A DNA stretch of 64,000 nt from Nageia nagi (lineage: Eukaryota > Plantae > Pinophyta). The notes below the pieces were generated by a model, which saw nothing but the letters and a program-made list of their open reading frames with translations, searched no databases and had not been told where the DNA came from. The position numbers and the translations under genes were made by a program. The stretch spans positions 27,714,001 through 27,778,000 of the forward strand of contig JBITNC010000001.1 of the NCBI GenBank assembly GCA_050084985.1, read 5' to 3'. The stretch's first letter is position 1, and each line of letters begins with the position of its first letter. This document shows, piece after piece, positions 1 to 64,000 of this stretch.

Positions 1-944
1 GCAAAAACTAGTAATGATGATATCAGAACAAAAAATAGATGAGAAAAAAACAAAAAAGAACAAACATTGCGTGAGGAATTTTATTTGTCCATGAGTGACC
101 AATGTCAGTCAATGGGACTTCAAACTACAAGCAAGATACCAATCAAGGAGGTGAATTGAAGTATCCACCACAAGAGAAAAAAAAACACCTGTGATGTGAA
201 ATGATAGGTGTCCTTACCAAGAAAACACAAACATCAAAAATCAAAAAAACTAAGAAATTATATGGTCCAAGCTAAAAACCACCCCAGAAGACAGAAGAGA
301 CACTAGTTATAAGTGCTTGCCGCAAGACAAAAGTCCATAGAATCATCAATTCCTGAATACTCCCCAATCCAGAGTCTGATAATCAAATTCAGGCAAATTT
401 TGAACTAAGTGAAGCTACTTTGTTATTCATAAGACTATATTGTCTCTAAGCAATATTAAAATACGTAATCCAACTGACATGTTAAAACCTGTTCAGGATT
501 CTATAAACTAGAAAATGACCTAACGCTAATGATACCACCAAACCAAACATAGAATAAACTAAATCCATATTATAATATTAGTAAGCAGAATATGTTCAAA
601 CATGTTGTAACCAATATCTGTAGCTAACAAGCTTAGGTCTAATCATTGCTGAAGTACTGAGTGATAGGAGAAGCAAGATTATCATCAAGTACTCCAAAAG
701 AACTGATATGAATGGTTGATAGTTTGGTATGCATGGACTTAGTTTTGAATTTGCATATCTGAATGTCATTAATAGTTTTTTAAGTTAAAAATAAATTGAA
801 GTATTATTTTATTTTCATGCATAAGAGCGTTCTATACACACAAATCTGAAGCCCATCATAATATAAGCATATTATCAAATTCATATCCATGCAATGCATC
901 TCACAATATCATATTAAAAGGATGTATAGCTTGAACCACTGTAC

Positions 945-1094
945 CTGAGCCATAATTACAATCAAAGCCACTTGACGTACATAGCAACTTTTCCCACCCA
1001 TGTTTGGTCCAGTAATTATCTGGCAATGCTCACTGCTTCCTTGCAAAAAAGTATCATTTGGTACAAAACTCTCCTGTAAAGTTGACTCTAATAC
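945..1094 (-). CDS. MSH3: MSH3 exon 10 (ATPase Walker A)
   Basis: CAG|GTA...CAG|GTAC, 150 nt, [14 protein letters not shown]...[25 protein letters not shown]. Confidence 0.95.
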
Positions 1095-4000
1095 CTGTAA
1101 TAAATTGCCACTTTAGCAGAACCAACATTTTTATTTAGTAATCAAGCTATATGTTCTTCAAACTTCATTCAGAACTGTGCAAGAAAGTGAAGCTTACTGG
1201 ATGTCTACCAGCTTCAATATACAATTGAGTCAGTTCACTGTCTTCAACAAAGGCTGGTTGAACATAGCCCTACAAATAACATAACATGAGGAGAATAAAT
1301 AGTTATCAATGATTCAGTATCACTAAACGTATACACAGTCTGAAGCATTTCCACTATAGTATAAACTCAAATCCTTTACAAAATGAATCCATGTTGCAGA
1401 CAAATGTTTTCTAATCGTCTAAGCAGTAACCTGCTTCCGTGATAGAATAGCAAGTGAATGAAGACAGTCTAATGCAGCAATGGCTTGCACAGCAGCACGG
1501 AAGTCCATGAAGTGAGTTGCGAATTCTGCAAGAAAAGCATCCCAGGCCTTTGAACATGCTACAGTCAATTCCTCTTTAGCTATAGCCAACTTATCTAGAG
1601 CTTCTAAGACCTCAGGAGGATGATATCGGTTTGTCTTTTTGGTGCTACTGACTTTGATCCAATTGCAAGGTACTCTTGTAGCAGATGGCACCTGCAAAAA
1701 TGCATTATGTTTAATCTTAATAAATATAGAGGAAAAAACAGCCATATTATTACACCCAAAGTAAGCTGACTCAAAGCTTTCTTTTGTTTTCTTTCAATTG
1801 ATGTAAGAGCAGCCACAGATATCTTACAGACGTTCTAATCCCACCAAAAGATATTGCAAGTGCAGCCAAGCCACGTATAAAATCACAAAATGGACTACCC
1901 TTCATCATGTGCACCATTCTTATTAGATTTACATGTCACACTTGACATTCATACAAGTGTTATGCAGGTTATAAGCAAGGGCCCTTGGGTCTGTAGAACT
2001 AGACTTATTGTGTCTCTTGCTAGTACAAAGAATTCTGAACTAGCAAATAGTTTAAGCTCCACTCTTGGACAGCCATTTAAATCCAAAGCTTACCTATGGC
2101 TCACAAGCCAGGCAACCTGAACAGATATGCATTACCAGACTCTTATCTGCAGGATCGTTTATCTAGTAGGGGACTCTCCAGAAGATATGATGTGTTATTC
2201 TCTTTTAGTGCAAAATTACATAGGGGTGGGTCCCACCAATGTCTCCACCCCCTCAAACCCTAAAAGTTGTTAGAACTTAACAAGCACATTGTAACAAAAT
2301 AACAGAAATATGAAAAAAAAAAAAAGTTGTAGGGACGGTAAAAAAATTGACCAGGGGCTACCGCCCCTAGACCCCTGCAAGGGGACCAAGGCTGGCCTCT
2401 CCTGCAACCATGTAAAAGAACATTATAGATTTTGATATTGACTTCACCTCCTAACAAAAGTGACACTATATATGCATGCAAAGACAAATGCACTTCATTT
2501 TATGCTCACTTTTGGCATATTGATTTGACATATTCATGTCAAAGTCTAGTCCATGCATTTACTTTGTACTATTTAGTTCTACAGTTATGCTACTATGATT
2601 TCAGACTTCAGAATTTTTTATTTGAGATTTCACATTTATCATTATTTACTAGACCAATTCAGACTCAATGACATTCTGTGATGATTACGTCTGCAATCTT
2701 ATGATCATTGATTATGACTCATTTTGATATTTTAATTCATACTTGATTTCTAATTTCAGTTCCAAGTTTTATATACATGATTGAATTGATAACAATAATG
2801 AATTAGAAACAATGAAATTTTAAAAGCTTAAAAATTCCAGGATTTTTTACTAGTATTATACTAGTTGTTCCCCTGCCATTTCCGGGCCATTGCCTAAAAA
2901 TGACCTTCGTCATTCCCGTTCCCAGGGCGTTCCCTAAAAATGACCTTAACCTTGATTATCTCATAGGGCAAAACCTAAATTGTTCAATCAAATCGTCATA
3001 GTTTCAAACATTTGTTGTCATCTCATAGGGCAAAACCTAAATTGTTCAATCAAATCATCATAGTTTCAAACATTTGTTGTCTTAAAAGTTGAGTGAATCG
3101 CCATCCAAATGGGTTAGCAAAAATGAAGGATTTGATTTAAAATTTCAACATAGCTAGGAAATTAATAATATTGTCATTGATTCATCTAGGCTACCAGAGC
3201 TACACGCCATTGCTACAACAAGTCCAGGATGAAGGGAAGAGATATTGGCTGAATACAGTAATGATGAAAGAGTCATCACCATGCTTCAAGAACCAGGAAA
3301 AGTGCATGAAAGAGACAATAGGTACACATTTTTAAGAGATCCAATCTTTTACAAGAATCATATTTTTCTGCTACCCAATCCCAAGTTCAAGACAAAGGCC
3401 CTATTTGAATACCAATCCTTATCTAGTGTTGGTCATGTGAGCTTTTTTAGAATCTTATACAGCATAAGAAATAAATTCCTTTGGAAAGTCTTAAATATGA
3501 TGTGAAAAACTTTGTGGTATTTTGTGAGACTTGCCAAAAAAACAAAGCTGAATCTGTAACAAGTTTATTACAACCTCTATGTATTCCCAATCATAAATTG
3601 GAATCAGTTACCATGGATTTCATTACAAAGTTGCCTAAGGTGGGAGGTAAGAGCTCTAAATATGTTATTATGTAGTGATTAACTGATTGACTAGGTATGC
3701 ACATTGTACATCCATGAATGTCACAGGCCTTAATAAATCTTAATTTGACAATTTATAAAATGCAACATATTTACAAATTGCATGGCCTCCCAAAGAATAT
3801 TGTTAATGATAGAGACCCAATTTTTATGAGCAATTTTTGAAAGAGCTATTCAAAAGTGTTAGGCAAAACATTCACTCCAAGTATCAGTTATGAAACCCAA
3901 ACCACTGAGCAACAGAGATTGTTATCAAATGTTTGTAAGGATACTTGAGGAATTAGGTTGCAATCCAGCGTACCTCTTGGCCTAAATGGTTGTACCTCAA

Positions 4001-7000
4001 AGTGAATTGGCATAAACTATAATGCTACCCGTCAAATTAGGATGCCACCTTTTTAAGGCCCTTTAAAGCTATGAACCACCCTTGCTAATCGATTTGGCCA
4101 TTAAAGATGCACAAATGCCATCTTATAAAGATTTCTTTGAAGGAAGTAAGCACATTTTGAATCGGCTAAAATGACACCGAGTTGGCCCAAAACAAGCATC
4201 AAAGTCAGAAAGAGTTTGACATCAGTGATTGGATTTTCTCGAAGTTGCAGCCCAATGAACAAAGGTTGATAAGCAAAAAAGGAATAGAGAAACTTGGACT
4301 TGAATATATGGATCTTACAAGATATTGGCATGTGTGAAACTGGTTGCATACACTATTGAGCTAGAAAGAGGAGTTCAAATACACAATACATTTCAAGTCT
4401 GACATTGAAAAAGAGTCAAAACTTCTACTGTGTTGCCACCCCTGATGATGAAGGCCGTATTGATTCTAGAATGCATTTTGGTACCTAATAGAAGGAACTT
4501 CCTTTAGAAGATGCAACATGACAAAATCGAAAAATTCTGCAACATTTCAACATTGCAATTACTTTGAGAGCAAAGCGATTTGAGGAAGAAGGGACTGTTA
4601 TGATTCTCAATTGTAGTACCCTTCTTAACTTGCCCAGATTTGCCACCAATACCTGAGTCTTAGATCCAAGACTAGATGTTGTCCTACTCCATCACAAGAG
4701 ATTTTTTGAACCACTGCTACTCCTAATAATCAAGAAAATCAAAGAGTTGATAAGCGTTGGAGCATCATATGGGAAACAAATTGCTGCTGAAGCCTGTGGC
4801 ACTTGCCTAAAAGATGAGCTGACAGGAAGAGAGTGAAGTAGACTATGGCAATCTAATAGAATAGACAGTGATGAATATCAATGTTTCACCCACCAATACA
4901 TTAAGATAATGCCCAAGGATATTAATAGGTTTACACACATCTCCAATGAATTGTTACAAGTGACTATGTCATACTGGTGGACGAATCTTGTAGTTCTGAA
5001 GTATCCAGCTACAATACAAGAGAACCAACGATGAAGGGCTCTACTCTTTTTCCACCTGACTCTTTCATCTTAAAGATCATTGATTTCCCTTCTCCGACCA
5101 TCCTGTACAATTGGAAGGAAGTGCATTAGCAATTCCCCTCCTCGGATTAGGATATATGGTCGGTTTGTGACCCCTAGATGCCAAAGGCATCCTTGGGGCG
5201 ATCTCGTAGTTACTACGGGGAGATAATGGGGTCGGTTCATGGCATGGCTTTTCCTTCTGCCACATTTTGATCAAAGGGTTTAAAGGAGATAGTGCATCAA
5301 GTTGTTAGCAAGGGCCAACTTGATCCTCTTCCCAAGGATCCAAAGGATGGGGCCCTAGGAGAGTCATTGACTCTAACTATCATCCATGTACAACCCATAC
5401 TAGATCTAAGCAACTACCAACCCTACCTTCTCTATGCCCTTGAGGAGCGCATCTCAACGTAGAGTTTTTCAATAATTTGGACTCAGACAACCATGGGTTG
5501 CCCAAAGTATCTTGATTACAAAAAATTGTGCTAGGACTTGTGAGCATTAATGCTTTGATATTGTCATGAAAGAGCAAAGTTTGAAGATACATGGCTGACA
5601 ATCCCATAGTATACAAATTATCCGAATAAACGCGTATTTATCATTTATTCCCGTTTAAACATCGTATTCTTCTTAAAAAATATTCTTCTTTGTGTTTTCC
5701 CCCCTTTTTTCCCTTTTTTTAATTTGGCCTGGAGCTATTTTTTACCAAACCCGAATTTGTATACACTAGTCTATAAGGACATTGACTCCTTTGAAAAAAA
5801 TTTAATATGGTGAAATTGCCAAAGTATAAAGAAGTTGCACAACCTACAATATGGTCCATCAATGTAACATGTGCAAGTAATTCGCCTTGCAATTTGAATT
5901 CCTCCCATACAAAAACAATCCATAGAAATGGGATTTGTCCACTTTTACAAAGAAGGTAGAAATAGAAATAGAAATATTATTAATGTCCTCGGGTGACCAA
6001 AATAGGTCAATGGGACTCAAAAAGTACAATCTACTTAAATGTAGGAAATGTTGGGGTGAAAAACCCCAAAAACCAATAAAACAAAAGCAAAAAGCACTAA
6101 AGCTACGCTACATTACATCGAGAAACAAAAAAAAAAACCAACATCCTCAATCATCAAATGTAGACCCGATCACTCTAGGTACAAAGGGCCCCGAACTGGA
6201 AGGGCTAAGCAAGGCTCACGAGTCTCTCTCAACATCTAAGACCAAAGGATCACCCATGGAGGAAAAGAATTCAATGATGTACATCTATCGTCCGAGCTGT
6301 GACTATCTAGTAGCGGTCTGAGGGCAAGATAGCATCGTGTCGATCTGAGCTTGTGAGATGCGGAAGAGTACCATTTGGAGGGTGTTTCCTATTCGTGGGA
6401 CTCGAGGTAGGCTGGAAGAAAGAACTAATCAACATGCTGGTTTGAGGGGCTTTCATGAATCTTTGTAAGGATACTTGCCTGAGAAGAGTAATCTCACACA
6501 CGAAGAGTGCTAGACATCTCTGGTCAGGGTAGCGAAAGAAGGTGGATACTGATCCCTAAGACTCTGAATAAGCTGTAATATCACCCTCGGATCTCATAGT
6601 AGATGGGACATCTGAAGATTAGGTGCTCCTTGTTCTCTATCTCCTGTAGAGAACAAAGTTGGCAAGTCCTATCTGTAGAAGAAACAAATGCTATATACAC
6701 TCTCCTTTCATAAAATTTCTTTTCTCATGGATACTGGAAATTGTGATTCAAAACAACCTCTAAAGTGCCACCATTGATTATCTATAATGTGGGGAGCTGA
6801 AAGACCACGTAGCCCAAAATACAGTTTCTCCACATTGTTCCAGAACAAAACCTCAATTCTATCCAGAACATTACAAGAATATGGAACTCAATTCCTAGAC
6901 CTCTGAGCACGATGGTATGACCATGCACTATTGACCGAAGTACTTCTTCATAGAATTAAGAAAATATATATAGGCTGATATAGCCTTACAATAGTGTGAG

Positions 7001-10000
7001 AGAAATCCTCTCCAAATCAACTAAAAATTGAAATATGTTATACGTGAACAAGTCTACCTAGAGAATAGTAAGAAAGGTTTATCTAATCCTAATTCCTAGG
7101 CATAGTCACATTTGACCATGTGTTTATTAATAATCACTATCTAATATATTACAAACTATATATTAGATATTAATCTAACATTCTCCCCCTTAAAGATGAG
7201 AGGGCTGACCAAGCAATCTCTCAACTTTAAAAATTGAGCTTTGGCAATGCCTTTAGTGAAGATATCTGCAATGTTGTCCAGAGTACTGCAATGCTTTAGC
7301 TCAACCACTTTCTTGTCCACCATGTCTCGAATGAAATGATATTTCATGTCAAAGTGCTTTGATCTTTTATGGTGGATTGGATTGTATGCCAACTGGATGG
7401 CACTCATGTTGTCACTGTATAGGATGGTAGGATCATTCTGTTGTTCACCAATCTCTTCAAGTATCTTTCGTAGCCATAAGACTTGGGTACTAGCATGTGT
7501 CACTGCTATGTATTCAGCCTCAGTAGATGATAGAGCTACAACTGTCTGCTTCTTTGAACACCAAGAAATAAGCCCTAACCCAAGACTGAAACAATTTCCT
7601 AAAGTAGACTTTCTATCATCAATGTTACTTCCCCAATCACTGTCACTGAAACCAACCAACTTTGCAACATCTGTTTTGTAGTAGTGAATCCCATAATCCA
7701 CTGTACCTTTTACATACCTCAAGATTCTCTTAGCTGCTTGTAGATGAAGTTCTGATGGATCAGCCATATACCTTGAAACTAGGGAAACTGCATACTGAAT
7801 ATCTGGCCTTGTATTGGTGAGAAACATTAGACTTCCAACTATACTTCTGTAATTTGTCTTGTCAACTTTTGATGCTCCATCTTCTTTGCATAATTGAATC
7901 CCATGTCCTATCGGAGTTGCAACTGGTGTGCACTTCTCCATAGCAAACTTCTTGAGCATGTCCTGAGCATACTTAAGTTGACAAATGAAAATCTCATTCT
8001 CCTTTTGATGTATTTCCATGCCTAGGAAATAATGCATCAAGCCTAGATCTGTCATCTCGAATTCTTGCATCATAGAATTCTGGAAATCCTTATTCAGTTT
8101 GTTACTACTACCCATGAATATAAGATCATCCACATACAAACACACAATTAGGATATCTTTACCTTTGTTCATGTAGTAGAGTGTCAGTTCAATTTTGCTC
8201 CTAGTGAAACCGTATTTAGTGAAGTAGCCATCAATGCGAGAGTACCATGCCCTTGGAGCCTGTTTCAAACCATATAATGACTTCTTCAACTTGTAGACAA
8301 GGTTCTCCTTACCTTGTTCTACAAATCCTTGAGGTTGGTTCACATAAACCTCCTCATTCAAATATCCATTCAGAAATGCACTCTTAACATCCATATGCTG
8401 GATGTTCCATCCTTTATGAGCAACCAATGAGAGTGCTAATCTGCTGGTCTCTTGTCGAGCGACAGGAGCAAATGTTTCCTCATAGTCAAATCCATACTTT
8501 TGAGTAAAACCTTTTGCTACTAGTCTTGCTTTGTGTTTATCAATGCTTCCATCAGGTTTGAGTTTAGTCTTATAGACCCATTTGCAACCAACACATTTCT
8601 TGCCTTGTGGAAGCTCAACTAGCTCCCATATGTCGTTCTTGTTGATGGAGTTGATTTCTGCCTGCATAGCTTCCTGCCATATATCAGACTCACATGGCTG
8701 GACTTGAGATGTATTTTCATGATGAGATCCATCATCAGTATACAACTTTTGATGACCCCAGACTCCCCCTTCATCGAAAATCACATCTCGAGAAATCACA
8801 ACCTTATTTGTGTGGGGATTATAGAGTCTATAGGCTTTTGTAGACTCACAGTATCCAAGGAAAATGCAAGCTTGACTTTTGGGATCAAGTTTTTGTCTTT
8901 TCTCATCTGGAATATGTGCATATGCAAGACAACCAAAAACACAAAAATGTTTGACATTTGGTTTCTTGCCATACCATCCCTCATAGGGAGTGATGCCATC
9001 TAAGCTGAAAGTAGGACACCGATTCAGAATGTACACACTGGTTCTGACAGCTTCAACCCAATACATATTACTGAGCCTTTTTGACTGTAGCATGGATCTG
9101 GTCATTTCAATAATGGTGCGATTTTTCCTTTCAGCCACACCATTTTGTTGAGGAGTGTAAGAAGCGGTATATTGCCTTTTTATCCCAACATCCTTACAAA
9201 ATTGTAGAAATTCCTTCGAGCAAAATTCTCCTCCATTATCAGTTCTTAGGCATTTAACAAGAAAACCACTTTGTTTTTCTGAATCATTCTTGAAATCTTG
9301 AAAACATGCAAATGCTTGATCCTTAGTCTGCAAAAAGTAGACCCAACATAGTCTGGTGAAATCATCAATAAATGTAAGAAAGTACCGATGATTACCCCAA
9401 CTTTCGATTTGCATCGACCCACAAATGTCTGAATGGACCAACTGTAATGGATAACTGGCTCGCCATGCTTCATCTTTTGGAAACTTTGTACGTGCGTGCT
9501 TTCCCAAAGCACATCCTTCGCATACCTCCTCCTTCGGAGCTTGAACTTTTGGTAGTCCACAGACCATATTTTGTGAAGTTAACAACTTCAAACTGTCAAA
9601 GTTGAGATGACCATATCGCAAATGCCAAAGTACACTTGGATTCTCAATGGTTACATTAGCAAGTTGGGCATTATCATGTTCCCCAAATTTCAGAGGAAAT
9701 AATCTATTCTTGGTCATAGATACAGTAGTAACAACTCTATTACCATTATTTTTATCAGAAATGACACAAGCGCCATCTTCAAAAACAAGTTTATAATTTT
9801 TTTCCATCATTTGTCCTACACTAAGCAAATTATGCTTGAGATGTGGAGTGTAATAGATGTCATGTACCTTTTTGATGCCTTCCTTGGTTGGTACCTCCAT
9901 GGCGCCCATGCCTGCAACTTGAAGCTCTTTGTCATCGCCCAATCTGATGTGTGACTTATAAGAGGAATCTACCTTGGAAAATAGTTCCTTCTTCCCAATC

Positions 10001-13000
10001 ATATGATTTGAGCAACCCGTATCCAAAATCCAAGTTGTATTGAGATTTTGATGTGATTGGTCATAGGTGAGAAACAAATTTGAAGATGAGGCTGCTTCCT
10101 CTTCTCCATAATTTGCATTGGATTTCCCTTCATTGGATGCTTTCAGTCGGCATTCTCAAGCATAGTGACCAAGTTTGTGACAATAATGACATTCTTTGTT
10201 AGATTTGTCACCTCCTCTTCCTCTGAATGATTGTCCTCCTCAGTTACCACTTTGATTACCACCTGCTCCTTGGCCAGGTGCTTGGGATCCTCCCCCTCGA
10301 GATTGACCACCTCCACGGGATCTACATCCTCTGCCTCGTTTCTTACCTCTGCCTTGACCTCGTCCTTGGGTTGAAAAAGCTTTATCCTCACCCCCAAAGG
10401 GTGAAGGATCTTCCAGTCGTTCCTCATGAGATGTCAAGGAACCGATTAGTGCATCAAAAGTGAGGGTAGAAAGATCTTTCGACTCCTCAATGATGATTGC
10501 AATATGGTTCCATTTTCGAGGAAGTGTTCTCAACACTTTCTTCACAACAACTTCCGGCTTCACTTCCTCACCAAGTGTTTCCATTTGGTCAACAATTGCT
10601 TTGACTCGAACACAATAGTCACCAACTGCCTCATCCTCTTTCATTCTCAGATTTTCAAATTCCCTTTTGAACATCTGAAGTCTCACTTGTTTTACTTGTG
10701 CGTTACCTTGATAAGCATCTTTTAATGCTTTCCATGCTTGAAGAGCAATCGTACATGAAGCAATCCTAGAAAACAAGTTTTCTGCCAAGGCTGATTGAAT
10801 ATGTGATAGGGCTAACGAGTCCTTTTTCTGATCCTTCTTTTGCTTTTCTTGCAGCTTCGTTCAAGACAGACCAATCAACAGGCTCAATGTAGCCCGTGTT
10901 TACAATATTCCATAGTCCCTTTCCAATGAGTAATGTCTTCATCCGAATTGACCAATACTCATATTTTGTACCATTAAACTCCGGAATGGGCAAAGAATTA
11001 TTAACACTAATCATTGTGTTAAAATAAAATTTTATTTATAGCTTTTGATGATGCTAAAATAAACAATAAATAGATATTATAGACAAATCATGCACTATAT
11101 CTCCCAGGGTACACTATAACCAAAGTTATCACCTTCAGAGGATTGATCTTCTCTATCAGCTACGTTCGGAATCTCCTCGTCACTATCTCTAACAATGATA
11201 GTTTCCGGCAGTTGAGGAGCAGGAGTATAGTCGTCACTATCATTGATAATAATCAACTCAGGTTCCACTAGTGCTGGAACAAACACTTCCACAGATTCAG
11301 ATTGTGCAATGCTTATGGGTTCCTCAGGAACGTAGTCTGGATCCTCAGTGTCGTTTGGAGTATAACCACTATCAAATGAATCTTCTTCTTCTGTGTCTCC
11401 CTCGTAACCCTCGTTGACAGTTTGGCACTGGATTACGTATTGTTTGATAGTTTCAAAAGCTGTATCAATACCATACACTCGAACTTCCTCGTCAAACAAT
11501 TCTGGAGATGCGTTGTCTACAAGATATTTTAATGCAGCAAAACACCCATTAGCTCTTATCATGTCGTGACAGCACTGCAGGCTTCTCTTCCTCAACACGT
11601 CCTCTCCAGGCTCAAACCATCACATTTTTTGAGTGATAGATTTCCACAAACAGTGACAACAGCCTGACCAACCAGATCAATTCAAATTACACATCAGTAC
11701 GTCCTCCAAATAATTGAACAGTAGGAGTAGATACCCAAACGTCTTTTCAGCACAGACGTCTTCTCCTTTGAGCTCCTCTCACCACGAGGTCTACAAATTC
11801 TTTTACAACCATGAACAACCTTAAACAACAGCAGTCGTTAGGCCTTCACTCGGACGTGGATCAGCTACCCTTCATGTCGTTTACAGCGTAACCATCTCTA
11901 CACGGAGTTTAACCTACATGGGGCTTTCCCTTTAGCCTCTTCTCACAGCGTGCGACTCCGGAATGGGTAGACTGTTATTATTGGAAGCCATTGATTGAAG
12001 AAGTAGGCTGTCTCCTCCTCACAACTACAATAAATACAGTAATCACAACAACAGAAAGATCGTTCTTCACAGCCGACATTCAAAATTTGTTAGAATCAGC
12101 ACTTCACGTCCTTCACATCCTTAGCACGTACGTGGGATCCTCCCTTCTACAGTGCACTTCCCTTTGTAGCCGCAACACGTCTCGTGCAGATTTCAACTTG
12201 AACACGTCTTCTTTACGTTTCACATAATGCACGAACATCAACATGGAAGTCAAGCAGTTGTATTTGTAGATCAATTCATCATTCCACGTCAGGCCTCAAC
12301 TGCAGGTTGAACGGTGTCTTCACTGCAGAAGTCTATGCATGTCTGACAGTTGGGAGCCTTTTCCTCACAAGGTTTCTCCTCTACACGTCAACAAAATTGC
12401 CAAGGGCAACACTTTACACCAAGGGATCTATTCACGTTACCAAGCAAGGTCTGAAATGGTTCAGATCTCTTCCTCTGGTGCAACAGATCATAGCAGATCT
12501 ACTTCTCAGTCTTTCCCAGCAGAGAAGCAATACCTTATTACTTCCCTCCACAAGACTATTCTCTGAAAACTATTGCTCAGGTTTATAATTCCTAGCAATG
12601 ATCTACACCTTAAAGCTCTGATACCATATTGACCGAAGTACTTCTTCATAGAATTAAGAAAATATATATAGGTTGATATAGCCTTACAATAGTGTGAGAG
12701 AAATCCTCTCCAAATCAACTAAAAATTGAAATATGCTATACGTGAACAAGTCTACCTAGAGAATAGTAAGAAAGGTTTATCTAATCCTAATTCCTAGGCA
12801 TAGTCACATTTGACCATGTGTTTATTAATAATCACTATCTAATATATTACAAACTATATATTAGATATTAATCTAACATGCCAACATCCTTTCCCAAAGA
12901 ATATGGTTGGAGAACTATTACTATTCAAAGACATGCACATATATGCCCAAGACAGATGTGAATATTAGTAAATCTTGTGTAGTGCTATATGTTAAAGTAT

Positions 13001-16000
13001 TACAAGACACAGTTTCTCAGCTTAGTACTTTAGCCAAAATATATGAAGCATGCGCAGCCAGGTGCATGTAAAATCAAAACTCCATTTCATTGATTTAACG
13101 ATGGTGATAGGCTTTCCAGAAAAATCCATAAGAATTTATTATTTAACACCAACACATGCCTCTGACAGCCTCAGGACAATTATAATGACTTTGTATTATG
13201 TGCAAATATAGATTAGCATCTGCTTGCAATTATAAATATTAATTCCTGGCATGAAACATGCTTTTAAACTTGCATCTACTTGAGCAAAGTTGCACAAGAT
13301 GCATGCCTTACCCCAAACAGATCATCCCCATCCACTGAATATTCCTACTATCATGGAAAGGCATCAGTGACATCACCTACTGTCAACGGATCATCCGGGT
13401 TCGCTGAACGTCCCTAATAACATGGGAAGACATCAGTGGCATCCCCTAGTGTCCCCAATACGAGGGCCAAGATCTCAGCCATCGCTGGGACACCAAGGAT
13501 GTTTCCAAGGAGGACTGTGCCCAGCAATCCCTCCCACCCCCCAAACCCTAAAAAACATTAGGCATATTCACATTATAACATATGGATTTTAATTTCAGAG
13601 TTGGAAATTATAATTCAGATTTGGAACAGTATATTTTATGTTTAACATGTTTGGTATTGGACTTCATTTTCTGTTGAGATACGATTACAAATTTACATGA
13701 AATAGATTGAGATAGGTAATAATATATTGCTTTTTCTAATTTCATGTCTTCAGTTTTTATATGTATTTATGCTTGAATGCATGGCAAAAACTAGATTTCT
13801 AATTTATTATATTTTTTGTATTTCATGTGTCTTTTTATATCCCTCTGACGTTCCATCCGCTAAACCCTAAAAAACATTAGGTATATTGACATTACAACAT
13901 AGGAAGTTCAATTTTGGAGTTGGAAATTATAATTCAGATTTTAAAGAGTCGATTTGATGCTCCTTATGTTTTGTATTGGATGTCATTTTCAATTGAGATA
14001 TGATTATATGTCTTATTAATTTTGATAACTCGGTTTGCACTTATTCATTTTATGAATCACTTTCAGGCAAGAATTACAGACCCAGCAAAAATGATAGATG
14101 TTATCCCCAGAAATCCTCATCCCCAATACTCTGTATAATTCTGCAATTACATCAGTTTTTCCAGCGAACATGGATGTTAGGCAATGACATTCTCGAACCT
14201 AACTTTCCTTTATCAAAATAAGTGTTGTACTGTATTTTATTTTCAGAAATGTGAAGTAATTATACAAAGAAAATTCAACATAAAACTAAATAAGAAACAA
14301 TTGATATCGTATGCTCATTAATTATAAAGTCTCCATATGATTATAACAAATAGCGGAAACTATAAACATGGTATTTGTGCTTTCTAAGGTGATTCATTAC
14401 CTCTATCATGTGAGTGACGCCTGACACAGTCACATACTCTAGTTTTGGAAGTTTTAGCTGCTTTTGAAATGCAGGAAGAAAGTAATCTAATTTCCGCTCA
14501 GCTGCATGAACTGCTGCACGACACTTTGCAACCTATTCAAATGCATCAATTGTTAATTATCGTTGGCACACATAAGCATATTTCTAACATGTTAGAAGGC
14601 ACATGATGTGATAAATAAATTCATACCTCAGGAAATTTATCGCCTGCGCAATTGAAAAGATTGTTTTTATCCCCCTGGGTTGCAGCATCCTTGTTTAGAG
14701 CAGATAGAAGTATTGTAGCATTCTCAATAACAACAGAGGATGATGCTGTCACAAAAAGTCGTCTCAATAAGTGTGATCTAACACCTTCATGGTGCCCTTG
14801 GGAATGATGATTTTCTTCCTTATCAACAGAAACCAGCTTCTGAAGTTGTTTAGCAGCATTAAGCAATGAATGAATCACAGTGAAGAACTGAAACAATACA
14901 TCACTTCTGTTAATTAATAAAGCATCTTTTGCTTCAAACATATTTATAAAGGTCTAAGAAACACAGAATTCCAATCTTTTCCCCATTTCATGCTTGTAAG
15001 TTGTAACAGGCCATGAATGTCCAAGGCACATCACATATAGAGAATACTTGGCATCTATGTATAGTAACAAGATCTTTAACAGTATATTACCTCAGCTGGT
15101 GTAGCTGTTCGATGAAAACTTCTGGTTATCCCACGCTCAACATCAGGCATCTTTGCCAATAAGGCCAAAACAGAAACAAGTAACCCCTGGGATCCACCTT
15201 CTTCTATCCGTCCACGACTAGCTGCACCAGCAATTCCACCTCCTTTACCACTACCTGGAAATGTACCCTCAATCTGTGGGGCTCCAGAACTGCCCATTGA
15301 TTCTGCAATTTCTGAAACGGCTTCAAGACGAGCTAAGATCATGCTTCTGTCACACAGTGGATGAGTTACCTGCAATCCATAGAAATTGTCATAAGATCTT
15401 AAGCACAAAAATAGGGTAAGGAAGGAAATTTCTAGCATATGGTCATTGATTTCAAGAAAGATGATAAAAGTAGTAGTCAAGAGCAGTAAATAGATTATAC
15501 AACCATTAACTATATTAGAAAAATACTCTAACTTGTCAATAACCAAAGCAAAGTCTGAAAACGTACGAGCATACCCAATGTTTAAGTAATCTCAATCCAA
15601 AAGAAGTATGTGTATGGTTCATCAGCGACAGCAATGATCCATTTCCCGAGCCATCAGCATTATTTCTCAGTATCTATTCAAAATACAGTAAGTCCATTTT
15701 CAATAACTTAAGAATGATGGACCCATGGATCTAAAGAAGTTTCTAACAAAGAAAAGCTTAAGAATTGGGTCACCTTATTTCAAGATGTTTAACCAAATTG
15801 TTGCAATAATGAGTGGTGTAAGATCATACCAAAATCCATGTTAAACAATTAAGATTTGTGTCAACATTTTCTTTGAAGAAAATTGTTTCTATAAGACCAG
15901 ATTACTACCTTAATGAAAATAATTTAAAAAACTGAAGCCATTATATTAAGCAGTTCTCTTAGAGTGCTTGCTTCATACACGTGCTCGACTTTAATGAATC

Positions 16001-19000
16001 ACTTTACATACTAGCTGAACTTTCAAGCTATAAAAGAAGCTATGTCGTAATCAATTATCTGTAACAGCATTTCAAAAAAAAGCGAGACCATTCAGCGTTA
16101 TAGTGGGTCTATAATGTACACTATTTTATAGCACACTAAGCACTGTGAGAATGAGGACATCTACCTCTAGCTGATGCACTGTGTTGGATGAAAGAGACAT
16201 CTCATTTTTGCTGGCAAACGGGCGGAATGAGGCACCCAAGCCCAAAACTCTTTCCAATTTAAATTGTTTAAGATAACGCAATGTCAGGGCCAGTGCTTGA
16301 ATAACTAAATCAGCCATGGTCATTATAACCTGCATGTTGCAAATCCATCATTAAGCAGAAGTAAACAAAATTCACTCAGTTGCAATTTGATGTATAAGAT
16401 CTAGCTTGGGTAAGTTGATATGGATGTCAAATGCAACATGTTCAATCCAAGAGTGTCAAGAAACAGGTGCTTATGATGCTGATCTTAAGATGCATATAGT
16501 CAACTCATTTCCTATGTTTTATGTAATGTCAAGTTTGACAACACACCCATCATCCTTGCAGAAGTTCTGATATCAAAATGCTGGTATTTTCTACTTAAAC
16601 TACTTTATCATAAAATTTGAATAACCGTTTGATGTAACAGACTCAATGTTTAAGAGGCGTTAGCAAAATTCCGATGGAATCTGAAAACTATACATATCCA
16701 AAATGGATATTAGAACACTATATCAATTTGATTTTAAACCATATTCAGCCATAGATAAAAAAACACTCGCCTTAAAATTAAACCAAGTATACCTCTATCC
16801 CTTGGTCAACTCTCCCTCCCTTCTTTTTGTCATCTTTTGATGTTGATGTTTCCTCAGTTATACTTTCATAGAAAGACATCACTTCAGCAAGTGCTCCACC
16901 ATCTTTGAAACAGTCACGTGAAGAACACTCCATGCGAACATTTGATGCTTGTCCGCAAACTCAAGAAGCAGCTAAACAATAATGATTTCAACACCATAAG
17001 ATTGTTTCAACATGATCTATGATTCACCAAACAAATACCCATTGCCTTTCTGTCCTATTTGAGTATAATGCATGTTTATCTTGTTCAGTACAATAAACCA
17101 GAATAGAGACATGAAAACATGGAAACAAAACATTATCCAAATTCCAAAAGTTGTGATGACATAGAAACAAAACAGTAGCCTCAGATTATGCACATCAACA
17201 TCAAGATATGCAAGAATGACAAAACGGACTGGAATTAGAGTACTACAATACTAAAAAGTGTCTTAAAGAGCATCACAGTAACAGTAACATCAGAGAATTT
17301 TGTCAATAGTTGACTGCAAAAAACAGTTAATAGTTTGTTTAAAAATACAAAACATGTGTTACAAAATTAGAAAGAGCTTAAACACAAGACTGAGCTTTGG
17401 AGAGGCTTAAGCACTTGATAAAGCAGAATAACACTCGCTTCATGAATTTACCATCTGTAAAGTGATATAAATTAAGTCTCTAATTTAGTTCATATCAACC
17501 ACGCAAGATGTAAAGGAGCAGGCAAGGTTGTAACTTCATGTTCCATGCAATGCTATTAGCTATATAATTGTCCATAGAGATTATAAATGTATATAAATAA
17601 GACACACTATTGTTGCCACATCTTTAGCTAGATTACAAATAATACAAATATAATGTAGATTAAATCAAATATGCAGCAGGAGATAACAAATAACAAGAAC
17701 ATAATGTTGATCAAATCATATGTACCATTCAAAGCAAACGCAAACACTATATACCAATTCTCACTTGCTAAATTATGGCACACCCATTGCAATTGCTGCT
17801 GAAGAATAGATTATAAAAGAATGACAAAAAGATATAGCATTCCAATGGAGGAGATAACAAATAATAAAAATTAAAAATATAATTTAGATCAAATCAAATA
17901 TGCACCAGGAGATAACAAAAAACAAAAACGCAATGTAGATCAAATCAAATACTTACCATGCATAGGAAACACAAACACTATATACTAATTCTCACTTGCT
18001 AAATTATGGTGCAGTCAAAGCAATTGCTTCTAAAGGATAAAGATATTGCTTCAAGAGCTTAAGACAAAAGACGCAAGAAAACAACTATCTTGTTGTAGGT
18101 AATATTCAATTGAACTAAACACATAGAAACATATAGCCATGCCCTAGAAGTACGTCTAACGTGCAATACTCAATGAGACAAATCAACTTCCCTTTCTAAG
18201 TTTTAATAAACTTGAATCAATGGTTTCAGTTGCCTACTAATGCCATCGTGGCCTTCATTTTTGCTAAACATACTACTATTCTTTGCTTACGGTTTAAGAG
18301 AGTTCCCAAGTCTATCCCACAACTTCATTCACTTTCAAATGTACACTACAGATAACATTTTTGCACTTCTGTATGCATTCTGGAATAATCTCCAATCAAA
18401 GCTTCTTCTGCTTAATTTAGCAGTGAAGAAAATCCAAATTCTTATGTGTTTAACCTATTATTCATCGGTTCATGTGGTTCTCTTCTATATGCATAATTCA
18501 TCTATAAGTTGAATGAAATCTTTGAATTGAAAAAACATTTTAAGTAAGAATGTGTTGGGGTGTTGTTCTTTCCACTTATGAAGACCACCTGAGTGATAAC
18601 TGGGAAAAGACATCCAACATGTGAATGAGATTGCATTACTAACCTCTGCTTGAAAGGACTGGTTACCTTAAAGTTTCTAGCATCATAAGAGGTTTTAGGT
18701 AACTATAACAGTAGCTATACTTGGAATACTCAATGGGAGAATAGAGATAGCAACGGTTAACCACGTTTGCATTGGGCATTAGAGTTGTTCTACACCGATT
18801 GAAAGTATAGACTTTTGATGGTAAAGAAAGTAAAATAACAAAAGAAAAGCAAGGAAAAGTGTAAAATGGAGATGATGGCACACAAGAGGGGTACATTCAA
18901 TGACAAGCCCACCGATGAACCAAGGTTAGATCTCCTTCCTACTGGGTTTACTATGAAGTGTGACCCTCACTTATCCCACCTTGCTACAAATGACTAAGTC

Positions 19001-22000
19001 CAAATTGTAAACAAATAGGAGCCTATAGCAATATTACGAGGGAACAACAACAAGAGTAGCACATCAAGCCAAACGACATGGCAAGAATTTCACCAACATT
19101 CATTCATCTTCATGCAAAAGAGTAAGTAATGTTCATCATATAGCAATGACACAACTTCAGAAGATATTCAACCATCTTTCTAACAAGCCTACACTTGCGA
19201 GAAATGTACACAAGTCACATAACAACAATAAAAAAACATTAAGTACAAACACTCAAGTCCACAATCCCATAAAATGAAACAAGTCTCGATTTGATTAATT
19301 CATGCACAACATTCGCTTAAAGAGTCACAATGTTCTAAAACAAAATTGCAATAGTTTTCCCTCTTGGGAAAATGATCATCCTTCTTCCAAGTGAGCCCTT
19401 TAGGGCTACTTATAGTTTTTGCAAAAAAAACCCTAACCCTAATGCAAATTCAAATGAAATTCATCTAAATTAACCCTAATTAACAACGGTCCAATAAAAA
19501 CATGTCACATGGCACTAAAAGATTAAATCCAACACTTGTGGGAGCAAATCCTCATCCATCACAAGGCTTTAACAAAAATATATAAAATTTGGCGTCCAAA
19601 ATAGATAAATTATGCATAAAATAAAATTAGAAATATTGCATCCAAAATGCAACGCTTTCCATCAACTGGTGCCCATGAGTTCATATGTTCCTTTCACCTC
19701 TGCAACACTTGACTCGAAAACTTCACCATTCGCTTGTTGAATATGCCCCTGTTCTCGAATGGTCACCCTATTTTGGGGAGTGTATGACTTTGGAAGGGTG
19801 TTCTCTTCTTCAGGGTTTGATTCCTTGTGGCTCTCCTCTAGTTCCTTGATTCGTTCTACCCCATTGGTTTTGATCTTTGCCAATTTCCATCTCTTGGGTG
19901 TGAACTTCTAAGTTTTGAGGTTTCTCTGGATTCCTGTTTAGGAAGACCTTGGTGACAAACAATGTGTTATTGACCTTGAAGTTGAATTTACTCACATAAT
20001 GAGTTTTGATGGACTCATCTTGTACCCTTTGGCTTGGATCTTCATGGATATGTGCCTTAGAGGATGGATGTGGTTTTCTAGGCAATATGGCACAAAATTT
20101 GAGGTCAGCTATCTTCAAGGGGCAGGCACAGGTGTTTCAAGGGTCAAAGTAGGTGTCATGCCTTGATCTTACCCTTGGAAGCTTGGCGCAGGTGTTAAGT
20201 TGGTCATAATGCTTGTCTTGGTCATGGAATGCACTCAAGATGTGACTTCATGGCTAGCACAAGTTTTCAGGAGGACAAGGTATGTGTCTTGATTGGGACA
20301 TGCACCTGGGAGCCTAGCACAGGTATCATGGAGGTCATGAAGTTTGTCTCTTGTGGCTCTTGCACCAAGGAGGAGAAATGTGAGTCCAATACATGTGTTA
20401 AGAAGATCACCCTTATTGTCTTGTCTGGAGTTTGCGCCAAAGGAGAAATATACAAGCTTAGTGCAAGGTTCCCTAGGGTCAAGGATGGTGTCTGGGAATG
20501 GATTTGCACTCAAGGAGGAAGAATAAAATTTGCGCAGGTTTCCATGGGGACAAGGGTCGTGTCTTAGTTGCGACATGCGCTTAGAAGTTTGGCGCAAGTT
20601 TGAGGAGAGTCAAGATGGTTGTCCTGCTTGATGAGGTTTGCACCAAGGATGAGGTATAGGTGTCTAGCGCAAGTCTTGCCAAAGTCAAGGTGTTTCTCTT
20701 AGTCTAAACTTGCAACTGAAAGGAGTATAGACCTGGTGCAAACCCTCTGGGAGTCAACAATAATGTCTTGGTATGGATTTGCACAAAAAAAAGGGATATG
20801 CCTTTAACTTGTGATTTTTTCTCTTTCGGGAACTTCATGGTAATGGGAAAGGGTCTCCTAGGCTGGTGCATGTCTTCAAGAGGTCAAGGCAGGTGTCTAC
20901 ATCCACACTTGTGCCAAGATGGAGTATTGGCCATGCACAAGCCCCTTGGAAGAAAAACTTGTCCATTTAAGTCTAAATTTGTACCTCATGAGTGAAAATA
21001 AGCCTAGTGCAAGTCTAGAAGGGGTCAACATACTTGTTTTGGCTTGCTCTTGCGCTGGAAAAGTGCATTTGAGTTTGGTGCAAGTCTCCTGGAAGTCATG
21101 AAGCTTGTCTCCATTCGAACTTGTACTCAGGCAAGATATGCTCCATACTTAATCAAAATTTGCCTTTGTTGCCCGAAATTATCCCCTGGAGCTCCAAGAA
21201 GGCTGGTGTAGGTCCTTGGAAGGACATGATGTTTGTCACCACACCTGTACCAGAGAAGTATGCATGGTTTGGGCACTCATCCTGGAGGAGACAAGATGCT
21301 TGTCTCATGTCAAACATGCGCTAGTGTAAAGAAGGGGTTTTCATGCCTTAGTACTTAGCCAATTTCCTTCTTTATCACTTATATTCATCATTTCAAGTCT
21401 CTGGAAGGCTAGCGCAATTCTTGGAGGAGACATGAATGTTGTGTCTTTAGGGACATGCGTCTGAATGGGACTTAGCCAAATTTTTGCGTTACATGTTCCA
21501 GAGAGTTACTTTGCCACTCTTCACCTGTTCTAATCTCCGATATCCTCGATCATGAGACACCATTAGCTTGGTCACTCCGCCTAAGCAATTCCTTGTTGCC
21601 AAAATTTGTGGGTCCCCAAATTTGCTAAAATTTGGGGCATGTTGTGGAAGCCACAACAGAATGCATGCAGAAGTGCAACAATGCTAGCAATACTGTACAT
21701 TTGAAAGTGAATGAAGTTATGGGATAAACAAGAACTCTCTTTGAGACATAAGCAAAGAATACTAGTATGTTTAGCAAAAATGAAGGCCATGATGGCATTA
21801 GTAGGCAACTGAAACCATTGATTCAAATTTATTGAAACTTAGAAAGGGAAGTTTAATTATCTTGTTGAGAATTGCACGTTATATGCACTTCTAGGTCATG
21901 GCTATAAGTTTCTATGTTAGTAATTCAATTAAATGGTAACTACAACAAGATATTTGTTCTATTGAATCTTGTCTTAAGCTCTTGAAGAAATAGATTTATC

Positions 22001-25000
22001 TTGTAGCAGCAATTGGTTTGAGTGTGCCATAATTTAACAAGTGAGAATTAGTATATAGTGTTTATGTTTCCTATGCATGGTACATATTTGATTTGATCTA
22101 CATTACATTCTTGTTATTTGTTATCTCCTGGTGCATATTTGATTTGATCTACATTATATTCTTATTATTTGTTATCTCCTCCATCGGCATGCTATACCTT
22201 TTTCTCATTCTTTTATAAACCTATGCTTCAGCACTAATTGCTTTGGATGTGCCATAATTTAGCAAGTGAGAATTGGTATATAGTGTTTCTATTTGTTTTG
22301 CATGGTACATATTTGATTTGATCCGCATTATGTTCTTGTTATTTGTTATCTCCACTGTGTATTTGATTTGATCTGCATTATATTCTTATTATTTGTAAAT
22401 TTGGAGAACAGAGGATCACATATAGCCCATACTTAATACTATTTGTAATATGCGAGTTTACAAATACATGAATTTTATCGGATCTTATACATGGACAGAA
22501 ACTAAAATCCTTGCTATCTACTACTGCTTTAACATGAAGTTGTTTCTTACCTTCCCAAGAAGTTTTAATAGGCATGCATTAACCTGATTATAGACTGATT
22601 GTTGCAGATTTAAACAAATGACATCATATTTGACCACATTTGACTGCTGTTGTCAGAAAAAAAGGCCCAGACTGCAGGCAGAATACAAAAGTGTAAAACA
22701 AACGATTCTTATAATCTTCAATCTCAAATGCTTTACGGGACAAACTGCCACTATCGTACCTAATGTAAGTGAAAACCTATAAAACATTTAAGTGCCATGT
22801 CTAGATTTCCCTCATGTGGTACAGATTTTATAATTTTCCTATTCAATGTATGTATTCAATGACTCTTATCATAACAAACATTACAATTGCATACTATTAC
22901 ATATCTACTATACCTTCGAAGGGTAAAAAATTTAGGGACTGATGCTTTGAGAAGTAAAAGAAATTTGCATTTATTTATGACAGCCTCCACAAGGTGTTGA
23001 TACCAAAAAGTACTTATATCTGAATTCTCAACTCAAAGTAGAATTCAACATATGCTGCAACTATTCCTAAATGCAAGAGACAATGAACTGAAGTACAAGT
23101 TGAAGGACAACGACCCCAAACACTATGCACATTACCTGCTAGGGAAATCCAAGTAAGAGTTTTTAAGTTAAGCTGTGATCTCGCTACTAAGGCAAGTCCA
23201 GGTCTAGCTGGTACTGATGACATAATTATGACGGGGCAATTCAATAGCCTTCTATGCAATAGATGTAAGCCACAATAATAAAAAAGGCAGAAGTGAAGCT
23301 AGCTAGTTAGAAAATCACGAGGATCATTTGATGTTGAACTCTGAGTGAGGCAGTAGTAGTTGGTCGAAGGACATCAGGAGGATCATCTGATGTTGTAGTG
23401 TGACAGGGTAATACTGGAACAGCACATTAGCAGTTGTGGCTAACGGCTTTAGGAATGTCCATCATTTCAATCAACTCTATTTGAATTAATAAATGTAATC
23501 CATGCAAAACTACAACAAAGGATAATATAATTTAGCATAGAAATGGGAGAAAAAAAAGCCAGTTTGTAAAATTTCAATGTTTACAAGCACAACTGCATCT
23601 GCAAATTATCCATACCTTTTCGGTAGGTTGCAGCAACGGTTTACCCAGAAGCAACTCCGCAGGAGAGACATTCAAGAGGCACGATTCAAGCTCCGCCCTT
23701 GTAACCGTGTCCTTGAACTGTCCGTACATAACATCTCCAGTGGAGGTTTCCACCGCGATGACACCAATCACTGTATCACAACTCCCGCTAGAAGTTGCAG
23801 CAAAATCTTCTTCCTCGGACACGTTATTCCTCGCCTTCTTTGGACTTCTACCCATGAAAGGCTGCTCCACAACACACATAAGATAGCTATTAATCCTACA
23901 ACTATCATCCATCTCACCTCCCCCCAAATCCTCAGCTGCCTCAAATGTTGCCTTTGTATACAATGCCGACAGACTTCTGCTAAAAGGCCCTTGCTTATTG
24001 GTCCCCTGTGATTTAATCGCAGCAGTCTCAGTCTGTCTCACCACACCCACCTTGTAACCTTCCTCGACCAACCTCCTCACATGGACATGCAACCTGAATG
24101 TGGGTATACTTGCAGTCAAAAAATGGTGATCATAGTGGGCGAAAATCCCCAAAACCCTTGCAGCAACTTCTGCATCATCCCCAAAAAACCTATATTTGTA
24201 ACCCACCTCAACCATCAACAACACATCCTTGTACTTGGCCTTGAGCTCCACCACCTGTTCTTCCAATGGAGTATATTTCTCCTTGCCAAGTGAAGGCTTC
24301 CCTGACTCTTGAAGGCTGCCATTCTCATCAACCCTCGCTAGTAGTTTGTCCACGAACTTTTTGTGAAGGGATGGATCAAATGAAGGGAACGCAAGTGCTT
24401 TTTTTATCTCAAACCCCTTCTTCAATCCTATGTCATTTCTGTTTTTTATTGGTAAATCCCCACCAAAATGTTGCAGGGATTCTATATCGTTCTCAATTCT
24501 CTTTTTTGTTGTCAATTCCCCCCATTTTTTTCTGGGTTTTCCGCGTCATCGCACCCAAAACTCCCATTGATTTCCCTAACTTCACAATTGAAGCTTTCCA
24601 TGGTTTTTGGAAATCCACCATCTATTTTTTCAGGGTTATCGTCATCATCATACCCAAAACTCTCATTCATATCTCCCACTTCTGGGCTTCTGAATTTCGT
24701 TGCTTTTGGCAATCCTCCAACCAGTTTTTCTGTCTTTCCCATCTCAACATGCCCACTTTTCTCACCCCCCTTAATTTTTTGAACTCCCACATTAAGTGTA
24801 GCCCTCCTCTTGCTAAGTGGATCTTGTTCGCTAGAGTTATGTGCATTGAATTGTTCGTGATTTCTCTTCTTAGATGTTGTGGGTGTCAATGAAAGTCTAG
24901 CTTCAATGGATGGAAAGGAGGATGAGGGGGCATCCACCTTGATTGGGGCTTTACTTAAAGGAGAAACTGAATCTGAACCTGAACCTTCTTTTGATTTAGG

Positions 25001-25036
25001 GGCAAAAAACCTGGATATGACTTGTTGCTTCTTCAT
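945..25036 (-). CDS. MSH3: DNA mismatch repair protein MSH3 (MutS-beta subunit), 5' part; 10 exons in window, continues beyond the left edge; two apparent 1-nt frameshifts
   Basis: N-terminal PIP-box QQVISRFF; MutS domain [34 protein letters not shown] with the MSH3-type GYKY; Walker [10 protein letters not shown]. All exons I traced have GT-AG boundaries in phase 0. Confidence 0.95.
1198..1269 (-). CDS. MSH3: MSH3 exon 9
   Basis: TAG|GGC...CCA|GTAAG, 72 nt, [24 protein letters not shown]. Confidence 0.92.
1431..1691 (-). CDS. MSH3: MSH3 exon 8
   Basis: CAG|GTG...CAG|GT, 261 nt, [28 protein letters not shown]...[15 protein letters not shown]. Confidence 0.92.
2958..3081. repeat. 62-bp tandem duplication
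   Basis: atctcatagggcaaaacc...catttgttgtc at 2958-3019 and 3020-3081, one mismatch. Confidence 0.9.
2958..4600 (+). mobile_element. Degenerate Ty3/gypsy fragment (end of RNase H, integrase, PPT)
   Basis: Broken frames give GHVSFFRI..., [32 protein letters not shown] and [16 protein letters not shown]; purine tract gaggaagaaggg before TGTTATG at ~4596. Confidence 0.8.
5990..6928 (-). mobile_element. Probable degenerate LINE 3' portion that the copia element inserted into (seems to resume at 12879-13000)
   Basis: Weak resemblance to LINE RT C-terminal (W.ERN..IF-like) sequence near 6720; the gtgaccaa...gtcaatgggact motif also occurs at 95-120. Recognised by eye only. Confidence 0.35.
6929..7180 (-). 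repeat. 3' LTR (TG...TA termini)
   Basis: Direct repeat of 12627-12878, adjacent to the PPT. Confidence 0.95.
7156..10077 (-). CDS. Copia pol (protease, integrase, RT, RNase H), open for 973 aa
   Basis: [10 protein letters not shown] (protease); WHLRYGH...CEGC and [23 protein letters not shown] (integrase); CLYVDDL (RT); FSDSDWG...SSTEAEY...ADIFTK (RNase H). Confidence 0.95.
10078..11014 (-). pseudogene. Copia gag, disrupted by one frameshift (~10835) and two in-frame TGA
   Basis: [33 protein letters not shown]-rich linker, zinc knuckle [13 protein letters not shown] in frame with pol; both TGAs fit CGA>TGA. Confidence 0.9.
11095..11625 (-). CDS. Accessory ORF of unknown function upstream of gag inside the copia element
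   Basis: 167 aa open from GTG 11598. In-frame ATG-TGA at 11625 (possibly ATG-CGA originally). Cys/His-rich N-part; acidic C-part with [16 protein letters not shown] and IIVRDSDEE. Confidence 0.6.
11597..12437. promoter_or_regulatory. Array of 14 ACGT cores (7 CACGTC/GACGTG) in the copia leader
   Basis: ACGT at 11597, 11699, 11739, 11756, 11854, 12106, 12126, 12130, 12177, 12204, 12215, 12286, 12385 and 12434. Function is inferred, not shown. Confidence 0.6.
12627..12878 (-). repeat. 5' LTR (TG...TA termini)
   Basis: Direct repeat of 6929-7180, adjacent to the PBS. Confidence 0.95.
13543..14005. repeat. Diverged ~150-bp direct repeat (copies start at 13543 and 13862)
   Basis: aaaccctaaaaaacattagg.atatt.acatta...gagttggaaattataattcagattt occurs twice. 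Confidence 0.75.
14401..14532 (-). CDS. MSH3: MSH3 exon 7
   Basis: TAG|GTT...GAG|GTAAT, 132 nt, [16 protein letters not shown]...[14 protein letters not shown]. Confidence 0.9.
14627..14887 (-). CDS. MSH3: MSH3 exon 6
   Basis: CAG|TTC...GAG|GTATG, 261 nt, FFTVIHSLL...DKFPE. Confidence 0.9.
15091..15369 (-). CDS. MSH3: MSH3 exon 5
   Basis: CAG|GTA...GAG|GTAAT, 279 nt, [21 protein letters not shown]...[19 protein letters not shown]. Confidence 0.9.
15575..15673 (-). CDS. MSH3: MSH3 exon 4
   Basis: TAG|ATA...TGG|GTATG, 99 nt, [33 protein letters not shown]. Confidence 0.9.
16165..16329 (-). CDS. MSH3: MSH3 exon 3
   Basis: CAG|GTT...GAG|GTAG, 165 nt, [23 protein letters not shown]...QLE. Confidence 0.9.
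16793..16971 (-). CDS. MSH3: MSH3 exon 2 (179 nt, one base short of frame)
   Basis: Acceptor TTTAG|CTG and donor GAG|GT. Reads LLLEFA, then continues [30 protein letters not shown] only after a -1 shift at ~16953. Confidence 0.85.
17633..22398. repeat. Long inverted repeat / foldback-like element: arms 17633-18381 and 21659-22398, with internal tandem subrepeats
   Basis: For example aatcaatggtttcagttgcctactaatgccatc (~18215) is the reverse complement of gatggcattagtaggcaactgaaaccattgatt (~21791). Similarity runs along both arms. Confidence 0.92.
18553..21658 (-). mobile_element. 3.1-kb solo LTR
   Basis: TGTTG...CAACA termini, perfect 5-bp TSD GAATG (18548-18552 and 21659-21663), no coding domains; strand inferred from a TATA-like site at ~19410. 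Confidence 0.88.
23616..25036 (-). CDS. MSH3: MSH3 exon 1 (PIP box, mismatch-binding domain I, start of connector); frameshift within 24515-24545
   Basis: ORFs 24512..25036 and 23574..24515 overlap in different frames; donor AAG|GTATG at 23616/23615. Confidence 0.9.
24533..24730 (-). repeat. Two in-frame 99-bp (33-aa) tandem repeats in MSH3 exon 1
   Basis: [33 protein letters not shown] / [33 protein letters not shown], then a partial EKNGG. Confidence 0.85.
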
Positions 25037-26349
25037 GAATTATGATGTTAGTGTGTATGCAATTTCGTTTCTGTAATGTAGTTTTCTCTACTGTCAACGC
25101 ACTAGGCTAATAACTAGGCCTTCCCTAAGTAAGAATTTTTTCATCTAACTGGATGAATGATATACTCTGGATTTTTTTCGGCTGCTTCTAAAGCAATTCA
25201 CGTACTCCCACTATCAGAAATCAAAAGGACTAATCTGTATTTGCGGTTGTGTATTTGGAGGGAACGGTGGACGGACTTCAGGAGGTGCAAATCCTTGTAG
25301 GATGATATAAAATATTATGTATTATATATTGTGCCTAATATTTACTTCATATACTAAATATACATTCTCTTCAAATATATACCTTGAGGAATTAAATAAT
25401 TTAATTTAATTGGATTGTATTAGTTTTATTTCTATTTTGAAACCACTGTAAAATAGATTTTGCATCGCAGCTGGATTAAGTATATCTTCAATATATGAGA
25501 GAGGAGAGATTGAAACTTGACTCTTTTTTTCTATTTAAGAATTTTAACTTATCCATTATTTTCGGACTTTTTTTCATATGATAAGACTAATTGTATTATA
25601 TGAAAGATATGATGAAAATATTTTTGAAATGTTGGAGTGATTTATGTGAATAAACAAATAAATTATTTCAAATAATATAATTAAATAATATTACTTTTAA
25701 GAAATGAATAATGGAAGAAGTGCATATTTAAGAAAAAAAGACTTTTGAGGTTGAGAATAACATATTCTCAATTTTAAGAGAGAGAATAAAAGAAATCATG
25801 AGTTTTAATGATGAAGACATACCATCATGAGTCTTAATGATGAAGACATACCATAAACCCAAATGTTAGAACTAGGAAATGATGAGGAAGTGAAAACTCT
25901 AGAGAAAGAAGAAAACAAAGCATAAGAAGAAGATAATACATGAACTAAGGAAGAAGAGGAAGAAAATGGAAAAAATGAAGAAGAAGAAGAAGAAGAAGAG
26001 ATAGAACAAGTTAACAAAGAAGACCTCGTCAAGCTGCAAATTGAACAAAAGGGAGATGATTCACAACAAGAACATCAAAAAAATATCGACCTACAAATGA
26101 AACCAAAAGAAAGAGAGTGAACACCAATATATGACAAAAAGTCAATAATAACATAGAAATACTATTACATTAAAGCATAACTCTCAGAAAAGGATCTGAA
26201 TGGAGAATTAAACAAAATATAAAAAATGGGATAAAGCTTTGAACAAATAGGGAAAGAGATCTTGAACTAGAAAATGGGTTTACACCTGCAAAAAACATGC
26301 AAAATCAAAGAAAAAATTGAAACTTATATAAATGATACATAGTGCTTCA

Positions 26350-26483
26350 TTTTTTTTTTTTTGAATAAATATTGCTTACATAATAGGGTTTTACAAGGGC
26401 CCTCATCCTTACTCCAGCTACTAGAACCCGAGACCTAGCTAAAACCAAGCCTAGACCCCACCACTAAGGTACCCATCATTGGG
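26350..26483 (-). mobile_element. Short retroposed insertion (5'-truncated LINE or SINE) with poly(A) tail
   Basis: T13 at 26350-26362; TSD tacatagtgcttca(tttt) at 26336 and 26484. Confidence 0.88.
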
Positions 26484-27049
26484 TACATAGTGCTTCATTT
26501 TGTATATTATTATAGCTTCATTTTGCAAAACGTTATATCTAATTATGTTTTGTAGTCTATGTGTGATATTTCGTACACATGGTCTATGGATGATTCATTT
26601 TGTACTATTTATATTTTGTAGAAGGTATGCTTCATTTTCTGGGTTCTGATAGACATATAGTTATGAATAAATTAGATACTTTGTCATAACTTTTTTTACT
26701 AAGGTTTCTGGAGACCCTTTCAAAACTCTAGTTTTTTAATTAATATCAAATTTACCTTAAATTGATAAAAAAAAAGATAAACTCATAAAAATAATAATAT
26801 TTTTGAAGAATTATTATCATGGTTATTTTCTAAATAATTTAATTATTGATATTCAATCTATTATGGACACTCGTAAGGAGTTATATAAATGAAAAAGATA
26901 ATAATGTATTCAAATAGATACATTTATTTTATGTATATGAAAGTAAGTATATTAATAGTTAAATGAGTATAAAGATATAGTAATTATGATTTGCAAATTA
27001 ACAAGAGGATATACAAAGAAGTTTTTTATATTGTGAGGTGTTATAAGGT

Positions 27050-28216
27050 TGTTAGTGAACATATTGTGTTCTTGTAGGGTGAACCTTAGATATAATCTAT
27101 CTTGATGATTCTAGAAAAAAACTATTCTAAAAATGATGATTCTCAATATGATATTACTAAAATTCGATACAAAAATGATATAGAATGACCTAATTCAATT
27201 GCAAGGATTAAAAATCTCAATATCATGATGTTAATGCTTTAATATGCTAATGTAAGAGCATTGGGAATTCTAAGCCTATATGCTTATAGACTAGTGTGTG
27301 TGTGTGTATAGACAGAGAGAGAGATACATAGAGATATTAATCTTAAAGCATTTATCTCTTTTCTTGGTATTGCAATCTTGAACATATTGTTGAAATAATA
27401 AGCTTGGCATCATATGGTTATGTTGGTCAATCGTGTTTTGTAGTTGTTTTAGAATAGTTATGTATTTATTGTCAAGTTTTGTGGTTGTTGGCAGTTTAGA
27501 GGAGTTTGTATAAGGAGTTTTTTATTTTTATAAAAGCCTATACAAGGTTGCATGTAAGAATCATTCAATGTTGCAACAAATAAAGCCTTGGTGTTTCATA
27601 TTTCATATATAGTTGTAGCAATAAAGAGTACCATTCTATTTTCTTTCTATTATTTATTTTTTACCTTATTATGTTTGTTAATGCTTTATTCTGTACTAAA
27701 ACTAATTCAGATTGTTTCAATTTTTATTTGATCTCCTAAATTCTAACAAATTGGTATCATAGCCAATGGTAAATGCTAATAATGGAAATGTTCAACCACA
27801 ACTTCTTTTATTTACTCAAAAAAATTATGATCACTAGAGAATTAAGATGAAGACATTATTTCGCTCTCAAGATTTATGATATTTGGTAGAGAAAGATTTT
27901 GCATAACCTACAAGTGAAGTTGCTTTCAATGGTTTAACATAATATGAGAAAAAATTTCTCAAGGAGAACAAGAACAAAGATGCAAAAGCATCCAATAGGA
28001 AATTGATGAAATATTTTTTGAAATGTTACAATAGTAACAAGGGCCAAACAAGCTTAGAAAAATCTTAAAAACAAGGGTCAATAATTCAAATTCATATGCA
28101 AGTCAACCTCAAACCACTAAAAAGAACACATATCAAGGCAATAGTAAGGTAAAAGTGGTAAGATTACAAGTTCGCATGGGAGATTTTGAATGCTTGCAAA
28201 TGAGTAATGTTGAGTC
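27050..28216 (+). mobile_element. Truncated degenerate copia (LTR, PBS, start of gag)
   Basis: LTR end ...CTAACA at 27748, PBS TGGTATCATAGCC at 27752, ATG at 27766 with a YDH*RIKMKTLFRSQDL motif; LTR start approximate. Confidence 0.75.
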
Positions 28217-28295
28217 CATTAGAATGTATAATACATTATTGTAAGGTTTTGTAAGGTTCTTCTTGTAAATTCATCAATACTTAAAGGTGTCCCTA

Positions 28296-29376
28296 CATTA
28301 CTACATTTAAGCGATTCCGTAATATTATATTAAAAAAAAATCATATAAATCATGATGCATCAATTGATGCTAAGGGTACCATAAAATAATGCATCATTTA
28401 TTGTGTCAATTATAACGTCATGCATTATGTCATATATCGAATTACAAACATCAAATAATTAATGCTATACATGATGTATAGGATCAAAATTACAAGAATA
28501 CATCAAAAAATGAGGGTTTTCATCATGCATCTTGTCAAATAATTAATATGTCTTCTCTACGCTTTCATATTTTGCATATATGTCTAATAAGGTACTCATA
28601 ACCATAACATTCGATAACATTTTTATTTGAAAGAGTCTTTTGATGTATGTATAAACCCTTTTGTAAATCTCTCAGTTTGGTGCATGCTTTGAGGATGCTG
28701 GGAAAGGTGAATTTGTTTGGTTGGACTACTGCTGGTGTTTATTGCATTTGGTGAAATAATTTCAATGCCTATTGAGGAAAGTCATGTCTTTAGTAACCTA
28801 AAATTATCATATTCCATGAGAAGATGTGTCATTTCAACATACAGTCAAAAACTTCATGGGCTTCCACCAAACTTTGAGGACCTCCTCTACCAAACTTCAA
28901 GGGTGGCTGAAGCATGCAATGCACATTTTGCTTACCTATATCAACTTGTCTTCAGCTCTTGTAGATTTGTATCAATAAAAATGCAAACATGTATCACTAA
29001 AAATGCCTTTATAAAGGGCAAGCTCCTTCATTTACTCATCAATGGAATCATACCCACCATTAAAAATCCATCGTTGATCAAGGGAATGCATCGATGATTG
29101 ATAGAGGATCATGCCATGATTTGCACCTTTTCTTCTATTCCATGTATCACTTGATGCATTATTTGATGCACTCAAATACATCAACTAATGTGTTAACTAA
29201 TGAGTCAAACAATATGTTAATTAATGCAGAAAATAATACATCCACCAATGCATCAAAAAATTGGTTTTATCTAGATTGATGTAGACATGCCAATCAGTAA
29301 TGCATCTTACATCATGACATAAAAATATAATTTTATGATGCATGGTATGATGTAAAAATGCTAAAAAGTAGTAGTG
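28296..29376. mobile_element. Non-autonomous CACTA element inserted in an LTR
   Basis: Termini CATTACTACATTTAAGC / GCTAAAAAGTAGTAGTG, TSD CTA/TTA, many GATGCATC-like subterminal repeats; removing it restores the LTR motif aaaggt...ataccttaag. Confidence 0.85.
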
Positions 29377-32300
29377 TTATATACCTTAAGTATTTAAGTG
29401 AATATGATAATGTAACTTATCTTACACTCCTCATGAGCATGCCCCTTAAGTAAAAAGGTGAAGCATATCATGTCTTTGTATAATGGTTAAAAGGGTGATC
29501 CAAGGGAGGATTTTGGCCTATAAATAGAAACCCTCTCCTTGAGATGATACACCAAAAGTTGAAGTAAGTTTATGTTCTAGGATTAGTGTTATGAGAAGAA
29601 GAAGAAAGGGTCTTGCAAGAGAGTTATCTCTATGAATGAGAAAGATCTTAGTTAGTGGATATACTATCATGGTTGGAGGAACCACTTACATCTCGTGTCA
29701 ATTTATGAGATAATTTATGCTTTGAGTGTTGATGTTTAAGAGATATTTCATATAATTTTGGGCATATAGGAATTGGGTATTTAGTCTTAATTCCATCATT
29801 TGGTATTAGATCTTAGTGTGAAGGCTCTTCTTCAACATTGTTTTGAAGGTTCATCTCACTCCTTCTTCCATCTTCTTTGGTGAGGTAAAAGGTTTGTGAA
29901 GGTATAATCACCAACCCTCTTATTTTTTTACTTATTCATTTTTGGATCATCTCATTATATTACTAATATTTTTTTGTTAGTTGCATTTTTTTTATGAATT
30001 TGATTACAAGTACCAACAATATATTATAGATTTTGATGGATACAAGCCTTTTGCAATTTTTTTATAAAACTACAAATTTTTGTATCTTTTAAAAAATTAC
30101 AATTTTCTTACATGATATATATATATATATATATATATTTTTTATATTATGCATTTTTTCTTATATGAGATAATCCTTGATTTTTTTTAAATAAACAATT
30201 AAAAGAAAAAAAAGGCAAGTACATGCTTAAATCAAGATTAGAATGTTTATTCATCTTCAAAAGGTCCCTAAAAACAACTTTGTTAACTCATATGGGATTG
30301 AATAGAGTAAACATGATAGTCTTAAGCATTAATAACCATTGAGATTCTATCAAAAAATTATCTTAATTGTATAATTGTTGATGTTGGAATGGAAAACTAC
30401 TATCTGTATGAAAATGTTAGACCCATATTAGTCATAATTAAAAAAGAGGATGAAATATGGGAGATGTATTTTGATGGATTTAGATACAAATAAGGTGCTA
30501 GAGCAGGGTTCATACTCAATCCATCTAGACAATATATTAAAATATTCTCATACCACATTAGATGGGATTGCAATAATAATGTAGTAGAATATGAAGCCTT
30601 ATGTTTAGGTTTGAATCAAGCTATAAAGATAGGTATTAGATATCTCAAAGTTTAAGGTGACTAAAAATTGATCACCAATAAAGTGACTAATAAATTTAAT
30701 GTTAGACATCACTAATTGAAGATATACTAGAATAAAATGTGGGATTTGATGGAAATTTTCCTATCTCTAAACTTCAAGGTTATCCCTAGGAGGTATAAGG
30801 TGTCCATTTTGACCTGACTCATCATATAAGAGATATATATGGGGTTAAAGTGATATACAAACCTTTAGTACCTGATGTGTCATGTTATTGGTAAGTCTTT
30901 CACTATAATGAAAGGATTATGGAGTTTTTAGAAGATGAGATAATTTATCACATTCATTGAATGAATGAGTTACCTAATTATTTCTAGGAGGAAAACATAA
31001 TTCAATTAAGGAACAAAGTTATTCCTAAAGGATTTATTTCTTTTGAGAATGTATTTGATGCAAAAGATCAATATAAAGATAAAGCTTTGGCTTTGCAAAA
31101 AATATAGTCATAAGGAAGTTGTTAATTGGCCAAGAGAAAAATATCAAAATTGGCTTAAAATACACTTAAGAAGAAGAGAGCCAAGTTATTGAATTATACG
31201 AGGAATATTCTATTATAATTGCATGGAAATATAATGACTTGAAAACATATAATCAAGATGTTATACAACACACTATAGAGTTGGTTCCTAGAGCTAAGCG
31301 CTATCGACCAAAATATTAAAGACCAATAAACTCAAAAATTAATGAGGCTATGAATTAGGAATTATTGAAACTTTTGAATGCTAAGATGATATACTTTATC
31401 ACACATACAACCTAGGTTGCTAATTTAGTACTAGTAAGGATGAATAATGTGGAAATAAGACTTTATGTTAACTTCAAAAATCGAAATAAGGATTCTCTTA
31501 AAGATAATTATCCACTTCCTCCTATGGAGCAAATCTTGAATATTATAGTCGGTGCCTATTATTTTTCAACGATTAATAGATTCTCTAACTTTAATCAAAT
31601 AAGTAAGAGGATCAACACAAGATAACATTTACTACCAAGTGGGTTACCTTTGCTTTCCAAAGAATGTATTTTGGTTTTTCAAATATCAAGGCTATATTTT
31701 AGCAAGCTATGGATCATGCATATGGTGAGTTGATCAGTAAGGTTTTCCTAGTATATATTGATGGCATAATTATTTTCTTTAAGGATGAGAAGGACCACAT
31801 ATATAATCTTTAGGTGATATTTGAAAAATGAAAAGAGTTAAAGATTTATATTAATCCAAATAATTCCATTTTATGGTTAACTAAGAAAAGCTTCTTAGTC
31901 ATCTACTATTAAATAGGGATTATTAATAAATCATGACTAGGTGAAAGTCATTAAGGCATTACCTTTTCCTTCAAACAAGAAATTCTCACAATTATTTTTA
32001 GAGGAAATAAACTTTGTAAGAAAGTTTATTAATGGTTTTTCCAACATTATATTACCTATCACTGCAATGTTGAAGAAAGATGCACACTTCATATGGTCTC
32101 CAAAATCCAAGAAAGCATTTCATGAGATCAAGAAAGCTATTATTAGATCATTTATCCTTAAAAATCATAATTTTTTAAAGGACTTAATTATGTATGTTGA
32201 TTATGTTAATAAGAGCATAGTGGTTATCCTTACTTAAAGGAATGAGAATGAAGAAAAGCATCCAATTTCTTTCCATATTAAAACATTGCATGATCATCAA

Positions 32301-33557
32301 GAAAGACAGTATTTTTTTGAGAAGTAAGTGTTTACTATTTTGAAAGGACTAAAAAAGTTTAAGCATTATGTATCCCTGAGTTCTTATCTATACTATTCAC
32401 TTTGATGTCTTGAATTACGTAATTCAAGGAGATCTAAGAGAGGGAAAACATGTTTAGGCTACCAAAATTCTTAAATTTGATGTTGAGATAAATCCAACTA
32501 AGATAGTACAGGGATAAGCTTTATGTGAAAATATTATAATGGATGCTTAAATTATTACATTCATTAGAGAAGTTGAAATATTACCTAACTAGGAGATAAA
32601 CTGGATCAAGCAATTCAATACTTATTTTATAACTAAGAAATATCAAGAGATATTTGATAAATCTTAAAGGAGAAGGTTTTGTTTACAAAAATTGAACTAT
32701 ATTATTATTGATGATTTCTTATATAAAATGAATTTTGATTTAACTATCCTTATATGTGTCTCTCATAAGTAAGTGGCTTAAATATTGCATGAATTTCATC
32801 ATGGTTTCTTAGGAGGACATTACTGTAGATAGATAACAACAACTAAGATACTACAAGTTAGATATTATCGATTGACCATCTTTTAGTATTCATATAAAGT
32901 GTCTAAACAATGTGAAAAGTGAAATTGGTTTTTAGGAAGAACAAGAAAATTTGTTATACCTTTCAAACCAATCATTGTTTAAGATTATTTTCAGTATTAG
33001 GGCCTTCATTTTATGGGGGTTATCAACCAAAATTCATCAATCGGCCACAAATTCATCCTAACAACTATTGATCTTTTACCAAATGGTATGAAGAAATCTA
33101 TGTAGAAATGTGGATAAAGAATCAATGATAAATGTGCTACAAAGAGTGATTATATAGTTTGGGATCTCTCAAACAATTATTTCATATTATAGTCCAATCT
33201 TTCTAGGACAAAAGATCTCTCAATTTATTTCAAATTATGGCATCTATTAGAAAACCTCTTCCAATTATTATCCATAAGGTGATGGGTTAGTAGAACCAAC
33301 AAATAAGAACATTACCTAGATAAATAACTATAAGATTAAAAAAATCAAAGGCAATGACATAACAAGTTAGGTTTGGCATTACTGGTATATAGAATAAGTA
33401 TCAAGAATGTAATCAAAACTTCTTCATATGCACTAGTATATAGTAAAAGACCAATATTGCATATCCGCTTAGAATTATCATCTATTAAAATATTACAGTA
33501 ATTGCAAGATCCAAATATTGAGGAATGTTAGAGGAAGAGTGAAAAAAAGGCATATAT

Positions 33558-36500
33558 TGTAAACACCTCCAAAATGCATTTTGATCATTAAAACATAAAA
33601 AAATATCAAAGGACCTAGTTTGGATGATCTTGAGGACCTAACCATTTGAATGACTTGTCTAGATGACCCTGAGGACCTAACCATTTGGATGGTTGGTTTA
33701 GACGATCCTGAGATCATAATTGTTCAGATGACTGCATAACTATTAGGACGATCCTGATTGTCTTTTTTATAAAAGGGTAGTTAAGATGTCATTTTGTTGA
33801 TCTTAGTCATTTTTCATAGAATTTCTTGAGTTTGCAAAGCACTTATAGAGAAAAAATAAGCATGAATAAGCTACATTGAGCACTCATCACCATCAATTAG
33901 GATTTTACAAGAAATCCACTATGGATTAGCATTTGCAAGGTTATCCCACCCCACCATGAGTGGATTAGAGGTATCTTTCTTATGAATTTTGAGTATACAT
34001 GCATATATATTATTTGTGTGAGGGTTTTGTAGGTCTTGGAAAGTTTAAATAACACATGTATCCTTCATTAGACATATATTTGCTTACTTGCATATGCTTG
34101 TGTGACATTTAGGCATCTTTTAGACTAATATCATTCTAGACGCAAAGCATTGTAAAGATCTATCATAGTTGTATCTTTTTGTATGTGTGAGCATACCCTT
34201 TTGATCATTGTAGCATTATCATTGTGTAAAGGATATTGGATATTAATTATAGCATAACTCTTATGTTTATATCATTATTTGATTATTTATCGGTTATTTG
34301 CATGCTTTAGGCTTAAATTATCTTTAGTTCATCATTTGACTTATCACCATTCTTGTTACATCATTTAGCATTTGTCAATATCATTTATCATTAGCAACAA
34401 GGAAAGAGCATATCATCTTGCATTAAAGCATGATTCCTTATCCTTTTTTCATCCATTTGAATGTGGAAAAGGGGGCTTGCTCTCCTATTGAGCTAGGGCT
34501 TATCCTACTTGATTGGCCATAAGGTATTAAGGACTTGTGGCTAGAGGCTTTCCTTTAACATATTTTATTTTGTAGGTCTCCATAGATATATCAAGATCAA
34601 AAACATTAAGAACAAACCATAATTGATACTTAGCATGGCCATTTAATCATCAAGATTAACTCTATCACATATTTACTTAATAAGCTCTTTATACCTTGAG
34701 GTTTTGTTGTAAATGGTTCCCTAACCTCTTATTTTAAGGATATTTTGAGGCTTACAAAATGGCGATCATGATGGGACCCTATTAGTCCTTGATCTTCAAA
34801 AATAAAAGGGGGTTTCTAACCCTCTAACTTATTTTTTGGAGTTTTTTTTGTTTGGATATTTCTTACTTTTTAGGGAACTTCAGTGGCTCATTTTTTGTAG
34901 GAAGGCTTTTTGGGAGTGTACATAATTTGATCTAAAAATTTCAAGGGCTAAATCTTCATCAAAAGCTAATCATTCTTCATATGAAAAATTGCTGAATCAT
35001 CCTTCATACAGATAACTGCGTAATATTCCTACAAACAAACAACTGCATAATAGTCCTACAAATGGACGATTAGGAATAGTCCTATAGGTGGATGACTGGG
35101 AATAGTCTTGCAAGTGGACGAATGTGTAATTGTATGAATAACTATGTAATCATCCTACAGAAGTATGATCCTAATTGTCATAAATATTTAAGCATGTTAG
35201 AGCTTTTATTTAGCATCGTATCATAGATTAGTGTTGATAACAATCCATTATCAAGTTTGGTTATAAAAATATAAGTGTCCTTGTCATAGGATGCATCGTT
35301 TACCATTGTCACATGGTTTTTTGGTGTAGGCTAATTTCTAGCTTTAAATTTTTATCTCTAAGTGCACTGTGATCATTCGAATGACTTCTGATCACCTGGA
35401 TGATCGACATTGTTCCCATAGTCATCCCTATAGTGGAAAATTTTATGGTAGAGTTTTGTAATGATCATTTAGCCAACCAGTGTAGAGCAAGAAGGAACAT
35501 TCTTAGATCAGGTCAATATTTGAATTTCTTTCTGTACCTGGTCCATATTATTCGGTTGCTCTTTGCATATAGGATTACCATCTCTCTTTAGTGAAATTTG
35601 CATTACATTTTGGGGGAGTGGTGCATACACTTGGAAATTTCCTCTGGTGCTTAAAAATTACAATATTGGATAAGGGTTTAATTTTTGTTTTGGGAATCTT
35701 TGTTGATTCTTGGTGCATAAAAAGAATTGCTATCTTTCCATTATTTTTTATTTGAAAAGAAAAGGAAAGCTTTTTATCACTTTAACATACTAAGGCTAGG
35801 ACTGCCTTGGATTTTATTTTAAAAAGCAAGTATTTGGGAGGTGTAATTGCATTGCACTATCATCCTAAGATTGCATCTCATATTTTCTCATTGTCCTAAA
35901 ATCCTTCACAAGCCTAGGGAGTGACTAGGGCATGTGGATTTCATCACCATAGCCTAACCCATACTTGTATTTCATCATTAAGGTAGGAGCCCCCCCATTA
36001 TTCATGAGGAATGTGAATAGGGGTACTTGATACACCCTTGTAAAATAATTCACCCCCTAGATATTGAGCCTTACCCTTTAAACACTTGACTAGAATCGTC
36101 TATAGGAAAACTAAAAAAAGAGTCAGAATTTACAATTACATCTAAAATCAATCCTCATTAATAAGTTAAGTCTCAATTGAACAAGAATTAACTAAACAAG
36201 TAATCACCATTGCTATCTTGATCATATAGAATTTATATTTTTGAAAGGGTTATCATATAGGTTGTGTGAAATTACTTTGCATATACTAAAACAAGAAACA
36301 AAAAAAAAAAAGCTTTGTGTTACATTGCTTTGAGTTATTTAGCACCATTGTGATATTGTATTATTGTTCTTTTATTATTTTGCTCTCTTATTTTGTCATT
36401 TTATCCTTCACCATGAGTACCAATCCTTTCCTAGATTCTTTTGAGGATTTAGATGATATATTTGTCAACATGAATGAGAATAGACCTTCATCTAGGTCTC

Positions 36501-39500
36501 CATATTCACCTAATGTGTCATCCCATCATTCCATGTCATCCCCCATATCACATCCATTACAGGTCATTAATCATCCCTTCTTTAGCAACATCCCCTTATA
36601 TACTAGGGAGAGTTTTCTTAGGGATCCCATGGTTCAAAATCATTTGGCATTATTTTTTGAGCAATTTCAACTTAATCAAATTCAACATCAAAGTATACCA
36701 CAACCTTCTTAGGTTGATGATCTTTCACATCGTTTTGATCCTTCACATCATGACCTTCATTCACCATCTTATCAACAAGGTGGGGGTTGGATTAGCCTCC
36801 TAATTCCCCACTTTCTTTGTCTTTGTCCATGGTTCCTTTACTTTTAGTGGGTCTCCTTCCACTCATGTTACAATGAATCAAGTTCCATCTCACAAATTAT
36901 GGCAAGTGGCATCAAGTAAACCTCTAGGTAGGCCTAAGCCTAAATAAAACCTTGATCAAAACTCATATGCTCCCCATCATCATGAGGAGTCTTTAAGTCC
37001 TTTGATCAAGTTTTATTCTAGTCCTTTTCATGAGTTAGGGGTTCGATATAGTTTCAAGCCCTTGAGGATGCCAAATCAAACTCGATCACATAAATTTGCT
37101 TATGTTGGTCAAGCTAATACATCCTATCAACCAAACCAAAAAAATCAAATGCAAAGCAACTTTCATCAAATGGGTACTCAAAGGATATCATGTCATGCTC
37201 CATCATACCATCATCAGAGTCCATGATATAACCAAAACATGGCTCAACCAACATACCAAAAATAAAGGTACCAAATGCAATATGTGGATCAACCAATGTA
37301 TCAACAACAACCACATTATCAAGTGCAAGATATGTCAAGTCAATTGCCTCCAACAATAAATGATGATATATTAAAGAGGTTACGTGACATGTAATAAAGG
37401 ATTGTTAATCAATCTTCAAGCAAGATAAGCTATAACAACATTATCAATGGACCTATCAACCCACTAATTCCAATCAAGCAATTTCCTTTTAGATTTGAGA
37501 TACCACATATGAAAAATTTTAAAGAAAAATAGGATACAAGGGAATACTTAAGACAATTCAAATATTATTGCTATATCATATTGAATGATGATAGCCTTAT
37601 GTTAATGTTATGAATGTTTCCTATGATGCTAACAGTCCAAGCTTTAGATTGGTATAACAACTTGCCACAACACAACATTTATTCTTTTGGATAATTTGTT
37701 GATTAATTTTTGAACCATTTTGCTATTAACATGAGGAAAAGAGCATCTATCATAAATTTAAACAAACTATCACAATTTGAGGATGAATCAATCAATGATT
37801 ATGTGGCAAGATGGAGGGCTATTGTAACTAATATTCCATATACTCTACCTCAAGATGAGCTCATCAAAATGTTTGGAAGAAGTTGTAATAAATATATTGC
37901 CCAAATCTTGCAAATACAACAACACAAAATGTTTGAAGAAGTATTATTGCAAGCAAAAATGTAAAGGAGGTTAAAACACAATCAAGTGACATCAAATTAC
38001 ACAAGAAGAATAACAATAATGATTAAATGTATAATGATAGTGGTAGCAACAATCAAGTATATCAAAATCCCTACAACAATCAAGTATCTTATGATGTCAA
38101 TTAAGTGCAACCAATCATAGAAATGCAACCTCCATCGCAACTAAAAATAAGAGAATGAGATCAACTTAATGAGACAACATCTTTACAACAAAAGCAAAAG
38201 AGAAACTTCACTCCTTTGGGTGAAGCTTTATTGGATATATTACGAAGGGTGCTTTAAGAAAATATCCCAATGTTGCCTGAAGTGAGAGAGATGAAGGGTG
38301 CTGCAAGCAAATATCATGTTATAAGTCAAGCATTTGTCACATATTTCCATAAATTGGGTCATCCTACATCAATCATATATTTGAGATCATTTAGCACTTA
38401 TCTCTCAACATTAAATAGGTTTGCATACCTATATCCATCAACCATCCTAGTTAGCAAAATATCATTGATAATTATCATACAAATATTGTTCATAATTCAA
38501 ACCTTTAACATTTATCTTGAGCTTTTGTACTAACCCTTGCATGCTTGCAAGGGTCAGTTCAAAAGGGGGTAATTGTAAACACCCCTAAAATGCATTTTGA
38601 TCATTAAAATATAAAAAATCATCAAAGGATCTAACCATATGGATAAATGGTCTAAATGATCCTAAGGACCTAACCATCTAGATGATCCTAAGATCATAAC
38701 TATTTGGATGACTACGTAACCATTTAGATGATCCTGACTATCTTTTTTATAAAAGGGAAACTAAGACATCATTTTGCAAATCTTAGTCATTTTTCACTAA
38801 ATTTCTTGAGTTTATAGAGCACTTATAGAGTAAAAATAAGCATGAACAAGCCACTTTGAGCACTCATCACCATCAGTTGGGATTTTACAAGAAATCCACC
38901 ATGGATTAACTTTGCAAGGTTATCTCACCCCACCATGAGTGGATTAGAGGTATCTTTCTTATGAATTCTAAGTATACATGCATATATCCTATTTATGTGA
39001 GGGTTTTGTAGGTCTTGTAAAGCTTAAAGGACACTTGTATCCTTCATAAGACATAGATTTGCTTACTTGCATATGCTTGTGTGATATTTAGGCATCCTTT
39101 AGGCTAATATCATTCTAGACTCAAAGCATTATAAAGATCCATCATAGTTATATCTTTTTGTATATGTGAGCATACCCTTTTGATCATTGTAGCATCATCA
39201 TTGTGTAAAGCATATTGGATATTGATGATAGCATAAATATTATGTTTATATCATTATCTTGATTATTTGTTGGGTGTTTGCATGCTTTAGGCTTAAATCA
39301 TCTTTTGTTCATCATTTGTTATCACTTGTCACCACTATTGTTACATCATTTAACATTTATCAATATCATTTATCATTAGCAATAGGGAAAGAGCATATCA
39401 TCTTGCATTTAAGCATAATTTCTTATTGTTTTGTCATCCATTTTAATGTGGACAAGGGGGTCTACTCTCCTTTTGAGCTAGGGTTTGCCCTACTTGATTG

Positions 39501-39740
39501 GCCACAAGGTCTTAAGGACTTATGGTTAGAGGCTTCCCTTTAACATATTTTGTTTTTCAAGTCTCCATATATATATCAAGATCAAGAACATCAAGTACAA
39601 ACCATCTTTCATACTTGGCATGGCCATTTGAGAATCAAGATTAACATTGTCAAAGATTTACTTAATAAGCTCTTTAGACCTTGAGGTTTTGTTGTAAATG
39701 GTGCCCTAACCTCTTCTTTGAAGATATTTTGAGGCTTACA
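33558..39740 (+). mobile_element. Non-autonomous gag-only gypsy-type LTR element (LTRs 33558-34756 and 38574-39740)
   Basis: TGTAA...TTACA LTRs of ~1.2 kb, TSD TATAT/TATAC, PBS TGGCGATC at ~34760, PPT AAAAGGGGG at 38561; decayed gag at 36413-38300 (QFEDESINDYVARWR); no pol seen. Confidence 0.9.
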
Positions 39741-42700
39741 TATACTTAATTCTAGAATATATATAACATTATTAAAAAAATATTGATAATAAGAAGTCAT
39801 ATAAAGTTTATTTCCAAGTTTGTGATGTTATATTGAAATGAGATGAGGATCATGTAAAACCTTGGAAGCATATGAAATTTGAATATTATTCAAATGCACC
39901 CTATATCATCACACAAACATTGGAAAATAATTCATATCATTTGTAGTAAGTGTTTGGCATCTAATACCTTATGATCATAATGTATAAAATCCACTTGAAG
40001 CATTATTGGATTGCGTAGGCAATCAACTAGCAACTTGTACATAATTAGTTAGGTCATTAATATAAATATTAATGATTTCATGGTGTTTAAATATATGTTA
40101 TATATAAATAATATCATATAACTTCAAAAATTCATGTATATTGCTCAACATTCCTCTCCACTTATCGCATTTAATGTTAACGATGACATGTTTCTTTATG
40201 CTTAAATCGATATTGCTCTCTACTTCCACATGGAGAATCTTGATGTACTCATTTTTAGGTTTTTTATTATATGCATGCCTATGATTTAAGTTCCATTCCT
40301 CCTATCTATTGCTAATTTAACATCAAAAAATTTCTAAGTGTTTAAGCACCTGAGAACTTGTGCACAAGAGCTTTGTCATGTTGAAAGCCTTCAAATGTTT
40401 AATATCAAAGATTTTGAATAACCTAATTTCAGTGAGGTATTTTCAAAGATGGATAGAAAAAAAGAAAAAGGAAAAGGGAAGGTTACTAAAGAAGAGAGAC
40501 TAGATGAAGAAATAAGGGAAGAGGAGCAAACAAGAACAAAGGTGAGGACTTACAATACTAGCTACCAAGCAATGAATACTCTTTGGTAGAAGCAAGACCA
40601 TCATATAAATGGGGAAACAAGAATGAGGTCTAGTTGAAGATTCAAGAGGAATTAAAAGTTTACAAAAACTTAAAGGTTGGCTGTTTAAAAGCCATAATTA
40701 GTAGTAGAGGGAAGAATGAGACATAATCCAAGTGCATACCTAGTTATTGTGTTGGCCACTAAGGTAGGTTATTATGTGCCTTTACTTTACTTTTCTACAC
40801 CCAAAGTGGTAGAATACATGGATAGGAAGAGGAAAAGCAAATACCTAATATTTTTTTCGTACAGTAGCTCAAGATAAGTCATTTTGGTAAATTATTCAAC
40901 TATGGCTATAAATGAGGCATATGCATTCCCCATTTATTGGTCTAATATAAGACTCAAGTTAATTATTCTATTAGAGGAAATGAAGCTTTACATTGGAAAT
41001 TTTAATAGAATAATGCATTTCATAAGGAAGAAGTATCTTGAATCCCTTGTATCTCTACCAGAATATTTACGGATGGGAAAAATTAAAAATTCTTGGATAA
41101 AAGATATATTATCAACTATCAATGTGTTGTTGGACCATGATTCATACATATATATGGGGTGATCATGTCATTAGCCAAGGGGCTATACTCAATAATATAA
41201 ATTTAATTGGGAAAATTTCATCTTTGCAAACATCTCAACCCAAATGGATAAAATTGGAAAGAAGAGTGACTTATCTTATTCTTCTATTTATTTTGGTTGG
41301 CATAATACGATAATCCAATATTATTTTTCAGGATTCCTTTAGACCTAAGAGTTAAGGACAACATAACACTATCCATATTCAATAGTGACTCATTTTATGA
41401 TTTTGTTATGGAATTTATCAATTTGATGATGAGAAACATGATTAGGTTTAAAGTACCAAGATTGTTTGACTCTTGCATAAAGATATTACATATGAAAAAT
41501 ATTGAGATAAAGGACTGGTAGTTCATGAAAGAGACTATTATGCTGATAAAGTATGGGTTTTCTAGGATACCCTTCTTATTTCAAAAATATGTTAACAAGG
41601 AGTTATTTGTACTTGATATAATGAGACAAATTAATGCAATTAAAATGAAGTGCAAGATTAAAAAATCATATTCAAAAATATAATTCAATACCCATTTAGC
41701 ATTACCCTAATAACATTAAATAAATATGGCAAACATGAATTCATTTATAATATTTTTTTGAATAATTTCTAGCTAGGTGAATTGGATATGACATGGTTGT
41801 GTTATGAAACTTTAGGCTTGATGAAACCCCAAATTAAGTTAAATAAGAAGCATGGGCCAACATTTGATCATGACTCGATGCCCCATATTGAAATATTTGA
41901 GAAACTAGATGAGAATAAGGTAAAAGAGTACTCAAAATATTAGATTAACTCAGTGTTTAAGTCTTTGGATGTACTTTCCATATTTTCCTAAAATAAGGAA
42001 TTGGGAAAATATGCAAAAGAAGGATTGGTCTCTTTCCCCTATAGTAGTGAAAACTTTGAGGGATGACTTGGATTGAGGAAATACCAAGATCCATGGGTTC
42101 ACAATTTTTAGATATTAGACACACATCCAGGTATAAGGGTGAGAGGTTGTAAAATTTGGAAGCTTTATAGCTAATATGGAATGGAAGAAGGCATATAATG
42201 TGGATTTAATTCCCTATACAATATTACCTAAATTAGGGTAAGGATACATAATCATTTCTCAAGAGAAATCTTCTTATTCCTAGTCCCATTCACAAGACCA
42301 ACCCAAATAGGAGATCCCTCAAAAGGCCCAACATCTAGGCAAGAGGCAAATGGGGTCATCCACTATTGAAGAAGTCAAGGCTACATAAGAACTTGAGATT
42401 AAGATGGAGTGGAATGAAGAGAATAAAAATAAGGAAAAGTACCTTGGAAGAGAAATAAACCCCTAAAAGAAGGAGAATGCAAGCAAAAAATCAACAAAAG
42501 AGAGTTGGAGAAGCTCAAGTTGTAGCATTAAGAGGAGAAACTTAAAGTGAAAAGGTTAGTAGCACTACAAAACCCACTGATTTGGATACTATAGAAGTCT
42601 CTAGCTTGAGGGTTAAGGTTGTTCAAGAAATCATTCCATAGTCTCCTCCTCCATATCGTAAAGTCATGTCTAAACCAACTCCCCAAAAACCTCAATTATA

Positions 42701-45700
42701 CCTCATATTCCCCTAGGAAAGACTTATAGTTCATCCTTAACCAAATATTTAGATTTAAGTATGTTTTTCATAAAAAATAAGAATATTAGGGCTATAACCT
42801 GGATTGAAACTTTTAGGCCCCAAACAATTGATACTAAAGATCCCAACCAACTAGAGGCTCAAGAATAAAAATAAATTATGCAAACACAAAAACCTGTAAA
42901 CTCCATAGACCAATTAGATAAGGATAAGGATTATGAAGAACCCCAAGGGCAAGAAGAATAAAAATAAAAGAACCTAGTTTAGGAGACTAGGGATGATAGC
43001 CAAAATAAAGTAATTATTATACACTCCCAAGATTCCAGAACATCATGTTAGATTGTTAAGTGTGGTAGAGATGAAGACTAGTAGAATGAAAGCAAGGATT
43101 TTACTAATACCAAGAACCAATTTGGAAAAATATATGCCCCCTACAATGATGGAGCTTCCCATGGAGATGCCTCTAATGCATGACCAAAGAGTATTCACCA
43201 TGCAACTAGTTTATTCATTGGGAAGGAATTTTGAGAAAGCTAATATTAAGCTTTAAAAAACTAAAAAGAAGCTTAAGGAAGGGTCATAAGCACTGAATAT
43301 TAAAAGGAAAAATAATAAGGCATTATAAAATACAATTAATGAGCTCAAGTAAACGATGGAGCTAGTAGATGAAAATCATTAGATGATGTTGCAAGAGCTC
43401 AAAGGAGAGATGAAAGTTATTGCAAAAGATAGAGAATAATTAGAGAAGAAGATCCAAGAGATTGATAAAAAGCAAATTGAAGAGTTGCATGAGAGATTGG
43501 ATCATCAAGATAATGAGGTCCATATATTAATCCAAAACAACACATTTTTTTATCATGGTGATCAATAAAGTAAAGGAGAGAGTTATGGATGAGAATACAA
43601 ATAAAGTTTTTAGCTCCAACCAAATTAAGTAGTTAAAGAATGACATGGAGAAATTAGTTTTAAATTTTCAAGTTTTGTAGGATAAGTACAAGTCCATGAT
43701 TTATTTTCCATTAGAGTGTGAAAAGAAGATTAAAAACTAGATGGGTATGCCCACTTAGGAAGAATTAATTATATAACAATCTAACTAATAAATGTGTTAT
43801 ATAAGAAGGTGTATGATATAGGTTTACTTGCAAGTTTATCTAACAAGTTAGAAGCATTTGTGGAGGAACTACAACTATAGGTCATATTTGTCAAGCTTAA
43901 ATTTATCAACTTCGTCAATAAGGTATTCCCTTCTTTTTAGGAGGTGAAGATGATAGTGCATCCTTAAAGGACTTCATAGAAGGATTTCATGAACAAATCA
44001 ACATAAATAAATCATTGGGCTAGTTCCATTAGGAAATTAATAGCTTATATGATATCAAGAAGTCAATAGTAGGGATGGTGAGTAGATTCTTGCACTCAAT
44101 TAAAGCCTTCACCATTTACAAGAAAGTCACATGTAAGCTTGAGCTAGTGAATGCAATCCCAAAGTATGCAAAGTATGAGTTAAAGCTATTAAGTGATATT
44201 TTTGATCAAGCTCAAATGTATATTAGCAATTTGTAAGTGCAATCAATAGTTTTGGATTCCACTTCAGTAGGCTATAGTCCCTATGAGCTACCATTAATAT
44301 TATTTAGAAAATGTTATTTTGTTAAGTATTTGTCCCTTTTTATTTCTTGTTTCCCTATTTCTATGTATTCCTTTCCAGTCTATATATTCCTTTTTATTAA
44401 GTCCCTCTCTTTATTTTATTTTGCTCATAAGCCTTAATTTTCAATAAGAGGCCTTCTTCAGGTCCAATATTGTTGAAATCATATGACTTGACTAAGTAAT
44501 GATTTACCCATACTTAGATTAATTTGTAAGTCTCAAACTTTTGTACCAAACTTGATATTATTTGTGGTGACATCTGTTAGAAATTATAAGGCACTATTGT
44601 GTAATACCTCTCTTTATTAATGTAATGCACTTAATATTTAAAGGTATCTAGATACCTTAAGTATTAAGGGAATAAAATATTAGAAAAGGTTAACTTAACA
44701 TTTGAGTTAAAGGGGGGTTAAAGAGAGGGTTGTATGCTATAAATAGAGGGCTACCCCCCTCTCATAACACACACTTGTAGAAGTATGGAAGTGCTAATCT
44801 TGCAGAGTTATAAGAATGCTCTTGTAGGAGCTTTGTAGAAGAATTCTTGAGATTTTATAGGAGAGTTATCTTGTGAGCAAGTAATAGAATGATGGTTCAA
44901 AGTGGATGTACTTCCATAGTTGGAGGAACCACTATACATGGTGTGTTATCATTTGTGTGGTTGATTCTTGCTTTAGTTAGATAGTTGATTGTTAGATTTG
45001 TTAGAGAACCTTCAAGGGATCTTGGTTATGGAATCCTTCAATTCCTTCATGTGGTGTCAGAGCCATCCTTATGGTGATCCCCTCGTATTTCTACTTGGTA
45101 ATTTTGAGGTAACTCTCCTCAAAATTGAAGGTATATCTAACCTCTAAACTTGTTTAAATTTTTATTTGAAACTTTAAGGTTAGTTTATTTCAATTTCATA
45201 TTTTGAAGTTGAATTTTGATTTCTATACTAACATTCGTTATCTTGAGAATAATGGGCTAAAAACTAAGGTGATTATTACCTTAGTTACATGTTAGTAGTA
45301 TTTTTTTTTTGTTAAATCTAACATATGCTATATGGTTAGATTGTAAATCTTTTGATTTATAGACTAACATATTTATGTTGGAGTAATTAGATAAGATCTA
45401 ACATTTTTATATTAGTCACATGTTAGTAGATTTTAATCTAACATTTTTATGGTTAGATGCTAAGATAATGAAAAATTAGTGTATCTTAAATTTTTATAGT
45501 TAAATCTAATTCTATTAAATAATTAGATTTGAAAACTATGCTAAAATTCCCTTTGTGGTTGCCTTTTAGAAAAATGGGATTATACATATGTTTAGTATCA
45601 CACATGTGTAAGTATTTTTTTGTTTGCAAGTAAATTTTACAAAAATTAAATAAGTTGTACAAAGTTTTTAATCTTGCAATTGTTTACAAAAAAAAGGGGT

Positions 45701-46980
45701 TTTTGTTGTATAGAATTCATTATTTTGTAATTTTTGTAGTAATAAAAAAAGAAGGTTGGCTATTCTATTTAAACACATAATTTTTTTAACAAACATTATT
45801 TATAAACAATGTTTTTGTTTTGTAGTTGTTTTTAATTAAAATACATGTATTTTTTTAAAATTAAAAAAATACTATATTATTTGTCTTTCTTAAAATAAAG
45901 TTTTTATTAAAAAAATACATATATAAAAATAATAATTATGAAGCACAAGGAACCTAGGGACACGCATCCGTAGAGAGAGGTGTGGCCTTCACATGGGACT
46001 ACCACCTCCAAAGGGAGGTGTGGGCTCCCTGCAAGGAGCCATAAACCCCCATAGGAGGGTGCAACCTCCACGTGGGACTGCACCCCCCAAAGGCAAGAGT
46101 AGCCACCATGTAGGGGTCATAACCTCCCAAGGGAGACCCAACCTCCATGTGTGGTTGCAACCTCCAAGGTGAGGTGTCCTAAGGTACCCCTTCCACCTCA
46201 TGTAGGGAGAGGCATCCAAGGGCCACCATCCACCTCGTGTGAGGGGAGGTGCCTAAGGGGTTGTTATTTACCTTGTATGGGGGAGGTGTCATAGCTGCTA
46301 TCATCTAACTTGCATGGGGGGAGGTATCCATGGGCTTTCATCCTATGGAAGGTGCGGCTATCATGGGGCTGCAACATCGATATTAGGCAGATGAATGCTT
46401 TGCAGGCTACTTTGCCATCATAACCATTTTTTTCTCCTCCTTTGCTTCTACCTCTACAAAACATACAAATTGTTTACTTTGTTTATGATTCGCTCAATTA
46501 TTGGTTGTATTTATTATGCATATTTTTTTCATCCTATTAAGTGGTGGATTATTTTTTTGACCTAGGCATATTTTAATACAATTTGGTCTAATTCCTTGCC
46601 CATTTTTTCCACCAACATGGTGGAGGTGGTGGAATATTTTTATTTTTTATCCCTTTCTTATTGAATGAAGTCACATATTTTAATTAAGAGGTATTTTTAT
46701 TTTACCTACTCCAAGGTTGATTTTGTAAGTCAATATAAGTGGGATTTTTTATTAAGCCTCTTTTGCTCACATGGGACCAAGGAAATGATCTCATTTTTAA
46801 ATTTGTTTATATATAACTAGTTTGTTTGTAAAACAGCATATGCTAAAAATATATTTTTAATATTATTTATTTTTTAAAAACAAAAATTTTAAAATATGAT
46901 GATATAACTTTTTGGGTGTTATTAATTCACCAAATGAAAATTGTCCCTATTTATTAATTAAGGCGGAGCATATACTTGAG

Positions 46981-49900
46981 CACTAGTACAAAAGTAGCAA
47001 TTTATGACTAAATAAACTACTAAAAATTGTAGATAAATGAGTATTTTTGATCACGTGACAAATAGTAGTTTCTTTATGGTCATTTATATCATAATCAAAC
47101 TTATGACTAAACTAAGTTAATCATTTATTTGGTCATTGATTTAATCATTGATTTAGTTGTATATTTAGTCATGAATTTAGTAGTACATTTAGTTATTGAT
47201 TTGATCATAATTTAGTCATTGATTTAGCCGTATATTTAGTAATTAATTTAATCATTGATTTGATCATATATTTAGTCATTAATTTAATCATATATTAATT
47301 TAATCCTATATTTAGTCATTGCATTCATCATATATGTAGTCATTGCATTAGTCATAAATTTAATCATTTTTATTTATTGATTACCATTAGTTGGTAATAA
47401 ATAAAGTCATGAAATAAATAATTTATTAAATACCATAAATTTTATAATACAAAATAGCATAATATTAAACTTGAACTAAAAAGATAAAAGTATATACAAA
47501 TATTACTCATAAGCAAGGGGTACATTACTTGTAACCTTTAAAATGTTTACATTTGCATCTTTTGTTCCTTTCAAGTTGACTCCATGTACAATTGATAAGA
47601 GAGTGAATTTGTCCAATGCCCACAACATCACCATAAAATGAATCCAATACCTTAGCTTTATCCTCTTATTTGAGTTTATCAATACTTTTTTGCTTAAAGA
47701 ATAACACATTATATCAATAAGTTATGAAAGGAAAAAAATATAAACAATCATTACCATGCATGCATACCAGAAACATAAGATTATGAGATCACTATTATGC
47801 ATTTGATTAGTCTAAACTTTATCAACAAATATTGTCTGCCAATTTCATAAGTAAAATATAATTCCTTAGAAACTATTTAAACAAAATTAGCATGTCATTT
47901 CATAAGTAAAATATAATTTCTTAGAAACTATATAATATGAAATCAACTAGAAATAGTAATTTGTATTCTTTTTCAAGATCAGAATTAACATCTTAAGAAG
48001 AGTAATTTCAGCCATAATAATTCATATAATGTCATACAAAAATGATACAGCCAAGAATACATGAATGATGCCAATGAAAATCATAAAATCATAATTTTTA
48101 GTTCAAGTAGTTTCTTACAGTCAATACATTATGCAAGTTACTAGATCTTCAAACTAAATACAACTACAGGAGGAACCATGAACAATAGTACTTGATCAAT
48201 ATAAATGCTTTTATGAGAATTAACAAGACTACAATATTTACGGAGTTCCTTCATATGCACCCACCATTATCCTATGGTATTGAATGGTTAACATGGTGTA
48301 TAATTGTTAAGACATCCCTTATGCTTCAAGTATGCCATCACACAATTAAATTAGTTATAGTTGATTGCTTAATTCAATCACATATTAGTTAATGCATGTA
48401 TTTCCACCAAGTTTTGATTACCATAAATGACTCCTAACCTCCTTTCTAGGTTCATATACATGTTATTCTTTTTTCCATATTGCAACATCAATCATACTAT
48501 TGTTTATGTTATGATTTTTCCTTTTAAGATCATTAATTGGGTATAAAACATGAAACCTACCTATGGTTTCATACTTTTGGTTTAGCTTCATATACCTATA
48601 CTAATCTCTTGGTACATAAAGCTTGAATCAATCAACAAGTGTTATTATTTCTAGGTGAGCTTGTATACACCATGTACTCATTGTCATCTAAAAAAATGAT
48701 ATCATAATGTGTTATAAGGTGAATAATTTGGTCTTTATGTAGAAAATATTTTCACACTACTATGCAAATTCATTTGAATATTTTTATCCATCAAGGAAGT
48801 AATAGTCATTTAAGGAGAGATCAATTATAAGAACACTCCTACTTTAATTAGAAGATATGCATTTATAACCCTTTTCTTAAGGAGCTCATATACTTCTATT
48901 CTTATAGTGTGAATCTTCATTAGGACCACTTAAATAATATATTATCTTATTGATGAAAAGGGTATAACCTATGAATACGAATTTCATGTTCTAGTAAAAT
49001 AATAGGTTTTATCTACCATAAAAATCGTAGGTTTTGTTAAACTAAAACTATCCTCCAATAATATTTTCAAATATCGTAATTTCATTACAAGGAATGCATT
49101 AATATAAAAAGAGAGTTTCATACCTTGAGTACTTAAGGTGAAATAATTGAAGACATATATCATTTGCATCAAAATTCAAGGGAAATAATTACAATGAAAT
49201 ATCTATATCAGTCTTAGTCATTTCTTTGTAACCTTCCCATCATTATTTGCAATCCTTATTAAATAAGATAAGACAAACCTTAAGTAACTCCAATTAGACT
49301 TATGGAATTTGCAAGACCTATTATACCAACCAAGAAGTGAATTTGTAATAGAAGAGGTACTTTAGTGAAGGATTCCAAATGCATTGTTGTAGTATTTGTT
49401 CCATCATGATTAGACATAGACCACATCCATAACTCAACAATGGAAAATAGGAAGACTACTAAGATAACAAATAGAATCTACATTTGATCCATTGCCATAG
49501 TTATAATAATGTGAGTTAAGTATGGATAACCCCAATAGTTTGGGATACATAAGTCTAGCTCACTTCCAATTTGCTAACTCAATATAGTTGATAATTATAA
49601 GAATAACTCCTAGTAAATAGATATGAAAGAAGCTAAGACTTCAACTAAATACTAGACTTGTAGAATCTATTAGTCTAGCCATAGATGAAATCATATCAAT
49701 TAAGTATTTGAAATTATCTATTTTATGGAAATTTGCCAAATATATTGTAGTAGGCTAAACTATTCTTTTGAGAGATGTGAGGCATGTATCTTATCCATGA
49801 TTCATTTATAGATTCATAATAAGACGAATAAAAGATTATTTACTATTGCTACAAAAAGACAACTATGCCAAGCTGAAATCCAATAACTCAATAGTTAAAA

Positions 49901-52900
49901 ATTCTGATTTGTATCCACTATCATGACTCAAGGAAAGGTTGAGCAATAATCTAATCCCATTTAATTATTCTATATGTTGCTAATGGATTGGTATATAAAG
50001 TTGATTCCAAAGCATAGATAGAATATAAAATGCCATGATGAAAATGTTATAAGGTATGCCCCAAAAATGAATTCGATGTGTATTCTAATGATTTAATTCT
50101 TACCTACAAGATGACAATTGAAAATTACCTCATCAAAATCGATAGCCTTATACATAATATAACCAATCTTCTTAAGATATAGAAGAGCCATTTCATACAC
50201 CACCATCAAATCTTATTTCTAAAATCAAAGTACAATCGATTGAAAACTTTTAATAAAGACCACAATAACATAGGTTTTTCACTACTTGGTTGCCTTTCTC
50301 AATAGAGAATACAATATTCTACATAGAGAAAGTGTTTTTGATACATTATCAAACATAACTCTTTAAAAATCAAAGAAGTAATCATAAGGTGGATGCAAGT
50401 CTAGCCCTTAACACATGTTTGGAAGGAGTTCTTAATACTCAACAACAACATTTTTGAAATCCAAAATGTTTCACTTGAACTAATATCAAATCTAATAGTG
50501 CACACTAGCTCATCAATCACTCAACCAACAACTGATCTTCTTTTGCCATAATATCAATCTTTGAAAAAAAAAAAATAATGAAAGGGGTGAGATTAAAAAA
50601 TCTCAATGAATCCATTATAAGATAAATTCTATTATCAAGAGCAAATTGAAGATTAAGTTTGCTAAGTATCCAACACAATGACACCCATGCCATGGCATGC
50701 AAACATGGGGAGCCATATTACCTAAATGATTGAATACAAATATAATAGTTGTACTTGCCAATAATAATTCCATATAAATGCAAAATCATGATAAATGGAT
50801 TCATTCACAACATCCCCCTAAAAATAATGTCATACCATTCGATGAACTAAGATTGAATGAAATGATATGTAATGGTATGCCATGCTATGATTATAGTTAT
50901 ATATCTATATACATCATACATAATCAAATAAAATAATAATATTTACATACTATTATATCTTCTAATGAATAAAATTAGATTCAAAATCCAATTCATAATC
51001 AAATACAACAGTTAAACATAAAGGAAACTTTGTCAAACAATTCACATGAAGCTTGAAAAATGTAGCTTTATAAAATAGTCTCACAAAAATACAAATTTCT
51101 CTACCTCAAAGTATTAACCTACTAAATGATTTCTAGGTTTTATTGTACATGATGTCTACTCACTACCCTCTAAGTTTCAACCCAAAATGAGTTTGTATGA
51201 GGGAGTTATACCCAAAATACGAACATTATGTTTCCAAAAAATTATCAAGAAAAGCTATGATTTTGGAAAAGATTATTTTAACATCAAATGAGGGAAAAAA
51301 AGTTCAGCACTTCTAATCCTTCCTCATGACTAAAATGATAACATGTTTTAAAATTTGTTTTTCAAATTTAACCATTATAAAATTACTCAAACCAAACGAA
51401 ATGATATCTCTATTATTTGATTAGTGAAACCCATATTTTTGAAAAGGAATCACATGCACATCATGGTGCCTATAATTTCTTGCAAGTCAAACCCTTATAC
51501 TATGATAATGATTTGATACAATAAGCAAAACTTAAATCAATCATTTTACCCTCATTCAATGACATTAGCTAGTGATAGACTCACCTTAAAATGCACAACC
51601 ATAAATCATTGATCCTCCAAGATGCCCAAAACTTTGAAAGTGCCTCAATGATTTGATAAAGGTAGGAGTTTATGAACTATGAGGGTTTCTCTATCAATAT
51701 TCTAAGTGATTTACAACCAAAACTCCACTACAACCAGAAGTATGACATTTTCCATATTTTTTTCTCCTTTTTCCTATAGTGATAGCCATCATTTTGACAT
51801 ATCTTTATGCTAAAATGAAAATGGAGAGAGGGTTTCTATCATGCCAGCCATGACTGCATTTCATCTCTTTCCCCCCCTTTTTTTTCTTTCTTCCCATGGG
51901 GTTTTAGAATAGGAGTGTTAGGTTTAGGCTTTTATTTCTTTTTGCTTAATCCTAGCCTTAGATTCAATTTTTCCCTAGATCTAGTAGCTATGGTAATTTC
52001 CAAGCAAAGAAGGTATCTACACCATTTTCCATTAATTATCGCTATACAAAAATAATAGTTATTTCCTATTTGATATTCGTAAAACTCAATATTTCTAATG
52101 TTCAATACTTTAATCCATGTTATTTTCATGTTATGCAAAATATATATGAGTGGCATATCCAAAATGTTTTGTTATTCTTACCAAGGTAAATATTTTCATA
52201 TTTTTTAGTTTAAATATATTTCCATGGCCATGCATTGTTTTTCCTTTTAAAGAAATATTTATACTATATTGTTTACCACATGCAATGAATATGCTTTGTT
52301 ACTCAAAATGCACAAAACATTTAAAGAAGTAAACCATAACTTTATTTTGCAAAATGAAATAAGGCAATGAATCTATAGTGCTAAGCTAAATATGTTTATC
52401 AATGCAATTCATTATGTAAGGTATGAGGTCGTTATGCAATAATCCCAAGTAAATATAATATACCATGCTAAGAGTACAAAATAGGTGCAAGAAAACATGC
52501 TAAGACTATTTATTGATCAAATACAATCAAGTATGATCAAGGAAATGCAAAAATCATCGAGAGGGGAAGAGAGGGTCATGAAAATTACTATAGCAAATTT
52601 TAAGAAATTGCTATATAGAAAAAGGGAGAAAAAATGGCTTTGTGACATAACAAGAGTCAAGGGACCCTACACTAAGTGATATCAAAGCAAGTTCATTTAT
52701 CAAACCAATTCGGATATACGAATAAAAAATGTAAATAATAAGTAACAAATAGTAAATAGTAATAAGTGAATAATAATAAATACAAATAAATTTAATTACT
52801 GAATGTAAATAAGTAGATATAATTAATAATAAATGTATAATTAATTAGTAAGTAACAAATATAATTAAGATATAGTAAATGTAATGTAATATTGTGTAAT

Positions 52901-53178
52901 AAATATAAATAGTAAATGATAAATGTAATTAATAAATATAATATAATGTCATTTTGTTTGGGTGATTAATTATTCAGTCATTTATTTAGTCATTATTATT
53001 TTTTTAACCTTGTGATTTTACGTGATGACTAAATTAGTCATCTTTTTAATCATTTATAATTGCGAATTGCAAAAATTTAGTACAATTTGATCAATTTTAA
53101 TCATGTGACTCATAGTTTTAGTCACGTGATTAATAGTTTTAGTCACATAGTCATATATCTACCAAAATTCTACTAGTG
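46981..53178. mobile_element. 6.2-kb CACTA DNA transposon
   Basis: CACTAGTA...TACTAGTG termini, perfect 3-bp TSD GAG, ATTTAGTCAT-type subterminal arrays at 47100-47370 and 52970-53150. Confidence 0.93.
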
Positions 53179-54884
53179 GAGGGGAAGCATTTTTTTGGAA
53201 ACTATTTTATTTTCCAATTTGGTCAAGCAATAATTCTATTTTGGGTAATATTTTCTAAACTTAGTAAAATAGTAGTTAATTTTATAAATGGCATGCACTT
53301 GCAAAAATTGTATTTTTAAGCCTAGATCTCCTTTGCAATGCTCGTATAGGGAGTAAAATATTGTATTGCATAAAATTTATTGCAGGTTCCACTTATTGTG
53401 GTCCACCACCTTGTGCGAGTTCCACTTGTTGTGGCCCATCACCTATATTCCTCATCTAACTTGAGGAGTAGCTTCTTAATGAAGCTACAAAACAAACTAA
53501 AAAGAAAAACCTATTTATATATGCTTATTAACTTTAGTCTAGTGCATGCTGGATTTCTTTCTTCACATCACTATTCATGGAAACAGTATCAGCTAGCCAC
53601 TTTTCATGAGGCCCACAAGAAAAAAACATTTATGGTTAATGCGTGTATGGATGGTAACTTATTCAACTTGATGACAATTTTAGAAAACTATGCTTTACCA
53701 TACAATATATTTTTTCCACCATATAGTGTTTTCAAAAAATTAAAATGTTTGCACCTAAAATAATAGGATGATCATATGGTCATTTCCTAATTTTTTTGTA
53801 ACAATTATATGGTTATTATGTGGTAAATATTAATTGCATGATGATATATTTTTGCCACCATCATAGTTAAAATTAATTCACATAGACTTATGTGATGCCA
53901 CCTCCTGTTCTCAAAAATAGGTTCATAGAACTTGTGGAGATGATTTGATTTTTGTATCAAATCTATGACATACCACCTGCATTTATGATGCTTGGATTTG
54001 TGTGGTGTGATCAACATTATGGTAAGGATTTGGTTTTCATCACAAATCTATGGTGGCCTTACCACCCACTTTTCTCATTCAAATGTGTATAAATAGAGTT
54101 TATTTTTCGAATGCAAAGGCATGAATTAACCATGGCAGGAAGTATCCAACATGTATTGGTTACAAAGAGTATCCAACTCATTTTAGTTATGAAGAGGATT
54201 ATGTTTCACCTAATCCTCCTCCACATGTTCGACCCAATGCTCCTCTTAATCCTTTGATTCATGCTCCTCCTAGTACTCCAATCCCTAATAAGCTTAATTC
54301 TTCATGCTCTCTTTGGACTAATGCTCCAACTAATGTTGGGGAAGGTTCCTCATTTGGAGTTAGGACCACTCCCTCTTCCTTGGAGCATGAAATCTAGACA
54401 TTATATCAACAATTATATGATGTTAATCACAAGTGTGATATGTTTAAATGAAAGAGAGCAGTGTGCAAGTATGCATTTGATTTTCTCGTGGAAGAGCAAA
54501 ATCACCTATAAACTAAGAATAACATGTTGGATGAGCATTATTCTATTCTCCATGAGAATTTAAATCTCTGAAGCTCAATTCTACTCCTCCTCGAAATCTT
54601 TAAGTTATGTACATACTATTTTATGTATTTAGTATTGTTTAGAAGAATGTTTTAAGCAACATATCTTTGGATTGCTTTCTATTATCTAAATAAAAGTTAT
54701 TTTAACATAATCATGCTTATACAATGTTGTCTACACTTTGGTGTTCCATAGAATGTATTACAACTATAATAATTTTTCATTTGATAAAAGATACAAATTG
54801 GTAATATATTAACACCTTATGTACTTATACATGGATGGATTATTGTATATTTTATGAACTTATGTAAAGTTAATCTATGTACAA

Positions 54885-55052
54885 TGGAGTGGTTAAAAAG
54901 GTTCTACCTTCTCCATGATTCCCATATGTTGGAGTGGTTAAAAAGGTTTGCCCTTCTCCATCATTGCCAAGCCTTGGAGTGTTTAAAAAGGTTCATCATT
55001 CTCCATGATTATTGAATGTTGAAGTGGTTAAAAAGGTTTGTCCTTCTTCCAT
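54885..55052. repeat. ~45-bp tandem repeat x4
   Basis: tggagtggttaaaaaggtt....ttctccat units. Confidence 0.85.
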
Positions 55053-56464
55053 ATTACAATATTTGATAGAAAATTGCATCCATGTGATTAGATGAATGCT
55101 ACCTTTTTCCATCATGTACATCTTAACTAGTAACATGGTTGAGATGATATTTATTTTTATGAATTAGGCATTTTGACTAGTGCAATAGTCAAGTTTACTT
55201 ATTTTAGCTTATTTTTCATCTATGCTATAGTATTTTTGACAGAGCACTTTAACCTCTTACTCAACATGTTTGTAAATAGATAAGAACTTATGGTTGTACA
55301 CCTTTGTGGTTAGTTTGCTTTGTATGAAGACCTAGTTGTAAATATTTTATGGATTTGATGTACACCTTTGTGGTTAGTTCACTTTATGTGAAGAACTAGT
55401 GGTACATTTTAGCTTTTTCCCACTCTGTTTGGTTCTCCATCTGTATGAACCTCATGTGTGCTTATGCGTTGGTACCATTTTCATCAAGGGGGTGAAATAA
55501 ATATGATGTCCAACTTCAATATCTATATCTATATCCTTCAACCACTTCAACTAGCATAAGATGATAAAGCTACATAGGATGGTAAAAGTTGCATAGGATG
55601 GTAAAGTTGGACTTATTGCTTAGGATGGTAAATTTGATATGGTAACATGTGGTTCATATTTCATTGGATATTATGCACATTTAGATATTAATATATTATT
55701 GATATACAAGCTCATGTATGATATATTTTATTTTAGTGCACATATGATATTTGTATGCACATGTGATATTATTAGATATCATATTGATGATGGATATCAT
55801 CTTTGATGCTATGCATTTATGTTTAATTGGAATCTTTCTATGTAGTTTTTAATCAGTGTATGGATTTGATTATTTGATTCATTTATGAATGAATGTACGA
55901 TTCAACCAACTAATCTTGTTTATGAGTTGCTTGTAGCATGCAATTTTCTTCTTATTGTAGGCTACTTACTTTAGTTGAACATAGTCATGGAGGTTCATCA
56001 TGTCAACTTGTTGTTGAATGATTACTACTTATACATTGAAACCATTTATGATTAATGATTGTATTGTAAAACTATTTGGTAAAATAGTTTAGTAGTTGGA
56101 CCTTGTAAAACCATCTAAATTCTATTATTTTCTCACAAGTTCTCATCTTCGATTATATTCTTATGGAGGAGAAGTCTCTTACTCTTTCTCTTTGTATTAT
56201 AACCATTCTACCACAAAATTGCATTAAAGAGGAGTGTTAGAAATTATAATGCACTATTGTGTAATAAATAGAGGGTTGTATGCTATAAATAGAGGGCTAC
56301 CCCCCTCTCATAACACACACTTGTAGAAGCATGGAAATGCTTGTCTTGTAGAGTTATAATAATGCCTTTGTAGGAGCTTTGTAGAATAATTCTTTAGATT
56401 TTGTAGGAGAGTTATCTTGTGAACAACTAATAGAATGATGGTTCAAAATTGGATGTACTCCCAT

Positions 56465-57289
56465 TGTTATGAACAAAGTTCCCAAAATAGCATAAAATCA
56501 AGATAGAAAGAGCTCAACGCCTTGAATAAGAGATAAAATCTATAATAAGCCACTTCGAGGGGGCAACCTCCTTTACATCACATCAATTACACAACAATAG
56601 ACGATATAAATGATAATACCTCCTTAGTATATATAGGAGTCCAAGGGGTGCCACTACAATGAAAGGACACTAGCCGACATAACAATAATAATGTCTGGCT
56701 GACATAATAATAATAATGTAAGGGAATAACAATAACCATAGTGGACTTATATGGGACACATAATAACAATATATGGGTTACATGAGTAGTATAGGGACCT
56801 AACATGCCCCTCTCCTTCAAAAAAATGTTGTCCTCAACATTTTAGTAGTTCTGGATGCTTCTGTAGAAATTTCTCATCTTCCCATGTGGAATATTTAGCC
56901 ATTACCATATTTTTACTTTCAACCTTCCTTGCCATCCTAAAATCCATCTATAAGGATGTTGGTTCAAATAGATGCACCTCATGTTGAATATTATCCTTTA
57001 AGGTTCCCATAAAGAGATCCAATAATCTATCATCTGGTATGTCATTCACTTTAAGACTCAACTTTTGAAATTGTTGAATGTGCTCCATCATCGAACCTTT
57101 TTGCCTTAGATTTTTCAATTGAGTAAAGAAGGAATTATTCTTAACATCCTCATGGTAGGCTATCAGTTCCTTTGTAAAAATGGACCAAGATATAATAGAA
57201 CCCTTTTTACTTTCACAAAACCATTGGTACCATACAACCTACTCAGGCTCTAGATACAAGGATGCAATAGTTACTTTTTGTGGTGTTGG
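56465..57289 (-). mobile_element. Deleted gypsy relic: 340-bp 3' LTR (56465-56804), PPT, chromodomain-like end joined to a gag fragment
   Basis: Minus-strand GAAGGAGAGGGG PPT before TGTTAGG; STWEDEKFLQKHPELL motif; LKNLRQKGSMMEHIQQFQKL gag-like segment. Confidence 0.7.
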
Positions 57290-57767
57290 TGTTAGAATTT
57301 GTAATGAAATATTGTGAACATCTAAACTCCTTGTAAATTCAATTAATCACTTAAAGGATATGTAGATACCTTAAGAGATTAATTGAATTCTTTATTATGT
57401 AGACTTTGACCTTACCATGTGGTTAGTTGGTAGGTTAAAGTTAGGTGATACATTTATTGTAACCCTAACCTTACCCTTGGGTTAAAGGGAGGTTAGGGAG
57501 GTGCTCTCAAGCTATAAATAGAGGGCCTCTCCTCTCGTAACATAACTAAGTTTTTGGAGTAAGATTACTCTACTAAGTTTGTGTAGGAGAGAAAGAGAAT
57601 TGTAGTAAGAGGTGCATAGATTGAGAATTGAGAACTAGTTGTGGATGTACTCCCAAAGAGGGAGGAACCACATTATATTTGTGTTATCTTGTGTAAATGG
57701 TGTTATGTTGAATGATTGAGTTTCCTAGTCTTGGACCTTAAGGATTAGAGTAGGTCTAATTCCTTCA
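57290..57767 (+). mobile_element. LTR related to those at 28217 and 44575 (solo or truncated)
   Basis: TGTTAGAA...TTCCTTCA with shared tataaatagaggg and gtggatgtact...ggaggaaccac cores; no clear TSD. Confidence 0.8.
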
Positions 57768-57874
57768 ATTGCCAGACTGAATTTTGCAGACTTCTTTCTC
57801 TCCATTCTCTAATCAAAATCCAAACCAAGTCAAATGGAAAGGGAGAGAGAGCACGTGTAGATGCAGAGCAATGA

Positions 57875-58093
57875 AGTCGGCTCACCCTTTCAATGTATTC
57901 ATTTTGTTCATATCCTGATATCATTGTAATGAATGAGACTGTATCTTGATGAGGAAAAAAAAATTTTGCAGGCCCTTTCAAGGTAACACCTTGGTGTATA
58001 TCCTGCGATCATGGTAATCCATGAAACTCTATCTGCATCATGCATCATGTCAAACAATTCGCGTGCCTTCCCTTCGCTTCCACATTTTGCATA
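57875..58093 (-). pseudogene. PLS-class pentatricopeptide-repeat (PPR) gene fragment
   Basis: YAKCGSEGKARELFDMMHDADRVSWITMIAGY, then (after a frameshift) DTVSFITMISGYEQNEYIER. Confidence 0.8.
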
Positions 58094-58708
58094 CGAAGGA
58101 CGTGGAGTTAGAGGCGATCGTGCGACAGAGGCCGTAGGGGTAGCTGATTTTACTCAGTTTTGGGCAGTTGCAAATATAATAAAAATTGAAATTTCTCCTT
58201 ATTGGATTGTTTTTAAATATCTTTCCCCCTTTTTAAGCTATGAAATAGCTATTATGAGACATGTAATGAAAAAAAGGGCTATTTGCAATTAAAAAAAATA
58301 ATTGTAAAATCATTTTGTATGGCTCTCATCATATATATATTAAAGAAAATACACCCTTTTTAATAAATGGCTTACAATATGTTATTTCTATATACTAACC
58401 TCTTAAATTATCAACATGTTTACTAGAGGATAGTAAAAAAAATTACCCATATTTTGCAAATAACAAAAAAGTTAACACATAGTTCAAAATGTGTTAGTGT
58501 CATAAGAACAAATCAAGTTTAATTATAACATATTATTACCATTTTGATCATATTTTGTAAAACTAATGTCCAATATCTCATAAAATATGTTAGTGTCTAA
58601 TGCAATAATCCATAAGATAACCAAATGAGGAGGAAATTTATACCTTCTCTTAGTTTTACCTCACCAATGGGGTGTAAGATGAGGAATGAAGAAGGATCAC
58701 CAAGATGT

Positions 58709-58834
58709 AGCTTCCACACCAAAAAGAAAAGCTTTCACACTAAGAAGAAGAGCTTTCACACCAAGAAGAAGAGCTTCCACACCAAGAAGAAGAGCTTCCA
58801 CACCAGAAGAAGGCTTTCACACCAAGAAGAAGAG
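58709..58834. repeat. 21-bp tandem repeat x6
   Basis: agctt(c/t)cacaccaagaagaag units. Confidence 0.92.
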
Positions 58835-60014
58835 GTTTGACTTTTTATGTCTAGGTCTAATTAACCATTTAAGGGATTTTACCTAAGTCTTTTTTAAGTA
58901 TTTCATGTTTTCTAAAAGGGAAACCTATGCTATTTTTAAGTAAACAAAGGAAATTTTTACTTAAAATATACATGCATACTTAAAAGACACTTTTTTTTAG
59001 CATACAAGTTTTAGAACTTTAAAGTAAAAAAAGGAGGGAATTTGTATAATTTTTACTTAAAACTTTATCTAGATCTTGCATGCTAAATTTGTAATGCATG
59101 CCTCTTAGTTTTGTTCGAGGAACAAAACATGCTTAGTACTTAAAATTTTAAGTTAAATAATGCATGATGCATGTTTATTACCTAATTTTTAAGTCATGGA
59201 ATAATGCATGTTTAAGTTATGGATTAATGCTAAGTTGTACTTAGCCTTTTTAAAATTCATTAAAGTGTTTAAATGAATTTATGAACTTGAGCAAAGTATG
59301 TAAAATGTAAAAAGTCCTTTAGGGGTTAGTACAAAACCCATTGGACTCTTAAGGTTTCAAGTTCGTGTGGATGATGTATTTTTACTTTACTTTATATTTT
59401 TGCACAATTGCTTTATACTTGCAAAACGCAAAATATTGAAAGTAACCCCTAAAATGAACACATCTGCATGTACTTTTCCACAACATGACTTGTTTGGGGA
59501 GCCACGAGGTGAGGATAGGGTAGATTGGAGCCTTTTTAGTCCGAAGAACCAAGTGGTGGTAAGTCCATCTTAATTGCCCCTAATACCTCTGTTGGATTGG
59601 ATATAACTCTATTAGGTGGATAGACATGTATGTAGTGATACCACATGTCCGCACGTCCATTCAGGGATTATCCTGATAACCTAGGAGGAAAACTGAAAAC
59701 CTTAAAAAGATAATTAAAATGGTCGATCCAAGATATGTCAGATCTTTGGAAAATAGTTGGTACTTCTCCTTGAGAGAGTATATTACTGACCAAGGTGAAC
59801 TGGTTGAGGACTGGTAGTACTTGGGCTCCACTCAGTGGGCATCCAGGTGAAGGCCTAATTCTATACAAGAAAACAACCCCAACTTTATCCTTCTACGTAT
59901 CTTGGTTTATAAGTTTGCACATGTGGGACATGTTTACTTATCAATGTTTTATTTGTATATATGGTAAATTATAAAAAAATTTCATTCTTATTGCGTATTT
60001 ACTTTTGTGTAGCA

Positions 60015-63000
60015 ATGGTTGAAACCTTCATACCCAAGCATATACTCGACGGTTCCAACTTTGGCATATGGGAACCTCATATGAAAGCTGAGTTACAAGC
60101 AAGGAAGCTATGGTAGATAGTTAATGAAGACTTGGTCGCTCCTACAGATGAGAAGGCTCTTGAAATATACAACTCAAAGAATGAGTTAGCAACTTCAATG
60201 ATTTATCGTGCAGTTTCAGATGACATCCTTCTCATGATCTCTTCTTCAACATCAGCAAAGGAAGCTTGGGATAGGCTGAAGAAAATTTACCTTGGGTCAA
60301 AATTTTCAAGGAAGTTCACCATTTTACAAAAGTTGTTGCAATATTGTCAAGGTGAAATGAAAGTACTTCTATCTACTTGAACAAAATCATTGACCTCAGG
60401 ACACAACTAGTTGGCTGTGGGTGCAACTGGATCAATGATGAGTTCATGGTCTTCATCATTCTTCAAAGCCTTTCTACAAAGTTCAGTAACTTTGTCACGG
60501 TTATGGAAACAAGGCTTGATGATGAAGAAGATGTCATCTCTCTTGATAACCTTTCTAGACTCCTTCTGAAGCATGAGGAAACTTTGAATAAGAAAATGTT
60601 GAACCTTTCTCCAAAGGATAATAACATTGCTTTAGGAGCAACCAAAACTCCTTTCAAGAAGAAGTTCAAACATTATAAATTCAAAGATAACAAATCCTCA
60701 TTACCTTCAAGAAGTATGAGAAAAAGGGCAACAATAATGGCAACTTCATGCAAAGGAATGACAAAGCTGGATCAAGCAATCCAACACCTAAGGAAAAGTT
60801 TGATGGAAATTGTAACTTTTGTGGCATCTTTGGGCGCAAAGAGTATGATTGTCATAAAAAGAAATTTTCCCAAAAAGGTAAGGGAAATGCACCAGTGAGA
60901 AATTTTAATAATAAAAAGAAGAACAAGCATGCTGCTACTGTTGCCTAATACTCAATGACAAACTGTTTCAAATGATTGGATTGTTGATTCAGGATGCACT
61001 AATCACATGTGTTATGAAAAGGATAAGTTTGAAAATTTCATAAGTACAAGAAGGATGCAGTTGTGATAGGTGATAATACAGTCCTTGATGTTCAAGGAAT
61101 AGGGAGTGTGAAGATTCATGGAAAGGTTCTTGATAATATCTTTTATGTGCCTAAACTAAGGATGAATCTCATCTCCGTAATTCAGATTACAAAGAAAGGA
61201 TACTCATTTGAGTTTACCTCACACTCTTGGTGTGTTAAGAAAGGACTTACCACCTTCATGAAAGGATCAGTAAAGGATGACCTTTATATTGTGGATCAAG
61301 TTCCTTCAAAAATGTGTCTTGCTACAAATGTTTGTTCAAAGGGTAATCTTTGGCATCAACGATTAGGGCACCTTAACCACAAGAGTATTCAAGATATGAA
61401 AACTCAAGAACTTATGGAAGGTTTACCTAATATTTCACCCACAATTGGTCTCTATGAAAGGTGCATTCTAGGAAATATGAATAGGCAAAAGTTTGAAAAA
61501 GATAAGGCAACTCGGGCTACTCGTCCTCTTCAACTTGTGCATTCAGATTTGATGGGTCCATTTTAGACTAAGTCTCTAGGGGGAGCTTCTTATGTTCTGA
61601 CCTTCATTGATGACTTCAGTAGGATGACATTTGGTTATCTACTTGAGCACAAGGATCAAACTTTTGACAGGGTTAAAGACTTCAAGGCTCTTGTTGAAAA
61701 TCAAACTAATTTTAAGATCAAAATGCTGAGATCTGATAACGGGGGTGAGTATAATAGCAATGAGTTTAACGACTATTATGTTAAACATGGGATCAAATGG
61801 CAATTCATAATCCCTTACACCCCTCAGCAAAATGGAGTTGCTGAAAGGAAGAATCGAACCATTATGGAAATGGCAAGGTGCATGTTGGGTAACCTTCCTA
61901 GTTTCTTATGGGGTGAAACTGTTCACACTGCTATTCACACCCTAAATAGGTGTCCTACTAAAGCAGTTGAAGGTAAAACTCTGTATGAAGCATGGACATG
62001 AAAGAAACCTAACCTCTCACACTTTAGGGTCTTCTGTTGTGATGCATTTGCCTTCATTACCTCAGATAAAAGGAAGAAGTTGGATAAAAGATCAGAAAAA
62101 TGCATCTTTGTGGGGTATGATAATCAGCATAGAGGTTACAGGCTCTACTCCTCATCCCATAAAATAGTCTTTATTTCTAGGGATGTCAAGTTCAATGAAC
62201 TTTCTGAGGATATGACCTCTCATGCTGAGGTGTCTGATTCAGATGATTCTTCACCTGCACCTAACTGGTTGGATGATCATGTAGGGAAGTCACCACAAGA
62301 GAAAAATTCTCCAGCTCAGAGAATTACAAGGAGTATGACCTTGAATAACTCTTTATTTGCCAAAATTGATAATATGAATGAGCCATCAACCTTCAAAGAA
62401 GCTTCCAAGCACGAGTGTTGGATGGAAGCTATGAAAGTTGAGTATGAGGCACTCATGAAAAATGAAACTTGGGATTTGGTTCCTTATCCCAATGAGAAAA
62501 ATGTGATTGGAAATAAATGGATATACAAGGTCAAGGACAATTCTGATGGAAAAATTGAAAAATACAAAGTAAGGTTAGTGGCCAAAGGATTCGCTCAAAA
62601 ATATGGTATTGATTATGAGGAAACCTTTGCTCCTATGGCCAAGATGCCTACTGTCAGGATAATCCTTGCTCTTTCTGCAGCTCAAGGATGGAAAGCCTTT
62701 CAACTTGATATCAAGAGTGAATTTCTCAATGGTGACTTGGATGTAGAAATCTACATGAATCAACCAGAAGGATTTATTCCAGAAGGTAAAGAGTCTTTAG
62801 TGTGCAAGCTTAAGAAGTCTTTGTATGGACTTAAGTAAGCACCTAGAGCATGGTACAAGAAAATTTCAAGATTCTTTACAGATATTGGTTTTTCCAAGTG
62901 CTTCTCTAACTCAGATCTCTATGTACTCAATCAAGGAAAAGATGTGGTCTTAATTCTCCTTTATGTGGATGATCTTCTCATAACTGGAAATAATATTGAA

Positions 63001-63927
63001 ATCATTCAGGAGTGCATATCCAAACTGAAGGCAACATTTGAAATGACTGATCTAGGTCTATTGCATTACTATCCTGGGATGCAAGTATACCAACACAAAG
63101 ATTGTACTTATCTTAGTCAATTTAAGTATATATCAGACATCTTGCAAAAGTTTGGAATGGAGGAGTGTAAATATACTACAATACCTATTTCTCCTAGAAT
63201 CATGGTATCTCTGAGCTCAAATTCTTAATTGGTCGATGCTATAGCTTATAGGCAATTGATCGGTAGTCTTCTGTATCTGACTATCTCTTGACCTGATATT
63301 GCCTTTGTAGTGAATCTAATGGCATGATTCATGCAAAAACCATATGTTGAACACCTCAATGCTATTAAGCACATCTTGAGGTATGTGCCAGGGATAAAGG
63401 ATCTTGCTCTTAAGTATTCCAAAGTGCCCTCGATTGTTCTCTTCGGGTTCTCAGATTCTGATTATGGGGGAGATAGAGATGATAGAAAATCAACCTCTGC
63501 ATATGTGTTCAGCATTGGTTCAGGTGTTATCTCTTGGGCTTCCAAAAAGCAACCTACTGTGACTCTTTCTACCACCGAAGCTAAATATTGAGCCATGTCT
63601 ATTGCCACCCAAGACGCTATTTAGATGAGGCATCTTCTAAATGAAATTGGGTATGAGCAAAATGGCCCATCTCTTATCTCTTCAGATAATCAATCGGCTA
63701 TCTCTTTGGCTAAGAATCCTGTATTCCATCAAAGAATCAAACATGTGGAAATCCAAGCCCATTTTATTAGGGAGAAGGTTCTAGATGACATCATACACTT
63801 GAAGTATTGTCCATCTACTGAAAACTCCGCTAATTTATTCACCAAGCCCCTTCCTGAAGCTCAATTCAGCAAGCTTAGGGATTCTCTCGGGTTGGTGAAG
63901 TTGCCCTCAAGGGGGAGTGAAGTTTGA
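60015..63927 (+). mobile_element. Degenerate Ty1/copia gag-pol with multiple stops and frameshifts; 5' region probably extends to ~58590
   Basis: SAKEAWDRLK; knuckle CNFCGIFGRKEYDC; WIVDSGCTNH; LWHQRLGH; RSDNGGEY; LYVDDL; FSDSDYGG; PPT AAGGGGGAG at 63909. Confidence 0.93.
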
Positions 63928-64000
63928 ACTTTTGTTAGTGATGACAAATTCACCTCTAAGAGGCCTTTTTTGTTGTTATATTCTATTGATTATGATATAC

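What the first reader, a model, noticed from the sequence alone, without database searches (positions are those of the whole stretch)
11015..12614. Young copia element with an accessory gene and an oriented motif array in its leader: candidate TE-encoded anti-silencing or host-interaction module
Seen: the PBS and gag are 1.6 kb apart. The gap holds a sense ORF (at least 167 aa, 11598-11095) and an oriented GACGTG array, and the ORF is bracketed by two copies of the gag start. Established: copia elements normally encode only gag-pol, and known extra ORFs such as the SIRE env-like ORF lie 3' of pol. Arabidopsis VANDAL DNA transposons pair an accessory protein (VANC) with arrays of short cognate motifs to remove silencing. 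Inference: this may be a comparable protein-plus-binding-array system in an LTR retrotransposon. I see no sequence homology to VANC.
Basis: partly seen in the sequence, partly recalled or inferred. Interest (0 to 1): 0.85.

Follow-up and report, generated by a model that had tools for sequence, protein, structure and literature searches.

The report
Copia retrotransposon with extra upstream gene
A plant jumping gene of the copia type carries an extra, conserved 155-amino-acid acidic gene in front of its normal genes, which likely acts by binding host proteins rather than DNA, while the nearby repeated DNA motif appears limited to a minority of related copies and so likely is not this protein's partner.

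Summary
The anatomy is confirmed. A copia element (minus strand, 252-nt LTRs, 2 mismatches) sits in an intron of MSH3, with PBS and gag 1.6 kb apart. The extra ORF is 155 aa (ATG 11562), not 167. Five of six relatives (82-29% identity) start at the same Met, and differences between copies lean synonymous. It has two predicted helices and an acidic tail with SUMO-interacting-like motifs; no Pfam, PDB or fold match was found. GACGTG occurs 6 times (0.5 expected). The VANC-like pairing is not supported. In four DNA runs the segment holding the array and the upstream gag start has 0-2% of the ORF's contig depth, so the ORF looks family-wide and this array does not. The protein (39 D/E, 6 K/R) has no DNA-binding features, and GACGTG is a known host bZIP site. 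The upstream gag start looks like a relic of a sister element. This copy's gag-pol is broken. Verdict: a new variant, namely a copia family with a 5' accessory gene that likely acts through protein contacts; expression is unshown. The scan earlier noted another copia with an upstream ORF on other DNA (unchecked note).

The parts
12627..12878 (-). 5' LTR, 252 nt, TG...TA ends
   Evidence: direct repeat with 6929-7180, 2 mismatches; the one extra matching base at 12879/7181 is flank
12615..12626 (-). Primer binding site of the tRNA-Met type
   Evidence: sequence; the tRNA assignment is recalled and agrees with most copia groups in PMC6317226 section 10
12528..12611 (-). Candidate splice donors at 12608 and 12533 (inferred)
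   Evidence: motif scan; the 12533 site differs in most X7/X8 contig depth; no spliced contig seen
11570..12390 (-). Variable mid-leader with the GACGTG/ACGT cluster (six GACGTG), CpG-rich; a minority variant in the family
   Evidence: CpG o/e 0.73 versus 0.31 in gag-pol, P = 3e-5; depth 0-2% of the ORF's; one X2 contig joins 11690 to 12488
12025..12052 (-). T-rich acceptor-like site in front of the upstream gag start (inferred)
11955..11991 (-). Upstream copy of the gag start (12 gag-like codons, stop after 19 codons); likely relic of a sister element
   Evidence: contigs in X7 and X8 join 10987 to 11969, and loose ends at 10991 in X2, X3 and X8 carry a similar start
11095..11562 (-). Accessory ORF, 155 aa: helical N-terminal domain (residues 1-52) and acidic disordered tail
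11230..11256 (-). SIM-like motif 1 (residues 103-111), aligned with similar motifs in P0001-P0004
   Evidence: consensus from PMC8616421
11173..11199 (-). SIM-like motif 2 (residues 122-130)
11054..11081 (-). T-rich acceptor-like site 40 nt before the gag ATG (inferred); an AATAAA/TATA-like stretch follows at 11040
10156..11014 (-). gag, broken in this copy (frameshift near 10833, stops at 10242 and near 10158)
   Evidence: (DUF4219, Retrotran_gag_2)
7156..10155 (-). pol in copia order (protease, integrase, reverse transcriptase, then an RNase H-like end), about 300 nt short between integrase and RT relative to other copies
   Evidence: Pol_BBD, gag_pre-integrs, rve, SH3_retrovirus, RVT_2; X5 record 25, X1 joint at 8696; the RNase H label is recalled, with no Pfam row
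7181..7191 (-). Polypurine tract
6929..7180 (-). 3' LTR
   Evidence: X1 record 1 begins exactly at 6929

Best explanation
This is a high-copy plant copia family that carries a conserved 155-aa accessory gene between PBS and gag, whose product likely works as an acidic, SUMO-interacting adaptor or decoy on host chromatin proteins rather than by binding DNA, while the GACGTG cluster is likely a host bZIP-type enhancer in a swappable leader segment carried by a minority of copies. Shown: the ORF, its start Met shared with distant relatives, its presence at family-level depth, a synonymous bias, the acidic tail with SIM-consensus matches, and the low depth of the array segment. Inferred: that the protein is made; that the SIM-like motifs bind SUMO and so dampen SUMO-dependent silencing or recruit co-activators (about 0.3 on its own); that gag-pol is reached by splicing from a donor near the PBS to the acceptor at 11054, leaving the ORF to unspliced or internally promoted RNA; and that the upstream gag start with its own acceptor came in by template switching with a sister element.
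For: Relatives at 82, 80 and 62% and 41, 40 and 29%; 5 of 6 begin at the same Met, and M1, G6, C7, D24, E25 are invariant in 6 of 6 N-termini. No longer protein scored, so no host parent was found (weak). The ORF region has median summed depth 201, 163, 1053 and 1196 in X2, X3, X7 and X8, against 3.8, 0, 2.9 and 6.8 for the mid-leader. X1 record 5 (10481-11480) carries ORF and gag on one contig. Of the 21 listed differences inside the ORF, 11 are synonymous against 25-33% expected (P = 0.006-0.056), and at CpG sites 6 of 6 listed changes are the synonymous one of the two possible. The protein has 39 D/E and 6 K/R and no transmembrane-level stretch. SIM-like motifs occur in 6 of 7 proteins and exceed tail shuffles in P0001 (P = 0.0006), P0007 (0.007) and P0002 (0.035). 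GACGTG is a HY5/bZIP site (PMC4055456 passage). Each gag start has a T-rich AG 35-40 nt upstream. The two starts are closer as protein (10/12) than as DNA (26/38), as expected for two coding lineages. There are 17 ATGs before the ORF and 22 before gag, so plain scanning is unlikely.
Against: No expression is shown: no holder is on record as RNA, and the RNA-guess contigs showed no leader joint among the listed rows. The synonymous test uses only the best-supported rows that the tool printed (21 ORF rows of 40 shown, 164 not shown), mixes lesions private to this copy with family variation, and is not a dN/dS. SIM-like motifs are absent in P0005 and not above chance in the window protein (P = 0.057), P0003 or P0004. 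Summed contig depth is no copy number, and majority leaders under 80% alike are unseen and may hold their own motifs. The genomic context of the distant relatives P0004, P0005 and P0007 is unknown (searches found no loci). The fold is low-confidence (pLDDT 54 whole, 69 N-terminus).
Confidence: 0.5

Rival explanations
1. VANC-like system: the ORF product binds the oriented GACGTG array and removes DNA methylation from its own family.
For: The motif is enriched, mostly oriented, non-coding and next to an accessory gene, as for VANC21 (PMC5735166 passages). The segment keeps more CpG than gag-pol of the same copy. A fast-changing leader is also a VANDAL trait.
Against: The array segment is at 0-2% of ORF depth in 4 of 4 runs. 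There are no tandem repeats and no DUF1985/DUF287 or other Pfam hit. The protein is strongly acidic, and even its folded part has 8 D/E against 4 K/R. The motif is a host bZIP site. Copy differences over leader and ORF are mostly C>T and G>A (51 of 70 places in X2), the mark of methylated DNA.
Confidence: 0.1
2. Tax/VP16-like transactivator: the helical N-terminus docks on a host bZIP bound to the ACGT sites and the acidic tail activates transcription, so ORF and motifs work together indirectly (analogy recalled).
For: A small helical domain plus an acidic tail with scattered aromatic residues; bZIP-type sites nearby.
Against: Most copies appear to lack this array; there are no interaction data.
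Confidence: 0.15
3. Passenger: the ORF is a captured fragment of another element or of a host gene that spread with a successful master copy and has no role in transposition.
For: No expression evidence; the distant relatives have unknown context and vary in length from 115 to 159 aa; the synonymous test is small.
Against: The same start Met and open frame are kept down to 29% identity; the bias is synonymous; no longer parent protein was found; the ORF persists at family depth in runs labelled as four organisms while the sequence just upstream turns over.
Confidence: 0.17
4. Particle-side regulator: the protein binds Gag, integrase or the RNA to tune assembly, copy number or target choice, or the ORF acts mainly in cis as a translated spacer that controls gag-pol output.
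For: Its position directly 5' of gag; acidic proteins can mimic nucleic acid (general knowledge).
Against: No test made; SIM-like motifs point to nuclear host partners.
Confidence: 0.08

Closest known systems
5' sense extra ORFs of plant Ty3/gypsy elements (Ogre-type Mtr70 ORF upstream of GAG; rice Retrosat2 ORF0)
   Same: An extra sense ORF of unknown function between the 5' LTR and gag (PMC2533021 and PMC4093653 passages; PMC3485330 listing only).
   Different: Those are gypsy elements with long LTRs and, for Mtr70, a 1527-bp ORF. This is a short-LTR copia with a 155-aa acidic ORF and no Pfam domain.
SIRE (Sirevirus) env-like eORF-3'F
   Same: A copia lineage carrying a family-wide, fast-evolving extra ORF (PMC6317226 section 10).
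   Different: The SIRE ORF lies 3' of pol; here pol runs into the PPT and the ORF is 5' of gag, with no transmembrane-level stretch.
VANDAL/VANC anti-silencing (Hosaka 2017, PMC5735166)
   Same: A TE accessory gene with a nearby dense, mostly oriented short motif in non-coding DNA.
   Different: VANC has DUF1985/DUF287 and binds 8-9-nt family-specific motifs amplified in tandem repeats throughout the family. Here no such domain or tandem repeat was found, the motif is a 6-nt host bZIP site, and the array appears only in a minority of copies.
Retand/Grande accessory ORFs (TRP28, GENE23)
   Same: Conserved accessory genes proposed to act like retroviral regulatory proteins; Grande's has its own promoter (PMC7264820; PMC11963269 passages).
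   Different: They are gypsy, antisense, 3' of pol and predicted to bind DNA.
SIM-bearing chromatin and viral proteins (Daxx, PML; HSV-1 ICP0)
   Same: A hydrophobic core followed by Ser/Asp/Glu, as in the Daxx SIM (PMC8616421 passages); ICP0 is reported to counter intrinsic defence through SUMO-targeted activity (PMC3174244, listing only).
   Different: Motif resemblance only; no homology, no ligase domain, binding untested.

Membership tests
Ty1/copia LTR retrotransposon | Domain order gag-protease-integrase-RT(-RNase H) | tested here: met
   the RNase H end is read by eye (recalled motifs)
Ty1/copia LTR retrotransposon | Two LTRs, PBS and PPT | tested here: met
   ends are TG...TA, not TG...CA
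Ty1/copia LTR retrotransposon | Target-site duplication | tested here: inconclusive
   5-bp flanks match at 3 of 5 positions
Copia lineage (Ivana/Oryco, Ale or Gymco) | RT/RH/INT phylogeny against REXdb | not testable with these tools
   The REXdb files were too large to read; the Ivana-like look of gag and RT motifs is recalled, from no call
SIRE | Extra sense ORF 3' of pol | tested here: not met
   The pol frame ends at 7156 and the PPT is at 7191-7181, leaving no room
VANDAL/VANC system | Protein with DUF1985/DUF287 domains | tested here: not met
   No Pfam family at E <= 1 for the ORF, and none of these among 7 aligned members at E <= 5
VANDAL/VANC system | Short motif dense and oriented in non-coding DNA | tested here: met
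   5 copies in 280 nt, 6 in all; enrichment significant, orientation alone P = 0.06
VANDAL/VANC system | Motifs amplified within tandem repeats | tested here: not met
   No TRF array between 3081 and 22078; self-alignment of the leader halves not significant
VANDAL/VANC system | Motif array typical of the family that carries the gene | tested here: not met
   For this array segment, depth is 0-1.9% of the ORF's in 4 of 4 runs; other arrays in unseen leaders are not excluded
VANDAL/VANC system | Sequence-specific binding and induced demethylation | not testable with these tools
   needs EMSA/ChIP and bisulfite data
SUMO-interacting motif proteins | hXhh/hhXh core flanked by acidic or Ser residues | tested here: met
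   6 of 7 proteins; above shuffles (P < 0.05) in 3 of 7; consensus
SUMO-interacting motif proteins | Binding to SUMO | not testable with these tools
HLH or ankyrin-repeat proteins | Profile or fold match of the N-terminal domain | tested here: inconclusive
   Pfam HLH E = 0.28 in 1 of 6 members; Atlas ankyrin rows 0.88, under the lead threshold; Foldseek and VIA-align nothing significant

The most novel reading that the evidence does not exclude
A plant copia lineage encodes, 5' of gag, a small SUMO-binding anti-silencing protein: a retrotransposon counterpart of viral SIM-bearing counter-defence proteins that works in trans for the whole family, while interchangeable leader cassettes with host transcription-factor arrays are swapped in by recombination.
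Probability: 0.2. Interest if true: 0.82.

Novelty: new variant of a known kind. Interest (0 to 1): 0.48.

Why it matters
Extra ORFs are known in plant LTR retrotransposons, but in copia the described type lies 3' of pol (SIRE), and the main survey counted only ORFs of 250 codons or more (PMC6317226), so a 155-codon 5' gene would have been missed. A conserved, unclassified accessory protein in a high-copy copia family gives a small, testable handle on how LTR elements persist in heavily methylated giant genomes. If it binds SUMO and weakens silencing, it would be a protein-level counter-defence in a plant LTR retrotransposon. The specific VANC-like claim, which drove the first score, is unlikely.

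Tried and rejected
No whole genome is held for this window, so copies could not be collected. Locus searches gave nothing: ORF alignments in metagenome and viral contigs, gag and RT in viral contigs, and a degenerate ORF motif in metagenome and prokaryote genome contigs. A profile search added no relatives beyond the six, and longer proteins gave none (weak by the tool's own note). Pfam, PDB sequence, Atlas, Foldseek (PDB, BFVD) and VIA-align gave no significant match; the best VIA-align Z of 5.9 is a generic helical pair. An HLH-inhibitor (ID-like) or ankyrin reading of helix 1 was considered and left as a weak lead. The homodimer prediction of residues 1-60 gave no verdict (score 0.20, mark 0.32). 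No RNA holder was listed. A tandem duplication of the whole leader was tested and was not significant (21 of 300 and 60 of 500 shuffles). No second ORF remnant lies in the window. A TATA reading of 11040 as the gag promoter was rejected as too close to the ATG (inference). PMC2443393 (passages) gave no support for a leader-enhancer precedent, so that parallel is not claimed. Literature searches listed no paper on a copia family with a conserved sense ORF 5' of gag. The library is open-access only, and Additional files 1 and 3 of PMC6317226, which may list copia 5' ORFs, could not be read.

Full report
Setting. The window is plant DNA holding an MSH3 mismatch-repair gene on the minus strand (MutS_III hit on one exon; exon-like frames at 24512-25039, 23574-24545, 15076-15591, 14621-14953, about 14400-14531 and 1419-1793; the MSH3 name is by eye and recalled). 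The long TE-filled introns and 25-45% GC suggest a gymnosperm, which is untested inference. No whole genome is held.

The element. Two 252-nt LTRs (12878-12627, 7180-6929) differ at 2 positions and end TG...TA. A Met-type PBS follows the 5' LTR and a PPT precedes the 3' LTR. Pfam gives gag, protease, integrase and RT in copia order. The element lies in sense in an intron of about 12.7 kb. The flanking 5-mers match at 3 of 5 positions. This copy is defective: a frameshift near 10833, stops at 10242 and near 10158, and about 300 nt missing near 8700 compared with contigs of other copies.

The ORF. The frame is open for 174 codons (11619-11095), and the first ATG at 11562 gives 155 aa. 0 of 2000 shuffled leaders contain such an ORF. 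Searches found P0001-P0003 at 82, 80 and 62% and P0004, P0005 and P0007 at 41, 40 and 29%, plus a 41-aa fragment P0006. A profile search added none, and none was found among longer proteins. Five of the six aligned relatives begin at the same Met, and five residues are invariant across six N-termini. AlphaFold2 gives two helices (about 2-17 and 25-52) and a disordered tail at low confidence. The protein has 39 D/E and 6 K/R. No family, structure or Atlas match is significant. The tail carries SIM-consensus motifs (definition from passages of PMC8616421) in 6 of 7 proteins. They exceed shuffles in 3 of 7, are borderline in the window protein (P = 0.057) and are absent in P0005.

Family evidence. 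A run search listed 24 runs, 18 holding part of the leader and none on record as RNA. I laid 7 of them in two calls. In the DNA runs X2, X3, X7 and X8 the median summed contig depth is 201, 163, 1053 and 1196 over the ORF and 103, 99, 193 and 429 at the PBS side, but 3.8, 0, 2.9 and 6.8 over 11599-12365. The tool warns that this depth is no copy number, but the contrast is 50-fold or more in 4 of 4 runs. Contigs leave the window sequence at 11567, just above the ATG (X5 record 28; X7 loose end, which encodes the same residues as the front of P0006). One X2 contig joins 11690 to 12488. One X1 contig carries ORF and gag together (10481-11480). So the ORF travels with gag across the family and related organisms, while the leader above it comes in several forms. 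Of 21 listed differences in the ORF, 11 are synonymous against 25-33% expected (P = 0.006-0.056). At CpG sites, where one deamination is silent and the other is not, 6 of 6 listed changes are the silent one. This rests on the rows the tool printed (40 shown, 164 not) and is a hint of purifying selection, not a dN/dS.

The motif. GACGTG occurs 6 times against 0.49 expected and is the most enriched hexamer of the leader (family-wise 0.02); ACGT occurs 17 times against 4.3. Orientation alone is not significant (P = 0.06) and spacing is irregular. There is no tandem repeat. All six lie within 12389-11596, nearly all of it the low-depth segment. GACGTG is the CG-hybrid site bound by the bZIP factor HY5 (one passage of PMC4055456). 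VANC systems, by contrast, use DUF1985/DUF287 proteins and 8-9-nt motifs amplified in tandem repeats and enriched across the family (passages of PMC5735166); VANC is reported as dicot-specific and MAIN-derived (passages of PMC13547354). One of five VANC features was met, three were not, and one is untestable here.

The two gag starts. They share 26 of 38 nt (0 of 500 shuffles) and 10 of 12 residues. Each has a T-rich AG 35-40 nt upstream. Contigs in X7 and X8 join an upstream-type start directly to the gag body (24 letters on the short side, depth 3-4), and loose ends in X2, X3 and X8 show similar starts. The simplest reading is that the upstream copy is the end of a sister element's leader brought in by template switching (inferred). 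The halves of the leader are not detectably duplicates.

How it likely works. With 17 ATGs before the ORF and 22 before gag, this RNA cannot be read by plain scanning. I infer that gag-pol mRNA is spliced from a donor near the PBS (12608) to the acceptor at 11054, and that the ORF is read from unspliced short-leader RNA or from an internal promoter to which the ACGT sites may contribute. No spliced contig was seen. The protein's charge argues against DNA binding and for protein contacts. The best specific lead is SUMO binding through the tail, which would let it act as a decoy or adaptor on silencing machinery. I put the overall reading (real family accessory gene, protein-contact mechanism, array separate) at 0.5 and the SUMO step at about 0.3. 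Rivals are passenger (0.17), Tax-like activator (0.15), VANC-like (0.10) and particle-side regulator (0.08).

Novelty. Extra ORFs 5' of gag are known in gypsy elements (passages of PMC2533021 and PMC4093653). Reviews place most extra ORFs 3' of pol (PMC7264820, parts 1-2 of 3). For copia the survey PMC6317226 names only SIRE's 3' ORF as characteristic and used a 250-codon floor (passages, section 10 and one supplement; its element table could not be read). Four searches listed no copia family with a conserved 5' sense ORF. An unchecked note of this scan describes another copia with an AUG-free leader and a 667-codon upstream ORF; no look-alike of this ORF or leader is indexed. Verdict: new variant of a known kind, interest 0.48.

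Noticed in passing
window 17630-22400: An element of about 4.7 kb with long (about 750 nt) terminal inverted repeats, 83-92% complementary, built of sub-repeats, in another MSH3 intron; looks like a non-autonomous Mutator/foldback-type transposon (label recalled).
   Followed up: no
window 60356-63927 (+): A second, degenerate copia gag-pol with several stops; no PBS found in 57000-60500 and no match to the accessory-ORF profile.
   Followed up: partly
window 12879-12883 and 6924-6928: The LTRs end TG...TA rather than TG...CA, and the target-site flanks differ at 2 of 5 positions although the LTRs are 99% identical.
   Followed up: partly
window 13534-13687 and 13853-14006: A 154-nt direct repeat (81%) just upstream of the element, in the host intron.
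   Followed up: no
window 12433-12438 (-): The AACGTG site here reads as a further GACGTG-type site in X7/X8 contigs, often with the C changed, a small sign that ACGT sites turn over in the shared part of the leader.
   Followed up: no
window 47117-47368, 54885-55057, 58709-58838: Short tandem arrays (12/36-nt, 45-nt and 21-nt units) in intergenic DNA.
   Followed up: no
window 24512-25039 and 23574-24545 (-): The 5' part of MSH3 appears in two overlapping frames, which may be an intron boundary or a frameshift in the assembly.
   Followed up: no
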